Part shown: one piece after another, positions 1 to 64,000 of the stretch
How the letters are laid out: every line of letters begins with the position of its first letter
Numbering within the stretch: the stretch's first letter is position 1
Assembly: GCA_030583785.1 (NCBI GenBank)
Contig: CP129475.1
Span: 159,559 to 223,558, forward strand
Reading direction: 5' to 3'
From: Candidatus Dojkabacteria bacterium
GTDB lineage: Bacteria; Patescibacteriota; Dojkabacteria; B142; OLB20
DNA length: 64,000 nt
Translations under genes and position numbers: made by a program
The notes under the pieces: generated by a model
The model's database searches: none
The model's input: only the letters and a program-made list of their open reading frames with translations
What the model was told of the DNA's origin: nothing

Positions 1-1800
1 TGGAAAAGCGGTGATCCCGGATTATTCTTTATCGATAAAGCCGAATCTGCAAATACAACGCCAAAGTTAGGCAGGATGGATGCAACTAATCCTTGTGGAG
101 AGCAACCACTTATTCCATTCGAAACCTGCAATCTTGGTCATATCAATGTATCAAGTATGGTATCTGGTTTCCCATATGCTGCAGACGAAAGCATTCGTTC
201 TTGGGATTTTGAAAGAAAACTTGAACTAATCGATTGGGATAACCTTAAAAGAGTTACTCATCTAGCAGTCAGGTTCCTTGATGATATCATCGACATCAAT
301 AACTATCCGATCAAAGAGATAGAACAAATGACCAGAAAGACCAGAAATATCGGAGTAGGAATCATGGGATTTGCAGATTTACTTATTAAGCTAGGTATTA
401 CTTACGGAAGCGAAGAATCACTTCAGTTAGCAGAAGAAATTATGAGCTTTATTCAAGAAACAGCTCATGATGCCTCTATTAAGCTTGGAGAAGAGAAGGG
501 CAGTTTCCCTGCATTTCAAGATTCTGTCTGGTTTGATAGGGGGCAATCGTCAATGAGAAACACCAGGGTAACAACAATCGCTCCAACAGGCACAATATCG
601 ATTATTGCTAATGTTAATCCTGGTATAGAACCCGTTTTTGCACTAGGTTTCAGACGCAAAAATTCGATGGGCGGAACAGACCAAGAAGTCATCGACCATC
701 TATTTGAAACTGTTGCTAAGGCAAGAGGCTTCTATTCTGAAGATTTGATCAAAGATATTGCTGATGGCAAGCACCTAAAAGACATTTCTGCAAAATATGA
801 AATACCTCAAGATGTAGTAGATGTATTTGTTACAACACACGAGATTGAACCAGAAAAGCATGTCAGCATTCAGGCAGCTTTTCAAAAATATATCGATAGT
901 GCTGTTTCAAAAACAATTAATCTTCCGAACAGTGCGACCTGGCAAGACATTGCAAGAGTATATCAGCTTGCCTACGATCTTAACTGCAAAGGAATAACAG
1001 TCTTCCGTGATGGCTCAAAAGATCCGGCTCTTCAGGTCGGAACAGCAGACAAAAAAGATGAACCAGAAGTCAAAGCTACTTCAACAGTTGCAAGAAATTC
1101 TCTTGAACCTAGAAAAAGAGCAGAAGTTGTTCGTGGTCAAACTCATAAGGTGAAAACTGAACAGGGTGAACTATACATTACTATCAACGAAGACGACGAA
1201 GGAGTTTTCGAAGTTTTCTTGAATCTTGGTAAGAGCGGCAGCTTTACAGCAAGTTATACAGAAGCAGTCGGAAGACTTGTCTCAATGGCACTACGATCTG
1301 GAATCAAACCAGATGCCATAATCGACGAACTGCAAGGCATCAGAACATCGGCTCCTACTATGAACAAGGGTGGACTAATTGTATATTCTGTTCCAGATGC
1401 AGTTGCCAAAGTTATGAAGAAGCATCTTGAAGAACGCAAAAACCAGATGACTTTCTTGCCTGTAGAGAAGGAAGTTATTGCACCTACTACTCAGATTGAA
1501 GAGGTTATTGCAGAGGTGACATCTGCTATAGAAACTCCGATAACTGATGCAAGTGTAAAAAAACTTCTTAGTCAAGAAATAGTCGAAGAGATCCTTATCC
1601 AGAATAGTAAACCAGTTGCCAACAAAGTAGTAGATGTTAAGCCAACTACAGCAACTTTAGTTGCAGATGTAGACACAAGTAAGTATACAAAAAAGAATAC
1701 TATGGGAGACTTGCTGGATTGTCCCGATTGCGGTTCAGATCTGGAATATGCTGAAGGATGCATCTTATGCCGTAGTTGCGGATTTAGTAAATGCGGATAA
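1..1800 (+). CDS. nrdJ: ribonucleotide reductase, class II (adenosylcobalamin-dependent); 5' end lies upstream of the window
   Basis: Frame 1 is open from base 1 and reads ...GDPGLFFID... (RNR-type motif) before the first ATG at 76; 'NPCGEQPL...ETCNLG' class II RNR active-site region; C-terminal Cys-rich zinc ribbon 'CPDCGSDLEYAEGCILCRSCG' typical of NrdJ C-termini. Confidence 0.8.
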   Translation, partial: WKSGDPGLFFIDKAESANTTPKLGRMDATNPCGEQPLIPFETCNLGHINVSSMVSGFPYAADESIRSWDFERKLELIDWDNLKRVTHLAVRFLDDIIDINNYPIKEIEQMTRKTRNIGVGIMGFADLLIKLGITYGSEESLQLAEEIMSFIQETAHDASIKLGEEKGSFPAFQDSVWFDRGQSSMRNTRVTTIAPTGTISIIANVNPGIEPVFALGFRRKNSMGGTDQEVIDHLFETVAKARGFYSEDLIKDIADGKHLKDISAKYEIPQDVVDVFVTTHEIEPEKHVSIQAAFQKYIDSAVSKTINLPNSATWQDIARVYQLAYDLNCKGITVFRDGSKDPALQVGTADKKDEPEVKATSTVARNSLEPRKRAEVVRGQTHKVKTEQGELYITINEDDEGVFEVFLNLGKSGSFTASYTEAVGRLVSMALRSGIKPDAIIDELQGIRTSAPTMNKGGLIVYSVPDAVAKVMKKHLEERKNQMTFLPVEKEVIAPTTQIEEVIAEVTSAIETPITDASVKKLLSQEIVEEILIQNSKPVANKVVDVKPTTATLVADVDTSKYTKKNTMGDLLDCPDCGSDLEYAEGCILCRSCGFSKCG

Positions 1801-2015
1801 TAATACATATGTTAATATAGTAATATGAAAACTGCCCAATCAAAATTACCTAACTTAAATGTATACAGAAGCGAATCAGGGTCATATAGATGTAGAATCT
1901 TAAGTATGAACATTAACCAGTTCAATTATCAGATTACTTCATTCCAGTTTTTACAAGAGTACAAAACAGAAAACCCTGCAGAAGCGTTGCATCATTTTTC
2001 AGAACTAATTGATTA

Positions 2016-3146
2016 ATGAACTCAGTACAATATTTTTCTGCAATTAAACTTGGGTACATATACAAAAGAATGTTAAAACCTGTGTTATTCAAGTTCGACC
2101 CAGAATTTGTACACGACAGGTTTACAAATGTAGGAGTGCTTTTGGGGTCTAACCCAATTACCAGAGGGATTACTTCTTTCTATCTTAAATATTCGAACAA
2201 AATATTAGAACAAGAAGTGTTGGGAATCCAATTCAAAAACCCTGTTGGACTGTCTGCAGGATTCGATAAGAATGCTCAATTGCTGAAAATCATACCTTCT
2301 GTCGGTTTTGGCCATATGGAAGTTGGCTCTGTTACGGCCGAAAGTTATGAGGGTAACGAAAAACCCAGGCTCAGAAGACTACCAAAATCAAAAGCCCTTG
2401 TTGTTTACTACGGGTTAAAGAATATTGGAGTAGACAAAATCATAGAAAGGCTTAAGAAAATCCGTCATAACGACTTTAAATTTAGTGTAAGCATTGCTAA
2501 AACAAATTGTCTCAAGACTGCTCTAGAAGATGCAGGTATTGAAGATTATGCAATTAGCCTCGAAAAGCTTAGCAAAGCGAACTTAGGTGATTTTTATACT
2601 ATTAACATATCATGTCCCAATACTTTCGGCGGAGAACCATTCACTACACCAAAACTGCTTAATAAACTGCTTGTTAGACTCGATAGAGTTAAACATAACA
2701 AACCGGTCTTTATAAAAATGCCGATAAACTTAGAATGGAAAGATTTCAATGACCTGCTTGTCGTTGCATCTAAGCACAATGTTCAGGGTGTAATAATTGG
2801 TAACCTAACAAAAGCAAGAGATCCAAAACTAATACTAGACAAGCTACCAGAAGATCAAAAGGGTGGTATATCCGGTCTACCCACACAAAAGCTTTGTAAC
2901 GACCTAATCAAAAAAACATATGCCAATTACAAAGATAGGTTCATAATTGTTGGTGTGGGTGGAATATTCTCTGCAGAAGATGCTTACGAGAAAATTAAAC
3001 TTGGCGCATCTTTACTACAAATGATCACTGGAATGATATTTGAAGGTCCGCAGGTAATAGGTTCAATAAATAGAGGACTAGCAAAACTTATTGCTAAAGA
3101 TGGCTATAAGAATATCTCAGAAGCAATTGGCAGTTATCATAAATAA
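2016..3146 (+). CDS. pyrD: dihydroorotate dehydrogenase (quinone), class 2
   Basis: Motifs 'FKNPVGLSAGFDKNAQ', 'ISCPNT', 'VGVGGIFSAEDAYEKIKLGASLLQ' match class 2 DHODH; 376 aa. Confidence 0.8.
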   Translation: MNSVQYFSAIKLGYIYKRMLKPVLFKFDPEFVHDRFTNVGVLLGSNPITRGITSFYLKYSNKILEQEVLGIQFKNPVGLSAGFDKNAQLLKIIPSVGFGHMEVGSVTAESYEGNEKPRLRRLPKSKALVVYYGLKNIGVDKIIERLKKIRHNDFKFSVSIAKTNCLKTALEDAGIEDYAISLEKLSKANLGDFYTINISCPNTFGGEPFTTPKLLNKLLVRLDRVKHNKPVFIKMPINLEWKDFNDLLVVASKHNVQGVIIGNLTKARDPKLILDKLPEDQKGGISGLPTQKLCNDLIKKTYANYKDRFIIVGVGGIFSAEDAYEKIKLGASLLQMITGMIFEGPQVIGSINRGLAKLIAKDGYKNISEAIGSYHK

Positions 3147-3158
3147 AAGGTCACGGTC

Positions 3159-3644
3159 ATGACAACTAAAGCAGAAATCATTGATAAAAATGAAGCAATA
3201 GAATCACTTTCCGATAAAAGAATTGCAATTGTCAGTGGATCGTTTGACCTGTTGCACAACGGACATTTCTACCTGTTTGAACAAGCTAAGAAGCTAATAC
3301 CAGAAAATACTAAGCTGGTAGTGATTGTCATGGACGATATAAATATTCGTAACAGAAAAGGTTCAAATAGGCCTATTCTAAGCCTTGGAGAGCGCATTTA
3401 TGCACTTACTCATATTCGTAATATTGATTATATTCTGCCATGGACGACTCCCTGGGAAGAATTGCGAGAATTTGTATTAGAATTAAAACCAAATTACTAT
3501 ATTGTTTCAAACACAGACCAAGGAATAGACAATAAACGAGAACACATAACAAAAGTCGGTGGAGAACTAATTGTTATAACTAGAAATCCTGCCTATTCGA
3601 CCACTACTCTCTTAGAAAGAATCAAGAATTCAACAGATCAATAA
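3159..3644 (+). CDS. cytidylyltransferase-like nucleotidyltransferase (RfaE domain II / TagD-like)
   Basis: 'IAIVSGSFDLLHNGHFYLFEQAKKL' (G-x-F-D-x-x-H-x-G-H nucleotidyltransferase motif); 161 aa. Confidence 0.5.
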   Translation: MTTKAEIIDKNEAIESLSDKRIAIVSGSFDLLHNGHFYLFEQAKKLIPENTKLVVIVMDDINIRNRKGSNRPILSLGERIYALTHIRNIDYILPWTTPWEELREFVLELKPNYYIVSNTDQGIDNKREHITKVGGELIVITRNPAYSTTTLLERIKNSTDQ

Positions 3645-4423
3645 TGAAGCTGTATAAAGATGAGTGCTTTGTACTAAAATCATCAAAGCTAGGAGATGCA
3701 GATAAGTTGGTAGTTCTTTTTTCTAAAAACAATGGGAGAATAGATGCAATTGCAAAAGGAGCTGCCAAGATACTAAGCCGCATAGCCGGAAGTCTCGATA
3801 CTCTGAATAAAATTAATGCACAGTTTTACAAAGGGAAGAATCTGGATACTCTGACTGAAATTACCCTAATTGATGATTATGCCGAGATCAAAAATGACCT
3901 TCATACAATAGCAGATATATTTTATCTGCTTGAACTGATTTTGTCTTTTACAAAATACTTAGACGATTCAGAATCACTGTATAAGATGTTTTCAAAATTC
4001 TTGGATATCTTTAGAGAAAATTCAGATAAGGGTAGTATTCTGATTAGATCATTGGAACTTCAACTACTTGCACAACTTGGTTTTGGTCCGATTCTAGATA
4101 CCTGTTTACATTCAGGAAGAAGAATTGTCGAAGGGGACAAGAGGGTTGCAGCAAGCGGCGGTTATGTAGGCTACCTATTACTTAACGAAATTCATAGTCA
4201 AAACGACTACTCTACAACGACAATTCCCGACAATATACTCAAAATACAAAAGTTTTTACTTAGCAACGACTTAGAAGATGCACTGCAACTTAGAGTTACT
4301 AAAATTCAAGAAAATACGCTAAAATCAGTTCACAGAATATGGCTTCAAGGAATAATTGAGCAGAGACTGAAATCTATGACTTTTATCGATCAAATTAATG
4401 AATCAGACAATGCCAGAAAGTGA
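3644..4423 (+). CDS. recO: DNA repair protein RecO
   Basis: N-terminus 'MKLYKDECFVLKSSKLGDADKLVVLFSKNNGRIDAIAKGA' follows the RecO OB-fold N-terminal pattern; 259 aa; start overlaps the preceding stop (ATGA). Confidence 0.65.
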   Translation: MKLYKDECFVLKSSKLGDADKLVVLFSKNNGRIDAIAKGAAKILSRIAGSLDTLNKINAQFYKGKNLDTLTEITLIDDYAEIKNDLHTIADIFYLLELILSFTKYLDDSESLYKMFSKFLDIFRENSDKGSILIRSLELQLLAQLGFGPILDTCLHSGRRIVEGDKRVAASGGYVGYLLLNEIHSQNDYSTTTIPDNILKIQKFLLSNDLEDALQLRVTKIQENTLKSVHRIWLQGIIEQRLKSMTFIDQINESDNARK

Positions 4424-5198
4424 AATTAATCTTGCCTTAACAGGTTGGCCTGGTGTTGGTACATCAACCCTCACTTTGCTTTTAGCCCATATACTACAAA
4501 AGCAGTATATTTATATTGGTTCTGTATTTCGAGCAATAAATAATCACCTTAAAGAAACAAGCAGTGTCGGATTAACACCAGAATTTGAAGCGACAATACA
4601 ACCTATGATTGGTAGAACGATGGATAATTATGTTGATCATGTTCTCCTAAACGAAAAGGGAATAATTCTAGAATCAGATTTAGCCGCGTTTCGAATCGGC
4701 AAGAATCCAAAAGTCTATTCGATATTTATTAAAGCTAACCTTGAAGCTAGAAAAGATCGAGAAAAAGCTGACGGAAGAGTGGGTGTCGAAACATCTATAG
4801 AAGATAGAGACGCATCCTTAAAAAGGGAATACATCAAGCTTTGGGATACCAACATTTTTGACGAAGAACTAATTGCAAAAAAATATAATTTGATTATTGA
4901 TAACTCGAATTTATCTGTAGCTGAAGAAGTGTATGCCATACTTGAAAGGTATTGTTCTCTGCCACAGAATAAAGGGATCCTTAACTATGACTCACTTGTT
5001 CTTAGAGCAAAGAATATCCTTAAAAAGTATCATAAAAAAACTAAGGCAAAGATAAAAGAAGACCTTGATAAAGCAGGTCTTAGCTACACTGAAACAGAAA
5101 TTATGACAGACATCGCCAAAACTTTTCCAGAAGATATTCAATCTTTTCCCAAAGAAGTTCAAAACCTGTTTTTAGGTTTAACCGATAGAATTGCTTGA
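4398..5198 (+). CDS. P-loop nucleotide kinase, cytidylate kinase-like (start probably at internal ATG 4410)
   Basis: Walker A-like 'LALTGWPGVGTSTL' followed by '...YIYIGSVFRA' resembling Cmk 'DGPxGxGKST...YLDTGAMYRA'; overlaps recO 3' end. Confidence 0.4.
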   Translation: MNQTMPESEINLALTGWPGVGTSTLTLLLAHILQKQYIYIGSVFRAINNHLKETSSVGLTPEFEATIQPMIGRTMDNYVDHVLLNEKGIILESDLAAFRIGKNPKVYSIFIKANLEARKDREKADGRVGVETSIEDRDASLKREYIKLWDTNIFDEELIAKKYNLIIDNSNLSVAEEVYAILERYCSLPQNKGILNYDSLVLRAKNILKKYHKKTKAKIKEDLDKAGLSYTETEIMTDIAKTFPEDIQSFPKEVQNLFLGLTDRIA

Positions 5199-5395
5199 AA
5201 ATAGCTATTATGCTAGTATTACAAACAAGAGAGTCTGATCTAGGCTGAAAATCAGACATATTTGGCAAGAGATAGAAAACTAGTCTAATAAAATAAGATG
5301 CTCCAAATCGGAGAATGTGGGTGGAACCGCTCAAGAAGAGTCCCGCAAGTACCTTTTAATAAGGGTGCTTACGGGATTTTTTATATCTATAAATT
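5199..5395 (+). promoter_or_regulatory. candidate T-box riboswitch leader with intrinsic terminator upstream of glyS
   Basis: T-box-like 'AATGTGGGTGGAACCGC' (5312-5330) versus consensus AAUUAGGGUGGNACCGCG; terminator hairpin 5341-5353/5364-5376 (one mismatch, one G-U) followed by TTTTTT 5377-5382; upstream hairpin GTCTGAT/ATCAGAC with GGC (Gly codon) in its loop. Confidence 0.35.
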
Positions 5396-6802
5396 ATGAC
5401 AAATACAAATGTGCTTGATAGCGTCAGTGCTATGGCAAAACGACGCGGCTACATATATCCATCATCAGAAATATATGGTGGACTTGCTAACACTTACGAT
5501 TTTGGTCCATATGGTACTGAACTAAAAGAAAATGTACGCAGACTTTGGTGGGACAGATTCGTTAGAAGCAGGCAAGATATGTTCGGAATAGATAGCAGTA
5601 TAATTATCAATCCATCTGTATGGGAAGCAAGCGGACATGTTGCTGCCTTTGGAGACATTATGGTTGAAGACAAGGTTACAAGAAAGAGATACAGGGCTGA
5701 TCATATTATCGAAGACTTTGCAGAAACTGCAGATATTTCTGAAGATGAAAAGCACGAACTAAGAAAAGTCGATGGTAAGCCTGCTAATGAACTACAAGCA
5801 ATTATCGAAAAGTATTCGATAAAATCACCAGATGGTAACGATTTTACACAGGCAAGAAAATTCAATCAGCTGTTTGAAACAAGCATCGGAATTATTGAAG
5901 GTGACAAGAATAAGGCTTATTTACGAGGAGAGATTGCACAGGGGCTATTCATTAACTATCCAAATATTCTGGACTCAATGCACCCCAAACTGCCATTTGG
6001 AATAGCTCAAGCCGGAAAAGCATTCAGAAACGAGATCACAAAAGGTCAGTTTACTTTCAGAACACTTGAATTTGATTTAATGGAATTCGAATATTTTTTT
6101 GATCCAGATAATCAAAATTGGAATGACCTATTTGAGTATTGGAAATCAGAAATTGAAGATTTTGCCCTAAGCTGCGGTATCAAAAAAGACAACATTCGCT
6201 GGAGACCACATGAAGAATTCGAATTATCACACTACAGTAAAAGAACTGAAGATCTTGAATATAACTTCCCGTGGGGATTCAAAGAGATGTTTGCCTGTGC
6301 ATACCGAACAGATTTTGATCTTGCCAATCACTCGAAGAACAGTGGCAAAGATCTTAGCTACAGAAGAGAAGATGGAAGCAAAGTTATTCCTCATGTAATA
6401 GAACCAACATTTGGACTGTCAAGATTCATCACGATACTGCTTATGGATGCCTACAGAGAAGAAGAGATTAACGGTAAGAAGCGAACAGTTCTTGGACTAT
6501 CACCAAAAATTGCTCCTGTCAAAGCTGCAATCTTTCCATTGCAAAAAGATGAGAAATTGCTCGAGCTGGCTAGAAATCTACATAAAAGCTTGTTGATAGA
6601 CTTTAATTGTGAGCTGGAAAATAAAGGAAATATAGGTAAAATGTATAGAAGACATGACGAAATTGGGACCCCGTTTTGCATAACAGTCGATTACGATAGT
6701 CTTCAAGATTTATCTGTCACGATTAGAGACAGAGATACTATGCAACAGACTAGAATAAAGTTAGATGAAGTTAGGCAGTACATCAATAACAGGATTCAAT
6801 AA
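5396..6802 (+). CDS. glyS: glycine--tRNA ligase, alpha2 (archaeal/eukaryotic-like) type
   Basis: 'MAKRRGYIYPSSEIYGGLANTYDFGPYGTELKENVRRLWW' canonical GlyRS N-terminus; class II motifs; 468 aa. Confidence 0.85.
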   Translation: MTNTNVLDSVSAMAKRRGYIYPSSEIYGGLANTYDFGPYGTELKENVRRLWWDRFVRSRQDMFGIDSSIIINPSVWEASGHVAAFGDIMVEDKVTRKRYRADHIIEDFAETADISEDEKHELRKVDGKPANELQAIIEKYSIKSPDGNDFTQARKFNQLFETSIGIIEGDKNKAYLRGEIAQGLFINYPNILDSMHPKLPFGIAQAGKAFRNEITKGQFTFRTLEFDLMEFEYFFDPDNQNWNDLFEYWKSEIEDFALSCGIKKDNIRWRPHEEFELSHYSKRTEDLEYNFPWGFKEMFACAYRTDFDLANHSKNSGKDLSYRREDGSKVIPHVIEPTFGLSRFITILLMDAYREEEINGKKRTVLGLSPKIAPVKAAIFPLQKDEKLLELARNLHKSLLIDFNCELENKGNIGKMYRRHDEIGTPFCITVDYDSLQDLSVTIRDRDTMQQTRIKLDEVRQYINNRIQ

Positions 6803-8010
6803 TGAAAAGGATTAAAGTACTTCATGCTTCAATTAAAGCCGGTGGTGGTCATAATGCTCTTCGGGATTTTATATATAAGGAGCTTGAGAAGCAACCGGAC
6901 AAATTCAGAAATATTAAATTCGATCATACAGTTGATTCAATAGAAGCTTTTGATACAGCATTATCTAAAGTCGCACCAGCTCTTTATGAATTATTCTTTT
7001 TCTTTGCTCCTAGAACTGTAAGTGATGTTTTCTTTGTAGCAACATTTAATCTGTTTAAGCAGTGTTACAAAGCAATTAAGGATAATAATCCCGACATTAT
7101 TTTGAGCTCACATTTTCTTTTGACGCAGCATTTCAGTTTAGCCAAAAGATTGCTCCGATCTAAAACTATCGTAGTAGATTGTATGCCTGATTATGGTCCT
7201 CCATCTGCACTACAAAACCCAACACTTCCTTGGTTTAGGGCAGAGTACATTTTAACCTTTGAAGAATGGACAAAAAATTCAGTTATTAAAGATTTAAAAG
7301 TTCCGAAAGAAAAAGTCCTTTTAGCTGGGAGGAATCCAAGCAAGGTCTACGAAGACACCAGAATTAAATATCATAATAAACAGGCGGCAAGAGAACAGAT
7401 CAAAGTGATAATGGACTATTTCCCGTTTAGTAAAATTGATAGCTCGAAAACGACCGTTCTTGTAACAGCTGGTGCTACTCAATCTGGGAAAACCGAAAAG
7501 CTTCTTAGAGCCATTGCTGCCGAGCAGAAAACAGATATTAATCTAGTCGATAAATACCAGTTCTTTGTAATCACTGGTAGGAATATGAAATATTTCGAGA
7601 AACTTGTTGGTTTAAGTAAAAAATATCGATATTGGAGCAACATATTTCCATTTCCTTGGGTAGATTCAGATGTCTATGCACTAATTCAGTATGCCTCTGA
7701 CTTTCCGATTCTTGGAAGTATTGCACCTGCAACACTTAACGAGCTTATTGAGTCTGAATGTGGGCCTTTTATCATTTATAGAACTAGAGCAGGGCAGGAG
7801 ATCCCACATAGAGTTTTTGTCGAAGAAAAAGGACTTGGAAAGTTTATTCCCGATTTGAAAGTACTTGTAAAAAAGCTTAGCAACGGTATTAGTGACGATG
7901 AAAGAGAAAGATTCTTAAATAAAGGAAAAGCTTTCAGAAATGAACAAGCAAGGTTGGCATCTGGACTATCAGAACTGGTCTACAATTTGTATCCACAAGA
8001 GGGAGATTAA
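6802..8010 (+). CDS. glycosyltransferase family 28 (UgtP / MGDG synthase-like diacylglycerol glycosyltransferase)
   Basis: N-terminal 'RIKVLHASIKAGGGHNALRDFIYKELEK' resembles the UgtP/MurG-family G-loop; 402 aa. Confidence 0.55.
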   Translation: MKRIKVLHASIKAGGGHNALRDFIYKELEKQPDKFRNIKFDHTVDSIEAFDTALSKVAPALYELFFFFAPRTVSDVFFVATFNLFKQCYKAIKDNNPDIILSSHFLLTQHFSLAKRLLRSKTIVVDCMPDYGPPSALQNPTLPWFRAEYILTFEEWTKNSVIKDLKVPKEKVLLAGRNPSKVYEDTRIKYHNKQAAREQIKVIMDYFPFSKIDSSKTTVLVTAGATQSGKTEKLLRAIAAEQKTDINLVDKYQFFVITGRNMKYFEKLVGLSKKYRYWSNIFPFPWVDSDVYALIQYASDFPILGSIAPATLNELIESECGPFIIYRTRAGQEIPHRVFVEEKGLGKFIPDLKVLVKKLSNGISDDERERFLNKGKAFRNEQARLASGLSELVYNLYPQEGD

Positions 8011-8026
8011 ACAAGAAGGCGGCCAA

Positions 8027-8050
8027 ATTTATTTGGCCGCCGATAATCTA
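8027..8050. terminator. bidirectional hairpin between convergent GT28 gene and dnaK
   Basis: Perfect palindrome GGCGGCCAAAT-TT-ATTTGGCCGCC in the 56-bp convergent intergenic gap. Confidence 0.4.
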
Positions 8051-8066
8051 TAACCCTACTTACCGA

Positions 8067-9980
8067 TTACTTCTTTTTCTCGTCGTCAGGTTCGATAACT
8101 TCACCTTCTTCAACTTTTTCGGTGCTTTCAGTATTGGCATCTTCTGCATCAACTTCTTTAGCTGCCTGTTCATACATTGCTGCACCTTTTTGTTGAAGTT
8201 TTGTTGTAGCTTCTTTTGTTGCTTCCTTGAGCTTGTCTGCATCAAAATCGTCTTTGGCTGCCATTTCTTTTAAGCTTTCTGCTTCTTTTTTAAGCTCAGT
8301 TTTATCGGTATCGTTTAGTTTGTCTTTAAATTCATCAACAAACTTTTCGATCTGAAATGCTACACTTTCTGCTTCTATCTTCACTTCAACTCTTTCCTTT
8401 TGCTTTTTATCATCCGCTGCTTTTTCTGCAGCTTCCTTGACCAGCATATCTACTTCAGAATCATCAAGTTGAGTGGAAGCCGTAATTGTAATTGATTGCT
8501 CCTTACCACTAGCTTTATCTTTTGCTGAGACATTTAAGATACCGTTAGCATCAATTTTAAAGGTAACTTCTACTTGAGGAATACCCCTAGGAGCCGGTGG
8601 AATACCTTCTAACATAAATCTGCCAAGTGTCTTGTTATCTTTAGCCATCTCTCTTTCTCCCTGAAGCACATGTATTTCTACACTTGTTTGATTATCTGAT
8701 GCAGTAGAAAATACCTGTGTTTTTTCGGTTGGAATAGTTGTATTTCTCTCAATGAGAGGCGTACGAATACCACCAAGTGTTTCTAAACCAAGAGTTAGAG
8801 GGGTGACATCTAGCAAGGTAATGTCGCTGACACTAGAGTCGCCTGCGAGTACAGCACCTTGAATTGCTGCACCCACAGCTACAACTTCGTCTGGATTAAC
8901 GCCCTGATGAGGATCTTTGCCGAAGAACTCTTTAACTTTTTTTAAAACTAAAGGCATTCTAGTCATACCACCAACAAGGACGACATCTCCAATTTCTGAT
9001 TTATCTACACCAGCATCTTTGAGTGCTTTTTTCACAGGTTCAAATGTTTTATCTACCAAACTACCTACCAATCTTTCGAGATCTGCTCTAGTAAAGTCTT
9101 TGCGCATGTGCTTTGGACCCTTAGCATCTGCCGTAATATAGGGTAGGTTGATTTCTGTTTTTTCGGTAGTTGAAAGAGTAATTTTTGCTTTTTCTGCTGC
9201 TTCTTTGAGTCTTTGTAAAGCAGCCGGATCTTCTCGCAGATCTATACCTTGCTCGTTCTTAAACTCTGAAACAAGCCAATCGATAATTGTTTCATCAAAA
9301 TCATCTCCACCTAAATGTGTGTCGCCATTTGTGGATTTAACTTCAAAAACACCATCTCCGATTTCGAGGATTGAAATGTCAAATGTTCCTCCGCCAAGAT
9401 CGTAAACAGCAATTGTTTTATCGCTTTTTTTGTCTAATCCATATGCTAGAGCTGCTGCTGTTGGTTCGTTAATTATTCGTTTTACATCAAGACCAGCAAT
9501 TTTACCTGCATTTTTTGTAGCCTGTCTTTGCGAGTCGTCGAAGTATGCAGGCACTGTAATCACTGCTTCTGTAACTGTTTCACCAAGAAATGCTTCTGCA
9601 TCGGTCTTTAATTTTGCAAGTACTTTTGCAGAGATAGCTTCTGGAGCAAGCCATTTTTCACCAAACTTGATTTCTACTCCGCCTTTTTTACTTTCTCTAA
9701 TAACAAATGGAGTTCGTTTGTCGTCGCCAGCAGCTTTAACATCTTCCCATCTGCGGCCGATAAGTCGCTTAATAGAGTAAAAGGTTTGCTCTGGATTTGT
9801 AACCATTTGGTTCTTGGCGGTTATTCCGACAAGTTCTTCTTTATTATCGCTTGTTAAGGCGATTATTGAAGGCGTTGTTCTGGTACCTTCTTTGTTGGTA
9901 ATAACATCTGGATCACCACCTGTGGCAAATGCCATACATGAGTTTGTCGTACCCAGATCTATTCCTATTATCTTTCCCAT
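8067..9980 (-). CDS. dnaK: molecular chaperone DnaK (Hsp70)
   Basis: '[12 protein letters not shown]', 'DLGGGTFD', '[10 protein letters not shown]'; full-length 637 aa. Confidence 0.95.
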
Positions 9981-10005
9981 AATTGTTATATAAGATTTAA
10001 ATTAA

Positions 10006-10512
10006 TTATTTCTTAGCAATAATTACTTTGGCTGTTTTAATTACTTTATTTTCTTTATCTAAGTAAAGGCAGCTATCTGCATGAACAACAGTATCAGCAT
10101 GCTTATCTTTGTCTGCAGGAACTGTGGCGATTGCTTCCATTTTGTCAGCTTCAAACTTGTCTCCGACACTGATAACTGTTCGCATGACTCCGTAATCACT
10201 AAGTATTAACAATAGTTTTGCTAGAACCATCTCAACATCTGCGCTTTCAGCTTTTTTGGATTCTGAATTATGCTGTTTTGCCCTTTGAATGTCATCAACA
10301 ATATCAATTATTCTGCCGATTATATCTTTTGCAGCAAAATATTTGGCATCGCTTCTTTCTGCTTCAACTCGCTTTTTGTAATTTTGAAAATCTGCAAGCA
10401 ATCTAAGCTTAGCTTCATTTGCTTGAACTAGTTCTGCTTTTGCTTGCTCAAGTTCTGTAATTTCTTTGTCAGTTTTCATATCTGCGGATTTGTCTTTATC
10501 CGTTTTATTCAT
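10006..10512 (-). CDS. grpE: nucleotide exchange factor GrpE
   Basis: 'LRLLADFQNYKKRVE' GrpE signature; 168 aa; between hrcA and dnaK. Confidence 0.85.
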   Translation of the reverse strand: MNKTDKDKSADMKTDKEITELEQAKAELVQANEAKLRLLADFQNYKKRVEAERSDAKYFAAKDIIGRIIDIVDDIQRAKQHNSESKKAESADVEMVLAKLLLILSDYGVMRTVISVGDKFEADKMEAIATVPADKDKHADTVVHADSCLYLDKENKVIKTAKVIIAKK

Positions 10513-10532
10513 AGTATTTGTCTAATAGCTAA

Positions 10533-11255
10533 TTACCAGCCATTTACAACTTGATTTAAGTTATCGGCTATATATTCTAACAGTGGGATGTTTCTGGCAT
10601 AGTTCATGCTGTTAGGTCCGATCAATGCCATATATCCTTCGTTTTGATTGTGCAGCTTAACCGGTGCAAAGATTACCGTATTTGTTGTAAATGTTCCATG
10701 TCCTGTATCTTCTCCGATAAGGATTCTGATCTTTCTTTCTCCTCGATAACGCAAGAATATGTTTCTAAGTAGCTTATTATCTTCTAGAATATGAAAGATA
10801 TCTTGCAATTGCTTTCGATCGGTTAGCTCTGTTCTACCAAGCAAATATGTAAATCCAGCATAGTAAACTCGGTTTTCAAGTGATAATAGCGACAGGTTTT
10901 GTGTTTGCTCGGCAAGGTGATTTAAAGCTGTGTAAATTAGCAAGTCTGTATTAAAGCGATTTTGGAAAATGTCTTCCCTAATTCTTATAGCTGCCTGTAC
11001 ATCTGGATTTTCAAGATCGTCAAGTAATCTGTCAATAAAAAACTTAAGTCCAAGATTAGTTGGAATTCTTCCGGAAGAGGAGTGAGGCTTGGCTAGATAA
11101 CCTTGTTTAACAAGTTCTGCCATTTCGTTACGAATTGTAGCAGGACTGACTCCTAGCCTATACTTAGTAGCCAAATTTACTGAACCAACTGCTCCGCTAC
11201 TTTGTATAAATTCGTCGATTATTGCTTTTAAGAGCTTGCTTTGTCGTGGTGTCAA
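10533..11255 (-). CDS. hrcA: heat-inducible transcription repressor HrcA (short form)
   Basis: 'LLKAIIDEFIQSSGAVGSVNLATKYRLGVSPATIRNEMAELVKQGYLAKPHSSSGRIPT' HrcA wHTH N-terminus; 240 aa (shorter than typical); first gene of hrcA-grpE-dnaK. Confidence 0.8.
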   Translation of the reverse strand: MTPRQSKLLKAIIDEFIQSSGAVGSVNLATKYRLGVSPATIRNEMAELVKQGYLAKPHSSSGRIPTNLGLKFFIDRLLDDLENPDVQAAIRIREDIFQNRFNTDLLIYTALNHLAEQTQNLSLLSLENRVYYAGFTYLLGRTELTDRKQLQDIFHILEDNKLLRNIFLRYRGERKIRILIGEDTGHGTFTTNTVIFAPVKLHNQNEGYMALIGPNSMNYARNIPLLEYIADNLNQVVNGW

Positions 11256-11290
11256 CGGCTTATTTATTTAACATAAGCCAAATATACCAT

Positions 11291-11317
11291 TTAGCAATCA
11301 AGCTGGTCAAGTGCTAA
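11291..11317. promoter_or_regulatory. CIRCE operator (HrcA binding site) upstream of hrcA-grpE-dnaK
   Basis: TTAGCAATC-N9-AAGTGCTAA versus consensus TTAGCACTC-N9-GAGTGCTAA; about 36 bp upstream of the hrcA start on the minus strand. Confidence 0.6.
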
Positions 11318-12749
11318 CCGGTCTATTTTGTATAGTTAAGACTGTTGCATGGTCTCCAAAGTTATGTATCTTGCTTCTATCTTCGACATAGGCATGTACT
11401 GTTGCGGGAGTCACTTCTGCATTAGGCGATATATTTAGCCTAGACTCAAGTTTTTTAAGTGCTTTGTCAAGCTCTTCTCTCTCATCATCTGATAATCTGC
11501 TTAGTACATGGTCTGGGATTTGTAACAAATTGCCAAAGCGAATGTAATCGGTAACTCCATCGGTTGTTAGCATTATTGTTTCAGGGATATGATGAATAGT
11601 CTCACAATATACCTCCATTCCCGACCTTCGACCACCAATTGTAGATGTAACTAGGTTTCTATTGGCTAATAATAATCTTATTTTATCTTCAATAGATCTA
11701 ATATTTGGATTTGAGAAAATTGTATCTGCAATATTATGATCGGTTGATACTTTATTTGGACCGCAGAAGATTGATGCGTCCCCAACATTTGCGATTTCTG
11801 TTGTGTTAGTGTTTCTATCAATTAATACAGCAGCCAGTGTTGTAGACATACCGCTATTTCTTATTTCAAGTCTGACAGGTTTTCCATCTTCTGTTCTAAC
11901 GACCACTGGTGGTAAGGCTATTTGATCTCTCAGTAATTCCTCAATATTGTTCTTATCTGGAATGATATTAACATCGAGTGGCTGACCTATTCTGGTTGCA
12001 AGCAGAAGCCTTGCCATTACTACTTCTTGCCAAGGTTCAAGTGTTAATTTGTCATTTGGATCAAATGCCGATAATAAAATATCTTTACCCGAGAACAGTT
12101 CAGTCAAAATAGTATTGTAGTCTAATTCAATACTATCTACCTCTTTTTTATAATCTTGTTTAATCTCTTGAAAACAGTCTTGAGTATTACATTTTTTCAC
12201 AGCAGGGGCTTCAGTTAAGTCTACCATACCGGTTGTATACTCACACAATTCTCTGGTAAATCTTTGCGTTTCAGTTTGATTATCAAATTCATCAGCAGGG
12301 TATTTATGACTAATTGCATTTGCCACATGTCTATGAAAGAAGTCACGAAAGAGTCCAAAAGTTCTATTAACTTGTCTAATTGCATTCTCTAGCCCCCCAT
12401 CAGGATTATTAGCCAAGTAGAGTTGCAGTGCAAAAGCGGCTTCTCTAGAAGCAATTTCTCCTCCTGGTTCACCTCCTACACCGTCACAGACGACAGCAAC
12501 CTCTTTACCATCACCAAGATCACAGAATAGAGCAAAATCTTCTGATGTAAGAGGATTTTCTGAATATTTGTAATGCGCTCCCGAAGATGCAGAAATTTCA
12601 ACTATAGAATCCCCAATAATAATTGCTACTCTTGATGTGGGGTTATCTGTGCTTAAATCAGGCATATGGGTATTAATTTCAACATAGCTTAATGGTTTTC
12701 TTTCTGCTTCTATAGGTTCAGCAAGATCTGGTAATTGTGCTGTGCTCAT
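11307..12749 (-). CDS. PP2C-family Ser/Thr protein phosphatase with large internal insertion
   Basis: 'VVCDGVGGEPGGEIASREA' (PP2C 'DGxGG...A' motif) and '...IMLTTDGVTDYI' (second Asp-containing motif); 480 aa. Confidence 0.5.
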   Translation of the reverse strand: MSTAQLPDLAEPIEAERKPLSYVEINTHMPDLSTDNPTSRVAIIIGDSIVEISASSGAHYKYSENPLTSEDFALFCDLGDGKEVAVVCDGVGGEPGGEIASREAAFALQLYLANNPDGGLENAIRQVNRTFGLFRDFFHRHVANAISHKYPADEFDNQTETQRFTRELCEYTTGMVDLTEAPAVKKCNTQDCFQEIKQDYKKEVDSIELDYNTILTELFSGKDILLSAFDPNDKLTLEPWQEVVMARLLLATRIGQPLDVNIIPDKNNIEELLRDQIALPPVVVRTEDGKPVRLEIRNSGMSTTLAAVLIDRNTNTTEIANVGDASIFCGPNKVSTDHNIADTIFSNPNIRSIEDKIRLLLANRNLVTSTIGGRRSGMEVYCETIHHIPETIMLTTDGVTDYIRFGNLLQIPDHVLSRLSDDEREELDKALKKLESRLNISPNAEVTPATVHAYVEDRSKIHNFGDHATVLTIQNRPVST

Positions 12750-12784
12750 TCTATTACAATATAATATATATCTATTATATCATA

Positions 12785-13573
12785 TCAGTTACTTTGCACA
12801 AAGGGGATAGATACTCGTTTTAAAGCTCTTATGCCGTTATCTTCTTTTTCAATCAAAACGCCTTCTAGTGTGGGGTTGTCTCCGTTTTGATCTTGATCAT
12901 GCCAATCTTGTTCCCAAATAGGTTTTGCCGGATCAGTAATTTTAATTATCCCTCTACGCACACCATTGTTTTCACCGTAATTTTCGTTGGATTGTGCATA
13001 TGTTATCTCGCTGACTTCGTTGTTTCGAAGAATTACCGAATCAATCAGAATAACATGGTGCGAATTTTTGACCTTACCTTTAGATCTAATTAAATTCCCC
13101 GGGCGAACTTGGTTGATATCTTTAATCTCATTGCAGTTGTTTATTCCGGTTAAGACATTTGCTCCGGTGTTTTCTACTGGCCTTAGTAACCTGCGCAATC
13201 TACTTACAATTCCATTTTGGTTGTATTGTAGATATGCGTCGATGCTACCCATTTTTTTATCTTTTAGAATTGCGTTTAGAACATGAACCACAAAACCCGA
13301 ACAGTCAATTCCGATATCTCTATCTTGCATAAACTTTCTTACTTCTGATGGTTCGGCCTTATCTATGTCAAAGCCTTTTACTTGCGCAAGTACCATAACT
13401 TCTCTTTCGATTTCATCTGGCGATCCTTTACCAATCATTACTCGTAAGCCGCCTTTCAATTTTCGTTTGTTCATGTAATAAGGAGCAACAACTTTCTTGT
13501 TGCCAACTTCTATGCTTTCGTAATCGTTGATAGTGTTGATACCTGCCTCGGGGAGGACATATTTGGTGATCAT
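12785..13573 (-). CDS. cytoplasmic NlpC/P60-like (papain-fold) cysteine peptidase/amidase
   Basis: 'IGIDCSGFVVHVL' catalytic Cys context and downstream His 'NSHHVILI'; no signal peptide; start overlaps the stop of the ATP-grasp gene. Confidence 0.4.
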   Translation of the reverse strand: MITKYVLPEAGINTINDYESIEVGNKKVVAPYYMNKRKLKGGLRVMIGKGSPDEIEREVMVLAQVKGFDIDKAEPSEVRKFMQDRDIGIDCSGFVVHVLNAILKDKKMGSIDAYLQYNQNGIVSRLRRLLRPVENTGANVLTGINNCNEIKDINQVRPGNLIRSKGKVKNSHHVILIDSVILRNNEVSEITYAQSNENYGENNGVRRGIIKITDPAKPIWEQDWHDQDQNGDNPTLEGVLIEKEDNGIRALKRVSIPFVQSN

Positions 13574-14994
13574 AATTGATTTTTGATACTAACAAGTATA
13601 TCGCTGACCCAAGGTTTAACAGTTGTTGCATCTAAAAGCACTGATTGTTTAGCTTGAAGTCGGATAATTTCTGCACCCTTGCTTATTTTTTGCATGGCGC
13701 TTGGCATTAACAGCAGAATACCACTTTCTGTATTTAGGTCAGATGCATTATAGGTTTCTTTTTGCAGTATGAGTGGTTTATCTTGATCTTCATCTAAGAA
13801 GATTGTATCTGCTATTACTTCGCCTGTTGCAACATTCTTGGCGCTATTGTCACTTTGCAGTCGATAAATGCCAGATTTAAACTGCGTATTAACCTGTGTA
13901 TCTTCAAATGCACGAATTGAAACCTGCGAGTACTCAATTGGTTGCATCGATACTTGATTGTATGCTTTAGCATCTTCTTCAATTTCTAGATCAAGAAAGG
14001 CTGCTATATGCATTAAAGCAAGTGGAGTTTGCTGCAGGTTTCTTTGGATTTTTGTGTAGTAAGGAATTGAAGCAGGTTGTCTGGCGTTAATTTCTACAAT
14101 ATATGGACTTCCGTTACTAATGATTAGATCTATACCAAACATGCCAAGGTAGCCCAGACTGTGCATATAGTTTCCGATCCTTTCTGCCTGTGCAATGATT
14201 TCTGTAAGTGTAGTTTCTTTGAATCCTTCGCGACAAAGAAAATCATTGCCCACGGTAGCTCCTTTTTCTAAAGATAATTCTTTGATCCCTGTAATCTGCA
14301 GGCTAAGTCCGCCAAGATATACACCATGTTTTGTAATAACTCCATTCAAAGTGTATGTTGGCCCGGATATAAATTGGCTGATTCGTGCTTCTCGTTGTGG
14401 GTATTTACCGGCGAGTTCGCTCCAGAGTGCCTCTGAATCAATAAAATATGTGGCATTTCCGCTGTGGCCACGGTTAAACTGTAAAACAAAGAGATCTCCA
14501 TATTTGCTCTGCATGTCGTTAAAACTTGAACTGCCTAAAACTACGACTTCTTGGTTTGGAACTTTAACACCAGAAGCCAACAGTTGTTTCGATTGACTGA
14601 CTTTGTCTTCAAATAGTCTGTTAAGAGCTGAGCTTGTGTTCATAACTCTGAACTTTTGTTGCTCAGCAAATTTTTGAAAAGCACCGGATACTTTAAATGT
14701 TTGCAGATATCTGGTGTCTGAATTAATGGTTTGTAGATAATTTTGGAAACTATCGGATTTTAATAATCGGTAAGAACTAGCAGGGAGATTGGTTGTGTGC
14801 TCTGCCAAAGAAAAAACACTAACATTATTTTTGCGTACCAGTTCAAGAATTGGCGAATTATTAATGACGGCAACATGATAACTGCTAATAAGGTCTTCTA
14901 GACCCAATGCTCGTTCAATGTCTCTAGTTAGATAGAAATATGCTGATTTATCTAGTTGTTGATTGATCTTTTCTAACAGTTTTTGCATACTCAA
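13570..14994 (-). CDS. ATP-grasp domain ligase with ~200 aa N-terminal extension
   Basis: 'FVLQFNRGHSGNATYFID' and 'GMFGIDLII...PYIVEINARQPAS' ATP-grasp C-terminal signature; 474 aa. Confidence 0.6.
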   Translation of the reverse strand: MSMQKLLEKINQQLDKSAYFYLTRDIERALGLEDLISSYHVAVINNSPILELVRKNNVSVFSLAEHTTNLPASSYRLLKSDSFQNYLQTINSDTRYLQTFKVSGAFQKFAEQQKFRVMNTSSALNRLFEDKVSQSKQLLASGVKVPNQEVVVLGSSSFNDMQSKYGDLFVLQFNRGHSGNATYFIDSEALWSELAGKYPQREARISQFISGPTYTLNGVITKHGVYLGGLSLQITGIKELSLEKGATVGNDFLCREGFKETTLTEIIAQAERIGNYMHSLGYLGMFGIDLIISNGSPYIVEINARQPASIPYYTKIQRNLQQTPLALMHIAAFLDLEIEEDAKAYNQVSMQPIEYSQVSIRAFEDTQVNTQFKSGIYRLQSDNSAKNVATGEVIADTIFLDEDQDKPLILQKETYNASDLNTESGILLLMPSAMQKISKGAEIIRLQAKQSVLLDATTVKPWVSDILVSIKNQL

Positions 14995-15002
14995 TCGTTA
15001 AA

Positions 15003-15905
15003 TTATAATCCACTGATTATTGCCACAGGCTTTACATAACTATAACCGGATTTGATCGCCTTCAGATAGGCTGCCACGGCAAGCAAAGAATTGTAGCTAA
15101 TTTTCTTATTAGGCAGAGTATCTTCGATTAATTTCTCAGCTGTAAGAAGTTCTTGATCAGTAATTATCCAGCCAAAGCCATTTGATTTTTCAATTTCGAT
15201 CAAGACTTGCTTCTTTCTCTTTGCTACTCTGTCTACGATAGCATCTGCCAAGCTGGTTTTAGTCAGAGTGACTTGATCAAAGTTTGAAACTATGGGACAA
15301 ATTCGCGTTGTCTGAACTACATGTAAGGCAACTTTCCTATTTGTTTCGCCGAAACCCTGAGCAATAGCAACCGAGCTTGTTGCACTGCTGCAAGGAACAA
15401 AAACTGCATCAGCATCTGGTAGTTGTTCTGCAATTTCGTATGCAATTGTTTTAAAGCCTATTAAGGCAACATCGTCAACTGAACCTCTAAGGTTTATGGC
15501 ATTTGACTCGCGGGCATATTGAATTGCAGACGATTTAGGTTTGGGGACTTTCCGAATTTCAACAAACTCTGATTTATGTTGTTCAAGCCTAGTTAATTTT
15601 AATTCTGATATATTGGTTGAAACGAATATACAAAGCTTAACTTTTGCTAAATTGGCGTATGCGGCAGCACTGATTGCAGCGTTTCCTGATGACGAAATCG
15701 TAAAATGTTTGTTTTCGTTCTGAACATAGTAACTTAATTGGTAGGCAAGGCTTCTATCTTTGAACGATCCGTTTGGATTGGCATCTTCGAACTTAAGATA
15801 AAGGTCATTGCCATTTAGACTTATTTGCTCTAGAGCAGTGTTACCTTCACCAAGTGTTAGTCGGTTTTGGGGTAGAATACTATGTAATTGTCTATAATCC
15901 CACAT
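15003..15905 (-). CDS. PLP-dependent enzyme, threonine synthase-like (Trp-synthase beta fold)
   Basis: 'LYLKFEDANPNGSFKDRS' matches the ThrC 'L..K.E..NPTGSFKDR' PLP-lysine motif; 300 aa (shorter than ThrC). Confidence 0.6.
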   Translation of the reverse strand: MWDYRQLHSILPQNRLTLGEGNTALEQISLNGNDLYLKFEDANPNGSFKDRSLAYQLSYYVQNENKHFTISSSGNAAISAAAYANLAKVKLCIFVSTNISELKLTRLEQHKSEFVEIRKVPKPKSSAIQYARESNAINLRGSVDDVALIGFKTIAYEIAEQLPDADAVFVPCSSATSSVAIAQGFGETNRKVALHVVQTTRICPIVSNFDQVTLTKTSLADAIVDRVAKRKKQVLIEIEKSNGFGWIITDQELLTAEKLIEDTLPNKKISYNSLLAVAAYLKAIKSGYSYVKPVAIISGL

Positions 15906-15929
15906 ATATTGCCAATAACTTGATAATAA

Positions 15930-16169
15930 ATGTACAATGCCAGAGTAAGAACTCTATCTGTTTATCATATTACTTTACAATCTATGAACGAGCAAACAAC
16001 AACTAAATCACAGTTACTTCTATGTCTTGAGTGTAAAAACGAAACACAACTTGCTGCTGACCTGCATGTAGGTGATGTTATCGAATGTGACTTCTGCGGA
16101 ATCGAATACGAAGTACTAAACGCAGAAAACAATGAATACACTGTAAGCCTTCTCGAAGAAGAAAAATAA
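15930..16169 (+). CDS. LysW/ArgW-like zinc-ribbon amino-group carrier protein candidate (start may be internal ATG 15984)
   Basis: C-x2-C-x17-C-x2-C 'LECKNETQLAADLHVGDVIECDFCGIEYEV' parallels LysW 'CPECGAE..LGE.IECPDCGAELEV'; acidic C-terminal tail '...SLLEEEK'. Confidence 0.45.
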   Translation: MYNARVRTLSVYHITLQSMNEQTTTKSQLLLCLECKNETQLAADLHVGDVIECDFCGIEYEVLNAENNEYTVSLLEEEK

Positions 16170-16174
16170 CCTTT

Positions 16175-16250
16175 GCTGGAATAGCTCAGCTGGTAGAGCA
16201 CTCCCTTCGTAAGGGATAGGTCGTGAGTTCGATCCTCACTTCCAGCTCCA
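16175..16250 (+). tRNA. tRNA-Thr (anticodon CGT)
   Basis: Cloverleaf folded by hand: acceptor GCTGGAA/TTCCAGC, D-stem GCTC/GAGC, anticodon loop TTCGTAA, T-stem GTGAG/CTCAC, TTCGATC T-loop, encoded CCA. Confidence 0.85.
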
Positions 16251-16318
16251 ATAGCACCATTCAAGTTTTCTAAAAATCCCTTATTCGTGTTAAACTATAT
16301 AGTCATTCTATATGTATT

Positions 16319-17515
16319 ATGGAGGTACCATTTCATATAAATAGAAATATTAGAAGAGGTCTTGTAACGGTAGCCAGTGTGTTGCTTATGCTTGCTATGG
16401 CGCAGCCGGTCGGAGAAGGTGATTCTAGTAAAATTAAAAAGATTACAGACACACTGACTCCAACGCCACCAATTCCTTATATAGAACCGACAGCCACTTT
16501 AACTCCAACTCCGACACTAACGGTACCTGCCACGGCAACAATAACAAATATTCCATTACCTACGCGTACTTTAGAAGCAACATTAACGCCTGAGCCGACT
16601 TCTACAATTGAACCCACATTAACACCTGAGCCGACTTCTACAATTGAACCCACATTAACACCTGAGCCGACATTAACGGTTGTGCCGACTTCCACGCCTG
16701 AACAAACTATTACGGCAATGCCCACAGCTATAGAAAACCATATTGAATGTGAACTAAATATCATCTACCCAGAAGGAAATGAAAGAGCCTCATCAACAAG
16801 TATCATGGGATACTTTGAAACGGACCGGACAGTTATTGATCAAGCTATTGCTGCACTTGAACTAATCGATCCAGACGGAATACATGCCCAGCAGATGGGC
16901 TATAGTTCTGTAAACGATTATGTTGAATCAATTCAAGTAGTCAGAAACGGCAGAATTAACCGCAATGGAAGTACTGCAACTACTCCTATCCGTGAATGCA
17001 ATGGCAGGCATAGTACAGGAGTGATAATGTTTTCAGCAAATGCAAACTTATACCCTATGCTCTGGATAGAAGAAATTGTGCAATCATACAGACTGCAATT
17101 TATGCTTGATATGCATATGGCAAACAACGGAAACATCAATGATTTTCTGCAAGATTGGCAAAACGGGAGAACAAGACTTCTTGGTGAATTGATTGATGCA
17201 ACTTTAATATATACTGTTACAAAAAGTAATTCTCTAGCACTCTCAAACTATCAAGTTAACTTAGCGCATTTAAGTTCTGGGCGAGGAAGAAATAACACTC
17301 CTGTCCAACTGATTGATCATCTTTCCAGAGAACTTGATTATAATCTTTCTCCAGAAGAGTTTATCAGATTATTACTAACTAACGAGGGTATGGCACAAAT
17401 AAATCCAAGAGTACTTGATACATTCGGAGTTCCTGATATATACCATTTATTATATGGTGGAAGGCCAAATACAGGCTTCAGTATTCCGCGTTACGATCCT
17501 AATAATAGGAACTAG
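16319..17515 (+). CDS. secreted protein with N-terminal signal peptide and Pro/Thr-rich tandem-repeat linker
   Basis: Hydrophobic 'LVTVASVLLMLAMAQP' then 'TLTPTPPIPY...TLTPEPTSTIEP' repeats; structured C-terminal domain of unknown function. Confidence 0.45.
   Translation: MEVPFHINRNIRRGLVTVASVLLMLAMAQPVGEGDSSKIKKITDTLTPTPPIPYIEPTATLTPTPTLTVPATATITNIPLPTRTLEATLTPEPTSTIEPTLTPEPTSTIEPTLTPEPTLTVVPTSTPEQTITAMPTAIENHIECELNIIYPEGNERASSTSIMGYFETDRTVIDQAIAALELIDPDGIHAQQMGYSSVNDYVESIQVVRNGRINRNGSTATTPIRECNGRHSTGVIMFSANANLYPMLWIEEIVQSYRLQFMLDMHMANNGNINDFLQDWQNGRTRLLGELIDATLIYTVTKSNSLALSNYQVNLAHLSSGRGRNNTPVQLIDHLSRELDYNLSPEEFIRLLLTNEGMAQINPRVLDTFGVPDIYHLLYGGRPNTGFSIPRYDPNNRN
16580..16687 (+). repeat. 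3 x 36-nt in-frame tandem repeat (TLTPEPTSTIEP units)
   Basis: Near-identical 36-nt units read directly in the sequence (acattaacRcctgagccgacttctacaattgaaccc). Confidence 0.7.
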
Positions 17516-17545
17516 CTTGCGAACACAGCCCTCTGATACAAAAAT

Positions 17546-18640
17546 GTGACGCAGTATGTTATGCTGTTGTTACTAATTCAATTTTCTTCAGCAATGTATG
17601 AACCGAAATATCAACTGACTAACCGCATGGTCATGAATCTTGTCAAGCTCGAAGTAGAGAAGAGCATGATTGAACAAAATCAAACTACTCTGCAGTCAAA
17701 AACAAATATGCAGACAAGAGCAAAGTCGATAAATATGTTCCATATGGCTCATATAATTGGAGTCGAACTAACCTTAAAAGATGCAGAAAAAGCAGCCGAA
17801 GGCAGAAAAATCCGTACCGATGACGCCAGAGGAATAATCTTAAATAACTACAGAAACACATTAGAATTTGTAAGATCCAATGTCACAGACACATATATTG
17901 ATATCGACATAAATATAATGTTGCATCTGAACAAAATCTTACTGACTGACTGGAAAGAGAGCTGGGAGTCAAAGTTTCGAACAGGTGGTGAAGATATCGA
18001 TGTAATTCTAGACAATTGGGTATCTCTGCGTGATCAACGCATTGAACCTATCAGGGTACAAGACGAACTACTTCAGGCATTAGACTGGTATAAATCAAGC
18101 ATTTCCAAAGTGCACAATATCATTCGAATAGGCATACTAATCTATAGATTAGTCCGTATTTCACCCTTCATTGTTGCCAACAAACTAACAATCATAGCTA
18201 TTGCAGACTTTCTGCTTCAAAAAAACGGTTACATAGAAAGATCATTTCTACCTGCAACCAGAAACTTTGATGTTTACGAAGATGAGTATCGTGAAGCTTG
18301 GACACAAGCCATCGAACATAACGAAGATGTGACTCTCTGGCTAGAAAGATTCATCAGAAACCTAGCAGGGGACATGGCAGATGTTCGCGAAGTTATTGGC
18401 AAAAATACGCAGGCCGAAACAAAAAGCAGCAGACAACCATTCCTAGATCTTAATAAGAGACAACTTAAGATTTTACGCTACCTGCAAACAATTCCAACTG
18501 TTAAAAGAGAAGATTATGTGCAAATGATGGATGTATCCACTATGACTGCATATAGAGACCTCGATTCACTTGTAGCAAAGAAACTGCTTAAGGTAGATGG
18601 GAAAGGCAGGGGAACAAGGTACATGCTTTATCACAGATAG
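17546..18640 (+). CDS. Fic-like protein with degenerate Fic motif and C-terminal winged-helix domain
   Basis: 'ISPFIVANKLTIIAIADFLL' in place of HPFx[DE]GNGR; C-terminal 'KRQLKILRYLQT...VSTMTAYRDLDSLVAKKLLKVDGKGRGTRYML' wHTH shared with the 60239-61282 Fic protein. Confidence 0.4.
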   Translation: MTQYVMLLLLIQFSSAMYEPKYQLTNRMVMNLVKLEVEKSMIEQNQTTLQSKTNMQTRAKSINMFHMAHIIGVELTLKDAEKAAEGRKIRTDDARGIILNNYRNTLEFVRSNVTDTYIDIDINIMLHLNKILLTDWKESWESKFRTGGEDIDVILDNWVSLRDQRIEPIRVQDELLQALDWYKSSISKVHNIIRIGILIYRLVRISPFIVANKLTIIAIADFLLQKNGYIERSFLPATRNFDVYEDEYREAWTQAIEHNEDVTLWLERFIRNLAGDMADVREVIGKNTQAETKSSRQPFLDLNKRQLKILRYLQTIPTVKREDYVQMMDVSTMTAYRDLDSLVAKKLLKVDGKGRGTRYMLYHR

Positions 18641-18641
18641 A

Positions 18642-20174
18642 CTATTTTTTGCTATTCAAGAAATCTCGAAGGGTTTGCAGACGCTTTTTATGCTTTATTA
18701 TCTGAAGCAGGTCGCTTTCGCTTGCCTTCTTAATACCTTCGATACTTCCAAAAGCCCGTAGCAAATTCTTTTTAGTTATTGCACCGATTCCCGGAAGCAT
18801 ATCTAAATTTGATGCAAGCTGTCCTTTAGCCCGCAAGGCTCGATGATAAGTTATAGCAAATCTATGACTCTCGTCTCTTATCCTTTGAATTAGAAACTTG
18901 CCTTCGCTTCCTGCCTTCAGTGTTCTCTTCAGGAATGTTAATTCTCCATCTTTATCTACAGGAATAAAAATTTCTTCCATTCGTTTAGCCAGCCCAATTA
19001 CTGGAATGCTTATTCCTAGTTCTTGAAGTAAGTTAAAAGCAGTAGAGAGTTGGCCCTTGCCACCGTCTACAATTAGAAGATCAGGCATCCTAGAGAATGA
19101 ATCATCTTTGCTGCTTTGCTTCTTGAATCTTCTGGATAGAGCTTCTTTCATCATGGCAAAATCATCGGGTGTGTCCTTTGTTTGTATGCGAAACTTTCGG
19201 TACTTACCCTTATCTGCTTTGGCATCAATAAAAACTACCATCGAAGCGACCGCGTACTTACCTTGGATATTTGAGATGTCGAAACATTCGATTTTAAATC
19301 CCTTCTTGACTTGTATATCAAAAACATCAAGCTTAGAGGTAAGCTCTTGCATTGCCAGATTCAACTTTTGCTCTCTGGTCTTTCTGTACTCATTCTCGTC
19401 TGTGTTATCTCTAACTCTAATTCTTTGGGAAAGAATATCTAGGTCGCGGCTTTTATCGCGAAGTTCTGCAGCAAGTTCAAAATTATGCTCAGAGGCAGCC
19501 TTTTTCATTTCAGATTCAAGCTCCTGCTTAAGAGTTTCTTTGTCACTCAAGAAATAACTTTTTATTCTGCTGATGTTAGTTCTGTAATCCTTCTTCTGAA
19601 TCATTCCTGCACATGGAGCTTGGCATAGCCCTAGGTAGTAATATAAACAAGGTTTCGCATCAGACGAAGAGATCGAGCCGTCACTGTTTTGAACAATTTT
19701 GCGATTACATGTGCGGTAAGGATATATTCTGCGTAAACCGCTTAATATCCGTTTAACTGGCAGCGTATTTGGAAAAGGTCCAATATATTCTGCCGACCTT
19801 GAATCGACCTCTCGGACAACACGAAATGTTGGGAAGTCGGAACGGGTATCAATTTTGAGCCAGATATAATTCTTATCATCTTTCATTCGGCTGTTGTATT
19901 TTGGCCTGTATTTCTTGATCAAATTGGTTTCAAGAAGCAAGGCCTCAAGTTCAGAGTCCGTTGTAACAAACTCAATGGTGCTAATCTGCTTTACCATTCT
20001 TTGGATTTTTGTTTCTTGGCGCTCAAATCCATCGAAATAGGACTTTATTCTTTTCCTAATTATTTTAGCTTTACCAACATAAAGAACTGTACCGTGTTTA
20101 TCTCGGTAAATATAACAACCCGGACTAAAAGGGGAGTTCTTAACAATGTTTTGCAGCTCAACCGATGGATACAT
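18642..20174 (-). CDS. uvrC: excinuclease ABC subunit C (short form)
   Basis: GIY-YIG 'GCYIYRDKHGTVLYVGKAKIIRKRIKSYF'; UvrC endonuclease V-like and HhH C-terminus; 510 aa. Confidence 0.85.
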   Translation of the reverse strand: MYPSVELQNIVKNSPFSPGCYIYRDKHGTVLYVGKAKIIRKRIKSYFDGFERQETKIQRMVKQISTIEFVTTDSELEALLLETNLIKKYRPKYNSRMKDDKNYIWLKIDTRSDFPTFRVVREVDSRSAEYIGPFPNTLPVKRILSGLRRIYPYRTCNRKIVQNSDGSISSSDAKPCLYYYLGLCQAPCAGMIQKKDYRTNISRIKSYFLSDKETLKQELESEMKKAASEHNFELAAELRDKSRDLDILSQRIRVRDNTDENEYRKTREQKLNLAMQELTSKLDVFDIQVKKGFKIECFDISNIQGKYAVASMVVFIDAKADKGKYRKFRIQTKDTPDDFAMMKEALSRRFKKQSSKDDSFSRMPDLLIVDGGKGQLSTAFNLLQELGISIPVIGLAKRMEEIFIPVDKDGELTFLKRTLKAGSEGKFLIQRIRDESHRFAITYHRALRAKGQLASNLDMLPGIGAITKKNLLRAFGSIEGIKKASESDLLQIIKHKKRLQTLRDFLNSKK

Positions 20175-20377
20175 TATAGTTCTTCTTGTAAAGCTCTTCT
20201 GAATGTATCTAAGTCTTTGTCGTAGATAAAGATTCTTGTACAGTCACAGCTTACTACATTCGTTCCGTTAGCACGACTTTCCAGCAAATTAGCTTTATCA
20301 AGGCTTCTGGTACAAGCAGGGCAAAGCCTTCTTTGCAGAAGAACTTTTTGCATAGGAAGTATAAGTTTTTTAATCAT
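20174..20377 (-). CDS. small zinc-ribbon protein, hypothetical
   Basis: 67 aa with CPAC...CDC pattern; start-stop overlap with uvrC. Confidence 0.3.
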   Translation of the reverse strand: MIKKLILPMQKVLLQRRLCPACTRSLDKANLLESRANGTNVVSCDCTRIFIYDKDLDTFRRALQEEL

Positions 20378-20480
20378 CGATTGAAGTTTGAATTATTCTA
20401 GAAACAATCATAGCACAGATACTAAACTTTGCCCCAAGCACCACTTAGTTGTAGAATTATAGGAATTAAGTAAAAAACCC

Positions 20481-21596
20481 ATGCTTATTAATAATACTGA
20501 TGTTTTTGGAATTGCCACCTTGGCAATTGTGAGCCTATTACTATCAGGAGTATTTGCCTTTCCAATAATCAACTTGCTGTATAAACTTAAAATTCTTAGA
20601 CATTTTGATGTTGATTTTTCTGCACTAATAGAAAGTAGAAAACAGAAAATCGGAACTCCAATAATGGGAGGACTTATCTTTATTTTGCCGGTGCTAATTA
20701 TCAATGCGATCTTAAACTGGAATAGCCTTACTGCTGTTCCTTTATTAATATTTGCATCAGCGGCCTTGCTCGGAGCACTCGACGATATTCTTAACATCTT
20801 CGGAAGAGCCAGAAAAATACGTAGTATTAAGAGAACGCTTAAACTGATTACCGTTCATAAAAGCATCTTGGTTCGACTTAAACTGCTGCTTGTATTTCCT
20901 TGGAATCTATACAGCCGAGCAGTTCATGTCTTCGAATCAAATCCGGGTAAGGGCTTATTTGGCCACGAAAAACTATTGATTCAGATCATTCTTGGAGCTT
21001 TGCTAGGCTATTGGATGTATAGTAATTTACCAATTGCAGGCAATTTATGGATTCCATTTGGTCTTACAATTGACCTCGGAATTCTTATTATTCCATTCGC
21101 AATTATTGCCATGATCGGCATGATTAATGCAGTTAATATTTCAGACGGACTCGATGGATTATCTGCAGGCATGCTCACTCCTGCTTTTGCCGGATTACTG
21201 GCAATTGCAGTTATTGAAGGCAACGAACCAATTGCAATACTGTGTGCAAGCATAGTGGGTGCTCTGATTACATATCTTTACTTTAACATTCCTCCCGCAA
21301 GAGTGCAGATGGGAGACACAGGATCTTTCGCTGCCGGAGCATTGCTTACTGCAATTGCCTTTGCCTTGGGTAAACCACTGCTGCTGTTAATTATTGGACT
21401 CCCATTTGTTGTTGAATTTATGAGTACATTTTTACAAAGCATCTTCCGTAGACTTCTCGGAAGAAGATTGTTACTTATGGCACCACTTCATCATCATCTT
21501 GAAATGCTTGGCTGGGGTGAAGAAAAGGTTGTAATGCGTTTTTGGCTGTTTGCTTTAGCCAGCGCAGTATTTGCAGTATGGATTTACTTTATCTAA
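20481..21596 (+). CDS. mraY: phospho-N-acetylmuramoyl-pentapeptide transferase
   Basis: 'NAVNISDGLDGLSAG' and 'MGDTGSFAAGALL' MraY/GT4 motifs; multi-TM; 371 aa. Confidence 0.8.
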   Translation: MLINNTDVFGIATLAIVSLLLSGVFAFPIINLLYKLKILRHFDVDFSALIESRKQKIGTPIMGGLIFILPVLIINAILNWNSLTAVPLLIFASAALLGALDDILNIFGRARKIRSIKRTLKLITVHKSILVRLKLLLVFPWNLYSRAVHVFESNPGKGLFGHEKLLIQIILGALLGYWMYSNLPIAGNLWIPFGLTIDLGILIIPFAIIAMIGMINAVNISDGLDGLSAGMLTPAFAGLLAIAVIEGNEPIAILCASIVGALITYLYFNIPPARVQMGDTGSFAAGALLTAIAFALGKPLLLLIIGLPFVVEFMSTFLQSIFRRLLGRRLLLMAPLHHHLEMLGWGEEKVVMRFWLFALASAVFAVWIYFI

Positions 21597-21659
21597 ATTA
21601 CTTGCCTTCCTTTTGTAACAAGGCTAGACTAAAGATTATATTAATTATTTATTTTTATT

Positions 21660-22445
21660 ATGACAGAGCAACCAATGCAACCGCTAGCTTCTGATGAACC
21701 AGCAGAAGTTTCAGCACCTGCAACAACCACTAAAATGGCAGCTCCATTGTTTCCCAAATTACTGCTGTCATTTGCCTTAGGTGGAATTATCGTCGGTGTC
21801 ATCGTAGCCGTTTTGCTTTCTATGGGTGTTAACGACAAAAAAGTAGATGACTCTAAAGATCAAGCCCAAGAAGAAACGACTGACGAACCTGAAGTTGAAG
21901 CTACACCTTCACAAACACCAACACCAACTATGGCTAACCTAATTCGACAAAACGAAGGAACTAGTGTTAAAGCAGACACAAACTTCGCATCTTTCTATAC
22001 CAATATGTTTGAAGATGCTGATTTTTTTATTAACGGTCAAAAATACGGATTTAGATATCCTAACTATATGGAAGTCAAGTCAACAAACAGAGATAGGACA
22101 GAGTTTGGTGGAGTTGCTGATAAAGAAACCCTTGGATCTATTCTCGCTTATGTATATGATATGTCGGATGATTATAATAGAACCAATCAACCTGTATGCT
22201 CATACGGAACAAGTAGCGAGTACGAAAAGAATCGAATTCTAATTGACACCATAAAACAAAACAACCAACCTGTTGATTATGTTGTATGTTCATATTATGC
22301 AGACGAATTTGCATGCGGTGAGGAATATGTCGCATATTACGACGATGGAAGAAGATTCACAGCTTACGCTCCTTGCGACAAAAGAGATACAGCTAAAATT
22401 GAGTTTGAGCACTTCTTAAGAGCTGTCGGTTTTGATCAGTATTAG
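21660..22445 (+). CDS. membrane-anchored hypothetical protein
   Basis: Single N-terminal TM 'LLLSFALGGIIVGVIVAVLLSM', acidic linker, C-terminal domain with 6 Cys; no recognisable family. Confidence 0.4.
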   Translation: MTEQPMQPLASDEPAEVSAPATTTKMAAPLFPKLLLSFALGGIIVGVIVAVLLSMGVNDKKVDDSKDQAQEETTDEPEVEATPSQTPTPTMANLIRQNEGTSVKADTNFASFYTNMFEDADFFINGQKYGFRYPNYMEVKSTNRDRTEFGGVADKETLGSILAYVYDMSDDYNRTNQPVCSYGTSSEYEKNRILIDTIKQNNQPVDYVVCSYYADEFACGEEYVAYYDDGRRFTAYAPCDKRDTAKIEFEHFLRAVGFDQY

Positions 22446-22469
22446 AAAATAGGATTAGATCAATCAAAA

Positions 22470-22493
22470 GGGGGGCTGATATAGCCCCTCTTT
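22470..22493 (+). terminator. intrinsic terminator after the 21660-22445 gene
   Basis: GGGGGGCT-GATAT-AGCCCCTC hairpin followed by TTT. Confidence 0.5.
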
Positions 22494-22498
22494 AGTAC

Positions 22499-22527
22499 TT
22501 GTTAAATTTGCGTTTCTGCAATATAAT
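22499..22527 (+). promoter_or_regulatory. sigma70-type promoter for tRNA-Phe
   Basis: TTGTTA-N17-TATAAT located about 20 nt upstream of the tRNA 5' end. Confidence 0.45.
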
Positions 22528-22547
22528 TTACACGCATCAACGCAAAT

Positions 22548-22620
22548 GCCGAGGTAGCTCAGTTGGTAGAGCACGCGCCTGAAGAGCGCGGTGTCGACGG
22601 TTCAAGCCCGTCCCTCGGCA
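22548..22620 (+). tRNA. tRNA-Phe (anticodon GAA)
   Basis: Acceptor GCCGAGG/CCTCGGC, anticodon stem CGCGC/GCGCG with loop CTGAAGA, T-arm GACGGTTCAAGCCCGTC; CCA not encoded. Confidence 0.85.
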
Positions 22621-22688
22621 CATTCTTGACTTCTGTTATTCACTATAATAATATCCCCAAAAGTAAACTTCAATTCGTATTAATTTGG

Positions 22689-23177
22689 ATGGAGTTAGAT
22701 CTTAATCATCTAAAGACACTCTCATTTACAGTTCTCAAAGGAATAGCATTATATGCTGCCGCGAACGCTTTAACAGCAGGCTTCACATTAGAGTGCAGAC
22801 ATACAATTCGCAAAAGAGCTGGAGGGGTTTCAGAATTGTCAGGTAATCCATATCTACCAATAGAGGCATCTCATATTAATCACTCTAGAAAGAATCATTT
22901 TTATGGTAAGCCTTATAATGGAATTGCACTTACACCTTTTGAACACCTTATCTACCACGAACAATTCATCGAAAATCCATTCGCAATTGGTTTAAATGAC
23001 GCACAGAACGATATGGCAATACGAAGGTTGCAACATACCTGTAGAGAATTAAATAAACAAAGAGGGATACCTAAAATGACTTATGAGCAAAGACAGGTTA
23101 TTGCAGATCAATTGATTGTGCTTGTGACAAATATCTGCTCAGATAACGGTATGGTCTGTCCATACGACCAACTGTAA
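22689..23177 (+). CDS. hypothetical protein (ORF trimmed to ATG downstream of tRNA-Phe)
   Basis: Track ORF 22563 overlaps the tRNA; first ATG clear of the tRNA is 22689 ('MELDLNHLKT...'); His-rich segment 'ASHINHSRKNH' of unclear significance. Confidence 0.3.
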   Translation: MELDLNHLKTLSFTVLKGIALYAAANALTAGFTLECRHTIRKRAGGVSELSGNPYLPIEASHINHSRKNHFYGKPYNGIALTPFEHLIYHEQFIENPFAIGLNDAQNDMAIRRLQHTCRELNKQRGIPKMTYEQRQVIADQLIVLVTNICSDNGMVCPYDQL

Positions 23178-23186
23178 GCATGATTG

Positions 23187-23636
23187 TTACGATTTTTTTC
23201 TATTTAGGTGCCTGCTAATTAACAAGAGTACAATTATCGTAGCGAAGGCGACAAAAGACATTAAAGGAATTGTGATGAATCCTAGAAAGATGACTTGAGC
23301 TTCTCCACAAGGATTGTTTGGATCACAAGGGATAAGTGGATTATTAATTCCCTGCATATACTGCAGTTGATAGATATAGTGGTAGAGTGCAATTAATGCA
23401 CCAATTAATGAAAGCACAAATATGTAATACTTTGATGCTCTTGTATCTTTAATGAAATGGGCAACCAGCGTAATAATTGCAATCGGGTACATTAATGCCC
23501 TTTGATACCAGCATAGATCGCAAGGAGGAAGTTTTACAATTTCGCTGAAAACTAGACTACCTAGCGTTGCCACCCATGAAATAACTAGAACTATATATAA
23601 AACATTGTTTTTTAAGAAGATTGTTAGTTTAGTCAT
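23187..23636 (-). CDS. disulfide bond formation protein B family (DsbB/BdbC)
   Basis: 4 TM helices, first periplasmic loop 'LPPCDLCWYQRALMYP' (C-x2-C-x2-QR), second Cys pair 'PCDPNNPCGE'. Confidence 0.65.
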   Translation of the reverse strand: MTKLTIFLKNNVLYIVLVISWVATLGSLVFSEIVKLPPCDLCWYQRALMYPIAIITLVAHFIKDTRASKYYIFVLSLIGALIALYHYIYQLQYMQGINNPLIPCDPNNPCGEAQVIFLGFITIPLMSFVAFATIIVLLLISRHLNRKKS

Positions 23637-23712
23637 AAAGAATAATTCGATAATATAGAAATCGTAATTGTTATAGTATACACTATTCTTAACTTTTCAA
23701 ACTGCATGAATT

Positions 23713-24462
23713 ATGAAGCATAAACTAATTCTACTTGGCTTGCCTCTTTTTGCAATAGTCCTTTTTTTCGTAGTATTGTTAATATTATTTCGTGATCATC
23801 CTGTCGAAAGTGTTCGTATTTCAGATCTCACAGATACCTCTGTAACAATTAGCTGGACAACAGTTAACGAACAGTTGGCTGCAGTCGAATATTACCAAGA
23901 AGGCAACAACGAAGTTATGACAGCTTTTGATACAAGAGATCTAGTTAAAAATAGCTCAGGACAATACGAATTGAGCGAACAAGGTAGGGCAACAAGAAAT
24001 ATTCATTATGTTGTAATTAGAAACCTTAATCCAGATACAACTTACACTTTTAGTATAAAAAATGCCGGTAATTTTAACGAGCAAACAATCAAGACCTATC
24101 CTACTTTGGCAAGCGTTAATTCACCAATGCCAATCTATGGCAAGGTAGTTAACTATATGGCAGATTCTCCAAATCCAAATGACGGTGTTATTTTTTACCG
24201 TATCCACGCCAAAGCAGATGATTCTCCTTTAACAAATTACTATTCTTCCTTAATATCAGCAGATTCTACCTGGAGCGGAGATCTAAGTAACCTTAGAGAC
24301 AATTCAGGGGCAGTTCTTAAAGTCAACGAAGAGACACATATTCTTGATGTAGAAGTCACCTCAGACACAGGGAAGGGTTGGCAACAACTGAATTTAATTG
24401 AAAGACTTCCAGCGGAAGATATTCTAGTTAATATTAGATACATCACAGATGAAACAAACTAG
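23713..24462 (+). CDS. membrane-anchored FN3-like domain protein
   Basis: N-terminal TM; 'VRISDLTDTSVTISWTT...YTFSIKN' fibronectin type III-like pattern. Confidence 0.4.
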   Translation: MKHKLILLGLPLFAIVLFFVVLLILFRDHPVESVRISDLTDTSVTISWTTVNEQLAAVEYYQEGNNEVMTAFDTRDLVKNSSGQYELSEQGRATRNIHYVVIRNLNPDTTYTFSIKNAGNFNEQTIKTYPTLASVNSPMPIYGKVVNYMADSPNPNDGVIFYRIHAKADDSPLTNYYSSLISADSTWSGDLSNLRDNSGAVLKVNEETHILDVEVTSDTGKGWQQLNLIERLPAEDILVNIRYITDETN

Positions 24463-26539
24463 CAAATACTTTGCTTTAATTCTGCTTACCGTAACTTTTT
24501 CCTTTATCGGTGCGGCAGTATATGCATCGAATGTCTTTGCCAAAACCGAGATTGACGCTAACGGAATACCCAGATGTTTAAGTCCTTACGAAGAAGCATG
24601 CGGTAGCAATTGCAAAAGGAATGTTACCTGCGGACCTAATGGTGAATTTCGTGTATCAGCCTGCAACTGTCAGGCACAAAACCAGCCTACCTGCCCAGTA
24701 GCTACTATCTGGGATGGCTCTGTATGCAAAGGTACTGCCAAGGGTACAAATGACGAGACAAAAGATACAACCCCATCATCTGGTGGTGGAGAAAAGGTTG
24801 CCAATAAAGAAAAGAAGCCAGCTGATCCAAAAACCAGACAAGAGGCTAATAAAGTAACAGTTGGAGGAAGCAGTGGCGGTGGAGGACAACAACCCGGCTC
24901 AGCAACCCCAACACCGACAGTGACAGTTAATCCAATCTGCTTAAGGACCAAAGATGAATGCTTGAGAGAAAACGGAGGTGCATGGTGTGGAATAATTGGT
25001 GATGTCACAATCAACCGTTGTTTCCCATTAGAATTAGCACAAACTGTTAATTGTACCCCCTCAAGTCAACCTTTAGAAACGGCTTCACGAATCTACGAAG
25101 CATGTGGTGTATCTAATGCTCCAATAGATACAAATATAAATGCAGCACTTTGTAGGAATGTAACAAATACATATTGTATGGGGACACTCGAAGGTGTAAA
25201 AAAACTATTAAGTGATGATCTTAAAAATAGAATCAATGCATCAGTAATTGTAAATAGTATTGGTGAAGGTGTCTGTATTATTTCTTTTGATAATTCCCCA
25301 TTCGGAAATCTTCCAATTGGGAAATGCACAGATAATGGAATATCGTTATCAGAGGATACATATGGTCAGCAGAGTAGCTTAGAGGAGGTTTGGAATAGTA
25401 TTAAAGATCTGATCATTCAAGCTGATGCGAATAATACTCGTAAACTGAATGTTCCTCTAGATGCGTCTGCTACAGAGGCTGAATCAGATGATACAACGAG
25501 TAATACATGCGATTTCGATTGCAATTCATGGTGTATCAATGAGCATATTACTTCAACTAAGTCTAACCCTGGCAACTCGCCTATAGTTTGTATCTATAAA
25601 AATAATAATACTCAAGAGGAATCTTCAATTTACATTACCTGTGACTCATCATTCCCAGGCGCTCACATTGTGAAAGATACGAATGGTCAGACGGTGACAA
25701 GTAGTGAACAATTTTGTCCTTATACTCCTGGGTCGGTTGGGTTACTAAATCAATTACAACTCGTCAAATCAGTCAAGGCACAATCAGTCCCAGAAGTTAT
25801 TGATCCAAACGACCTTGAAGCTGGAGTTTATATCATCGAGATCGAGGGCTATAAAACTGCTACAGTTCAAGTTTTTGCAGATAACATGACGCTTGAATTC
25901 TTCAATGATCTCAATGGAGACGGTATAAGGCAAGATAACGAGCCGTTACTTAAGCCAGAGCTTACAACTATCAAGATCGAAAAAGTCAGCTCGATTACAC
26001 TAATTGATTTTACAGAAGGCTGGAATTTAATCTCTCTAAATACTGTGTCCAATACTATGGCTAATGCTTCTGATCTGCACACAACAATCAATAATCAAGG
26101 CATTGTTGTTTATCAGATTAGCAAGTACGACAGCGGCAAATGGATTCACTATGTTTCTCGAATAAATGAGGCTGGCGAAAGAGTAGAATATGGTCAGGAC
26201 TTCCCGCTCATACCCGGAGAAGGGTATTTTGTACGAGCAATTAACGAAGGAACAGTCAGCCTAGAGGGTCAGAAAATTGATGATAATGTAGCATTTACGC
26301 TAGAAAATGGCTGGAACCTAGTTGGTATTCAATCTAAAGAAAAATACACAGCTTATGGAGTGCTAAACAGATGTTCTGCACAGTCAATTCAATGTTCCAC
26401 AATAAGTCGCTACAGAAATGGTGCTTACCAAAGCGTCGTATTCGAGAACAATATGACTTTTGGTCAAGACTATGATATTGAAAGCACGAGTGGCTACTTT
26501 ATCAAGAATCAAGGCGCAAAGGGAGAATTTAAGCCATAA
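24449..26539 (+). CDS. large secreted Cys-rich protein with Gly/Ser/Thr/Pro linker
   Basis: Signal/TM 'YFALILLTVTFSFIGAAVYA'; more than 30 Cys in 696 aa; low-complexity 'GGSSGGGGQQPGSATPTPTVTV'; no family recognised. Confidence 0.45.
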   Translation: MKQTSKYFALILLTVTFSFIGAAVYASNVFAKTEIDANGIPRCLSPYEEACGSNCKRNVTCGPNGEFRVSACNCQAQNQPTCPVATIWDGSVCKGTAKGTNDETKDTTPSSGGGEKVANKEKKPADPKTRQEANKVTVGGSSGGGGQQPGSATPTPTVTVNPICLRTKDECLRENGGAWCGIIGDVTINRCFPLELAQTVNCTPSSQPLETASRIYEACGVSNAPIDTNINAALCRNVTNTYCMGTLEGVKKLLSDDLKNRINASVIVNSIGEGVCIISFDNSPFGNLPIGKCTDNGISLSEDTYGQQSSLEEVWNSIKDLIIQADANNTRKLNVPLDASATEAESDDTTSNTCDFDCNSWCINEHITSTKSNPGNSPIVCIYKNNNTQEESSIYITCDSSFPGAHIVKDTNGQTVTSSEQFCPYTPGSVGLLNQLQLVKSVKAQSVPEVIDPNDLEAGVYIIEIEGYKTATVQVFADNMTLEFFNDLNGDGIRQDNEPLLKPELTTIKIEKVSSITLIDFTEGWNLISLNTVSNTMANASDLHTTINNQGIVVYQISKYDSGKWIHYVSRINEAGERVEYGQDFPLIPGEGYFVRAINEGTVSLEGQKIDDNVAFTLENGWNLVGIQSKEKYTAYGVLNRCSAQSIQCSTISRYRNGAYQSVVFENNMTFGQDYDIESTSGYFIKNQGAKGEFKP

Positions 26540-26589
26540 GTCTGCACAATTTTAAAGAAAACTGGTACAATTGAGCTCAACTCATATTG

Positions 26590-26666
26590 GGGCAGCTAGC
26601 TCAACTGGTTAGAGCAATTCGTTTACACCGAATAGGCTAGGGGTTCGAGTCCCTTGCTGCCCACCA
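26590..26666 (+). tRNA. tRNA-Val (anticodon TAC)
   Basis: Acceptor GGGCAGC/GCTGCCC, anticodon stem ATTCG/CGAAT with loop TTTACAC, TTCGAGT T-loop, encoded CCA. Confidence 0.85.
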
Positions 26667-26762
26667 ATTGTTTTCCAACCTCTGGTAATTATCTCAACCC
26701 AGCACAATATTCTGTTTTCTAAATTCTCCAATGATAAAATCATTAACATCATTTGAATCACA

Positions 26763-27155
26763 ATGGAGATTATTGGAAACCAAAACCGAATTATAAGTCA
26801 CGAAGTTTCAACCGATCCGGTCGAGAGATTAGCTATAGAAGTAGCTATAGAGCAGGGTCTAATAGTTTACGAAGCGCCAATGATCAAAATTGTTCGCGAA
26901 AAGTTGAGAAAGGGTGACAAAAGGTCAACAGTTCCAGATTTGCTCGTTCTGTGTTCTACCGATGATCCTGGAATATTTGTAGAAGTTACTATTCGTAATG
27001 CTAAAGCAGCAAGAAAAAACCGTCAAGAAGCTGTTATGAGAGAAGCTGGATTGATCAATAGATATGCACAAGTAGATGCTTCAGATATTACTCAAGCTAA
27101 AGAAGAGGGTTTTTACAATATGCTACTCCGCAAAATCCTAGAGCGAGATTCATAA
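26763..27155 (+). CDS. hypothetical protein (possible PD-(D/E)xK-like 'VPDLLVL...FVEVT' motif)
   Basis: 130 aa; first gene after tRNA-Val; motif resemblance only. Confidence 0.3.
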   Translation: MEIIGNQNRIISHEVSTDPVERLAIEVAIEQGLIVYEAPMIKIVREKLRKGDKRSTVPDLLVLCSTDDPGIFVEVTIRNAKAARKNRQEAVMREAGLINRYAQVDASDITQAKEEGFYNMLLRKILERDS

Positions 27156-27199
27156 AAACCAACTTACTATGCTATACTTATATATAGCATATATATACT

Positions 27200-27922
27200 A
27201 TGTTGAGAAAATATATACCTCCCGAAGGCGAATCTAGGTCTAGATGGTGGCCATCAAATGTGCCAATTATCGAGAGAAATGAACTTTATACATATACTGG
27301 CATATCTCCTACAGACGAGTATACCTTAAATAAGCATGACTATTACAATCTAAATTTCACTCAACCATATCCTTATGATATAGATAGCCCTTACTGTAGT
27401 GGCGCTGAAGGAATTATTGGCTGGAGAGGCATTCTCGAGCCTAATCCGACTCGATCAAACCTGTCCATCAGTCGGTCTGAAGCTGGAATATTAATATTTG
27501 AATCACATAGACAGCCGTTCCCAAGTATTTTTCCAGAAGCAGACAATAGAAGACCGATAATTCATAAAAGGAGCTTCCATAACAAACACGGCGCACTAGT
27601 AACAAGTAACCCTACAGGGCTTGTTCATATTCCACACGGGCATATACTTCCAAGTGGATTATATATAACTTCACCGAAGTTTCAATTATTAGTTCGAGAC
27701 GAATTCGGATTACTTACACCAATCTATAACATAGGTCTGCCAGAAGACGAAAAACGACAGTCTTATGTGCTTCTTATTAGAAAAGCTCAAAATCTTTCAC
27801 CAGAAATTGTGCCTGCTATTGAAAAACTTCTAGAAGTTCCCAAGCTCGAATTCAAAGATGTACTTCTTGGATATGCTAAACGCCTAATGCTAACTTATGA
27901 GTTCTGGCGAAAAACATCATAG
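27200..27922 (+). CDS. uncharacterised protein, paralog A of an undescribed family
   Basis: Shares 'PYC..AE.G..GW', 'I..IFE', '(K/H)(H/K)R...G...T.NPTG', 'LY..Y(I/L)TSP' blocks with the ORF at 28657-29352. Confidence 0.4.
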   Translation: MLRKYIPPEGESRSRWWPSNVPIIERNELYTYTGISPTDEYTLNKHDYYNLNFTQPYPYDIDSPYCSGAEGIIGWRGILEPNPTRSNLSISRSEAGILIFESHRQPFPSIFPEADNRRPIIHKRSFHNKHGALVTSNPTGLVHIPHGHILPSGLYITSPKFQLLVRDEFGLLTPIYNIGLPEDEKRQSYVLLIRKAQNLSPEIVPAIEKLLEVPKLEFKDVLLGYAKRLMLTYEFWRKTS

Positions 27923-27964
27923 CTATTGCACTTTAGCAAGTCGGTATAGAAATAAGTATAGGTA

Positions 27965-28291
27965 CTATGGTTCTTGCTTATCAACAAAAATTCTTACTTC
28001 TGGATAATTTCTCACAGGTATTGAAATGCGATCAGCAGTGAACTCTATCCCTACAGGGCATTTTATTTCTTTAGAGCCGGGTCTTTTATCTTCTGGAGCA
28101 TCATCATGCAGACCGAGATCCAGGATCACTCCAGCAACAGATAGAAATCCATCTTCTAAGCAGAATGCACAAGAGCCAGCTAACTGGAATGTGCATTCTT
28201 CTGGACAATAATCACGCTTTGTACCTTCATTTAGTTTAACGGTCTTATCATCAATCTCAACAACAGGCACAACAGAGTATACAGTCTCCAT
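27965..28291 (-). CDS. small Cys-rich hypothetical protein (C-x3-C-x7-C-x2-C)
   Basis: 'CPEECTFQLAGSCAFC' cluster; 108 aa. Confidence 0.3.
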   Translation of the reverse strand: METVYSVVPVVEIDDKTVKLNEGTKRDYCPEECTFQLAGSCAFCLEDGFLSVAGVILDLGLHDDAPEDKRPGSKEIKCPVGIEFTADRISIPVRNYPEVRIFVDKQEP

Positions 28292-28656
28292 TTTTAAATT
28301 AATTAAGACTATGAGAGTATAGCATACTCATTCCCTAAGCCTTGCAATGAATTTTACAAATTGTTGCTCAAATCCGGGGATTTCATTTGTTTTAAGCGCT
28401 ATTTCGATTGCTGTAAACATTGACTCAACCATGGTTTGATCATACATCAAACCAAACCACATCCTAGCATAATCATCGTATTCGCAACTGGCCCTTAGCC
28501 TGCTAACACCATCAATATACTGAATAGTAATCTTAGCCATGACTTTAACCTTTCTGGTTAAAATATAAAATACATCTTTGTGGCTAAGATGGAATAAACT
28601 AGTATATCACGGAGATAAGGATTTTTTGATAGGACAGCAATATATTATAATTACAT

Positions 28657-29352
28657 ATGGAAACCGAACCAAGACCAATTCGAATTGAAGATGTCAGAAT
28701 TTTTGAATTCGCTGATATCTACCCTTTTACTGGCTACTATACTGAAGCTGGCCTTAATAGGGATGTCATCAGAACAATTCTTGAAAACAATTTTGGCTAT
28801 TATTCAAGAACTGCTTACCCTACCTTTATAGCACCACCATACTGCAGAGATGCAGAGGTTGGCTATGGAGGATGGAACCGAATTGCCGAGCAAAATTCTT
28901 GGCAACAAGCGACTAGGCAGATACGCTTAGGTATATGGATATTTGAGCCAGAATCACAACAATATCAGCAAATTGCAGATAATCATCCTGTTATCATTAA
29001 ACATCGATGGGGAAAAGATGGGTCAATAACTACTAACCCGACTGGGATAACATACCTTAACCAAGTTGGTTTGTATCCAGATTATTATTTGACAAGTCCT
29101 CCAATTATGGGACAAACACACAGAGAACTTATCGTTGATCGTTTTCCTCAAGAAAGAGAACAAGAAGAATATCAACCCATTTCGGTCTTACTGGCAAGAC
29201 CTGCTGTTTCACTAAAACCCAATACGAGAGAAAGACTTGCACAAAGACTCGGTATTGAAGCTCTTGAACAGCCCCAATCTGAAATAAACCCACTAGAAAA
29301 AGCATTAAGAATCCTTCTTGAAGAGGCTATGAAGAAACTAAGCTCTCGATAA
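28657..29352 (+). CDS. uncharacterised protein, paralog B of the same undescribed family
   Basis: Conserved blocks shared with 27200-27922 (see above); 231 aa. Confidence 0.4.
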   Translation: METEPRPIRIEDVRIFEFADIYPFTGYYTEAGLNRDVIRTILENNFGYYSRTAYPTFIAPPYCRDAEVGYGGWNRIAEQNSWQQATRQIRLGIWIFEPESQQYQQIADNHPVIIKHRWGKDGSITTNPTGITYLNQVGLYPDYYLTSPPIMGQTHRELIVDRFPQEREQEEYQPISVLLARPAVSLKPNTRERLAQRLGIEALEQPQSEINPLEKALRILLEEAMKKLSSR

Positions 29353-29400
29353 AACATTCATTATTTTCTTCTAAAAACTGTTACTATAGTTTTAATTATA

Positions 29401-30225
29401 ATGATTTTATTAAAATCTAGACTCATGCAAGTCAATAAAAAGGTAATTATCATTTTTTCTCTGATCGTTTTAGTTTTTTGTTGCCTTTCAGTATTATGCG
29501 TTTTACTTTTGAGCAACTTCTATACAAGTTACTCGGACCGTATCCCAACTGACAATTCAATAAATCCAACCGTCACATCTGTTCCAATAACCGCTTCACC
29601 TAGACCAACAAACACAGGAACAACTAACGATCTGGGCAACGGTAGTGATACTGGCAATACAGATTCTGAAACTGACGATAATTGTGTGACCATACCTGGA
29701 ACAGAAACAATCGTTGATCAAGCTTCTGGTCTTTTTACAACCATAATTCCTGCTTCTAACACAACCAACTTTAAGAAGGCAGCTGATATGATAAAAGGTA
29801 TGCAGATGGAAATAAGTGAAAGCGGATTACCAGGTAACTTGAAGAACAGCTGCTCTGGAGCGAATTACGAATATATTGCAGAGTTAAGTATTACTAAACC
29901 ACAAACCCTTGATTACGCCAGAACTTTAATATATATCACAAGCCAAGACTTATTATCTTCAAAGCTAAACGAAGTGAGTATAGCTGTTATCGTTTTTGGT
30001 TTAGACAGTAATGACATTGTTGTGAATAGCTCTACATTAAGAGCAAGCGAGTTAGTTAGAGACTCACAGGTAAGTCAATGTTTATACTCCATAGAGAATT
30101 CAACAATAAAAAGTCTTGATTCGGATTGTCTGGTAGGAATTATAAAAAATAACGAACTCTCAATAACAAGAGCAAGACAGGAAGCAATACGAATTATCTC
30201 TATTTACGAACAAAGTTCTAGATAA
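29401..30225 (+). CDS. membrane-anchored/secreted hypothetical protein
   Basis: N-terminal TM 'VIIIFSLIVLVFCCLSVLCVLLL', Thr/Asn-rich linker, 274 aa. Confidence 0.35.
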   Translation: MILLKSRLMQVNKKVIIIFSLIVLVFCCLSVLCVLLLSNFYTSYSDRIPTDNSINPTVTSVPITASPRPTNTGTTNDLGNGSDTGNTDSETDDNCVTIPGTETIVDQASGLFTTIIPASNTTNFKKAADMIKGMQMEISESGLPGNLKNSCSGANYEYIAELSITKPQTLDYARTLIYITSQDLLSSKLNEVSIAVIVFGLDSNDIVVNSSTLRASELVRDSQVSQCLYSIENSTIKSLDSDCLVGIIKNNELSITRARQEAIRIISIYEQSSR

Positions 30226-30227
30226 AA

Positions 30228-31022
30228 ATGTTAAATCGACTATTTAATTCTGGAGGGACTGATGATCCCGTTCCCGAAGAAGAGACTTCGTTAAAATCTG
30301 AATTAGACGAGTGCTTAGATTATCCAGAAGATAGAAGAGTTGCATTGCAGGATCGTAGAAACGAAGAATTTCTACAATCAAATGTAGAATACTCGCGTCA
30401 AACTACACCCACATGCTTAATAAAAAGTGTAAGAAATGCATTACATGCACTGGGTTTAGAGGATAGATTCCCAAGTTTTGTTCTCCGGCTCGATGCAATT
30501 GCAGACTTCTCTGACGATGATAGCCCTGGAGATAAATATGAGGATATAATGAAAATAGTCCTTTCAGTGAGAGATGGTGATCAAGAGATGGATATCGAAC
30601 CGGAATTAGTAAATATCGAGGTCAAACCATCGGTAAAGCAAAGAAATCGTGAACTTCGACAAAGTCGTGATGTATTGATAGCGAAAACTGCTGCCGAGAT
30701 ACAAAGTAATATAAACGAGACTAAAAGACTTGTTACAGCAATAAACTACACTAATGGTATATATAAACTAAATAAGCCGCATGACGCGTCTGCTCCAAAA
30801 GAGTATCAAGACGATTTGCACGCAATCCTTATTGATTCATATAGGGTTGATGATAATGGATTTATGGATGTTAGAGTGATTGATCCCAACTTTCCTGATA
30901 ATACAATTGCCAGATGGATTCCACTTGAGCATTTTGTAGATATATTAAGTGACACACAAGGTCACCTAGTAATAAGTAACGAAGAAGACTACCTGGATGT
31001 AGTTTGGTCGGACCTAAAATAG
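30228..31022 (+). CDS. acidic cytoplasmic hypothetical protein
   Basis: 264 aa; start-stop overlap with the preceding gene (TAAAAATG). Confidence 0.35.
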   Translation: MLNRLFNSGGTDDPVPEEETSLKSELDECLDYPEDRRVALQDRRNEEFLQSNVEYSRQTTPTCLIKSVRNALHALGLEDRFPSFVLRLDAIADFSDDDSPGDKYEDIMKIVLSVRDGDQEMDIEPELVNIEVKPSVKQRNRELRQSRDVLIAKTAAEIQSNINETKRLVTAINYTNGIYKLNKPHDASAPKEYQDDLHAILIDSYRVDDNGFMDVRVIDPNFPDNTIARWIPLEHFVDILSDTQGHLVISNEEDYLDVVWSDLK

Positions 31023-31039
31023 AACGAAAGGAACATATA

Positions 31040-31771
31040 TCAGCGCTCGAGACCTTCTAAATATTCGATTAGACGAGCGTTAGCTATTGATCCCTTTAGT
31101 TCGATGCAATCCGAGAAGAAGGCTTCAACTTCGTAAGGTGAGAAGACAGGAATATGAGCACGCACCCATTCTTTACTAAAGGGCTGAATCAAAACAACCA
31201 TGGCCTTAACATTGATTTTTCGAACAATATGTTGATCAGTTTTCAAATTTGATCGCAAATGATTTCTTAGTCTAATTGAATTAAACATTGCCTGGTCAAC
31301 TGGGCTGGCAATTCTGTGCTTCTTTGGCAAGTATTGATTACCTATCTTTTCTCTGTATAAATAATACCAGCCCTGAAAATCTGTTCCTATCCTTGATGAG
31401 TAGTTCTTTGTTTCAATCACATATAATCCTTTACTGGAAAGAACGACATGATCAATATTTCCACCTTCACCCGGTAGAATAAGATTGTGAAAACTTCTAA
31501 TTACTGGTATTGATTTAAGCTTGATCCAGACCTTTTCTTCTCCCTCCTGACCTTTCTCGTAATTTCTAATCCCGTAATTTGTAATCTGAAAATCTTTTGA
31601 AGTATCTGTTTTGACAAGATATTTACTTCTATCAAAGCGGAAGGATTTATTCTCTGCTTTCTCCTCTGGTTTTTCAAAAGATTCCCAAATGATAGACAAA
31701 ACCATCATCATCAAGAATGAAAAGCCTCCTGCAAAAATAACCGCGATCGCTAAAAGGACTAGTAAACTCAT
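31040..31771 (-). CDS. NERD (nuclease-related domain)-like membrane-anchored protein
   Basis: N-terminal TM, then 'GGNIDHVVLSSKGLYVIETKNYS' resembling the NERD core (D...(D/E)xK-like 'IETK'). Confidence 0.4.
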   Translation of the reverse strand: MSLLVLLAIAVIFAGGFSFLMMMVLSIIWESFEKPEEKAENKSFRFDRSKYLVKTDTSKDFQITNYGIRNYEKGQEGEEKVWIKLKSIPVIRSFHNLILPGEGGNIDHVVLSSKGLYVIETKNYSSRIGTDFQGWYYLYREKIGNQYLPKKHRIASPVDQAMFNSIRLRNHLRSNLKTDQHIVRKINVKAMVVLIQPFSKEWVRAHIPVFSPYEVEAFFSDCIELKGSIANARLIEYLEGLER

Positions 31772-31909
31772 CTAAAAACTAATGAGTACAGATAATAAAA
31801 ACCAGTATAAAAAAGTTTCTACAAGATTACTATGGTGATTAACACCTACATTAGAATATTGGTATAAATTATATTTGTAGTTATAATACCCTTTGATCTA
31901 AACAACTTT

Positions 31910-32773
31910 ATGGATCCTTTATCTTTATCAATAATCTCTTCAATAGCCATCGGCATTGGCCATTCCTACATGAAGATAGTCATTCCCAAAATCGGAAGTG
32001 AGAGATTTATTTTCATGCGTGGAGCAATGCTGTCGATCTTGCTGTTATTGTTGCTTTTTGTTGGTTTTGGAAATCCAATCATAGATATCAACGGGGTACT
32101 AATTGCAATCGTTGTTTCGATCATCGGAGCTATGGGTTTATTGTTTTTTACACGCGGTGTGGAGCAGGGGACTCCAAGTGTTGTTTCTGCCGTATCTAGT
32201 TCAAGAATCCCCTTAACAGCTTTAATTGCCGCAACCCTCTTGAACGAATCCATTAGTCAAATAGCCTCTTTGGGTATACTTGTGGTTGTATTTGGGCTCA
32301 TTCTAATTAGTGATGTGTTGAAAAAACAGAGAATCAGCCAAACTAAGCTGTCTAGTGCTTTTATTTATGGTTTTATTGCAGCCGTATTCTGGGGCGTCTC
32401 TTCTGCATTCATCGGTATTCCTTCGGCTTTACTTGGAGCGTTATTATTTACATTTATTCTTGAGTTAATTGTAGCTCTGGTTGGTTTTGTACTTATGCTA
32501 TCTAAGGAGCACAGGATACTTCCCAAGGATAAGTTCTTTAAAGATTACTGGGGTTGGCTAGTCTTAATGACGATCCTTGGCCTTGTTGGGAGCTTAAGTA
32601 TGAATATTGCTTACGAAACTGGCAGAGTTAGTGTTGTTGCATCTGTTGTAGCCGCAAATCCATTAATAACAATAATATCTGACAGAATAATTCTTGGCAC
32701 GAAACTAAGACTTATTCAGTATGTTGCAATAGTAACAATAATTGTCGGAATTACAATGATAATATTTGGCTAG
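31910..32773 (+). CDS. EamA/DMT-family transporter
   Basis: About 10 predicted TM helices in two 5-TM halves; 287 aa. Confidence 0.55.
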   Translation: MDPLSLSIISSIAIGIGHSYMKIVIPKIGSERFIFMRGAMLSILLLLLLFVGFGNPIIDINGVLIAIVVSIIGAMGLLFFTRGVEQGTPSVVSAVSSSRIPLTALIAATLLNESISQIASLGILVVVFGLILISDVLKKQRISQTKLSSAFIYGFIAAVFWGVSSAFIGIPSALLGALLFTFILELIVALVGFVLMLSKEHRILPKDKFFKDYWGWLVLMTILGLVGSLSMNIAYETGRVSVVASVVAANPLITIISDRIILGTKLRLIQYVAIVTIIVGITMIIFG

Positions 32774-32781
32774 ATAGATTA

Positions 32782-34632
32782 CTAGGCAAGCTTTAGTCCC
32801 TTAACACGCAAGGCATTAACAATTACTATTACATCGATTACTTCTTGAGCTAAGGCACCAACTACAGGAATAAACATTCCAAATGCTCCGGCAAACATTA
32901 GTATAAAGCTGAGACCCATTCCAACAAAGATACTTTGCTTGGCTATGAATAAAACTCTTCGGCTTACAATGACTGCATCTGCAACTCTGCTGATGTTCTC
33001 GCTAGTAATGACGATTGAACCGGCTTCTGTAGAAGCTGATGTTCCAAGCACTCCTATAGCAATTCCAGCGTCTGCAGCTGCCAACGCTGGGGCATCGTTA
33101 ACGCCGTCACCAACCATAATAACTGGAGAGAAGCCCTGTTCTTTGAGTCTTTTTACCATGTTAAGTTTATCTTCTGGTAAGCACTTTGATTGATATTCTT
33201 TTATATCGTATGCTTTTGCTATTCTTGCGGCTGTAGTTTCGTTGTCTCCGGTAAGCATAACTTGTTTAGTAATTCCAAGTTTAGACAACTTTTTTAAAGT
33301 AGCTGCGACATCTGGTCTAGCCTGATCAGAAAATTTAATGTAACCAAGTACTTCTGACTGAGACATAATTAGCATTAACATTAAGCCTTCGGACTTATTT
33401 TGTTCGTAGATAGCCCTTGCTTGACTATGAATAGAATCATATTCTTTTACCAGTGCGGGCTTACCAAAAAACAACTGTGTTTCGTTTATTATTGCCCTGA
33501 GTCCGAGACCGAAATCTTCTGACACATTTGTAGCATTTAAAGCAGCAATATTTGCCTTTTCGGCATGTTCTTTTATTGCTTTAGCAATAATGTGGATTGA
33601 ATGTAGTTCGGCAGAGTATGTAAGTTGTATTAGTTCTTGTTCGCTATATTTACCAAGCGATATAACCGATTCAACTGCAAGTTTACCAAATGTTAATGTA
33701 CCTGTTTTGTCGAAAATTATGGCCTTTGCTTTACCAAGTGATTCAATACTTTGACCCGACTTAAAAATTATACCGCGCCCTGCACCAATACTTATTCCAG
33801 AAGCAAAAGCTATTGGAGCTGCAAGTATTAGTGGGCAAGGTGTAGCAACCACTAAAACTAATAATGCCCGCAGGGGGTCTCCACTAATCATCCAAGCAAG
33901 ACCTGCAATTAGAAATGCAGAAATCGTAAAGAAGATACTGTACTTATCTGCCATTCTTACAAATGGAGCTTTGTTTTTTTCTGCCTCTTTAACGAGTGCA
34001 ATTATTTGCTGATATTTACTATTTTCTGAACTACTGGTAACAGTCATTTGTACGGAATTATCCATGACGACAGTACCGCTATAGATCTGATCGCCTGCGA
34101 CCTTTGTAACTGGCAAGGATTCGCCCGTAATGTTTGCTTCTGTTAGTGATGCCTCTGAGCTTGTAAGCACACCATCAACTGGGACGACTTCTCCGGGTTT
34201 TATAAGCAATAGATCGTTAACTTGAACCTCTTTTACATTAATATCTTGTAGTTTGTCTTTTGAATACCTGTGAGCAACCTGTGGTTCGAGAGATAAGAGT
34301 TTTTTTAACTCGTTCCCAGACCTTTTATAGGCATATTCTTCGAGTAGTTCGCCACCAGATAGCATTAGAAGTATTATTGCCCCAGCAAGATACTCGCCAA
34401 GCAAAAGACTGGCTAAGATTCCTGTTATTGCTATGTAGTCAACGCCAAACTTTCTTTTTAGGAATGAGCCAACGATATCAAAGACTAGAGGTATTGTACC
34501 AACGATTACAACCGATCCTAGCACAATGTCTGCAACATTATTTTGGTTGCTTGACCATAATAGAGCATAAACAACGATTGCAAGTATAATTATGATCGGG
34601 ACAACTAATTTTAGCTGTGCTAGCTTATTCAT
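32782..34632 (-). CDS. heavy-metal translocating P1B-type ATPase lacking N-terminal metal-binding domain
   Basis: 'ATPCPL' CPC transport motif, 'DKTGTLT', 'GDGVNDAPALAAADAGIA'; 616 aa beginning directly with TM helices. Confidence 0.8.
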   Translation of the reverse strand: MNKLAQLKLVVPIIIILAIVVYALLWSSNQNNVADIVLGSVVIVGTIPLVFDIVGSFLKRKFGVDYIAITGILASLLLGEYLAGAIILLMLSGGELLEEYAYKRSGNELKKLLSLEPQVAHRYSKDKLQDINVKEVQVNDLLLIKPGEVVPVDGVLTSSEASLTEANITGESLPVTKVAGDQIYSGTVVMDNSVQMTVTSSSENSKYQQIIALVKEAEKNKAPFVRMADKYSIFFTISAFLIAGLAWMISGDPLRALLVLVVATPCPLILAAPIAFASGISIGAGRGIIFKSGQSIESLGKAKAIIFDKTGTLTFGKLAVESVISLGKYSEQELIQLTYSAELHSIHIIAKAIKEHAEKANIAALNATNVSEDFGLGLRAIINETQLFFGKPALVKEYDSIHSQARAIYEQNKSEGLMLMLIMSQSEVLGYIKFSDQARPDVAATLKKLSKLGITKQVMLTGDNETTAARIAKAYDIKEYQSKCLPEDKLNMVKRLKEQGFSPVIMVGDGVNDAPALAAADAGIAIGVLGTSASTEAGSIVITSENISRVADAVIVSRRVLFIAKQSIFVGMGLSFILMFAGAFGMFIPVVGALAQEVIDVIVIVNALRVKGLKLA

Positions 34633-34648
34633 CAGATAAATTGATCAA

Positions 34649-35278
34649 TTATAAACTTTTGTAGCTACTAAGAATGGCATCTAGAATAGCAGGATCGTTC
34701 TTTTGCATTTTAATGGCTACAAAGCCATCTTCACCACGAGCGAACGAACTTGCCTTGAACAGGGTTATTTCATATGACTGGTTTTTGTCTAGCTCTATAA
34801 CATTATAAGTAACAAAGCGACCTGTATTGGATTTTTCGGATGCGTTATAGAATGAATACTTTATACTGTCTATGCGTTCTTCAGACCAGGCTGTTGCCCA
34901 ATCAATAACAGCAGATTCATAAATATCTTTACCGGGCCTTATCGTTACAGATGAAAAGTCAATCTCGATAAGATTGTCATTAATTTCTAGTTCAATATCG
35001 AATACACCTCCGCCCTCGTTAAACCTGACATTTTCTACTTTCGGGTAACTAATAGAAAAGGGGGTGAAAACAGGGTTCTCAGTTACTGCAGAAGGTTCAC
35101 CATATATATATGTTGCAAATTCAATGTCTTCTGTAACAGGTTGCGAATTGTCGTTTGTTTGTTCTTGAGTATTGTTATCATTATTGGAGTTATTATCCTT
35201 AGTGGTTCTATCGATATAGACATATATGGCTAAAACGATAATGGCAACTACAACGATTACTGATAGTAATGTTTTCAT
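34649..35278 (-). CDS. membrane-anchored hypothetical protein
   Basis: N-terminal TM 'LLSVIVVVAIIVLAIYVYI', Asn/Asp-rich linker. Confidence 0.35.
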   Translation of the reverse strand: MKTLLSVIVVVAIIVLAIYVYIDRTTKDNNSNNDNNTQEQTNDNSQPVTEDIEFATYIYGEPSAVTENPVFTPFSISYPKVENVRFNEGGGVFDIELEINDNLIEIDFSSVTIRPGKDIYESAVIDWATAWSEERIDSIKYSFYNASEKSNTGRFVTYNVIELDKNQSYEITLFKASSFARGEDGFVAIKMQKNDPAILDAILSSYKSL

Positions 35279-36006
35279 TTGGATATTTTTGCTGAATTAG
35301 AAATATTTATCTTTCCACCTGATTCTAGCGTAATCTGCTTAGAAGTAAAATCTATGCGAAGACTTGATTGCGGGAGCAGATTAAGTCTACCATTTTTTGT
35401 AATTCGAACATTGTTTTTAGCTATGTGTGCACCACTTAGATTACATTCGTTATTAATAATCCAATCACCATTTGACGGAGGTTTGCAAGCATTAGTTTCA
35501 AAACTTATAAAAGAGTAGTTACTGTTTGCTGTAGCTGTTCGAGTGTTATAGCTTCTGTCTCCTCCGTTCCAATTATATTCCGATAATTTGAACTTGTTAT
35601 TATCTAAGACTTCTTCGACGAATCCGACATGTCCAACTTTACCTGCACCATTGGCAAAAGGTGGAATTGAAAATACGGTGTGTTTCTTTGGACTAGTGCT
35701 GACTTCAAATCCTATGAATTTTGCATTCTCGTCCCAGTTGCCGCCATTACCGAATAGTCCCTTTTTGCCATTAGGGCCAACCATAGCATTATGGAAATTA
35801 CCGATTTGTTGATCTGCTTTAAAAGCAGCGTAAGAGGTGCATTGCCTTTTATACATAGCCCATTCGTCAACTTCGCACTTTTCTCCGTAGCCACATTTAG
35901 CAGCATTTGCATATGGATACCCTCCATTTTCAAGAGAATGAACTGTTACAATTTGGGACAAACTGATAAGCATTAATAGAATTAATATCTGAGAAATTCT
36001 TTTCAT
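35275..36006 (-). CDS. secreted CHAP-domain amidase/peptidase
   Basis: Signal peptide; 'YKRQCTSYAAFK' catalytic Cys context and 'GKVGHVGFVEEV' His block typical of CHAP domains. Confidence 0.55.
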   Translation of the reverse strand: MKRISQILILLMLISLSQIVTVHSLENGGYPYANAAKCGYGEKCEVDEWAMYKRQCTSYAAFKADQQIGNFHNAMVGPNGKKGLFGNGGNWDENAKFIGFEVSTSPKKHTVFSIPPFANGAGKVGHVGFVEEVLDNNKFKLSEYNWNGGDRSYNTRTATANSNYSFISFETNACKPPSNGDWIINNECNLSGAHIAKNNVRITKNGRLNLLPQSSLRIDFTSKQITLESGGKINISNSAKISK

Positions 36007-36031
36007 GATAAGTAAGTAATAAGTTAAATGC

Positions 36032-36640
36032 CTAATCTATAATATGAGCCTGACTGTATGAACCATTAGACAGATAAGAAAATACAACACGATCTGGTTG
36101 CACAAATAGACTAGAGAAGATAGGTAAATAAAAATTATCTTTATATGAATCTAGATTTGTGGATTTAGCCGTATTAAAACTGTACTTTTTTAAATCTGCT
36201 CGATAATCAGCGCAGCTATCGAAAGTTTTACAGTTTGAGGTAACATAATAGAACCAGTTATCACCCCGCCAGGCTAATTTGTCTGTAAGTATTACATCTG
36301 AGAATTCGACTTTGCCAGTGACAAGATTAATGAGATACAGCCTGTTGCCTCCATAATAATGACTATAGGTAAAAAATATTGCATGAGTATTACCTGGATT
36401 AAGTCCGGAAAAGTATTCTTCTGCATGGAAATTTAATCGGTGTTGTAGTTGACAGTTACCGAACTTGACAGATAGTATTGCCTGTCCATATTCATAATTA
36501 ACTAATGGAGCAGAGAAGTCGCACAAGCCTGAAGTTTCTGTTGATTGGTCTACTTCTTGAGCTGAAACGGAAGTTACACCAGGATGCAGACCTAATACTA
36601 GAACTAGCATAAGCATTGCTATTTGAAATAGATTCTTCAT
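36032..36640 (-). CDS. secreted hypothetical protein
   Basis: Signal peptide 'MKNLFQIAMLMLVLVLGLHPGVTSVSA'; 202 aa. Confidence 0.35.
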   Translation of the reverse strand: MKNLFQIAMLMLVLVLGLHPGVTSVSAQEVDQSTETSGLCDFSAPLVNYEYGQAILSVKFGNCQLQHRLNFHAEEYFSGLNPGNTHAIFFTYSHYYGGNRLYLINLVTGKVEFSDVILTDKLAWRGDNWFYYVTSNCKTFDSCADYRADLKKYSFNTAKSTNLDSYKDNFYLPIFSSLFVQPDRVVFSYLSNGSYSQAHIID

Positions 36641-36702
36641 AAGTGTTCTCTAATAATTAATAAGTACATTTTGAACTAGTTAGGTTAAATGTTTCTTAAT
36701 TC

Positions 36703-38439
36703 GTGGACAAATGCCTTCCTTACTTGCATGGAGAGTCGTTAGAATTTATAGTAATGTTTATGCATGGAATATTCTTTGATATAACAATTATTATTGTTCT
36801 TGCCGCTATATTGGCAATTATTTTCCGTTTGCTAAAACAACCACCCGTACTTGCATATATTCTTGCTGGCATAATACTTGGGCCACTCGGCTTGTATCAC
36901 ATCGAGAATCAAGAGGCATTATCTTCGCTTTCTGAAGTCGGGATTACACTTCTACTTTTTATGCTGGGACTGGAATTGAAGCTTGGAGAACTTCGATCTG
37001 TAGGGAAGGTGGCCTTAATAACCGGTATTGGACAAATTGTATTCACCTCAAGTCTAGGATTCCTACTGGCAGTTATATTTGGAATTGACCCGGTTGCAGC
37101 ATTGTATTTCAGTGTTGCTCTTACATTTAGCAGCACTATCATAATTGTCAAACTTCTATCTGACAAAAAAGATCTAGGCAGTCTATATGGAAAAATTTCA
37201 ATTGGCTTTCTACTTGTTCAAGATTTTTTTGCAATCATTGCCTTAATTCTTCTTTCGGGACTAAGCACAAGCTCTTCACCTTCATTTGAATTAATCGGAG
37301 TAATTCTCCTAAAAGCAGCTGCTCTATTTTTGTTAACCATATTTTTAAGTAACATATTTTTCCCAAGACTTGTGCATGCGTTATCTCATTCACAAGAGAT
37401 TCTTTTCTTGAGTAGTCTTGCACTTGCCTTTGGAGTCTCAGCTTTTGCCAGTTCTGAATACATTGGCTTCTCAATTGAAATTGGAGGCTTTTTGGCAGGA
37501 CTAGCACTTGCTAATTCCATAGAAAGCACGCAGATAGTAGCAAAAATCCGATCTCTGAGAGATTTCTTCATCGTCTTATTCTTTGTACTGTTGGGTATGA
37601 ATTTGGTATTTGCCGATATCGCATCAGTACTTCCAACAGCAATAGTATTCTCATTGTTTGTTCTTATAGGTAATCCGCTCATTGTTATGATCCTTTTAGG
37701 GCTTCTTGGTTACAAAAAAAGGACAAGTTTTCTGGCTGGACTTACAGTTGCTCAGATATCGGAATTCAGCCTTATTGTCATCTTTTTGGGAAATAGAATT
37801 GGACATGTTCCAGACGAGATTGTATCACTTGTAACTTTAGTGGGAATAATCACATTCACACTCTCAACTTATGCAATCATGAACGGAAACACCCTATTTA
37901 ACATGTTTCAAAAATATTTAAGTATTTTTGAAAGAAGCAAAACCGTTGAAAAGGTAAGTCAGAATGGATCAGATTACAAAAATCACATCGTCATAATTGG
38001 TGCCCATAGAATTGGTGGAACCGTTATAAAGGCTTTGGCTAAACATAAAGACAGACTGGTAATAGTGGATTTTAACCCAGACATTATTCAAGAACTGAAA
38101 AACAAGAATTTTAATGTTGTCTTTGGGGACATTGCTGACCCTTCAATTCAAGAAGAAGCAAAAATCGACAAAGCAAGGATAATCTTTTCTACAGCACCTG
38201 ACTACGAGGATAATATCATTATTATTCGTAATGTAAAGAGACACAACACAAAAGGTAAGGTGCTAGTAAGTGCTCGGTACGAAGAAGATATTCAAGATCT
38301 TTACAAAGCAGGAGCAGATTATGTTTTTCGACCGTTTGAACTTGCTGGAAAAAGCATTGCCCGCATATTAAAACCTGAAAATAGTAAACTGTTAGCCAAG
38401 TTAGAAGAATCTAAGAGCCAAAAAGAGAAGAGCAGCTAA
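36703..38439 (+). CDS. CPA2-family monovalent cation:proton antiporter with C-terminal RCK/TrkA-N domain (Kef-like)
   Basis: Multi-TM Na+/H+ exchanger-like N-terminal region; 'IVIIGAHRIGGTVIKALAKHKDRLVIVDFNPD' Rossmann RCK domain. Confidence 0.75.
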   Translation: MDKCLPYLHGESLEFIVMFMHGIFFDITIIIVLAAILAIIFRLLKQPPVLAYILAGIILGPLGLYHIENQEALSSLSEVGITLLLFMLGLELKLGELRSVGKVALITGIGQIVFTSSLGFLLAVIFGIDPVAALYFSVALTFSSTIIIVKLLSDKKDLGSLYGKISIGFLLVQDFFAIIALILLSGLSTSSSPSFELIGVILLKAAALFLLTIFLSNIFFPRLVHALSHSQEILFLSSLALAFGVSAFASSEYIGFSIEIGGFLAGLALANSIESTQIVAKIRSLRDFFIVLFFVLLGMNLVFADIASVLPTAIVFSLFVLIGNPLIVMILLGLLGYKKRTSFLAGLTVAQISEFSLIVIFLGNRIGHVPDEIVSLVTLVGIITFTLSTYAIMNGNTLFNMFQKYLSIFERSKTVEKVSQNGSDYKNHIVIIGAHRIGGTVIKALAKHKDRLVIVDFNPDIIQELKNKNFNVVFGDIADPSIQEEAKIDKARIIFSTAPDYEDNIIIIRNVKRHNTKGKVLVSARYEEDIQDLYKAGADYVFRPFELAGKSIARILKPENSKLLAKLEESKSQKEKSS

Positions 38440-38450
38440 CGCTGCTCTTC
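38427..38450. terminator. hairpin terminator serving the minus-strand gene 38479-38964 (overlaps the kef stop codon)
   Basis: GAAGAGCAGC-TAAC-GCTGCTCTTC; on the minus strand followed by TCTTTTT. Confidence 0.45.
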
Positions 38451-38478
38451 TATAAGGACTTCGAACTAGTATTTACTG

Positions 38479-38964
38479 TTAATTGATTCGTAGAACATCA
38501 ATCTTCAAGTCTCCCATCTCTTCAACCATCTCCAGATATACTTGTTTGCCTGAGAAATTGCCACTTAGAACTAATGACGATCCGCTAATATCTTCTTTAA
38601 AACTGATATTTAATCCTTTTGTCATTGCTCCAATTGCATCTAAACCCTCTAACTCACCACAAACAGACCTTAGATCTAACATTAAAGCTTCGAATTCTGC
38701 TTCAGTTACATTGCTTCTGAATCTTGCTGTGGTTAAATCCTGATATATAACCTGATAATCAGCAGTTGTGCCAGAACACAAGGCTTCTGTTGTAACCTGA
38801 CTTAATGCATTAATTCCTGCACCAATGGTTAGGGTTAGTGCTCCAAAAATTGAAACGACACAACAGACGCAGAGAAAGACTAGCACTACCAAAGCGATAA
38901 CCATGGTTTTTCCGGAACAGCCACCGGATCCCTTTTTCTCTTCTACAGAGATTGCATCGGACAT
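38479..38964 (-). CDS. membrane-anchored hypothetical protein
   Basis: Single TM 'MVIALVVLVFLCVCCVVSIF'; 161 aa. Confidence 0.3.
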   Translation of the reverse strand: MSDAISVEEKKGSGGCSGKTMVIALVVLVFLCVCCVVSIFGALTLTIGAGINALSQVTTEALCSGTTADYQVIYQDLTTARFRSNVTEAEFEALMLDLRSVCGELEGLDAIGAMTKGLNISFKEDISGSSLVLSGNFSGKQVYLEMVEEMGDLKIDVLRIN

Positions 38965-39031
38965 AAGAATATGGATAAAAAATTAATACAATCGTAACAT
39001 AGATTTATTCTAAGATAAATTAGTGTAAAAT

Positions 39032-40975
39032 TTGAAATATTTTCATGCTATGAAGCGTAGTAAATTAATAGCAAGCACATTATTAATGGGTTCATTTTTA
39101 GCAGCAGCAACTCTGGTCGCGGTATTATTGTCTAGTACATCGACAAATTTTGAGAATAATTTTGCCTCAGCATCGCAAACAAACTTTACTATACAAAGAA
39201 ACAACTCATATCTGGCTAATCCCGGAATTGGTTGGCAATACATGGGTAGTTCGGACAAGTCGATACTCCCAGAAACAGTTGCCTATCCTGACAGACACCT
39301 AATCTCATGGAAGATTATAAATCCACAAGAAGGTGTCTATGACTTTTCAACAATTGATTCATTTTTAAGTCAAGCAATCGCTAATAATAAGCAACTTTCA
39401 TTTCGAGTCTATACTATGAGTGGAGAGGGCTATGGAGGACACCAGATGCCAACATGGGTAGTCAATAAAGGTATTCCTCTGGTTGGATCAGGTAGCGAAG
39501 CTGGTCAGCCAGATTACAGCAACTGTAATTACCAATTCTATTTGGCGCAGATGGTTGAGGCCCTAAGACAGAAATATGATGGAAATCCAAACATTGCCTA
39601 TATTGATATATCTGGCTATGGGAACTTCAATGAATGGAGCTACCACGACGGTATCACCGAATTTGAGCCTAATCCATATAGCCCTCAAACACCAGATGGT
39701 TATGCCAGAAATAGGCTAGTAGACATGTTTGTTGGTGGAAGTTCAAATAATCACTTGTGTCGTCAAAATAACGGGACAACTACAAGGGTAAGCTATAACT
39801 ATCAAGGCTTTCAGTCAACGCAGTTAATAATGCCTTGGGCGGGAATTCGTCATTCGGTTAAGTATGCATTTGAGAAGTCAGCGACAGTTGGATTTAGACA
39901 CGATTGTCTTGGCAGAAGCTCTTTAAGTGATTTCTCACAGCCCGAAATAACAGAAGCCTTCGGTAGTCGCTGGACAACTGCTCCAATTGTTTATGAACTG
40001 TGCGCTATAAACTGGAATAATTCAACCTTCCAAAAGAATGTATCCGATGTCATGTCTTTTTCACACGCATCGCTTATACACGATAACCCAAACGGAACCG
40101 CACAACCAAAGGAAACAATTATTAATTTAATGAAACCTGCGGGTTATAGGTACACTCTGGCTTCTGGATCATACCCTAGTCAGGCCGATGCAGGCAGTAC
40201 TATCACTATTAATACTTCTTGGCAGAACATTGGCTTAGCTCCAAACTATCCAAGGATGGGTCAAAATTTTAGAGCCTACATTGGACTTAAGAATTTAGCA
40301 GGCTCTGTTATTTTGCAGTCGGCATTTAATTCTCAAGTTAGTACCTGGATGCCAGCAGATACTTATGGTCAAAACCCACCAATAAACAATGCGAATCAAT
40401 CAATTACTATCCCTGCAAGCTTTAACTCAGGTATTTACAAACTTGTAGTTTTTATTAAAGATGAGAGAACTGGCAGAAACATTCAACTAGACCTTACAAA
40501 TGGTGATTCCAACAACTATTATGAAGTAGGTCAAATTACAGTCAACTCAACAACACCCACACCTTCACCTACATTAGCTCCTACAGCTACAGTGACAATT
40601 TCACCAAGCCCAACAATAGTAACACCAAGTCCGACTCAAAACCCAAGGCCATCGCAAAATCCTGCTTTAACAAGTCCAACGCCAACATTTAGCATGATCG
40701 AAACTATACAACCAACAATCATAAATAGTATTCAAGTTATACAAGCTCAAGAGCCTAACAAGCCTAGTACAACTCCTTCTATCCAAGAACCCGAACAAGA
40801 ACTGCCTTCGCTAGTTGTTGATACACCTAAAGGAAATGTAGACGAAGACCCCGTAGATGCAAATGTCATTGACATTCAAAAAACAGTCATAGATAATCCC
40901 TATCTACCATTAACTGGACTTATTCTAGTTGGGGTATTAATGATAATTGGAGGCTTTCTACTTAAGCGAACTTAG
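39032..40975 (+). CDS. secreted putative glycoside hydrolase-like protein with Pro/Thr linker and LPXTG-type sortase anchor
   Basis: Signal peptide; C-terminus 'NPYLPLTGLILVGVLMIIGGFLLKRT' (LPxTG + hydrophobic + basic tail); PT-rich 'TPTPSPTLAPTATVTISPSPT'. Confidence 0.5.
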   Translation: MKYFHAMKRSKLIASTLLMGSFLAAATLVAVLLSSTSTNFENNFASASQTNFTIQRNNSYLANPGIGWQYMGSSDKSILPETVAYPDRHLISWKIINPQEGVYDFSTIDSFLSQAIANNKQLSFRVYTMSGEGYGGHQMPTWVVNKGIPLVGSGSEAGQPDYSNCNYQFYLAQMVEALRQKYDGNPNIAYIDISGYGNFNEWSYHDGITEFEPNPYSPQTPDGYARNRLVDMFVGGSSNNHLCRQNNGTTTRVSYNYQGFQSTQLIMPWAGIRHSVKYAFEKSATVGFRHDCLGRSSLSDFSQPEITEAFGSRWTTAPIVYELCAINWNNSTFQKNVSDVMSFSHASLIHDNPNGTAQPKETIINLMKPAGYRYTLASGSYPSQADAGSTITINTSWQNIGLAPNYPRMGQNFRAYIGLKNLAGSVILQSAFNSQVSTWMPADTYGQNPPINNANQSITIPASFNSGIYKLVVFIKDERTGRNIQLDLTNGDSNNYYEVGQITVNSTTPTPSPTLAPTATVTISPSPTIVTPSPTQNPRPSQNPALTSPTPTFSMIETIQPTIINSIQVIQAQEPNKPSTTPSIQEPEQELPSLVVDTPKGNVDEDPVDANVIDIQKTVIDNPYLPLTGLILVGVLMIIGGFLLKRT

Positions 40976-41318
40976 CAATAATTAGCAGTACAAGTTGTGA
41001 GAGAATCGCTATTACGAACACTCTAAAATCCATCTTTGAAATGTTTACATTCCTTGATCTGCCTCTATCAGTTGATCTTTGATACTCGTAATTTTCCTTT
41101 TTTGCATGTTTTTCTTTATTAACATAGATATTTCCTCTTTTCTTTGAGATCGATATCGCTTGCCTATAAGCCCTTACTGTATTTATGAACGCCTTATCTG
41201 ATCCACTCTCTTTATCAGGATGATATCTAGCCGCTAGATTTCTAAAAGCTGCTTTTATTTCGCCTTCTGTGGCGGATTCACTTACTCCAAGTTGTTGAAA
41301 GGGACTTATTTGATGCAT
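40962..41318 (-). CDS. J-domain protein with C-terminal TM anchor
   Basis: 'LGVSESATEGEIKAAFRNLAARYHPDK' J-domain with HPD; C-terminal hydrophobic 'FVIAILSQLVLLIIAKFA'. Confidence 0.6.
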   Translation of the reverse strand: MHQISPFQQLGVSESATEGEIKAAFRNLAARYHPDKESGSDKAFINTVRAYRQAISISKKRGNIYVNKEKHAKKENYEYQRSTDRGRSRNVNISKMDFRVFVIAILSQLVLLIIAKFA

Positions 41319-41376
41319 AGATGATTATACCACTGCACTTATACAAGAGAAACTGTGATTAAGCTATAATAACCGC

Positions 41377-43776
41377 ATGGGAAATCAACTTAAGGGCTTA
41401 ACAAATCAAGAGGTATCAGAACGGATTGCTGAAGGAAAGGTAAATACGATTACTTCACCGGACACAAAATCGTTCTGGCAGATACTGGCCAGTAACATAA
41501 TTGATCTGCCAAATATGATTATCTTCTTTTCGGTGATTGCTTTGTTTATATATGCAGAACCAAAAGACGCAGTTATTATCTCCCTAATTGTTGTAACAAA
41601 TATCATTGTCTCGGTTTATCAAGAAGTATCTGCCAGAAATTCTCTTAAAAAAATCCAATTGCTTAGCAGAGATAGAATCATCGTTATTAGAGAGGGGCAA
41701 CAACAAGAAATTGACCCAGAAGAAGTAGTTGCCGACGATTTAATTTTCATAGAATCCGGCAAATATGTTTATGTGGATGGCAAAGTTATCTCTGAAGAAG
41801 GGCTTTTAATAGACGAATCGATACTTACAGGAGAATCAGACTACAGCAATGTTAATGAGGGTCAAGAAATTCTTTCTGGCTCATTTGTAGTTGCTGGCAA
41901 GGGTTATTATCAAGCTATTAAGGTAGGCCCCGAAAGCTTTATCAACAAGATAACAAGCGAAACCAAAAGCTATGTTGCCTATCTTTCGCCTCTGCAAAAG
42001 CAAGTGAATAAAATGCTTAAAGGTTTGACTTACCTTACTATTGTTTTAATAGCAGTTATTGTTGCACGCAATCTAGTCATAAGAGAGTTCTCACAGGGCG
42101 AACTGGCTGAAGCAATTGTTTCGGTAATCAGCTCTATGGTGCCACAAGGAATTGTTTTAACCTTAACCATCGCTTTTATGCTTGGAGCAACCAGAATGGG
42201 CACAAAGAGAATTATTGTTCAAAAGGCAAGCACAATAGAAACACTAGCAGGCATAAAATACTTATGCATGGATAAAACCGGAACAATAACTAGAAATATT
42301 CTCGAACTAAAGAAGATTTTACCTTTCCATAATTATACTCGAACAAGAACAGAAGAGTATCTTGCACTTTACGCCAACCTAAGTCTTGAACAGAACAAAA
42401 CAATCAAAGCAATAGGCGATGCACTTAAACTAAATCCAGACATGGACATGCCTAATGTGGCCGAGCAACTTCCATTTACCTCGAGAGCTAAGATGAGCGG
42501 ATTATCTCTTAAAGACGAAACTGGCTACAATCATTTGCTTTTCGGATCTGTCGAAAGCCTAATCAATTACTGCAAAATTGAGTATCATAGGGAGATAATA
42601 GATCTTGAAGAAGAATATGCAAAACAAGGCATGCGTGTGCTCATCCTGCTTCATCGTTTTCAAAATAATGAAAAAAAACTATTAAGTGATGATAAAAAAT
42701 ATAATCCAGCAGCAATAGTTGTATTAGAAGACAGGCTTCGAGAAGGATCGAGATCAATTATGCAAACATTTATTGATAAAAAAGTTAAGCCACTGATTAT
42801 CTCCGGGGATCACCCAGAAACACTCAAAGCCCTAATCAAACAATTAAACATTAGTACCTTAACAAATATTACTACCGGAAAAAGACTGGCCGAATGCACT
42901 ACAGAAACTGAATTTGACGATCTAGTTCATGAAAGCGATATCTTTGCCAGAGTTAGCCCTGAACAAAAGGTAGAAATAATTAAATCTCTTCAAAAAGGCA
43001 AGACTTATGTAGCAATGGTTGGAGATGGAGTAAACGATGCTCTCGCCATAAAACAGGCAAATCTCGGTATTGCTATGGGGAGCGGAGCAAATGTAACTAA
43101 GAATATCGCCGACATTATTCTTCTGGACGACAACATTGCCTCGCTTGCAGACATTGTAGATGAAGGAAGGATTATTCTAATTAATACTCTAAGATCCGCT
43201 CAGTTACTAATCATGCGGCATGCATACTCGATAATTATCATTATCGGTGCATTATTGCTAGGGCTTACTTTTCCATTCTATCCATTTGGATTATTCCTGC
43301 TTGCCTTTACAAATGGGAGTATCCCCGTTTTGGCTATTGTTCTAGCTAAACCAACAGAAATGAAAATGCCGGATTTTCTTGGTGAACTTGCAGATTTCTT
43401 AATTGCAGGAGGCATTCCTGCAGGAATATTATCACTAATCCTTCTTGTTAATCACCAAGGCTATGACCAAAGAGAGGTGCAAACTATGTTGCTTGCGTTT
43501 CTAACTGTTGTCGGTGTCATTAACTATTTATTTACCATAAAGAATTCATTCCAGCTATCAGACATTCTTAAGCCAGAGAAATTAAGCCTACTCGCTCCGT
43601 TTATTATCGTGTTTTATTTAATGGCGATGTATATTCCGCTCTTTAGTAACTTTGTTGAAATGACACCTTTGAGTTTATCTACCTGGGTCGAAATAGGAGG
43701 CTTGTTGCTTATTTATATTGGTGCAATGTCAATAATTGGAACGACCCTTAAATCAAAACTGATCAAGGGTCGCTAA
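41377..43776 (+). CDS. cation-transporting P-type ATPase (P2/P3-like)
   Basis: 'CMDKTGTITRN', 'MVGDGVNDALAIKQANLGIAMG'; 799 aa; 10-TM architecture. Confidence 0.8.
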   Translation: MGNQLKGLTNQEVSERIAEGKVNTITSPDTKSFWQILASNIIDLPNMIIFFSVIALFIYAEPKDAVIISLIVVTNIIVSVYQEVSARNSLKKIQLLSRDRIIVIREGQQQEIDPEEVVADDLIFIESGKYVYVDGKVISEEGLLIDESILTGESDYSNVNEGQEILSGSFVVAGKGYYQAIKVGPESFINKITSETKSYVAYLSPLQKQVNKMLKGLTYLTIVLIAVIVARNLVIREFSQGELAEAIVSVISSMVPQGIVLTLTIAFMLGATRMGTKRIIVQKASTIETLAGIKYLCMDKTGTITRNILELKKILPFHNYTRTRTEEYLALYANLSLEQNKTIKAIGDALKLNPDMDMPNVAEQLPFTSRAKMSGLSLKDETGYNHLLFGSVESLINYCKIEYHREIIDLEEEYAKQGMRVLILLHRFQNNEKKLLSDDKKYNPAAIVVLEDRLREGSRSIMQTFIDKKVKPLIISGDHPETLKALIKQLNISTLTNITTGKRLAECTTETEFDDLVHESDIFARVSPEQKVEIIKSLQKGKTYVAMVGDGVNDALAIKQANLGIAMGSGANVTKNIADIILLDDNIASLADIVDEGRIILINTLRSAQLLIMRHAYSIIIIIGALLLGLTFPFYPFGLFLLAFTNGSIPVLAIVLAKPTEMKMPDFLGELADFLIAGGIPAGILSLILLVNHQGYDQREVQTMLLAFLTVVGVINYLFTIKNSFQLSDILKPEKLSLLAPFIIVFYLMAMYIPLFSNFVEMTPLSLSTWVEIGGLLLIYIGAMSIIGTTLKSKLIKGR

Positions 43777-44199
43777 TTTAGATTTGTTTTCGATATTTTT
43801 TTTAGCCACATTGATTCTAGCTAGTTCTTTTTCGATTTTCGCCTGTACTCTTGCGAACTCAACATCTGCAATATCCTGTTTCTTCTTTAGATACTCAATG
43901 GCTTTTTGTCTGGCTTCTTCGGCTCTAGCAAGATCGATTTCTTCGGCTCTTTCTGCCGTATCTGCCAAAATATGGATTTCGCTTTCGCGTCTAATCTCAA
44001 TAATTCCTTTGGATACTGCAAGCTCCACCTGATGATCTCCTTTGTCGATTATCAATTCACCAGCGGTAATAATCGAAACTAAAGGTATATGATCATCCAT
44101 AATTGTAATAACACCTGCAGCAGTAGGAACTGTCAAAGACTTGATCTGCTTATCTTCGTAAATTGTACCTTGCGGTGTGGCAATAATTAAATGAACCAT
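43753..44199 (-). CDS. atpC: F1 ATP synthase epsilon subunit
   Basis: 'LIIATPQGTIYEDKQIKSLTVPTAAGVITIMDDHIPLVS'; last gene of the atp operon. Confidence 0.8.
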   Translation of the reverse strand: MVHLIIATPQGTIYEDKQIKSLTVPTAAGVITIMDDHIPLVSIITAGELIIDKGDHQVELAVSKGIIEIRRESEIHILADTAERAEEIDLARAEEARQKAIEYLKKKQDIADVEFARVQAKIEKELARINVAKKNIENKSKLATLDQF

Positions 44200-44201
44200 A
44201 A

Positions 44202-45617
<1,416 letters not shown>

Positions 45618-45624
45618 TTAATAA

Positions 45625-46545
45625 CTAATCTTGTTCAAGTGCGTTTGCACCACTCGTGATTTCTGCAATCTCTTGAGTAATAGCTGCTTGACGCCCTTTG
45701 TTAAATATTAATGTTAAATTGTCGATCATTTCACCAGCTGATTCTGTAGCATTCTTCATTGCCATCATTCTGCTACTATGTTCACTAGCCGCCGATTCTA
45801 AAATCGAGTGATAAATCTGCACTTCGACAAGAAGTGGAATCAGATATTCTATTAAAACAGTCCTATTTGGTTCAAAGGCATATTCATCTGCAGTGAACCT
45901 GTCCGGATTGTCATTAAATTCCTTACCTGAGTTAATTGATGTTGTAGTAATATCATCTACCATTTCTTTAATTACATTTGGTTTCAAGGGGAGAACCTGC
46001 TTGTGTTCTACAATCTGTAAGAGTCCGGAAACATAATTGGTGTAGACTATTTCGACTTTACCGTATTCTCCAGCTTTAAAGCGATTCATAATGTCTACTG
46101 CAATAGGGATAACATCTTCAAACGATACATTCTCTGAAAATCTCTCGTATACACCTAAAAGGTTAAGTTTGTTTCTTTTGGCAAATGCTGCGGACTTTTT
46201 TCCTAAAGCGAGAATATCTGGTTGGTTGCTTTCTGCTTGTAAGATTTGATTTGCAGTCTTAGCAACATTAGCATTATAGCTACCGCACAAACCCCTGTTG
46301 GATGTAACCATTATTATTAGTGTTTTAGAAACAATTTGATCTAGCATCAGGGGATGGCTAATCTTTTGTTTTGCTAAATTTTCGAGAAGTTCATAGGCCA
46401 AATTAGCATAGGATCTCATTTGAATGGCAGATTCAACCGCTTTTCGCATTTTAACTGCAGCGATCATCTGCATAGCCTTAGTGATCTTTTTTGTATTCTT
46501 AACAGACTTGATTCTGGTTTTAATTGCTTTGGTATTTACAGGCAT
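45625..46545 (-). CDS. atpG: F1 ATP synthase gamma subunit
   Basis: Conserved N-terminal 'IKTRIKSVKNTKKITKAMQMIAAVKMRKA' and C-terminal 'ITQEIAEITSGANAL'. Confidence 0.9.
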   Translation of the reverse strand: MPVNTKAIKTRIKSVKNTKKITKAMQMIAAVKMRKAVESAIQMRSYANLAYELLENLAKQKISHPLMLDQIVSKTLIIMVTSNRGLCGSYNANVAKTANQILQAESNQPDILALGKKSAAFAKRNKLNLLGVYERFSENVSFEDVIPIAVDIMNRFKAGEYGKVEIVYTNYVSGLLQIVEHKQVLPLKPNVIKEMVDDITTTSINSGKEFNDNPDRFTADEYAFEPNRTVLIEYLIPLLVEVQIYHSILESAASEHSSRMMAMKNATESAGEMIDNLTLIFNKGRQAAITQEIAEITSGANALEQD

Positions 46546-48050
46546 TAATCTGTTTTAAACTCTTTGGTAAAGTCTTTGGCAATAGCAGATAATTCTTCTT
46601 TTAACTCGTCACTCCAATCTGCTGCTATGATTTTTTCGACTACACTTGGCTTAGTAGATTTAACAAATTCTATGAAGTCATGCTCTGCCTTTTTAATTAG
46701 TTCTACTTTGATATCATCAAAAAAACCGTTGCTAGCAGCAAAAATTCCAAGAACTTGATCCTCAACGGGTTGTGGGTTGTATGGAGGTTGTTTAAGAAGT
46801 TCTGTTATTCTTCTGCCTCTTTCGATTTTTTTCCGAGTGTCTTCATCAAGATCACTTGAAAACTGTGCAAAAGCTTCTAATTCTCGGAATTGAGCAAGAT
46901 CGAGCTTCATGCTTCCGGCAACTTTCTTCATTGGTTTTGTTTGTGCAGCGCCACCGACTCTGGAAACAGACAACCCGACATTAACTGCAGGTCTTGTTCC
47001 TTTATAGAACAAACTTGTTTCAAGAAATATCTGTCCATCTGTAATTGAGATTACATTTGTTGGCACATATGCAGAAATGTCTCCGGCTTGAGTTTCGATT
47101 ATGGGAAGGGCGGTAATCGAACCACCTCCGTTTTCTTTATTAAGGTTTGCTGCTCGCTCTAATAGCCTTGAGTGTAGATAGAAGACATCTCCCGGATAAG
47201 CTTCTCTTCCTGGAGGGCGTCTTAATAGGAGCGACATTTCGCGATATGCCCATGCATGTTTTGTTAAGTCATCATAGACAACAAGTACATCTTTACCTTT
47301 AGCTGCAAAATATTCTGCTAAAGAAACCCCAGAGTAGGGGGCAAGGTAAAGCATAGGAGCTGGATCTGATGCGCTGGCAAGTACAACTGTTGTGTATTCC
47401 ATTGCTCCTCTTTCTTTGAGAGTATTCACAATTCGAGCGACCTTTGATTCCTTTTGACCTATGGCAACATATATGCAGATAACTCCTGTGCCTTTTTGGT
47501 TAAGGATTGTATCGATCGCAATAGTTGTTTTTCCAGTCTGTCTATCGCCAAGAATTAATTCTCTTTGACCACGACCGATTGGAATTAAAGCGTCAATCGC
47601 TTTGATTCCAGTTTGCAATGGAACGGATACAGGTTCTCTGGTCATAACTCCTGGAGCAATCTTTTCTACAGGTGAAAACTCTGTTGTAGCAATGTCTCCA
47701 TTACCATCTATCGCGTCTCCTAAAGGATTAATAACTCTGCCAATCATATCTTCTCCAACTGGAATTGACATAATCTTTCCTGTTCTTTTAACAACATCTC
47801 CTTCTTTAATTCCGATGTAATCACCTAAGATAATAGCTCCGACCGTGTCAAATTCGAGGTTTAGTGCGAGACCTGTAACTCCTCCGCTAAATTCAAGCAT
47901 CTCTTGTGACTGAGCTTTAGCCAAGCCTTCGACAAGAGCTATGCCGTCCTTAACTTCGAGAACGGTTCCAACTTCTTCTCTTTGAATAGTGGGGTCGTAC
48001 TGCTCAATTCCTTCTTTGAGAGAAGAGACAATTTTATTTGTGTCTGTCAT
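46545..48050 (-). CDS. atpA: F1 ATP synthase alpha subunit
   Basis: '[11 protein letters not shown]' P-loop; 501 aa. Confidence 0.95.
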
Positions 48051-48306
48051 ATGTTTTAAGGTTGTATAATTTATGTCTTAATTTATCGAGTTGCGATCTG
48101 ATGCTTCCATCAAATAACTCGGTCTTTTTTTGAATTCGAATGCCTCCTATTAAAGTCTCATCAATTTCTTCTTGAATACGAAGATTATCTCCAAATAAAA
48201 CTGATATTCTTTGCTTATCTTCTTCGCTAATTTCTTGTGCACTCCTGACAATTATTTGATCAGGAGCCCTTAGTGGCTTATATTTTCGTCTACGCTTATG
48301 CTTCAT
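48034..48306 (-). CDS. atpH: ATP synthase delta (OSCP) subunit, C-terminal domain only (90 aa)
   Basis: '[25 protein letters not shown]' matches the delta C-terminal domain; sits between atpF and atpA with overlaps at both ends, leaving no room for the N-terminal domain. Confidence 0.55.
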
Positions 48307-48815
48307 TTTTCTTCTAACTGATCAAGGTAACTATCAATTATTTCTCGATCTCTTTTTTTATCGAGTTTTTCTTTAATAATTTTCTCTGTTGCCATTATTG
48401 CCAAATCTGCAGTTTCTTTTTTAAGACTGGCTATCATTTGTTTGCGCTCTAACTCGATTTGCTCTCGTGATTTTTGTTCGAGTTCAGAAATATCGTCTTG
48501 AGCCTGGTTTTTAATATTTGTTGCTAGAAGCTCGGCTTCCTTTTTAGAATTCATAATAATTTCTGTGCCATCATGCTTTGCCTTATCAACAATCTCTGCA
48601 GAAAGTTGTTCTGCCATTTTCAGTTCGTGCTTATATTTTTCGGCATCGTCAAGTCCTTCTTGAATCTTTGCTTGTCTTGCATCAAGAGCATCGAAAATCT
48701 TTTTAAAAAAGAATTTTCGCAATACCAGTAGTATCACAAGAAAGTTGACAACATTAAATAAAAACATTTTGCCGTCAAAACCAATTTTCGCAAATACTTC
48801 GTTAATATCCATCAA
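48303..48815 (-). CDS. atpF: Fo ATP synthase b subunit
   Basis: N-terminal TM then long charged coiled coil; 170 aa; operon position. Confidence 0.75.
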   Translation of the reverse strand: MMDINEVFAKIGFDGKMFLFNVVNFLVILLVLRKFFFKKIFDALDARQAKIQEGLDDAEKYKHELKMAEQLSAEIVDKAKHDGTEIIMNSKKEAELLATNIKNQAQDDISELEQKSREQIELERKQMIASLKKETADLAIMATEKIIKEKLDKKRDREIIDSYLDQLEEK

Positions 48816-48831
48816 TCATAAGATAATCGTT

Positions 48832-48856
48832 GCAGCTGCCCCTTCGGGGCAGCTGC
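48832..48856 (-). other. GC-rich stem-loop in the atpE-atpF intergenic region
   Basis: GCAGCTGCCCC-TTC-GGGGCAGCTGC, a perfect 11-bp stem in an AT-rich context; no U-tract on the transcribed strand. Confidence 0.4.
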
Positions 48857-48864
48857 AAAAAAAG

Positions 48865-49080
48865 TTAAATTAAGAAGAATGCCACCAAAGAATAAATTGC
48901 TGTTGACTCAACAAGAGCTACAGAAATGATTACTTTGCTGAACATTGTCTCTTCCAGTTTAGGATTGCGCCCGATTGCTTTAAATGCAGATGACACAACA
49001 AGTCCTTCAGCAATGGCATTGGCTGCCATTCCCAAGATTGTAAAGGACTTTGCAAAAACTGTTGCTGATTCTGGGTCCAT
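48865..49080 (-). CDS. atpE: Fo ATP synthase c subunit
   Basis: Two-TM hairpin with essential carboxylate in 'SVALVESTAIYSLVAFF'; 71 aa. Confidence 0.85.
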   Translation of the reverse strand: MDPESATVFAKSFTILGMAANAIAEGLVVSSAFKAIGRNPKLEETMFSKVIISVALVESTAIYSLVAFFLI

Positions 49081-49102
49081 GAATAAACATTAAAAAAATA
49101 AA

Positions 49103-49891
49103 TTATTCTTCACTTAGAGCCATTCCGAAATATGATGCCGTTAAAGCGCTGAACACAATTGCTTGTATTACTCCCGAAAAAAGAGATAGCACAAAGAAGG
49201 GAATAGGCAAAAATAATGCAAAGATTCCCATCATAACTGAAGCCAGCAATTCTCCAGCAAAAATATTTCCGAACAACCTAAGTGATAATGATAAAGATTT
49301 TGCAAGCTCGGATACAACATCTAGTAAGCCTACAAAGAAATCTATAAAGGATAATATCCCTGCCCCAATTCCTTTCTTAAAACCTTCAATAATTCCTCCG
49401 AAACGAAAGTAACTATTCAGATAAGCAGGTACTCCTTTTTTATGAATTGAAAAGATATGTACAAATACGATTACGGCTACAGCTAATCCGAAAGTTGAAT
49501 TGAAATCAGAGGTAGTTGGTCTAAATAAACTCTGACCATCATAAGTTATCGATGTTATACCTGGTATCAGCAAAACCGTGTTAGATATCAGAAGGTATAA
49601 CATTAGTGTTCCAACAATCGGGAAGATTCGGCGGGCGATCTCTTCCTTTCCGGTGATCTGTGTAAAGAAGTTTAGAGCTGTTTGAACAATTATTTCAATA
49701 ATTAACTGGAATTTGCCAGGTTTAGAGTATACTAGCAAACTTCTTGAAGCCCAAATAGACAATAATATCAACAGAAATGTTACTAACAGTGCAGAAATCA
49801 TGCTGTTAGTAAAACCGACTCCAAACAGTGAGAATATCACATCTGATTGGACACTAATTAATTCAGATTTAAGTTGAAATAATGAACCCAT
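49103..49891 (-). CDS. atpB: Fo ATP synthase a subunit
   Basis: 'LSLRLFGNIFAGE' with essential Arg; 262 aa. Confidence 0.85.
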   Translation of the reverse strand: MGSLFQLKSELISVQSDVIFSLFGVGFTNSMISALLVTFLLILLSIWASRSLLVYSKPGKFQLIIEIIVQTALNFFTQITGKEEIARRIFPIVGTLMLYLLISNTVLLIPGITSITYDGQSLFRPTTSDFNSTFGLAVAVIVFVHIFSIHKKGVPAYLNSYFRFGGIIEGFKKGIGAGILSFIDFFVGLLDVVSELAKSLSLSLRLFGNIFAGELLASVMMGIFALFLPIPFFVLSLFSGVIQAIVFSALTASYFGMALSEE

Positions 49892-49897
49892 GATTGA

Positions 49898-50215
49898 TTA
49901 CTCTTTCGATTTTGTAGCTGACTTTTGTTTTTCTTCAAGTGCAGCCTCTGATTGGTCTGGCATATTCTTATAGCCAGTTAATATTCCGAATTTCTTATCC
50001 ATAATGAAAATTCCTACCCATGACATAACAAAAAAGAATGCAAGGATTGCTAAGGATCCCCATGGTCTTGAGTCGAAATGGTTGTCTATGGCTCTGCCGA
50101 TAAAAGCAGCAATAACCGCAGGGACGGAAAAAATGAAAAGAGCTTTAAGCGTGAGCATGTATGTTCTTCTTTTAATTCTTTTTAACTGTTCTTCGCGTGT
50201 TTCCTTCTCTGACAT
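49898..50215 (-). CDS. small membrane protein, AtpI/AtpZ-like (upstream of atpB)
   Basis: 105 aa with two TM helices and charged termini; positional analogy only. Confidence 0.3.
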   Translation of the reverse strand: MSEKETREEQLKRIKRRTYMLTLKALFIFSVPAVIAAFIGRAIDNHFDSRPWGSLAILAFFFVMSWVGIFIMDKKFGILTGYKNMPDQSEAALEEKQKSATKSKE

Positions 50216-50285
50216 CAGGTTTTTAAATTAACAAGGGGATTATACAACAAGTACATATCAAGTGATAGCAATTTGCAACCAGATA

Positions 50286-50597
50286 CTAACTCTTCTGTAA
50301 AGGTCGATACTTGACACAATAATGAATGATCCCTTCAGAACTATCAGAATAAAGCTTGCGATACACTGGCTCACAGTCTATTCCAGAGGCTAGATCTGCT
50401 TCGTTGCAATCAACAAGCTGAACAGTTGCTTTGCTTTTGTCTGAAAACTGCACTATAGCTATGATATATGGCGTATATGCTTCGAATCCAGACGGTGCGG
50501 CATGTACGGTAGACCAGGTGAGCAGGGTTGCATTACCTTTGTCTTGATACCTTTCTTGATATCTTCTCCAAACTTTTGCAGAACTTTTCTTATACAT
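50286..50597 (-). CDS. DUF35/OB-fold protein (thiolase/HMGCS scaffold partner), start trimmed to internal ATG
   Basis: 'YQERYQDKGNATLLTWSTVHAAPSGFEAYTPYIIAIVQF...ATVQLVDCNE' OB-fold typical of archaeal DUF35; immediately downstream of the thiolase. Confidence 0.5.
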   Translation of the reverse strand: MYKKSSAKVWRRYQERYQDKGNATLLTWSTVHAAPSGFEAYTPYIIAIVQFSDKSKATVQLVDCNEADLASGIDCEPVYRKLYSDSSEGIIHYCVKYRPLQKS

Positions 50598-51729
50598 TTG
50601 CAAAAATACTAACAACTGAAGTACCTCCGCTACCCCCGACATTATGGGCAAGTGCAAAATTTGGAATATTTGCTAGCTGTCTTTTACCGGCTTGACCTGT
50701 CATTTGTTCAAATATCTCAACCACTTGCTTTATTCCTGTAGCACCTACCGGGTGACCGCATGATTTTAAGCCGCCCGATGTATTTACGGGAAGAGCACCA
50801 TCTCTATAAGCGCTCTTATCTTCTATCAATTCAAATCCTTTTCCTTCTTTTGCAAAGCCGAGATCTTCGTAAGCTATAATTTCTGCAATTGAGAAACAAT
50901 CGTGAAGTTCAACAAGTCCGATGTTTTTTCTGCTAATACCAGCTTCTTTAAAGGCTAAATCTGCTGATCGAACTGTCGCATCAATGCTTGTAAAAGATGG
51001 TCTGTTTTGCAAAGAAATACTCCCAGTTGAAACCTGGCTTGATAGTAGTTGGATTTTTGACTTTTGCACCGAAAGAACAATTCCAGCAGCTCCATCTGTA
51101 ATTGGTGAACAATCAAGCAATCCAAGTGGATCAGCAACAGCTGGTGCACCAACGACATCTTCTACTGTTATTTCCTTTTGAAACTGCGCTTTCTCATTTA
51201 ATGTCCCATGGAAATGGTTCTTAACACTTACTTCTGCGAGTTGTTCTTTGGTAAGACCGAATTTGCTCATGTAAGCTCTAGCCATCATTGCGTAGAGTGA
51301 AGGAAAAGTTGCTCCAAAGTAAGCTTCGTATTCTTCGTCAGCAGCTCTTGCTAGCACCTTTGTAACATCATTAGCTGAGACATCGGTCATCTTTTCTACA
51401 CCAATTACTAAAACATTTTTACAGTTGTTTGCAAGCATGTAAGATTTAGCAAGGTTAATTGCTACTCCGCCACTTGCACATGCAGCTTCGATACGAAAAG
51501 CAGGAACATTTATATCAAGCTGGGAAGCAATCAATGAACCCAGATGATCTTGACCGCTGAGACTTGATGAACCCATGTTGGCAACAAAAATTGCATCAAT
51601 AGCTTTTCTTTCAATCTCTGCAGATTGTAGTGCTGATTTTGCCGCATCAATTGCCAACGATCTAAGATCTTCTTTCCAGAGTTCTCCGAATCTTGTCATT
51701 CCTGCTCCAGATACATAGACTTTCTTCAT
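50590..51729 (-). CDS. acetyl-CoA acetyltransferase (archaeal-type thiolase)
   Basis: 'EAACASGGVAINLAKSYM' active-site Cys, 'NTSGGLKSCGHPVGATG' C-terminal thiolase signature; 379 aa. Confidence 0.8.
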   Translation of the reverse strand: MKKVYVSGAGMTRFGELWKEDLRSLAIDAAKSALQSAEIERKAIDAIFVANMGSSSLSGQDHLGSLIASQLDINVPAFRIEAACASGGVAINLAKSYMLANNCKNVLVIGVEKMTDVSANDVTKVLARAADEEYEAYFGATFPSLYAMMARAYMSKFGLTKEQLAEVSVKNHFHGTLNEKAQFQKEITVEDVVGAPAVADPLGLLDCSPITDGAAGIVLSVQKSKIQLLSSQVSTGSISLQNRPSFTSIDATVRSADLAFKEAGISRKNIGLVELHDCFSIAEIIAYEDLGFAKEGKGFELIEDKSAYRDGALPVNTSGGLKSCGHPVGATGIKQVVEIFEQMTGQAGKRQLANIPNFALAHNVGGSGGTSVVSIFANV

Positions 51730-52805
51730 AATTTAATCTTGCCAACCGAAGTAATGTAGTAAGAATAATCAACATAAGTTTTATTCTCAATTTGTTCTTT
51801 AACAGTCTGGGAATTCTTGTAGTTCTTTATATTTTTCGTTGTCTCAATTATGAAAGCATCACTTCCAGAGCCTGAACCGTATGAACATACAAAAATCTTC
51901 TCATTTGGCTTTGCAACATCTAGCACAGCGGCTAAACCAACAAGTGAACATGCAGAATATGAGTTACCAAGAAGAGGTACAGTAAAACCTGCTCTCAATT
52001 GTTCAGCATTGAAACCTAAATCTTTTGCTGCTTTCTGCGGAAAACGAGCATTAGGCATGTGAAAAACAGCATGGGCAAAATCTGAAGGCTTGTAATTTGA
52101 TTCTTCAAGAATTACTTTCGTTGCAGCATAAACATGTTTAAAGTAGGCAGGTTCACCCGTGAACCTGCCGGCATGACTAGGGTATAATTCATGTCCTCTT
52201 CTCCAGAAATCAGGAGTGTCACTTGTAAACGAACTTGAAAACAGCACATTCGCAATAATTTCTTTCGGATCAGTTCCTATAAGATATGCGGCACCTGCTG
52301 CAGCTGCACTATATTCAAGGGCATCTGCTGGTCTGCTTTGCGCTGTGTCTGCTCCGATAGCCAAGCCATATTCAATCATTTTTGAAGAAGAGAGGCCTAA
52401 GATCATCTGTAAGGCGGCTGTTCCAGCCTTACATGCAAATTCTGTGTCAGCGGCAGTGTAAGAGTTTCCTATTCCAAGAGCCTCGCCAACGATAGCCGAA
52501 GTAGATTTTACTGCGTAAGGGTGGCTTTCTGAACCAGTATATATCGCACCTATCTTTAGTTTCTTAGCTGAGATATTATCAACTGCATACTTTGCTGATT
52601 GCATGGCAAGAGATATTGTATCTTCATCTGGTGCGGGAACTGTTTTTTCAACGAGTCCCAAAGAAGAAGTGATTTGTTCACCGTCTTTTCCCCATACCGA
52701 AGCAATTGTATTAATACTAATCCTTCTTCTGGGAATTGACACTCCGTAACTTACTATTCCTGAATTATTTATTTTCATGTCTACCTCCTCGTCCAAATTT
52801 TTCAT
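51726..52805 (-). CDS. hydroxymethylglutaryl-CoA synthase (archaeal-type; likely start at internal ATG 52778)
   Basis: 'GIVSYGVSIPRRRISINTIASVWGKD', 'ACKAGTAALQ' catalytic Cys; 359 aa; overlaps the HMGR stop. Confidence 0.8.
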   Translation of the reverse strand: MKNLDEEVDMKINNSGIVSYGVSIPRRRISINTIASVWGKDGEQITSSLGLVEKTVPAPDEDTISLAMQSAKYAVDNISAKKLKIGAIYTGSESHPYAVKSTSAIVGEALGIGNSYTAADTEFACKAGTAALQMILGLSSSKMIEYGLAIGADTAQSRPADALEYSAAAAGAAYLIGTDPKEIIANVLFSSSFTSDTPDFWRRGHELYPSHAGRFTGEPAYFKHVYAATKVILEESNYKPSDFAHAVFHMPNARFPQKAAKDLGFNAEQLRAGFTVPLLGNSYSACSLVGLAAVLDVAKPNEKIFVCSYGSGSGSDAFIIETTKNIKNYKNSQTVKEQIENKTYVDYSYYITSVGKIKL

Positions 52806-54042
52806 GAGCAGATGCTAATGTACCTTGAGCAAGCGCCGCATGAAGGCTAATTTCTGCGGCCATAACACCACAAGCAAGAATTTCTGCAAAGGCTAATACT
52901 CGATTTGTAGAAATTGTTCGCTTTGAGCTTATATCTGTAAGCATTAAGTCTCTAGCTGTCTTCTGGGCTGGCAGAGAAGTACCTCCACCTACATCACCAG
53001 CAGGAACACTTGGAAGCGTAACAGATACATAGAGATTATTATTATCTTCTTCCATGAGACAGTAACCGGCTGAAGCGTCTACAACATGTGCCAAGTCTTG
53101 TCCGGTTGCGGCAAACACAGCAGCAACGATATTGGCAAAATGAGCGTTATAACCAAGATTAGAACCTGCATAAGCGCTTCCATGCCATACCTTGACTTTA
53201 TTCACTTCTACTATGCTTGCAATATCCGTTTTTAGAACTTTTGTTACTATCTCTGCAGGAATCTTTACTTCAGCCTGTACACTTATGCCTCTTCCGTTAA
53301 TTATGTTGATCATTGCCTGTTTTTTATCTGTACAGAGATTACCAGAAAGAGCTACCAACCTTGCCGTAGGATAGTGCTGTTGAATATAGTCGCAGATTTG
53401 TTGCGCAGCTTTAGTTGCCATATTCATGCCCATTGCATCCCCAGTATAGAATGAAAGCCTGAGCCAGACTTCTCGTCCCAGCTGATAACAAGTTATGTCT
53501 TTAAACTTTAGATAATGACTGTTCTTTTCTGATTCGCTTTGAAGTAGAATTTTGTTTGTATGTACCCAATTTATAAATGCTTCTGCGTCTGAGATACTAT
53601 CAAGTTTAAAAACAGGAGCACGAGTCATACCATTATTTTTAGCATGAGCTGATGCACCTCCTGCCATGTTAATTGCTTTTGCGCCACGACTAGTGCTTGC
53701 AACAAGGGTTCCTTCTGTTGTGGCCATTGGCAAGAAGTAACTGCCATTAGAATTCCCACCAGATATTTTAATAGGTCCGGCAATTCCGAGTGGCAACTGA
53801 ATTGATCCAATTAGATTTTCAATATTCCGTTTTTGCAGTTTTCCTGGCTCTAAAGAGATATCACTGACCGATGCTAAATCTTGTTCAACAAGGTCTTCAA
53901 TGTATTTTCTTCTATTTATCATTGATTCTTCAGGTGAGACATCTGTATCAAAGGATTGAAGCGGAATAATTTCTGATGCTGATTTCGGACTGCTTAATTG
54001 CGCCATTGCGCCATGTAAAAAGTAAACAGAATTATAGTACAA
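52765..54042 (-). CDS. hydroxymethylglutaryl-CoA reductase, class I
   Basis: 'YTGDAMGMNMATKA', 'GTEGTLVASTSRGAKA', 'VDASAGYCLMEED'; 425 aa. Confidence 0.85.
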   Translation of the reverse strand: MYYNSVYFLHGAMAQLSSPKSASEIIPLQSFDTDVSPEESMINRRKYIEDLVEQDLASVSDISLEPGKLQKRNIENLIGSIQLPLGIAGPIKISGGNSNGSYFLPMATTEGTLVASTSRGAKAINMAGGASAHAKNNGMTRAPVFKLDSISDAEAFINWVHTNKILLQSESEKNSHYLKFKDITCYQLGREVWLRLSFYTGDAMGMNMATKAAQQICDYIQQHYPTARLVALSGNLCTDKKQAMINIINGRGISVQAEVKIPAEIVTKVLKTDIASIVEVNKVKVWHGSAYAGSNLGYNAHFANIVAAVFAATGQDLAHVVDASAGYCLMEEDNNNLYVSVTLPSVPAGDVGGGTSLPAQKTARDLMLTDISSKRTISTNRVLAFAEILACGVMAAEISLHAALAQGTLASAHEKFGRGGRHENK

Positions 54043-54118
54043 AATAATCCAAACAAAAGATAGAGGATAGTTCTGTTTTCGAATTAAAATATTTTGTAAA
54101 GCATGTTAGTATAAATTT

Positions 54119-55003
54119 ATGAAAGATACAGCAATAGAAATTATTAATCTGCATAAGTCTTTTGGTCAAGTTCAGGCTGTTAAAGGTTTGAATCTAGAAG
54201 TTCATAGGGGTGAAATATTTGGATTCTTGGGCCCAAATGGTGCAGGTAAAACTACGACTATCAGGACAATGTTAAATTTTATAATTCCGGATCAAGGAAA
54301 AATTAAGATACTTGGCCAAAATCCCGCCTTTAACTCACAAATACTAATGCGCGAAATCGGTTACATCGCAGGCGAAATTGCCCTCTGGGATAATTATAAG
54401 GTCGGAAGCTTCCTGAATGCTTTAGAAGATATTCGTGGCGAGAGCGGAGCGATTCGCAATTCCCTTATCGAAAGATTTCAACTTGATGAACATAAAAAGA
54501 TCAAAAGCCTGTCTAAGGGCAATAAGCAAAAGGTTGCCATAATACAAGCTTTTATGCACGAGCCAAAAGTATTGATACTAGACGAGCCAAGTTCGGGACT
54601 TGATCCAATCTTACAAAACGAGTTTTATCATCTTCTGGCAGAAGTCAAACACAGGGGAGGAACAGTTTTCTTCTCATCACATGTACTTTCTGAAGTGCAA
54701 AAAGTATGCGATCGTGTTGCCGTAATTAAAGATGGAGAGCTTGTAAGTATTGAAACAATTAGCGAACTACGAAATAAAAATATCTTTCGCATAGAGCTTA
54801 CCTATAGCGGAAAAGGGCCGACAGAAAATGATTTTGGTAAGGATAACATTGAAAACTTTGAAACATCAGCTAATAATTTAATCAGATTTACCTATAAAGG
54901 AGAAATTAATTCTTTACTGGCTATTCTGAATCAATTTGACCTTGCTAATCTTACGATAAGCGAACCGAGTATCGAAGATATTTTTCTTGCTTATTACAAC
55001 TAA
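54119..55003 (+). CDS. ABC transporter ATP-binding protein
   Basis: Walker A 'GPNGAGKTT', ABC signature 'LSKGNKQKV', Walker B 'LILDEP'. Confidence 0.8.
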   Translation: MKDTAIEIINLHKSFGQVQAVKGLNLEVHRGEIFGFLGPNGAGKTTTIRTMLNFIIPDQGKIKILGQNPAFNSQILMREIGYIAGEIALWDNYKVGSFLNALEDIRGESGAIRNSLIERFQLDEHKKIKSLSKGNKQKVAIIQAFMHEPKVLILDEPSSGLDPILQNEFYHLLAEVKHRGGTVFFSSHVLSEVQKVCDRVAVIKDGELVSIETISELRNKNIFRIELTYSGKGPTENDFGKDNIENFETSANNLIRFTYKGEINSLLAILNQFDLANLTISEPSIEDIFLAYYN

Positions 55004-55008
55004 TCTCG

Positions 55009-55836
55009 ATGAAAAGGCTGCTGACATTGATAAGGCATGATTTAAACGATAGCAAGATCGGATTAATTTCTGTTGTAGTTATTGCACTTTCTATCGGAGC
55101 ATTATTTGGCGCCTTTTACCCAACCATTCGTGAGAATGCAGATGGCATCGCCATGCTTGCTCAAGGCGAAATTGCAGCTCTATTCTTTAACATCAGCGCC
55201 GATGATGTCGCAGATTTTGATTTCAGTGACTACAATGTCTATATCAGCACAGAATACTTCAGCTTCTTTTGGGCAGTATTATTCGTTCCATTTCTAATCT
55301 CTTGGGGAGTAAAAATGGCAGGTCAAGCAGAAAAGGGCACTCTAGCATTGCTTCTGGCGCACCCTGTAAGCAGAACAGATGCTGTTAACAGCCAACTTCT
55401 TTCGTTAGCCGCCAAAGCAGCTTTGACAGCCTTTGCTTTCATTGTTAGTGCAGGTCTACCTGCATTATTTATCGAAGATACAAATCTTGATTTAGTTGCC
55501 TGGCTTAGAGTCGGGGTATTCTATTTGGTCATCTTTATTACGATCAGCTACATAGCTTTTGCCGCATCAATTGTTACCATGTCGAAGCTCAAAGGAATCT
55601 GGATTACAACTGTAATCATTGTTTTGGGTTATCTGTTTAATACAATCTCAAATCTAGTTAGCGAAGTTGAATTCCTAAAGTATGCATCACTCTGGCATTA
55701 TATGGGAAATACCACAAAACAGCTCCAGGGCGAACCACTTTATACCCTAGGATTCCTTGTATTCTTACTGGTTGCAATTATATGCATTGTTATTCCGGTT
55801 CTTGTCTTTGATAAGAAGAACCTTCCCAACGGTTAA
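55009..55836 (+). CDS. ABC-2 family permease
   Basis: Six predicted TM helices; immediately downstream of the ABC ATPase. Confidence 0.55.
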   Translation: MKRLLTLIRHDLNDSKIGLISVVVIALSIGALFGAFYPTIRENADGIAMLAQGEIAALFFNISADDVADFDFSDYNVYISTEYFSFFWAVLFVPFLISWGVKMAGQAEKGTLALLLAHPVSRTDAVNSQLLSLAAKAALTAFAFIVSAGLPALFIEDTNLDLVAWLRVGVFYLVIFITISYIAFAASIVTMSKLKGIWITTVIIVLGYLFNTISNLVSEVEFLKYASLWHYMGNTTKQLQGEPLYTLGFLVFLLVAIICIVIPVLVFDKKNLPNG

Positions 55837-57532
55837 ATATCTCTGATAACTGAATATAGTTATCGTAATTGGCTCTAATGACTCTTGTTGGTAGAGCAGG
55901 ACAAGTCACAGTCCGCGTTAGTGGATCTGTATGCACCGAATCATCGCTTTGAATTATCAGCCTTTTACCACTGCTTCGTTGCTCAACCTTATAAGAACCA
56001 TTAACCATATGGTAAAGACTCGGGAAAGGTGGCTGCTGTGCAAAACTTGTTAAATGCATTTTTGCAAACCTACTTACCTCAGTGTAACCAGCATTTATAT
56101 ATGGGGCTTGCAGAGTTGTAGCAAGTTGTCTAACTCTAGGCATCAGAATATTATGTAAAACAGTGTTGTATTGAGCCGACTGCGGATTACGAGCAGGAAA
56201 GAAATCAATTTCCTCGTCACTCAGAACAGCTCTTAATATATTCCTAACAATTTCTTCTAAGGCTTCTTTGTTGAAATCTGAATCGTGTTCATATAGTTGA
56301 CTGTACTTCTCAAATCCTTGGCTGACAATACTTGCAATTTCATGCGAGTCATTTATTGTTAACTCAGCGTATTCTCTAAGTCTTATTGCATTTAGATAGT
56401 TGCGCATAAACGAAACTATCGTTTCAAATCCCGACCTGATTGATTCCTTAGGATCTGTAAAATCAAAAGTTTCAAGTCTGGCCCTAAACACATCCTCAAG
56501 ATTTGAATGCAGCCAAGCGATGATATCTTCTTCGGATTGCAGGTCTTTCACACTATCAGCAAGTGAATGAAGTCTTCGAAGCTCGTTGAAGGCTTGAGTT
56601 ATTACAGACTCATCTAAAATTAACCCTAATCGGTCGAGAACCAGATTAATATTATATTTAAACTGCGCCTCGTCTACTTCTGTTGTTTCAAGTGTAGTTT
56701 CAAGAGTTCTTTGTATTTTTTCCTGCCTCGAATCTAGACTACCTAATTCGGATTTCTTAAAGAATAGATTATTATAGTCGAGCGTTTCTTCTTGAAAAGA
56801 CTGCATAATTATTAGAATTGCAGATTTTCTCGCTGCAAGTCTCAAAGTATCTTCGTAGTCGAAATGCATGTCATTAGAAACCAGCTCCTCAATAAATGTG
56901 TCCATCCTAGAGTATGGCTCGCTTGCGAGCTCATTAATTCTATCGATAAGCCTTTGTCTTTCGGGTGTATGTACAGAAGCAAAATAGTTCCTTAAAGCAG
57001 CTTCGAACAAGTCATTTTGCAATCGACCAAGTACATCTTCACTGGTTGAAATTAAAGAATACTCAGGTGTGTAGAATATACCGTCGGCTTGATTACACAT
57101 GGCAAGTTGCCAATCGCCATCTTCTGTGCGGAAATAATATTTCTTTAATCTATCTTCTTCGATCTTTTGACCTTCGCTGATTCGACCCAGATTAATTGTC
57201 TGATTTCGAGAATTTGCATCTATAACAATCCTGAATTCTCCTGCAGATATATCTAAGGCTCCTGTTTCAAGCTGCTCCATTGCTTGACTAATCAAAGGTG
57301 TATAGAACTCGTCGTGGATTGCATCAATGTGGTAAGCAAATAAGGCGAACCTCTCCATTTTTGATACATCCCACTCAGGGGTACCGTGTGGCATTCTTTG
57401 CCTAAGCGCATCTCGTAAATCTATTGACGAGTCAGATCCAGCTTGAGCAAGTGAGTTAACTACCCGTAATGCATCAATAAGCAGGAATGGTCTACCTCCT
57501 ACTTGATTATGTTCATATGGACATCCACTCAT
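55790..57532 (-). CDS. large uncharacterised cytoplasmic protein (580 aa)
   Basis: No recognisable motif; co-directional with, and immediately downstream of, the 827-aa Tat-signal protein. Confidence 0.4.
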   Translation of the reverse strand: MSGCPYEHNQVGGRPFLLIDALRVVNSLAQAGSDSSIDLRDALRQRMPHGTPEWDVSKMERFALFAYHIDAIHDEFYTPLISQAMEQLETGALDISAGEFRIVIDANSRNQTINLGRISEGQKIEEDRLKKYYFRTEDGDWQLAMCNQADGIFYTPEYSLISTSEDVLGRLQNDLFEAALRNYFASVHTPERQRLIDRINELASEPYSRMDTFIEELVSNDMHFDYEDTLRLAARKSAILIIMQSFQEETLDYNNLFFKKSELGSLDSRQEKIQRTLETTLETTEVDEAQFKYNINLVLDRLGLILDESVITQAFNELRRLHSLADSVKDLQSEEDIIAWLHSNLEDVFRARLETFDFTDPKESIRSGFETIVSFMRNYLNAIRLREYAELTINDSHEIASIVSQGFEKYSQLYEHDSDFNKEALEEIVRNILRAVLSDEEIDFFPARNPQSAQYNTVLHNILMPRVRQLATTLQAPYINAGYTEVSRFAKMHLTSFAQQPPFPSLYHMVNGSYKVEQRSSGKRLIIQSDDSVHTDPLTRTVTCPALPTRVIRANYDNYIQLSEIFNRWEGSSYQRQEPE

Positions 57533-57597
57533 AAATCCCGTTTAAAATATATCCATTATATCACACGGGAATTGATTGAGTTATTTTCTTTTTAAGC

Positions 57598-60081
57598 CTA
57601 GACTCTCTGTCCCATGAACATCCTAAAAAAATCCGCTCTTGTCAAACCTTGACCTTCTTGTTGATTGTTAACTGCCTCTGCTAGGGCAGACTCAAGTTTA
57701 GGTATTTCGTTGAGATCAAGCTCGTTCATTATGCCAAATTTGTAGATTAGTGAATTTACTATTGTCATCTGAATGTAAAGAGCAATAGATGCTGGAATTC
57801 CTACCATAGAGCTACCGATGATGTCCTGTACTGCAAGGCTAAGATTATTATAATGTGCGCTGCATCCGACCATACTACCCATACCTCCAGCCTGTGATGC
57901 TGAGTATCCTTTTTGTATCTCAAGCGTGACATATTTTCTAACTTGATCAATTGGTTTTCCATCCGCCAAGAATCTTTGTGCATCTGCAAGAATACTATTT
58001 ATATCTACAGACATGGAGAAACCATTATCCGCAAATCCACTTAGAAGCATTAGAGCAAAGTGCATCGTTTGATTTTCTAGTGCAATATCAATCAGTGAAC
58101 TATCTCCGGATACAGGATCTGTAAGTTCTGCTGTTCTAAAACTATTTAAATCGTGTTTAACGACACCCGCTACAAAAGGAGTGTTAAGCAACTGATAAGG
58201 CAATACATTCATTGCATCAGCAAGTATATGATGCAAAGTATGTTCGTAATTTTCATAACTGAAGGCGACATTGACAAGTGCTTCGAGTTCAGCAAGAATA
58301 TCTGACACTTTATCACCGACGACTGGTATCTTTCTAATTGCCTCTATCATAACGCTTAATTCGGAGCTGTGGTGAGGTGGAATTATCGCCATTGTATCCA
58401 CAGAATCATATCCGTGTGTTTCAAAGTGCCTATATGCATCTACTACTTCGTGGTCATGATCACTAAGATCAACTCCTGCCATTTCCGCCTCTTTCATTAA
58501 GAGTATTCTTGAGAGCGGAACACCATTCACATGTTCTCTTAAGTTCCTTCTATGGGAATAATGTTCATGATTCTTTTTGACTAGATGTGGATAATGGGCG
58601 ATGCGATCTAAGGCGCCTCTTCCATAACCAACGATTACATCTTTTGCCCTATTTACAAATTCAGAAGCGGTCAAGCGATCTCCAGTAGTCTTTAATCGTT
58701 CAACAGATTCATCTATCTCTGCCTCTGATTCAGCTGGAATCTCTTCCATAGATCTTGAAAATCTTGCAATTGAATCTTCAACAGATACCGTATTCTCAAT
58801 AATATTCCCATGTCTATCCTTAAATACACCTCTATCATGCTCTCTGGCATAACCAATTGCAGAGATCACCGTTTTAAAACCAACACCCATATTCACTAAC
58901 CTTGCTGGAATAGCATTCAAAGACATGCGGTGCAAGTTGTTGATTCCTAGGTTAAACTGGGCGATTTCTCTAGGTGCAATATCGCCGGCAGCTATTATGG
59001 CATTAGCTAAAGCTACATCTCCTGTAAGATCTGCGACCATAGCTGTCATAAAATACACCATATTCATATCGTAAACTGGTTTACCGTCTTCTGTAAGTTC
59101 GTCATCGACCTTGGCATACTCCCAGATCATATCTCTTGCAAGAGAAACACCTAGGTTAGTAGACAACAAACCACTACCAACAGCCGCATATTTATGAATT
59201 GCCCAATAAAGCATATTTCTCTTCTTATCCTGATCACCGTCTGCTTTTTCAATAATTTTCTTCATTTCTCCATCAACGATGGGTTTAAAGATATCCGCAT
59301 TGACAATGGACAGGGCAATATCAATTCCTACTTTAGCGCTAGCAACCACTGTTTCTTGAATACCATGTTGAAGTTCGTGAACTCTTTCATGATCCCCATT
59401 AATATTCGCAGATTCTAATGAGGCAACAAGAATAGCTCCAGATACAGCATAATCAACTTTATTGAAATGGGGGGGAATATCTTTTTCAAATTTGTCTTGA
59501 TTTGCATATTTAACGAGAGCTTCTTGCATCCAACGATTAGCCCCTGGAATACCTTGAGCTGTTAGTTTACCTAAAGCGTAAATGAAATATGCAGTACCAA
59601 GACGATCAAACATCCTAGCATTTGGATCATGTCCGTGTTCAGTTTCATGCTCTTCGTTGTGAGAATCAGGATCAAGATCAGAAATAAAAGTTACCGCCTC
59701 CGAAACTAGTTCCTGATGTCGTTGATGATTGTCAGGATCTTCATCGAAAGCCTTTTGTAGACTTTCAAAATAGCTGGAGATTCTATCTCCAAACTTAACC
59801 TCGCCACTTTCAGCATCTATGGACATATCTATTTTTGAAAGTACATTTCCTAGGTTGTCAGCTGTACCTCGAAAACTGTCGATAAGATCTTCAGCTGATG
59901 CTTGAATCTCGGCTCTAAATTCAGGATCTTGAATTATTGCTTCTAGTGTCTGTGGCTCAGAGTTGCCATTCGGAAGAATATCTATTAATCCTGTAGCTGC
60001 AAGGCTAAGTCCACCTGTAACTACTCCAGCCTCTTTTAGAAAAGTTCTTCTTGAAAATTCTCTTGGTTGTTGATCACTCAT
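57598..60081 (-). CDS. large uncharacterised protein with twin-arginine (Tat) signal peptide
   Basis: 'MSDQQPREFSRRTFLKEAGVVTGGLSLAATGL' (S-R-R-x-F-L-K + hydrophobic h-region); His-rich 'HNEEHETEHGHD'; 827 aa. Confidence 0.45.
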   Translation of the reverse strand: MSDQQPREFSRRTFLKEAGVVTGGLSLAATGLIDILPNGNSEPQTLEAIIQDPEFRAEIQASAEDLIDSFRGTADNLGNVLSKIDMSIDAESGEVKFGDRISSYFESLQKAFDEDPDNHQRHQELVSEAVTFISDLDPDSHNEEHETEHGHDPNARMFDRLGTAYFIYALGKLTAQGIPGANRWMQEALVKYANQDKFEKDIPPHFNKVDYAVSGAILVASLESANINGDHERVHELQHGIQETVVASAKVGIDIALSIVNADIFKPIVDGEMKKIIEKADGDQDKKRNMLYWAIHKYAAVGSGLLSTNLGVSLARDMIWEYAKVDDELTEDGKPVYDMNMVYFMTAMVADLTGDVALANAIIAAGDIAPREIAQFNLGINNLHRMSLNAIPARLVNMGVGFKTVISAIGYAREHDRGVFKDRHGNIIENTVSVEDSIARFSRSMEEIPAESEAEIDESVERLKTTGDRLTASEFVNRAKDVIVGYGRGALDRIAHYPHLVKKNHEHYSHRRNLREHVNGVPLSRILLMKEAEMAGVDLSDHDHEVVDAYRHFETHGYDSVDTMAIIPPHHSSELSVMIEAIRKIPVVGDKVSDILAELEALVNVAFSYENYEHTLHHILADAMNVLPYQLLNTPFVAGVVKHDLNSFRTAELTDPVSGDSSLIDIALENQTMHFALMLLSGFADNGFSMSVDINSILADAQRFLADGKPIDQVRKYVTLEIQKGYSASQAGGMGSMVGCSAHYNNLSLAVQDIIGSSMVGIPASIALYIQMTIVNSLIYKFGIMNELDLNEIPKLESALAEAVNNQQEGQGLTRADFFRMFMGQRV

Positions 60082-60238
60082 GATATAGGTCTAATATATT
60101 ATCAGTAAATATGAAAACAAAATGATCTTAACATTAGCTCGCTAAGATTATCTGTAGAAAAGATGTTAATATGTCAACAACAATATTGACAAATTAGTAA
60201 GATTTGTCGTAATATAATCACAATTAATACAGATCTCC

Positions 60239-61282
60239 TTGCCATTCAAATACAACATCGACAACACAGTTCTTAATATCCTCAGCAGATTCTATGAACT
60301 CCATGGTGCCATTTATGCTAGCCTGCATTTACTTCCCGGTGATATTCTTAAAGATCTAACCGAAAAAACATCTGAACTCGCCGCTTTTGCAGCTGTAACG
60401 AAGAATACCAATCTTATTCGCGAGGCAGGCTCAGAACTTATTCAAAATAGCATTCTAAGCCAGGTCCCAATTGAAAGAAGGCTTTACTATAAACAATACC
60501 TACATATCCTCAAGGATTTTAAAAAGATGGTGGTAACACCAGAATTCAACAACGATTTTATTGTCAACTTACATCGCCATGTACTGGGCAGAGATGAAAA
60601 CAACGCTCATTTTCGCACAGCACGAAAAAAACTTTCTGCAGAATATATCGAAGATGGAATTCACTACACAGTTAATTCAGAAGTAAAAACATCACCAGAC
60701 GACATAGAAACCAAGCTTGAAAGTTTTGTGGAGTGGCTTAACGCCAATTACAACAGCGAGAACCCAATTATTCTTGCAGCAATGACATATTTTCAGATCG
60801 CAGCAATTCATCCATTTCAAAGAGCTAATGGAAGAATGTCTAAGCTGCTTGCTCGTAGAATACTATACAGTAACGCAATCGACCCAAGATTAGTATTGTC
60901 AATTGACGACTATTTTGTACTGCATCAGCATTATTACTACAAAGTTATTGAAAGAGCAATTAATAGCCTCGATCTAACAGAGTGGATAGAATTCTTTGCA
61001 AAAGCGATGCTACATTCCGCCATGCAAACTTGTGATTTGCTAAAACAACTTTCTGGAGGTTCAATTGATATTAAAAGGCAAAGGTATATCAATCTTACTC
61101 CCAGAGAAATTCGAGCACTTAGAATAATAATGAACGAGAACAGTGTCAGCGGTTCATACATAGCCAAAAAATTAAAAACCAGTCGTCAGAATGTTCACGA
61201 GATAATAAAATCACTAATTGATAAAGGACTTATCGCCAAAAAAGGAAAAAACACTGGCACAAGATATGTATATTCCCAGTAA
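60239..61282 (+). CDS. Fic-family protein with C-terminal winged-helix domain
   Basis: 'AAIHPFQRANGRMSKLLA' (HPFx[D/E]GNGR-type Fic motif with Ala for Gly); C-terminal wHTH 'LTPREIRALRII...SRQNVHEIIKSLIDKGLI'. Confidence 0.6.
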   Translation: MPFKYNIDNTVLNILSRFYELHGAIYASLHLLPGDILKDLTEKTSELAAFAAVTKNTNLIREAGSELIQNSILSQVPIERRLYYKQYLHILKDFKKMVVTPEFNNDFIVNLHRHVLGRDENNAHFRTARKKLSAEYIEDGIHYTVNSEVKTSPDDIETKLESFVEWLNANYNSENPIILAAMTYFQIAAIHPFQRANGRMSKLLARRILYSNAIDPRLVLSIDDYFVLHQHYYYKVIERAINSLDLTEWIEFFAKAMLHSAMQTCDLLKQLSGGSIDIKRQRYINLTPREIRALRIIMNENSVSGSYIAKKLKTSRQNVHEIIKSLIDKGLIAKKGKNTGTRYVYSQ

Positions 61283-61338
61283 GTTAAGATTGAAAATTGG
61301 CTTATGGTCGTGTAAAATGTGGATGTTGATGCGAGAGA

Positions 61339-61411
61339 GCGGCGGTAGTTCAGTTGGTAGAACGTCTCGTTGCCAACGAGAAGGTCGCCAGTTCGAACCT
61401 GGTTCGCCGCT
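61339..61411 (+). tRNA. tRNA-Gly (anticodon GCC)
   Basis: Acceptor GCGGCGG/TCGCCGC, D-stem GTTC/GAAC, anticodon stem TCTCG/CGAGA with loop TTGCCAA, T-arm GCCAGTTCGAACCTGGT. Confidence 0.85.
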
Positions 61412-61473
61412 CTCTCGCACCATATAACAAACAGCTTGTATTTCGCTTTCGTCAATCAATATTTTTCTCAATA

Positions 61474-62343
61474 ATGAAACACAAATTTATTGTCAAGCCC
61501 GAAGATTCAGGACTAAGGCTCGACAAATACCTTGCCTTTGAACTGAGCCATATTAAAAGAAGCGATATTAGAGAGCTGATTAACAAAAACTGTGTTCATG
61601 TTAACGGAAAAATTGAATTTCACCCACAATACCGGATTCTTGCTAACGACAATATCAGTTTCTCTGTGCCTGAGAAGCTTGACATCGTACATGCCCGACC
61701 AGTAAAGAATCAAAAGCTGCCGACTCTATCTGTAATTTACGAAGACGATGATATTTTGCTAATCAATAAACCCATTGGCATTCCCACTGACTCCAAAGAT
61801 TTGACCAGTAACGATAGTTTGCTTGCTCAAGTTAAACAATACTTGTATTTAAATGGAATTGACAAATGGGGACAAAACCGAGCAGGTCTTGTTCATAGAC
61901 TAGATAAGGGAACATCTGGAGTAGTAGTATTTGCCAAAAATCCAAAAACTTTGTCGTTACTTGCCACAAGTTTTGCAAATCGAGAGATACAAAAGGAATA
62001 CCTGGCTATAGTCAAAGGAAAGTTCCCGCATTCACAAATTTGCAATGTAAAAATCATGAACAAAGAGGCTCATACCGAATTTTCATTAATTAAATACAGT
62101 CGCAAGCACGATTCCAGCCTTGTGCGCTGTTTACCCAAAACCGGAAGAAAACACCAGATCAGGTTGCATCTCAAATCATTAGGTTATCCAATTGTTGGTG
62201 ACAAACAAAATGGGGGTGGTAGCGCCAAAAGAATGTACTTGCATGCATATTCCTTAACGCTACCTTCAATATTCATCAATTCCAAAAGAAGAAACACAAC
62301 TTATATTGCCAAGCCAACAGGATTGTTTACTAAATTCGCTTGA
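61474..62343 (+). CDS. RluA-family pseudouridine synthase (RluD-like, S4 domain + catalytic domain); start trimmed to ATG after tRNA-Gly
   Basis: 'GLRLDKYL' S4-like N-terminus; 'GLVHRLDKGTSGVVVFAKN' catalytic Asp motif. Confidence 0.75.
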   Translation: MKHKFIVKPEDSGLRLDKYLAFELSHIKRSDIRELINKNCVHVNGKIEFHPQYRILANDNISFSVPEKLDIVHARPVKNQKLPTLSVIYEDDDILLINKPIGIPTDSKDLTSNDSLLAQVKQYLYLNGIDKWGQNRAGLVHRLDKGTSGVVVFAKNPKTLSLLATSFANREIQKEYLAIVKGKFPHSQICNVKIMNKEAHTEFSLIKYSRKHDSSLVRCLPKTGRKHQIRLHLKSLGYPIVGDKQNGGGSAKRMYLHAYSLTLPSIFINSKRRNTTYIAKPTGLFTKFA

Positions 62344-62345
62344 GT

Positions 62346-63269
62346 TTAGTTTTTACTAAACCTTGAATTTGCTCTATCAACAGCATCAGCTGTAATCATA
62401 GCATTCCTAAGTTGAGTGGCAATATCTTCAACTGCTCCGGGACCATGCGGCACAAGTATAGTATTAGAATTTGATCCGATATCTTTAAGTGTGTCAAAGT
62501 ACTGTGTTAGTAAGACAAGATTCATAACCTCTTGTGCTGTCGATCCTGCGATGTTCTTTTGGAAATCTCCTACTGAATCTTTAAGACCATCGATAATTGC
62601 TTTTCTTTGATCGGCAATACCTTTACCTTGCAACGCCTTTGCCTCTGCCTCAGCTTCGGCTGCTTTAACCTTCATAATCTTATCTGCCTCTCCTTTTTCT
62701 GTAGCTGCAACCTTTAGTCTCTCGGCAGCATTGATTTCGTTCATAGCAGTTTTCACTTTTGTATCAGGCTCGATATCTGTGACAAGAGAATTAAGAATTT
62801 CAAAACCGAAGTTCACCATTGTTTCGTTAAGCTCTGCCTTAACTGCAAAAGCAATTTCATCTTTATTCTCAAACAGGTTATCTAGAGTGATCTTTGGAAC
62901 CCTTGCGCGCACAACATCAAAAACATAAGAATTGATCTGCTGGGTTGGATCAACAAGTTTATAAAAGGCATCATAAACTCTTTCTGGAATAATGAAGTAT
63001 TGAATGGACACAATGACATTTACAAACACATTATCTTTTGTTTTTGTTTCTGCACGAACATCTAGTTGCCTGATTCTTAAAGAAACAGTTCCGGCCTTGC
63101 TTTCGATAAATGGTAACTTAAAATTTAGACCAGCTCTGGCAATACGGTTAAAGCGCCCGAATCTTTCAATTATCACCATGCTTTGCTGACCTACTGTGAA
63201 GAAGGTGGAGAAGAATAACACTAACAGAACTAGGGGTAGACACATTAATACTAAAAAGAAGATTTCCAT
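62346..63269 (-). CDS. SPFH/band-7 (stomatin/prohibitin-like) membrane protein
   Basis: N-terminal TM then 'QQSMVIIERFGRFNRIARAGLNFKLPFIE' SPFH core and Ala/Glu-rich coiled coil. Confidence 0.75.
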   Translation of the reverse strand: MEIFFLVLMCLPLVLLVLFFSTFFTVGQQSMVIIERFGRFNRIARAGLNFKLPFIESKAGTVSLRIRQLDVRAETKTKDNVFVNVIVSIQYFIIPERVYDAFYKLVDPTQQINSYVFDVVRARVPKITLDNLFENKDEIAFAVKAELNETMVNFGFEILNSLVTDIEPDTKVKTAMNEINAAERLKVAATEKGEADKIMKVKAAEAEAEAKALQGKGIADQRKAIIDGLKDSVGDFQKNIAGSTAQEVMNLVLLTQYFDTLKDIGSNSNTILVPHGPGAVEDIATQLRNAMITADAVDRANSRFSKN

Positions 63270-63309
63270 TCAATTTGGTTAATAATTAACTGATTATAAC
63301 AAAGAATTA

Positions 63310-64000
63310 TTAATTGACAGCAAATACCTGACTAAAGAAACTTGAAATTGACTTATTTACATCTTCCTTTTTAATCAATTTAGAGTAGTGCCTTGCTCTA
63401 TCCAGCATGTTTTTATCTGCTAGCGCCAGCCTGATTAAACTATGTAATTCATCCATCCTTAGTCGATTTCGACTGATTCGCATACAAATACCTAGCCTTT
63501 CTGCAGCCAGAAGATTTGCTTCCTGTTCTGCCATCATTCCAATACCAATTATCGGTTTACCTGCCTTAATTGCATTCATTATGGTTCCAATTCCTCCATG
63601 TATAAGACTGAGATCGGCAATATCATTGATTATTTGCGCAGGAAACCAATCAGTAACAATTACATTTTCTGGAAAATTGTATTCTTGATCTTTGAAGTAA
63701 CTCTTTGAAGGTGTGATGACAAGATAATCTGTATTACGAAACGATTCAATTATCCCTAGTAGTAGTTCTTTTCTGGCTGAGCTACCCATAGCCAAGTAAA
63801 TTATTTCTTTTCTTCTATCAATATTCTTAACTTGTTTCGGAACATCTCTTTCAATCTCAGCTAAAAGTGGACCGATAAAAAACTCGTTACTCTTTGTTTT
63901 CTGTCTGTTAAACCACAAAGATTCTGCCTGCAATTGATAATCACCTTTCCAAAGTTCTTCAAAATGCTTGAAATTAATAATTTTATACTTCGAAGCGACT
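63310..64000 (-). CDS. GT1-family glycosyltransferase (MGT/UDP-glycosyltransferase-like), 5' end beyond the window
   Basis: C-terminal domain 'LIHGGIGTIMNAIKAGKPIIGIGMMAEQEANL'; the listed ORF begins at a TTG codon and the frame stays open to the window edge. Confidence 0.5.
   Translation of the reverse strand, partial: VASKYKIINFKHFEELWKGDYQLQAESLWFNRQKTKSNEFFIGPLLAEIERDVPKQVKNIDRRKEIIYLAMGSSARKELLLGIIESFRNTDYLVITPSKSYFKDQEYNFPENVIVTDWFPAQIINDIADLSLIHGGIGTIMNAIKAGKPIIGIGMMAEQEANLLAAERLGICMRISRNRLRMDELHSLIRLALADKNMLDRARHYSKLIKKEDVNKSISSFFSQVFAVN

What the first reader, a model, noticed from the sequence alone, without database searches (positions are those of the whole stretch)
26667..31771. 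tRNA-Val-flanked island of uncharacterised genes with two divergent paralogs of an undescribed family, small Cys-cluster proteins and a NERD-like protein
Seen: eight genes with no housekeeping identity sit immediately 3' of tRNA-Val. The ORFs 27200-27922 and 28657-29352 share conserved blocks ('PYC..AE.G..GW', '(K/H)(H/K)R...G...T.NPTG', 'LY..Y(I/L)TSP') but are otherwise divergent. They are separated by two small antisense genes, one with a C-x3-C-x7-C-x2-C cluster. The island also contains a TM-anchored Thr/Asn-rich protein, an acidic protein and a NERD-like (nuclease-related) membrane protein. Inference: tRNA adjacency, duplicated and diversified paralogs, and a nuclease-like terminal gene fit an accessory/defence or toxin-immunity island. 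No integrase or direct-repeat att site was found, so its mobility is unproven.
Basis: partly seen in the sequence, partly recalled or inferred. Interest (0 to 1): 0.55.

Follow-up and report, generated by a model that had tools for sequence, protein, structure and literature searches.

The report
Orphan gene block in a Dojkabacteria genome
Next to a tRNA-Val gene in a tiny-genome CPR bacterium (Candidatus Dojkabacteria) sits a run of real genes found only in this species, including two distant paralogs of a family seen nowhere else; one paralog is present in some strains and missing in others, but nothing shows the block is a mobile or defence island.

Summary
tRNA-Val (26590-26666) is followed by eight ORFs. 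The two ORFs at 27200-27922 and 28657-29352 are true paralogs (30% identity, E=8e-13). The last gene is a membrane-anchored NERD protein (PF08378, E=1.5e-16). The window is from a 1.17-Mb Candidatus Dojkabacteria (WS6, CPR) chromosome. An exhaustive HMMER search of 1.84 billion cluster representatives found the paralog family only in this species group, and no Pfam, NCBIfam, PADLOC, PHROG or PDB sequence match exists. The four genes with enough substitutions to test are under purifying selection (pN/pS 0.23-0.43; shifted frames above 1 for three), weaker than in housekeeping neighbours (0.07-0.13). The 'island' reading is mostly unsupported: no integrase, no att repeat, no GC shift, no viral, phage or plasmid relatives. 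The block is present in every sister-strain contig recovered. New finding: paralog B lies in an 833-nt segment (28592-29424) that seven sister contigs replace with an identical 136-nt spacer, so it varies between strains. A ~200-bp patch in the neighbouring small Cys gene is only 50-77% identical to another strain. Function is unknown: both structure models failed. Best reading: a species-restricted orphan block with a recombination-shaped variable spot. Moderate-to-low interest.

The parts
26590..26666 (+). tRNA-Val (anticodon TAC), left landmark of the block
   Evidence: ARAGORN and Rfam RF00005 at 68.8 bits. Its 3' end is not repeated anywhere in the window.
26763..27155 (+). ORF1, 130 aa, orphan. 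It has a PD...E-V-T motif (P58-D59, E74) loosely reminiscent of a PD-(D/E)xK nuclease core; this is unverified.
   Evidence: ORF; no family; weak PHROG Holliday-junction-resolvase hit at E=0.07; no PDB match; present in all sister contigs; too few substitutions for pN/pS.
27200..27922 (+). Paralog A, 240 aa, orphan family; soluble, with a single Cys (the invariant PYC Cys)
   Evidence: pN/pS is 0.31 against 1.15-1.35 in shifted frames. Alleles at 95-98% identity occur in sister strains.
27965..28291 (-). 108-aa acidic small protein with a Cys cluster (C29, C33, C41, C44, plus C78)
   Evidence: The N-terminal half is hypervariable against strain L001 (73% aa identity overall, pN/pS 1.09) while the C-terminal half is nearly identical. 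The fourth Cys is not conserved.
28110..28320 (.). Hypervariable allelic patch (N-terminal ~58 codons of the Cys gene plus its upstream spacer)
   Evidence: 50-77% nt identity to L001 against 97-100% in the flanks. Substitutions are of all types and the window holds no template repeat, so it is not DGR-like.
28328..28540 (-). 70-aa orphan protein, upstream in the same transcriptional direction as the Cys gene
   Evidence: conserved in sister strains, pN/pS 0.23 on few substitutions; no family.
28592..29424 (.). Strain-variable segment (833 nt) that carries paralog B; replaced by an identical 136-nt spacer in seven sister contigs
   Evidence: The paralog-B-positive haplotype occurs in the same slot in six short contigs. 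Contigs identical to the window break at 28493 and 29425. The H3C67 MAG has a 100-N scaffold gap here.
28657..29352 (+). Paralog B, 231 aa, 30% identical to paralog A; single Cys (the invariant PYC Cys); GC and GC3 like the genome
   Evidence: Its 90%-identity cluster has one member only.
29425..30225 (+). N-terminally membrane-anchored protein, 266 aa (274 aa from ATG 29401), with a Thr/Asn/Pro-rich linker and a Cys-containing C-terminal domain; probably surface-exposed
   Evidence: The start at 29425 is supported by sister contigs and gene calls. pN/pS 0.29-0.43. No family.
30228..31022 (+). Acidic 264-aa orphan protein (pI 4.49). Motifs Q..PTC (C63), LHAIL (H198) and VIDP (D219) give a papain/C39-like impression that is untested.
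   Evidence: pN/pS 0.29-0.33. No Pfam, NCBIfam or PDB match. The AF2 model is unusable, pLDDT 40.7.
31040..31771 (-). Membrane-anchored NERD-domain protein, 243 aa, with an intact D107...E120-x-K122 signature
   Evidence: PF08378 E=1.5e-16, 61.3 bits. Weak matches to the N-terminal regions of MAD6, MkoA and PglW. TM segment 1-30 and motif positions. Conserved in all sister contigs.

Best explanation
This is a chromosomal block of lineage-restricted ('orphan') protein-coding genes in a Candidatus Dojkabacteria (CPR) species. It is not a demonstrable integrated mobile element. Shown: the four genes with enough substitutions to test (paralog A, the 70-aa gene, the TM gene and the acidic gene) are real and under moderately relaxed purifying selection. 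The two paralogs form a family restricted to this species group. The block's order is fixed among sister strains, with two local exceptions: an 833-nt segment carrying paralog B that other strains replace with a 136-nt spacer, and a ~200-bp divergent allele patch in the adjacent small Cys gene. Inferred: these sharp islands of roughly 30% divergence or indel inside 97-100% identical flanks arise by homologous recombination among co-existing strains, that is, allele exchange plus gene loss or gain, rather than by site-specific integration. Such local diversification next to a membrane-anchored NERD nuclease and a surface-anchored protein suggests products exposed to conflict with phage or with the host cell of this presumed episymbiont. 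Paralogs A and B are predicted to be soluble cytoplasmic proteins, possibly enzymes that use their single invariant Cys. The tRNA-Val adjacency is most likely incidental.
For: Organism and locus tags. Orphan status: the word-index search, exhaustive HMMER over 1.84e9 representatives, genome, viral and metagenome DNA scans, and the family libraries and PDB all find nothing outside the species. Real genes: pN/pS 0.23-0.43 for paralog A, the 70-aa, TM and acidic genes; shifted-frame controls above 1 for paralog A and TM and in one of two shifted frames for the acidic gene (none computable for the 70-aa gene); EamA and ATPase at 0.07-0.13. Not a classical island: flat GC and genome-like GC3, no att repeat, no integrase or transposase between 16 and 46 kb, no phage or plasmid hits. 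Same gene order in all sister contigs. Paralog B indel and junctions. Weak residual homology of the TM-upstream spacer between haplotypes. Allelic patch in the Cys gene. Mosaic divergence, with some genes showing 0 differences and neighbours pS of 5-7%. Intact NERD motif and single invariant Cys in each paralog.
Against: Function is not established for any gene except by the NERD domain name. Both structure models failed (pLDDT 28.5 and 40.7). A remote-homology search of the big database was completed only for the paralogs; the fused-query search for the other five proteins did not even recover the queries themselves, so it is uninformative. Sister contigs were retrieved by exact protein matches, which biases them towards near-identical strains. 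All are one species, so 'fixed order' says little about deeper conservation. The direction of the paralog B polymorphism (loss or gain) is unresolved. The conflict-related role is inference from the pattern of variation and from one domain.
Confidence: 0.6

Rival explanations
1. A decayed tRNA-Val-integrated genomic (defence) island. The block arrived by site-specific integration next to tRNA-Val, and the integrase and att repeat have since eroded. The NERD nuclease and the orphan genes are its cargo.
For: tRNA adjacency. In the relative L029, tRNA-Phe and tRNA-Val lie 160 nt apart beside GT4/UvrC, whereas here they are 4 kb apart and are followed by orphan genes; synteny with OLB20 and L029 ends right after GT4. 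NERD proteins are often found in defence islands (preprint 10.64898/2026.04.06.716636).
Against: No integrase, no att repeat, no GC or GC3 deviation, and no viral, phage or plasmid relatives. The whole block is present in every sister strain. The flanking genes (696-aa, 209-aa and 202-aa proteins) are orphans too, so the 'island' has no defined right or left edge.
Confidence: 0.13
2. A toxin-immunity or polymorphic-toxin-type cassette. Paralogs A and B are diversified immunity (or toxin) proteins, the 70-aa and 108-aa pair is a TA-like module, and strain-level presence/absence of paralog B reflects an immunity-gene repertoire.
For: Two diverged paralogs in tandem-like arrangement. Paralog B varies between strains. 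A small two-gene operon of 70 and 108 aa has a hypervariable half in the second gene.
Against: No known toxin, immunity, secretion-marker or TA family matches in Pfam, NCBIfam or PADLOC. There are only two family members in the whole genome and species, unlike typical immunity arrays. No large toxin gene with a variable C-terminus lies adjacent.
Confidence: 0.1
3. Species-specific but functionally core genes, for example envelope or host-attachment functions, with nothing accessory about them. This would fit the surrounding DsbB, fn3, Cys-rich secreted 696-aa protein, CHAP hydrolase and EamA transporter genes.
For: The block is present in the same order in all sister contigs, and the testable genes are under purifying selection. 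The neighbourhood is rich in envelope and secreted proteins.
Against: Paralog B is dispensable in many strains. Constraint is 3-5 times weaker than on the housekeeping neighbours. Paralogs A and B, ORF1 and the acidic protein have no signal peptide or TM segment.
Confidence: 0.15
4. The ORFs are spurious (non-coding sequence with chance ORFs).
For: No database family for seven of the eight ORFs.
Against: pN/pS is well below 1 in the annotated frames and around or above 1 in shifted frames for paralog A and the TM gene, and in one of two shifted frames for the acidic gene. The paralogs keep conserved motif blocks at 30% identity. ORF lengths are maintained across strains.
Confidence: 0.02

Closest known systems
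NERD (nuclease-related domain, PF08378) proteins, including the N-terminal NERD-like regions of PglW/MkoA/MAD6 defence kinases and the NERD RNA endonuclease ZwsA
   Same: The gene at 31040-31771 matches PF08378 well above threshold. It has the D...E-x-K signature with the same D-to-E spacing (13) as the residues mutated in ZwsA.
   Different: It is a minimal architecture of one TM helix plus one NERD domain (243 aa). It has no kinase, VHS or S4 domain and no partner genes of BREX, MADS or Mokosh. Matches to those systems cover only ~90 residues at E of 6e-5 to 0.13. Activity and substrate are unknown.
tRNA-associated genomic islands (integrase-mediated)
   Same: The block lies directly 3' of a tRNA gene and consists of lineage-specific genes.
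   Different: It has no integrase, no duplicated tRNA 3' end, no compositional signature, and no presence/absence of the block as a unit among strains.
Strain-variable 'flexible' regions and ORFan clusters of CPR/Patescibacteria genomes
   Same: Small-genome CPR organism, a high proportion of hypothetical proteins, surface-protein genes nearby, and local strain-level indels and allelic mosaics.
   Different: Here the variable unit is a single ~700-bp gene that is a 30%-identical paralog of a neighbouring fixed gene. The family is undetectable outside the species even with exhaustive HMMER.
Diversity-generating retroelement targets (considered for the hypervariable patch)
   Same: A sharply bounded hypervariable stretch inside an otherwise conserved small gene in a CPR genome.
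   Different: The substitutions are not adenine-specific, no template repeat exists in the 64-kb window, no reverse transcriptase was seen among the ORFs scanned, and the variation extends into the non-coding spacer and lies at the N-terminus.

Membership tests
NERD domain family (PF08378) | Match to the family HMM above the curated gathering score | tested here: met
   61.3 bits against a cutoff of 22.1, E=1.5e-16, profile positions 1-110 of 111.
NERD domain family (PF08378) | PD-(D/E)xK-type catalytic signature D...E-x-K | tested here: met
   IDHVV (D107) and IETK (E120, K122) read from the sequence. The same D-x13-E-x-K spacing applies to ZwsA residues D567/E580/K582 cited.
NERD domain family (PF08378) | Nuclease activity | not testable with these tools
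   Needs a biochemical assay.
tRNA-integrated genomic island | Adjacent to the 3' end of a tRNA gene | tested here: met
   tRNA-Val at 26590-26666; the first ORF starts at 26763.
tRNA-integrated genomic island | Integrase or recombinase gene within or at the edge | tested here: not met
   No such Pfam family in the 28 ORFs scanned between 16 and 46 kb.
tRNA-integrated genomic island | Direct repeat of the tRNA 3' end (attL/attR) | tested here: not met
   The 25-mer with up to 3 mismatches and the 15-mer with up to 2 mismatches match only the tRNA itself in 64 kb. No flanking direct repeat.
tRNA-integrated genomic island | Compositional deviation from the host genome | tested here: not met
   GC 0.35-0.39 inside against 0.38 for the window. 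GC3 of the island genes lies within the range of housekeeping genes.
tRNA-integrated genomic island | Presence/absence of the whole block among close relatives (empty site) | tested here: not met
   All sister-strain contigs spanning the region carry the block in the same order; only paralog B varies. Deeper relatives were uninformative because synteny is lost about 5 kb before the block.
Known anti-phage defence systems (PADLOC-DB v2) | HMM matches to the system's component proteins in one locus | tested here: not met
   Seven of the eight proteins have no hit. The NERD protein gives only partial hits to MkoA (E=6.5e-4) and PglW (E=9e-3), covering their NERD-like N-termini.
Type II toxin-antitoxin pair (70-aa + 108-aa genes) | Match of either partner to a known toxin or antitoxin family | tested here: not met
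   No Pfam, NCBIfam, PADLOC or PHROG family at E<=1, other than one PHROG hit of unknown function at E=0.28.
Diversity-generating retroelement target (hypervariable patch 28110-28320) | Template repeat nearby and adenine-specific substitutions | tested here: not met
   No second copy in the window, and substitutions are of all 12 types.
Papain-like / C39-like cysteine peptidase (acidic protein) | Family HMM match or papain-like fold with a Cys-His-Asp triad | tested here: inconclusive
   No Pfam, NCBIfam or PDB sequence match. The AF2 model has pLDDT 40.7 and is unusable. Only motif spacing (C63, H198, D219) suggests this; the lead comes from memory.
PD-(D/E)xK nuclease (ORF1) | Family HMM match or conserved D...(D/E)-x-K core | tested here: inconclusive
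   PD at 58-59 and E-V-T at 74-76, with Lys replaced by Thr. PHROG resolvase hit only at E=0.07. No PDB hit.

The most novel reading that the evidence does not exclude
Paralogs A and B define a genuinely new protein family, possibly a Cys-dependent enzyme with no detectable relatives anywhere, that acts in a CPR-specific conflict or host-interaction module together with the adjacent small proteins, the surface-anchored protein and the membrane NERD nuclease. The strain-level gain or loss of paralog B and the allele swapping in the Cys protein would then be signatures of an ongoing arms race in an episymbiotic bacterium.
Probability: 0.15. Interest if true: 0.6.

Novelty: new member of a known kind. 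Interest (0 to 1): 0.3.

Why it matters
CPR/Patescibacteria genomes are small, and little is known about how they resist phages or interact with their host cells. A species-restricted gene family with a segregating presence/absence paralog, next to a NERD nuclease and a surface protein, is a concrete and cheaply testable candidate for such functions. As it stands, though, it is mainly one more cluster of orphan genes, which are abundant in these organisms. Its practical value is as a corrected annotation: it is not a mobile island, paralog B is strain-variable, and the TM gene start is revised. It is also a pointer for structure-based follow-up.

Tried and rejected
1. Structure route. AF2 on the paralog alignment gave pLDDT 28.5 and on the single acidic-protein sequence pLDDT 40.7. 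Both are unusable, so no fold search was run; it would have been meaningless.

2. Fused-query search. I fused ORF1, the Cys protein, the 70-aa protein, the TM C-terminal domain and the acidic protein into one query. It returned nothing, not even the query proteins, which are in the database. The positive control failed, so the result is uninformative. These five proteins therefore have no completed large-database homology search.

3. ATPase as a synteny anchor. The nearest non-self ortholog is 51% identical and shares no synteny.

4. UvrC as a synteny anchor. Relatives are syntenic up to GT4 (window 21596) and not beyond, so the empty-site test could not be done.

5. DGR explanation for the hypervariable patch: rejected.

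6. Prophage or plasmid origin: rejected.

7. hhalign of the paralog profile against the window's CHAP protein and the acidic protein showed no relationship. The PDB profile search gave only noise at E=0.72.

8. Promoter and terminator consensus scans were at or below chance. No Rfam element other than the tRNA was found.

9. Further paralogs in the window: none.

10. Literature searches on Dojkabacteria and OLB21 gave no relevant description.

Full report
**What is there.** The window has about 38% GC and comes from a Candidatus Dojkabacteria (WS6, CPR/Patescibacteria) chromosome of 1,172,464 bp. The island proteins are identical to NCBI WKZ28149-WKZ28156, locus tags QY330_00895-00930. tRNA-Val(TAC) lies at 26590-26666.
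- ORF1: 26763-27155 (+), 130 aa
- paralog A: 27200-27922 (+), 240 aa
- a 108-aa Cys-cluster protein: 27965-28291 (-)
- a 70-aa protein: 28328-28540 (-)
- paralog B: 28657-29352 (+), 231 aa
- a TM-anchored Thr/Asn-rich protein: 29401/29425-30225 (+)
- an acidic 264-aa protein: 30228-31022 (+), pI 4.49
- a 243-aa protein: 31040-31771 (-), with one N-terminal TM segment and a NERD domain (PF08378, 61.3 bits, E=1.5e-16)

The NERD domain keeps a D107...E120-x-K122 signature. This is the same D-x13-E-x-K spacing as the residues mutated in the NERD RNA endonuclease ZwsA (preprint 10.64898/2026.04.06.716636).

**The paralogs.** Each protein has exactly one cysteine, the invariant one in the PYC motif, and neither has a hydrophobic segment. 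No Pfam, NCBIfam, PADLOC or PHROG family matches, and the PDB profile search gives noise only. The word-index search of 5.8 billion clusters returned only three entries: paralog A's cluster, paralog B itself, and a partial paralog A ortholog from WS6 bacterium OLB21. The exhaustive HMMER search of 1.84 billion 50%-identity representatives returned the same three. DNA-level scans of species-representative genomes, viral contigs and JGI metagenomes found nothing. The window has no third copy. This is therefore a true orphan family with two members, confined to one species group.

**Are the genes real?** I compared the window with sister-strain contigs at 93-98% nucleotide identity.

| Gene | pN/pS |
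|---|---|
| paralog A | 0.31 |
| TM gene | 0.29-0.43 |
| acidic gene | 0.29-0.33 |
| 70-aa gene | 0.23 |
| EamA (neighbour) | 0.11-0.13 |
| P-type ATPase (neighbour) | 0-0.07 |

Shifted-frame controls are above 1 for paralog A and the TM gene. For the acidic gene they are 1.43-1.51 in one shifted frame and 0.79-0.84 in the other. None could be computed for the 70-aa gene. These four are therefore protein-coding genes under purifying but relaxed selection. ORF1, the Cys gene and the NERD gene had too few substitutions for this test.

**Is it an island?** The evidence is against a classical mobile island:
- GC is flat across the region, and the island genes' GC3 is like that of housekeeping genes.
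- The tRNA-Val 3' end is not repeated anywhere in the 64 kb, even allowing mismatches, and there are no flanking direct repeats.
- None of the 28 ORFs scanned between 16 and 46 kb is an integrase, transposase or phage protein.
- No island protein has relatives in IMG/VR, INPHARED phages or PLSDB plasmids.
- Every sister-strain contig that spans the region carries the order NERD, acidic, TM, 70-aa, Cys, paralog A, ORF1, tRNA-Val, 696-aa.

These sisters are all one species, so this does not show that the block is core at deeper levels. The nearest other lineages are too far away to settle it. The flanking ATPase has no ortholog above 51% identity and shares no synteny. With UvrC as the anchor, WS6 OLB20 (61% identical) and a Dojkabacteria MAG (48%) are syntenic with window 10009-21596, up to the GT4 gene, and not beyond. 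One hint favours rearrangement around the tRNAs: in that MAG, tRNA-Phe and tRNA-Val are 160 nt apart next to GT4/UvrC, whereas here they are 4 kb apart. The genes flanking the 'island' (the 696-aa secreted Cys-rich protein and the 209-, 202- and 161-aa proteins) also lack families. About 35% of the 20 flanking proteins scanned are orphans, so the block has no natural edges and is only moderately unusual for this genome.

**New observation 1: paralog B varies between strains.** Sister contigs align to the window at 97-98% identity over 26000-28610 and 29425-32500. Between the conserved GGCTAAGATG (ending at 28591) and the TM gene's ATG at 29425, the window has 833 nt containing paralog B. Seven contigs from seven different sequencing runs have an identical 136-nt spacer there instead. 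The haplotype carrying paralog B occurs in six further short contigs, always in the same slot. Contigs 100% identical to the window break at 28493 and 29425, and the H3C67 MAG has a 100-N scaffold gap at this spot. These are the usual signs of strain heterogeneity in assemblies. No other paralog-B-like protein exists in the database, so the gene has not moved elsewhere in the strains that lack it. The ~70 nt upstream of the TM gene are weakly homologous between the two haplotypes: local score 19 against 13.3 +/- 2.3 for shuffles, with 13 of 500 shuffles reaching it. That stretch is only about 70% identical, and paralog B's composition is native. At 30% identity to paralog A, the duplication is ancient. 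The polymorphism is therefore best read as loss of paralog B, or as exchange of a long-diverged allele by homologous recombination, rather than a recent insertion. I could not resolve the direction.

**New observation 2: an allelic patch in the Cys gene.** Against contig L001, window 28110-28320 is only 50-77% identical, inside flanks that are 97-100% identical. This stretch covers the N-terminal ~58 codons of the Cys protein and its upstream spacer. The gene's pN/pS is 1.09. The fourth Cys of the cluster is Ser in that allele, which argues against an obligatory four-Cys metal site. The substitutions are of all types, there is no template repeat, and the variation runs into non-coding DNA, so this is not a DGR target. 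Divergence along the whole region is mosaic: fn3, the Cys gene and CHAP show zero differences from L016 while their neighbours show pS of 3-7%. That is consistent with frequent recombination among strains.

**Function.** Only the NERD protein has a family assignment. ORF1 has a PD...E-V-T motif and a PHROG resolvase hit at E=0.07. The acidic protein has a Cys/His/Asp motif spacing that recalls papain/C39-like peptidases. Both are leads only. Sequence searches against families and the PDB are negative, and the AF2 models have pLDDT 28.5 and 40.7. My fused-query attempt to search the other five proteins in the large database failed its own positive control and must be disregarded.

**Verdict.** The interpretation as a tRNA-flanked accessory, defence or toxin-immunity island is only partly supported. 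The genes are lineage-specific and one spot varies between strains, but there is no evidence of mobility or of any known defence or toxin architecture beyond a stand-alone NERD protein. Most likely (about 0.6) this is a species-restricted orphan gene block whose local variability is generated by recombination among co-existing strains, possibly under conflict-type selection. The rivals are a decayed tRNA island (0.13), a toxin-immunity module (0.10), a lineage-specific but functionally core envelope cluster (0.15), and spurious ORFs (0.02). Interest is modest at 0.3. Orphan clusters are common in CPR genomes, but the exhaustively confirmed orphan family with a segregating paralog is a well-defined target for structure prediction and simple expression tests.

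Noticed in passing
window 28110-28320: A sharply bounded hypervariable patch covers the N-terminal half of the 108-aa Cys protein and its upstream spacer. It is 50-77% identical to contig L001, while the flanks are 97-100% identical. pN/pS is about 1.1, and the fourth Cys is replaced by Ser. It is not DGR-like.
   Followed up: yes
window 24449-26539 (696-aa protein), with 23187-23636 (DsbB) and 23713-24462 (fn3 / purple acid phosphatase N-terminal domain protein): Immediately upstream of tRNA-Val lies a secreted orphan protein with a signal-like N-terminus and 26 Cys. It is itself strain-variable (pN/pS 0.48, 26 unaligned codons, 690 aa in L016). It sits next to a DsbB and an fn3 protein, which looks like an envelope or surface-protein neighbourhood.
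   Followed up: partly
L029 7510-7819 versus window 22548-22621 and 26590-26666: In a related Dojkabacteria MAG, tRNA-Phe and tRNA-Val are 160 nt apart beside GT4/UvrC and in inverted orientation. In the window they are 4 kb apart with DsbB, fn3 and the 696-aa gene between them. This suggests rearrangement or insertion around these tRNAs.
   Followed up: partly
window 32782-34632 (P-type ATPase): The best non-self ortholog among 5.8 billion clusters is only 51% identical and shares no synteny, whereas the neighbouring Fic/HTH gene is 81% identical to OLB20. The species is phylogenetically isolated, or this ATPase has an unusual history.
   Followed up: partly
window 17546-18640: A Fic/DOC-domain protein with a C-terminal DeoR-type HTH lies next to UvrC. 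It is highly conserved with WS6 OLB20 (81% aa) and a Dojkabacteria MAG (64%).
   Followed up: no
window 22563-23177: The mechanical 204-aa TTG ORF overlaps tRNA-Phe (22548-22621). Gene calls on sister contigs give a 162-aa product, so the real start is further downstream.
   Followed up: no
window 29401 versus 29425: The TM protein's longest ORF starts at 29401, but homology with sister strains begins exactly at the ATG at 29425, and gene calls give 266 aa. The upstream 24 nt belong to the variable segment.
   Followed up: yes
L015 (GCA_019454465.1, JACFOF010000003.1) around locus 9601-9700: The H3C67 MAG has a 100-N scaffold gap exactly at the paralog B slot, so public annotation of that genome cannot show whether paralog B is present.
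   Followed up: yes
tool behaviour: A fused multi-protein query to homologous-protein hit the 8000-candidate limit and failed to recover even identical database entries. Negative results from such saturated searches should not be trusted.
   Followed up: yes
window 35275-36006 and flanking 34649-35278, 36032-36640: A CHAP-domain (cell-wall amidase/peptidase) protein is flanked by two more orphan proteins just beyond the ATPase. It is identical between the window and sister strains.
   Followed up: no

What the first reader, a model, noticed from the sequence alone, without database searches (positions are those of the whole stretch)
50286..54042. Archaeal-type mevalonate upper-pathway cassette (class I HMGR - HMGCS - thiolase - DUF35) directly upstream of, and co-directional with, the atp operon
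Seen: four co-directional, start/stop-overlapping genes. The class I HMG-CoA reductase carries the 'DAMGMNM' motif. The HMG-CoA synthase, the thiolase and the ~100-aa DUF35/OB-fold protein all have archaeal-type sequence. Established: in archaea the thiolase/HMGCS/DUF35 trio forms a substrate-channelling complex feeding the mevalonate pathway, and most bacteria use MEP instead. No mevalonate kinase or decarboxylase lies in this window. Inference: the cassette looks horizontally acquired, or is an ancient archaeal-like module. The gene immediately after it (50215→49898) starts the ATP synthase operon, with only a ~70-bp gap. This suggests co-transcription of isoprenoid-lipid precursor synthesis with the membrane ATPase.
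Basis: partly seen in the sequence, partly recalled or inferred. Interest (0 to 1): 0.6.

Follow-up and report, generated by a model that had tools for sequence, protein, structure and literature searches.

The report
Dojkabacteria mevalonate operon beside ATP synthase
This is the usual archaeal-like set of genes that candidate-phyla-radiation bacteria use to start making isoprenoid building blocks; it is native to the lineage and already described, and lying next to the ATP synthase genes is most likely a local accident of gene order.

Summary
Four overlapping minus-strand genes encode a class I HMG-CoA reductase, an archaeal-type HMG-CoA synthase, an archaeal-type thiolase and a small DUF35 protein. 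A complete atpIBEFHAGDC operon starts 70 bp downstream. The window comes from a Dojkabacteria (WS6, CPR) genome; its HMGCS is 99% identical to that of WS6 OLB21.

- **Origin:** HMGCS and thiolase fall in a clade of CPR-like sequences (98-100% NJ bootstrap). Base composition and codon usage match the rest of the window. Recent transfer from archaea is therefore not supported. That CPR, including Dojkabacteria, carry archaeal AACT, HMGS and HMGR-I was published in 2018 (PMC6107057).
- **ATP synthase link:** the adjacency recurs in WS6 OLB20 within a collinear block. It is absent from six other CPR-like loci and about 80 archaeal or Ignavibacteria loci. The gap holds a -10 box conserved in OLB20, so the atp operon has its own promoter. 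No terminator is present, so read-through remains possible.
- **Lower pathway:** no such genes lie in the window. Relatives have them; this genome could not be checked.

Modest novelties: the DUF35 lacks the zinc ribbon found in all solved DUF35 structures, and OLB20 fuses HMGR to HMGCS.

The parts
52765..54006 (-). Class I HMG-CoA reductase (413 aa), first gene of the cassette
   Evidence: PF00368 E=6e-117. TIGR00533 (NADPH type) scores 398 bits, below its 441.8 cut-off. Best PDB match is 6HR7, the M. thermolithotrophicus HMGR, E=4e-90. Motifs NIENLIG, GDAMGMNM, CTDKK, TGQD and SAHEKF are present. The 413-aa call appears on six independent contigs.
54031..54036 (-). Candidate -10 box (TATAAT) of the cassette promoter, starting 30 nt before the HMGR ATG
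   Evidence: It is one of seven genes with a perfect TATAAT starting at -26..-30 (0.155 expected, Poisson P=4e-10). Function is inferred.
51726..52778 (-). Archaeal-type HMG-CoA synthase (350 aa); overlaps the HMGR stop by 14 nt
   Evidence: NF003274 scores 466 bits and TIGR00748 HMG_CoA_syn_Arc scores 417 bits, both above cut-off. 6ESQ_I E=9e-112, with the Glu, Cys, His and Asn catalytic positions conserved. 99% identical to KXK10348.1 of WS6 OLB21.
50590..51729 (-). Archaeal-type acetoacetyl-CoA thiolase (379 aa); ATGA overlap with HMGCS
   Evidence: NF004720 scores 463 bits, above cut-off. NF053570 AcCoTHIOL_METTL scores 407 bits, below its 600 cut-off. 6ESQ_A E=1.2e-86, with the CAS, HDCF and GHP motifs kept.
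50286..50597 (-). Short DUF35 protein (103 aa): N-terminal helix plus OB fold, with no zinc ribbon; ATGTATAA overlap with the thiolase
   Evidence: Only PF01796 is detected. Against 6ESQ_E (E=1.3e-14), query residues 15-100 align to chain residues 44-128 and query 8-21 resembles chain 4-17, so the ribbon segment is deleted. Alignment with homologues fixes the start. AF2 model pLDDT 87.8 shows a helix plus a five-strand barrel. Best fold match is 6ESQ_E.
50216..50285 (-). 70-nt intergenic gap between the cassette and the atp operon
   Evidence: Sequence. No terminator-like site. Folding energy is not unusual, z=-0.76.
50239..50244 (-). Candidate -10 box (TATAAT) of an atp-operon promoter, starting 29 nt before the atpI ATG
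   Evidence: The block TTGTTGTATAATC plus TTGTTAAT is conserved in WS6 OLB20, which also has TTGACA 15 nt upstream, although the flanking proteins are only 55-59% identical.
49898..50215 (-). AtpI/AtpZ-like small membrane protein (105 aa), first gene of the atp operon
   Evidence: PF09527 scores 24.8 bits, just below its 26.6 cut-off. A homologue at 55% identity occupies the same position in OLB20.
43753..49891 (-). F1Fo ATP synthase genes: atpB (49103-49891), atpE (48865-49080), atpF (48303-48815), atpH (48034-48306, truncated to 90 aa), atpA (46545-48050), atpG (45625-46545), atpD (44202-45608), atpC (43753-44199)
   Evidence: Pfam hits.
54119..55836 (+). Divergently transcribed ABC transporter pair (ATPase plus ABC-2 permease), a conserved upstream neighbour of the cassette
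   Evidence: Pfam hits. The same neighbour is present in L087 and L104; L101 has only a 40-aa fragment match.
41377..43776 (+). P-type ATPase convergent with atpC
   Evidence: Pfam hits. In L087 and L101 a 50%-identical homologue lies just beyond the cassette with no atp operon in between.

Best explanation
The region is the native upper mevalonate-pathway operon of a Dojkabacteria (WS6, CPR/Patescibacteria) bacterium.

**Proposed mechanism**
- The thiolase condenses two acetyl-CoA to acetoacetyl-CoA.
- HMGCS adds a third acetyl-CoA to give HMG-CoA.
- By analogy with the solved archaeal complex, thiolase and HMGCS are held together by the DUF35 protein, so the unfavourable first step is pulled by the second.
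- The class I reductase then reduces HMG-CoA to mevalonate.
- The four genes are translationally coupled through overlapping stops and starts. They are probably transcribed from a promoter about 30 nt upstream of the HMGR start.

**History.** The module is inherited within CPR and is not a recent import from archaea. It feeds a lower pathway encoded elsewhere in the genome. The likely end products are polyprenyl phosphates for cell-envelope synthesis.

**ATP synthase operon.** It lies next to the cassette because of gene order shared by one Dojkabacteria sub-lineage. It has its own promoter in the 70-nt gap. Some read-through from the cassette is possible because no terminator is present.

**Shown versus inferred.** Shown: gene identities, catalytic motifs, clade membership, composition, synteny pattern and conservation of the -10 box. 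Inferred: complex formation, channelling, promoter activity, presence of the lower pathway and the end products.
For: - **Family assignments:**
- **Structural relatives:** the best PDB matches for all four proteins are the M. thermolithotrophicus enzymes.
- **Catalytic motifs retained:** HMGCS keeps the Glu/Cys/His/Asn positions. The thiolase keeps CxS, HDxF and GHx (motifs as defined in PMC12960953).
- **Organism:** HMGCS is 99% identical to WS6 OLB21. Its 90% cluster includes a Dojkabacteria protein on a 1.17-Mb contig.
- **Phylogeny:** NJ trees place the window inside a CPR-like clade with bootstrap 98% (HMGCS), 98% (thiolase) and 100% (concatenated).
- **Composition:** cassette GC is 0.40-0.41 against 0.383+-0.020 for the window. 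Codon-usage distance is 0.47 against a null of 0.48+-0.13.
- **Operon order:** HMGR-HMGCS-thiolase-DUF35 recurs in L087, L089, L100-L102 and L104; L103 is cut off after HMGCS.
- **Lower pathway in relatives:** GHMP kinase, MVD, IPK and NUDIX/IDI genes lie beside or near the cassette. MVD is widespread in CPR, including named Dojkabacteria.
- **Promoters:** TATAAT starts at -26..-30 in 7 of 60 genes, including HMGR and atpI (P=4e-10). The atpI box is conserved in OLB20.
- **Literature:** CPR, with Dojkabacteria named, carry archaeal AACT, HMGS and HMGR-I, and form a CPR clade close to archaea (PMC6107057).
Against: - The DUF35 lacks the zinc ribbon. In the archaeal complex the cleft between ribbon and OB fold contacts the thiolase (PMC6996347). 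Scaffold function here is therefore an extrapolation.
- HMGR scores below the TIGR00533 equivalog cut-off (398 versus 441.8 bits).
- Lower-pathway genes could not be traced to this genome. None of the 120 best MVD hits is attributable to it.
- Several loci were labelled CPR-like from similarity and gene context. Only L087, L090 and L104 carry Dojkabacteria or WS6 names.
- The trees are neighbour-joining and unrooted.
- No transcript data exist for either promoter.
Confidence: 0.8

Rival explanations
1. The cassette and the atp operon form one functional transcription unit. This super-operon would co-regulate isoprenoid precursor synthesis with the membrane ATP synthase.
For: - The two units are co-directional and separated by only 70 nt, with no terminator-like site in the gap.
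- The gap RNA is not unusually structured.
- The same adjacency occurs in WS6 OLB20, which has diverged considerably (HMGCS 67%, DUF35 59%, AtpA 80% identity).
Against: - The gap contains a perfect TATAAT at the window's typical promoter distance.
- That box is conserved in OLB20, which adds a TTGACA -35 element, while the flanking coding sequence has diverged.
- The adjacency is absent from six other CPR-like loci.
- It is also absent from about 80 archaeal or Ignavibacteria loci within +-10 kb.
- In OLB20 the whole block (Fic, ABC transporter, cassette, atp) is collinear, with a P-type ATPase at its far end, as plain shared ancestry predicts.
Confidence: 0.15
2. The cassette was recently acquired by horizontal transfer from an archaeon, for example a co-occurring DPANN archaeon.
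For: - After the CPR homologues, the next-best HMGCS hits (53-58% identity) are DPANN and other archaea.
- The models and solved structures that match best are archaeal.
Against: - The closest homologues (59-67% identity) sit on bacterial, CPR-like contigs and form a clade with 98-100% bootstrap that excludes the archaeal sequences.
- No GC, GC3 or codon-usage anomaly is present.
- The flanking neighbours (ABC transporter, P-type ATPase) are conserved across diverged Dojkabacteria.
- Published trees give a CPR clade congruent with the CPR species tree (PMC6107057).
- An ancient transfer into the CPR ancestor is still debated (PMC11052028) and is not excluded here.
Confidence: 0.04
3. The thiolase/HMGCS-like/DUF35 trio has been repurposed, as in PhlABC or MucABC Friedel-Crafts acyltransferases, and does not make HMG-CoA.
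For: - PhlA, PhlC and MucABC structures appear among the PDB hits.
- The altered, ribbon-less DUF35 shows that the complex has changed.
Against: - The HMGCS catalytic Glu/Cys/His/Asn positions and the thiolase HDxF motif are lost in the repurposed complexes (PMC12960953). Here they are retained.
- The archaeal enzymes score far better than PhlA (9e-112 versus 1.5e-53).
- An HMG-CoA reductase gene overlaps the HMGCS gene, and in OLB20 the two are fused in frame.
- A ribbon-less DUF35 lies directly upstream of GHMP kinase, MVD and IPK on a relative's contig.
Confidence: 0.03
4. The cassette is an orphan remnant. The genome lacks the lower pathway, so the genes are non-functional or serve another role such as HMG-CoA or mevalonate exchange with a host.
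For: - No lower-pathway gene lies in the 64-kb window.
- No MVD among the 120 best hits could be tied to this genome or to the OLB20/OLB21 assemblies.
- CPR genomes are reduced.
Against: - All four ORFs are intact with catalytic residues conserved.
- They are conserved between OLB21-like and OLB20 lineages at 52-67% identity.
- Related Dojkabacteria and CPR contigs carry GHMP kinase, MVD, IPK and IDI-type NUDIX genes.
- Published surveys find that early and late MVA genes have the same distribution across CPR (PMC6107057).
Confidence: 0.08

Closest known systems
[quoted passage not shown] 2018, as cited in PMC12960953 and PMC6996347)
   Same: - Gene order HMGCS-thiolase-DUF35.
- Best solved-structure match for each of the three proteins.
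- HMGCS Glu/Cys/His/Asn positions and thiolase CxS, HDxF and GHx motifs are retained.
- The DUF35 N-terminal helix and OB fold are retained.
   Different: - The DUF35 has no rubredoxin-like zinc ribbon, with about 25-30 residues deleted. All solved DUF35 proteins bind zinc (PMC6996347).
- HMGR is the first gene of the same operon. It was adjacent in at most 2 of about 80 archaeal or Ignavibacteria loci examined.
- The host is a bacterium.
CPR mevalonate gene set described by Hoshino and Gaucher 2018 (PMC6107057)
   Same: - Archaeal AACT, HMGS and HMGR-I in a CPR bacterium; Dojkabacteria are named explicitly.
- The sequences form a CPR clade adjacent to archaea.
- The upper-pathway genes are clustered.
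   Different: - That paper mentions neither DUF35 nor ATP synthase.
- It reports typical synteny with cis-prenyltransferase. No prenyltransferase is found in this window.
- The lower pathway was not seen here.
Class I HMG-CoA reductase of M. thermolithotrophicus (PDB 6HR7) and eukaryotic catalytic domains (1DQ8)
   Same: - Full-length catalytic domain: 6HR7 E=4e-90 and human E=8e-73.
- The ENxIG, DAMGMN, DKK, GQD and C-terminal His motifs are present.
   Different: - Scores below the TIGR00533 equivalog cut-off.
- In the relative WS6 OLB20 it is fused in frame to HMGCS as a 760-aa protein.
PhlABC / MucABC bacterial HMGS-like/ACAT-like/DUF35 acyltransferases (PDB 5M3K, 9VBO; PMC12960953)
   Same: Three-component thiolase-fold plus DUF35 architecture. 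These structures are detectable homologues.
   Different: The repurposed complexes have lost the HMGCS catalytic tetrad and the thiolase HDxF motif but keep a zinc-ribbon DUF35. The window shows the opposite pattern: catalytic motifs kept and ribbon lost.

Membership tests
Archaeal-type thiolase/HMGCS/DUF35 complex | Adjacent genes in the order HMGCS, thiolase, DUF35 | tested here: met
   The same order is found in the roughly 80 archaeal and Ignavibacteria loci and in the CPR-like loci.
Archaeal-type thiolase/HMGCS/DUF35 complex | HMGCS with the catalytic Glu-Cys-His-Asn tetrad | tested here: met
   The alignment to 6ESQ_I conserves SESHPY, EFACKAGT, VFHxPN and LGNxYS. The tetrad is defined in PMC12960953.
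Archaeal-type thiolase/HMGCS/DUF35 complex | Thiolase with CxS, HDxF and GHx motifs | tested here: met
   CAS, HDCF and GHP all align with 6ESQ_A.
Archaeal-type thiolase/HMGCS/DUF35 complex | [quoted passage not shown] | tested here: not met
   - The OB fold is present (PF01796; AF2 model; best fold match 6ESQ_E).
- There is no PF12172 hit and no CxxC pair. Chain residues about 18-43 of 6ESQ_E have no counterpart.
Archaeal-type thiolase/HMGCS/DUF35 complex | Physical complex with a shared CoA-binding site and intermediate channelling | not testable with these tools
   This needs co-purification, structure determination or multimer modelling.
Class I HMG-CoA reductase (NADPH) | Full PF00368 domain with catalytic Glu, Lys, Asp and His, and the DAMGMN motif | tested here: met
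   - PF00368 E=6e-117 over profile positions 3-368.
- NIENLIG, CTDKK, TGQD, SAHEKF and GDAMGMNM are present.
- The assignment of the catalytic residues rests on my own knowledge of human HMGR (E559, K691, D767, H866).
Class I HMG-CoA reductase (NADPH) | Score above the TIGR00533 equivalog cut-off | tested here: not met
   398.1 bits against a cut-off of 441.8. The protein is divergent but clearly class I: the class II model TIGR00532 scores only 52.6 bits.
CPR mevalonate pathway (PMC6107057) | Archaeal AACT, HMGS and HMGR-I that group with CPR homologues | tested here: met
   NJ bootstrap 98-100% for a CPR-like clade.
CPR mevalonate pathway (PMC6107057) | [quoted passage not shown] | not testable with these tools
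   - Only 64 kb of the genome is available, and none of these genes is in it.
- Relatives have them.
- The MVD search could not be tied to this genome.
CPR mevalonate pathway (PMC6107057) | Synteny with a cis-prenyltransferase gene | tested here: not met
   No PF01255 hit in the window. The feature is present on a relative's contig.
F1Fo ATP synthase operon (atpIBEFHAGDC) | All eight structural subunits in the canonical order | tested here: met
   One caveat applies: the delta subunit is only 90 aa and matches only the C-terminal part of PF00213.
PhlABC/MucABC-type acyltransferase | Loss of the HMGCS tetrad and of the thiolase HDxF motif | tested here: not met
   Both are retained here, so the window's trio is not a member of this family.

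The most novel reading that the evidence does not exclude
In this Dojkabacteria lineage the upper mevalonate pathway may work as a four-enzyme assembly. A simplified, zinc-free DUF35 (helix plus OB fold) would still bridge thiolase and HMGCS. HMG-CoA reductase would be physically recruited as well, so that acetyl-CoA is channelled all the way to mevalonate.

Three observations point this way:
- HMGR heads the operon in nearly all CPR-like loci.
- All four genes overlap stop to start.
- WS6 OLB20 encodes an in-frame HMGR-HMGCS fusion of 760 aa, seen in two independent assemblies.

The ribbon-less DUF35 is widespread: 64 of the 150 best cluster representatives. It would be a variant of this scaffold family that I did not find described in the papers I read.
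Probability: 0.25. Interest if true: 0.5.

Novelty: new member of a known kind. Interest (0 to 1): 0.27.

Why it matters
The main point has little impact. An archaeal-like mevalonate module in CPR bacteria is published and is already used in debates about the origin of isoprenoid synthesis.

The useful outcome is corrective:
- The cassette is native to the lineage.
- Its position next to the ATP synthase operon is a lineage-limited gene-order feature with a separate, conserved promoter.
- The link between isoprenoid lipids and the ATPase should therefore not be pursued as a regulatory discovery.

Two side results could interest enzymologists. A large set of DUF35 scaffold proteins has lost the zinc ribbon thought to be universal in this family. 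A natural HMGR-HMGCS fusion also exists. Both bear on how the thiolase/HMGCS channelling complex is built, and on designing compact mevalonate modules for engineering.

Tried and rejected
- **Genome-contig scan with HMGCS.** It returned about 80 archaeal and Ignavibacteria loci and no CPR, because the peptide patterns hit universally conserved motifs.
- **Metagenome-contig scan with a DUF35 alignment.** It gave only 9 distant, short loci.
- **Word-index homologue search with the 103-aa DUF35.** It returned nothing. The exhaustive representative search was used instead.
- **Tracing a lower-pathway gene to this genome.** I searched with an MVD from a relative and read cluster members. Neither gave an attributable hit, so the question stays open.
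- **Early conclusion later revised.** I first concluded that the atp adjacency was unique to this strain (0 of 6 CPR-like loci). That was overturned when WS6 OLB20 showed the same arrangement.
- **Sigma-70 consensus scan.** It found nothing in the gap because no good -35 element is present. The positional enrichment of perfect TATAAT boxes was more informative.
- **Voegeli et al. 2018 (PMC5879682).** The paper is not held in the library. Its content is cited only through PMC12960953 and PMC6996347.
- **Multimer modelling of the complex.** It was not possible with the tools available.

Full report
**1. Observation**

The minus strand between 54006 and 50286 carries four intact genes that overlap stop to start.

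- **HMGR.** The first gene is a class I HMG-CoA reductase. PF00368 gives E=6e-117. TIGR00533 scores 398 bits, a little under its cut-off, while the class II model scores only 53 bits. The GDAMGMNM motif is present.
- **HMGCS.** The second gene is an HMG-CoA synthase. It exceeds the cut-offs of NF003274 (466 bits) and of the archaeal equivalog TIGR00748 (417 bits).
- **Thiolase.** The third gene belongs to the PRK06064 subfamily (463 bits).
- **DUF35.** The fourth gene matches only the OB-fold half of DUF35 (PF01796, E=1.6e-10).

Three start codons need correcting against the longest ORFs:
- HMGR starts at ATG 54006 (413 aa, as called on six independent contigs of the same strain).
- HMGCS probably starts at ATG 52778.
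- DUF35 starts at ATG 50597, which homologues fix as MYKKS..W.R.

The overlaps are then 14, 4 and 8 nt. The gap to the next gene is exactly 70 nt. That gene is a weak AtpI/AtpZ match (PF09527). It is followed by atpB, E, F, H, A, G, D and C. Pfam scans of the other larger ORFs found no GHMP kinase, MVD, IPK, IDI or prenyltransferase.

**2. Organism**

The window has a bacterial gene set: DnaK-GrpE-HrcA, RecO, UvrC and a MraY-like transferase. It also has many proteins without Pfam matches and about 38% GC. Its HMGCS is 99% identical to KXK10348.1 of candidate division WS6 bacterium OLB21. It shares a 90% cluster with a Candidatus Dojkabacteria protein on a 1.17-Mb contig. This is therefore a CPR/Patescibacteria genome.

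**3. Is the cassette archaeal-type, and was it transferred?**

The best solved-structure match for every one of the four proteins is the Methanothermococcus thermolithotrophicus enzyme:
- HMGCS: 6ESQ_I, 9e-112.
- Thiolase: 6ESQ_A, 1e-86.
- DUF35: 6ESQ_E, 1e-14.
- HMGR: 6HR7, 4e-90.

The closest sequence relatives, however, are not archaeal. HMGCS homologues at 59-67% identity lie on bacterial contigs, several of them named Dojkabacteria or Parcubacteria group. Archaeal, Ignavibacteria and some other CPR sequences follow at 50-58%.

I extracted HMGCS and thiolase from about 90 loci. In neighbour-joining trees the window falls in a clade made only of the CPR-like loci. Bootstrap support is 98%, 98% and 100% for HMGCS, thiolase and the concatenation.

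Composition agrees. Cassette GC (0.40-0.41), GC3 and codon usage are within the spread of the other 37 genes examined. The codon-usage distance is 0.47 against a null of 0.48+-0.13.

This matches Hoshino and Gaucher 2018. They report that CPR carry archaeal AACT, HMGS and HMGR-I, and they name Dojkabacteria. In their trees these form a CPR clade congruent with the CPR species tree and close to archaea (PMC6107057). Whether that reflects descent from a very old ancestor or an ancient transfer is still argued (PMC11052028). A recent transfer is not supported.

**4. Is it a real HMG-CoA-forming system?**

Bacterial relatives of this trio (PhlABC, MucABC) have been repurposed as acyltransferases. 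They have lost the HMGCS Glu-Cys-His-Asn tetrad and the thiolase HDxF motif (PMC12960953). Here both are kept.

The reductase gene overlaps the synthase gene. On a relative's contig, a DUF35 of the same short type sits directly before GHMP kinase, MVD, IPK, two prenyltransferases and carotenoid genes.

The most likely mechanism is therefore the known one. The thiolase makes acetoacetyl-CoA and HMGCS pulls the reaction forward. DUF35 holds the two together, and HMGR then makes mevalonate. Complex formation and channelling are inferred, not shown.

**5. The ATP synthase adjacency**

Six CPR-like loci with a readable downstream region have other genes after DUF35 and no atp genes within 8-10 kb. 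These are L087, L089, L090, L100, L101 and L102. None of about 80 archaeal or Ignavibacteria loci has atp genes nearby. In L087 and L101 the cassette is followed within a few genes by a P-type ATPase. In the window that ATPase lies just beyond the atp operon.

The adjacency is nevertheless not unique to this strain. WS6 OLB20 is a clearly diverged relative (HMGCS 67%, DUF35 59%, AtpA 80% identity). It has the same arrangement inside a collinear block running Fic, ABC transporter, cassette and atp, with a P-type ATPase at its far end. The adjacency is thus a shared gene-order trait of one Dojkabacteria sub-lineage.

Evidence for a separate atp promoter:
- A perfect TATAAT starts 29 nt before the atpI ATG.
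- Across the window, 7 of 60 genes have a perfect TATAAT starting at -26 to -30, against 0.155 expected (Poisson P=4e-10). Those genes include HMGR and atpI.
- The box and its surroundings (TTGTTGTATAATC and TTGTTAAT) are conserved in OLB20. OLB20 adds a TTGACA 15 nt upstream, even though the flanking proteins are only 55-59% identical.

No terminator-like hairpin lies in the gap, so some read-through is plausible. The evidence favours two transcription units. It gives no reason to propose a functional link between isoprenoid synthesis and the ATPase.

**6. What differs from the known system**

- **Ribbon-less DUF35.** The protein keeps the N-terminal helix and the OB fold but lacks the rubredoxin-like zinc ribbon. 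An AlphaFold2 model (pLDDT 87.8) shows a helix plus a five-strand barrel. Its best fold match is 6ESQ_E.
- **Contrast with solved DUF35 proteins.** All of them bind zinc, and in the archaeal complex the cleft between the two domains contacts the thiolase (PMC6996347).
- **How common the short form is.** Of the 150 best 50%-identity cluster representatives, 64 are 95-112 aa and none of these has two CxxC motifs. Another 55 are 125-150 aa, and 40 of these have both motifs. Cys-less intermediates also occur.
- **Position of HMGR.** It heads the operon in nearly all CPR-like loci but was adjacent in at most 2 of about 80 archaeal or Ignavibacteria loci.
- **Natural fusion.** In OLB20, HMGR is fused in frame to HMGCS as a 760-aa protein, seen in two independent assemblies.

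These points allow a more novel reading, a four-enzyme assembly built on a simplified scaffold. I rate that at about one in four.

**7. What remains open**

The lower pathway could not be checked in this genome. Relatives, including named Dojkabacteria, have GHMP kinase, MVD and NUDIX-type genes near or beside the cassette. No hit could be tied to this genome. Promoter activity, read-through and complex formation are all untested.

**8. Verdict**

The cassette is an ordinary member of the already described CPR mevalonate gene set. It is native to the lineage, and its position beside the atp operon is best explained by lineage-specific gene order with separate promoters. Interest is low to modest. 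The ribbon-less DUF35 and the HMGR-HMGCS fusion are the only features worth a follow-up.

Noticed in passing
window 48034-48306 (-); L104 12250-12528: The ATP synthase delta (OSCP) subunit is only 90 aa. It matches only positions 105-172 of PF00213, so the N-terminal domain is missing. The ORF cannot extend further because it overlaps the end of atpF by 4 nt. WS6 OLB20 has the same short form (92 aa).
   Followed up: partly
window 48830-48858 (-): A strong hairpin (13-bp stem, 9 G-C pairs) lies between atpE (c subunit) and atpF inside the atp operon. It has no clear T tract. It may be an mRNA-stability or attenuation element.
   Followed up: no
L104 6566-8848 (WS6 OLB20, GCA_001567355.1); also L105 2168-4450: HMG-CoA reductase and HMG-CoA synthase are fused in frame into a single 760-aa protein with no linker. 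The fusion appears in two independent assemblies. In the window the same two genes overlap by 14 nt in different frames.
   Followed up: partly
window 50286-50597 (-); P0255-P0404: DUF35 proteins without a zinc ribbon (about 100 aa) are common. They make up 64 of the 150 best cluster representatives. They include WS6 OLB20 and a JGI contig where one directly precedes GHMP kinase, MVD, IPK, prenyltransferases and carotenoid genes.
   Followed up: partly
window, upstream of the starts at 12749, 31910, 50215, 54006, 57532, 60239 and 63269: A perfect TATAAT starts 26-30 nt before the start codon of 7 of 60 genes (0.155 expected). This implies a regular promoter geometry with 5' leaders of about 17-20 nt in this organism. 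Most have no recognisable -35 element.
   Followed up: partly
L035, L048 (MAGs labelled 'archaeon'); L094, L096, L098, L099: The HMGCS and thiolase of two MAGs labelled as archaea group with the CPR-like clade and with some unlabelled metagenome loci (82% bootstrap in the concatenated tree). In L035 and L048 there is an extra spacer of about 0.9 kb between the two genes. The cause may be mislabelling or transfer.
   Followed up: no
L023, L025, L039, L041, L042, L044, L047, L049, L051, L057, L059, L064: Ignavibacteria, Melioribacter and other Bacteroidota MAGs carry the same archaeal-type HMGCS-thiolase arrangement, at 51-54% HMGCS identity to the window; eight of the twelve also show a DUF35 match after the thiolase. 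The ten with both proteins group next to the CPR-like clade in the concatenated tree (81% bootstrap).
   Followed up: no
window 17546-18640 (+) and 60239-61282 (+): Two Fic-domain proteins with C-terminal winged-helix domains are present. The second is conserved at the same relative position in WS6 OLB20 (63% identity).
   Followed up: no
window 55790-60081 (-): Two large proteins (580 and 827 aa) with no Pfam match lie between the ABC transporter and the Fic gene. They are present in same-strain contigs. In WS6 OLB20 the corresponding interval instead holds a CitMHS transporter and small ORFs.
   Followed up: no
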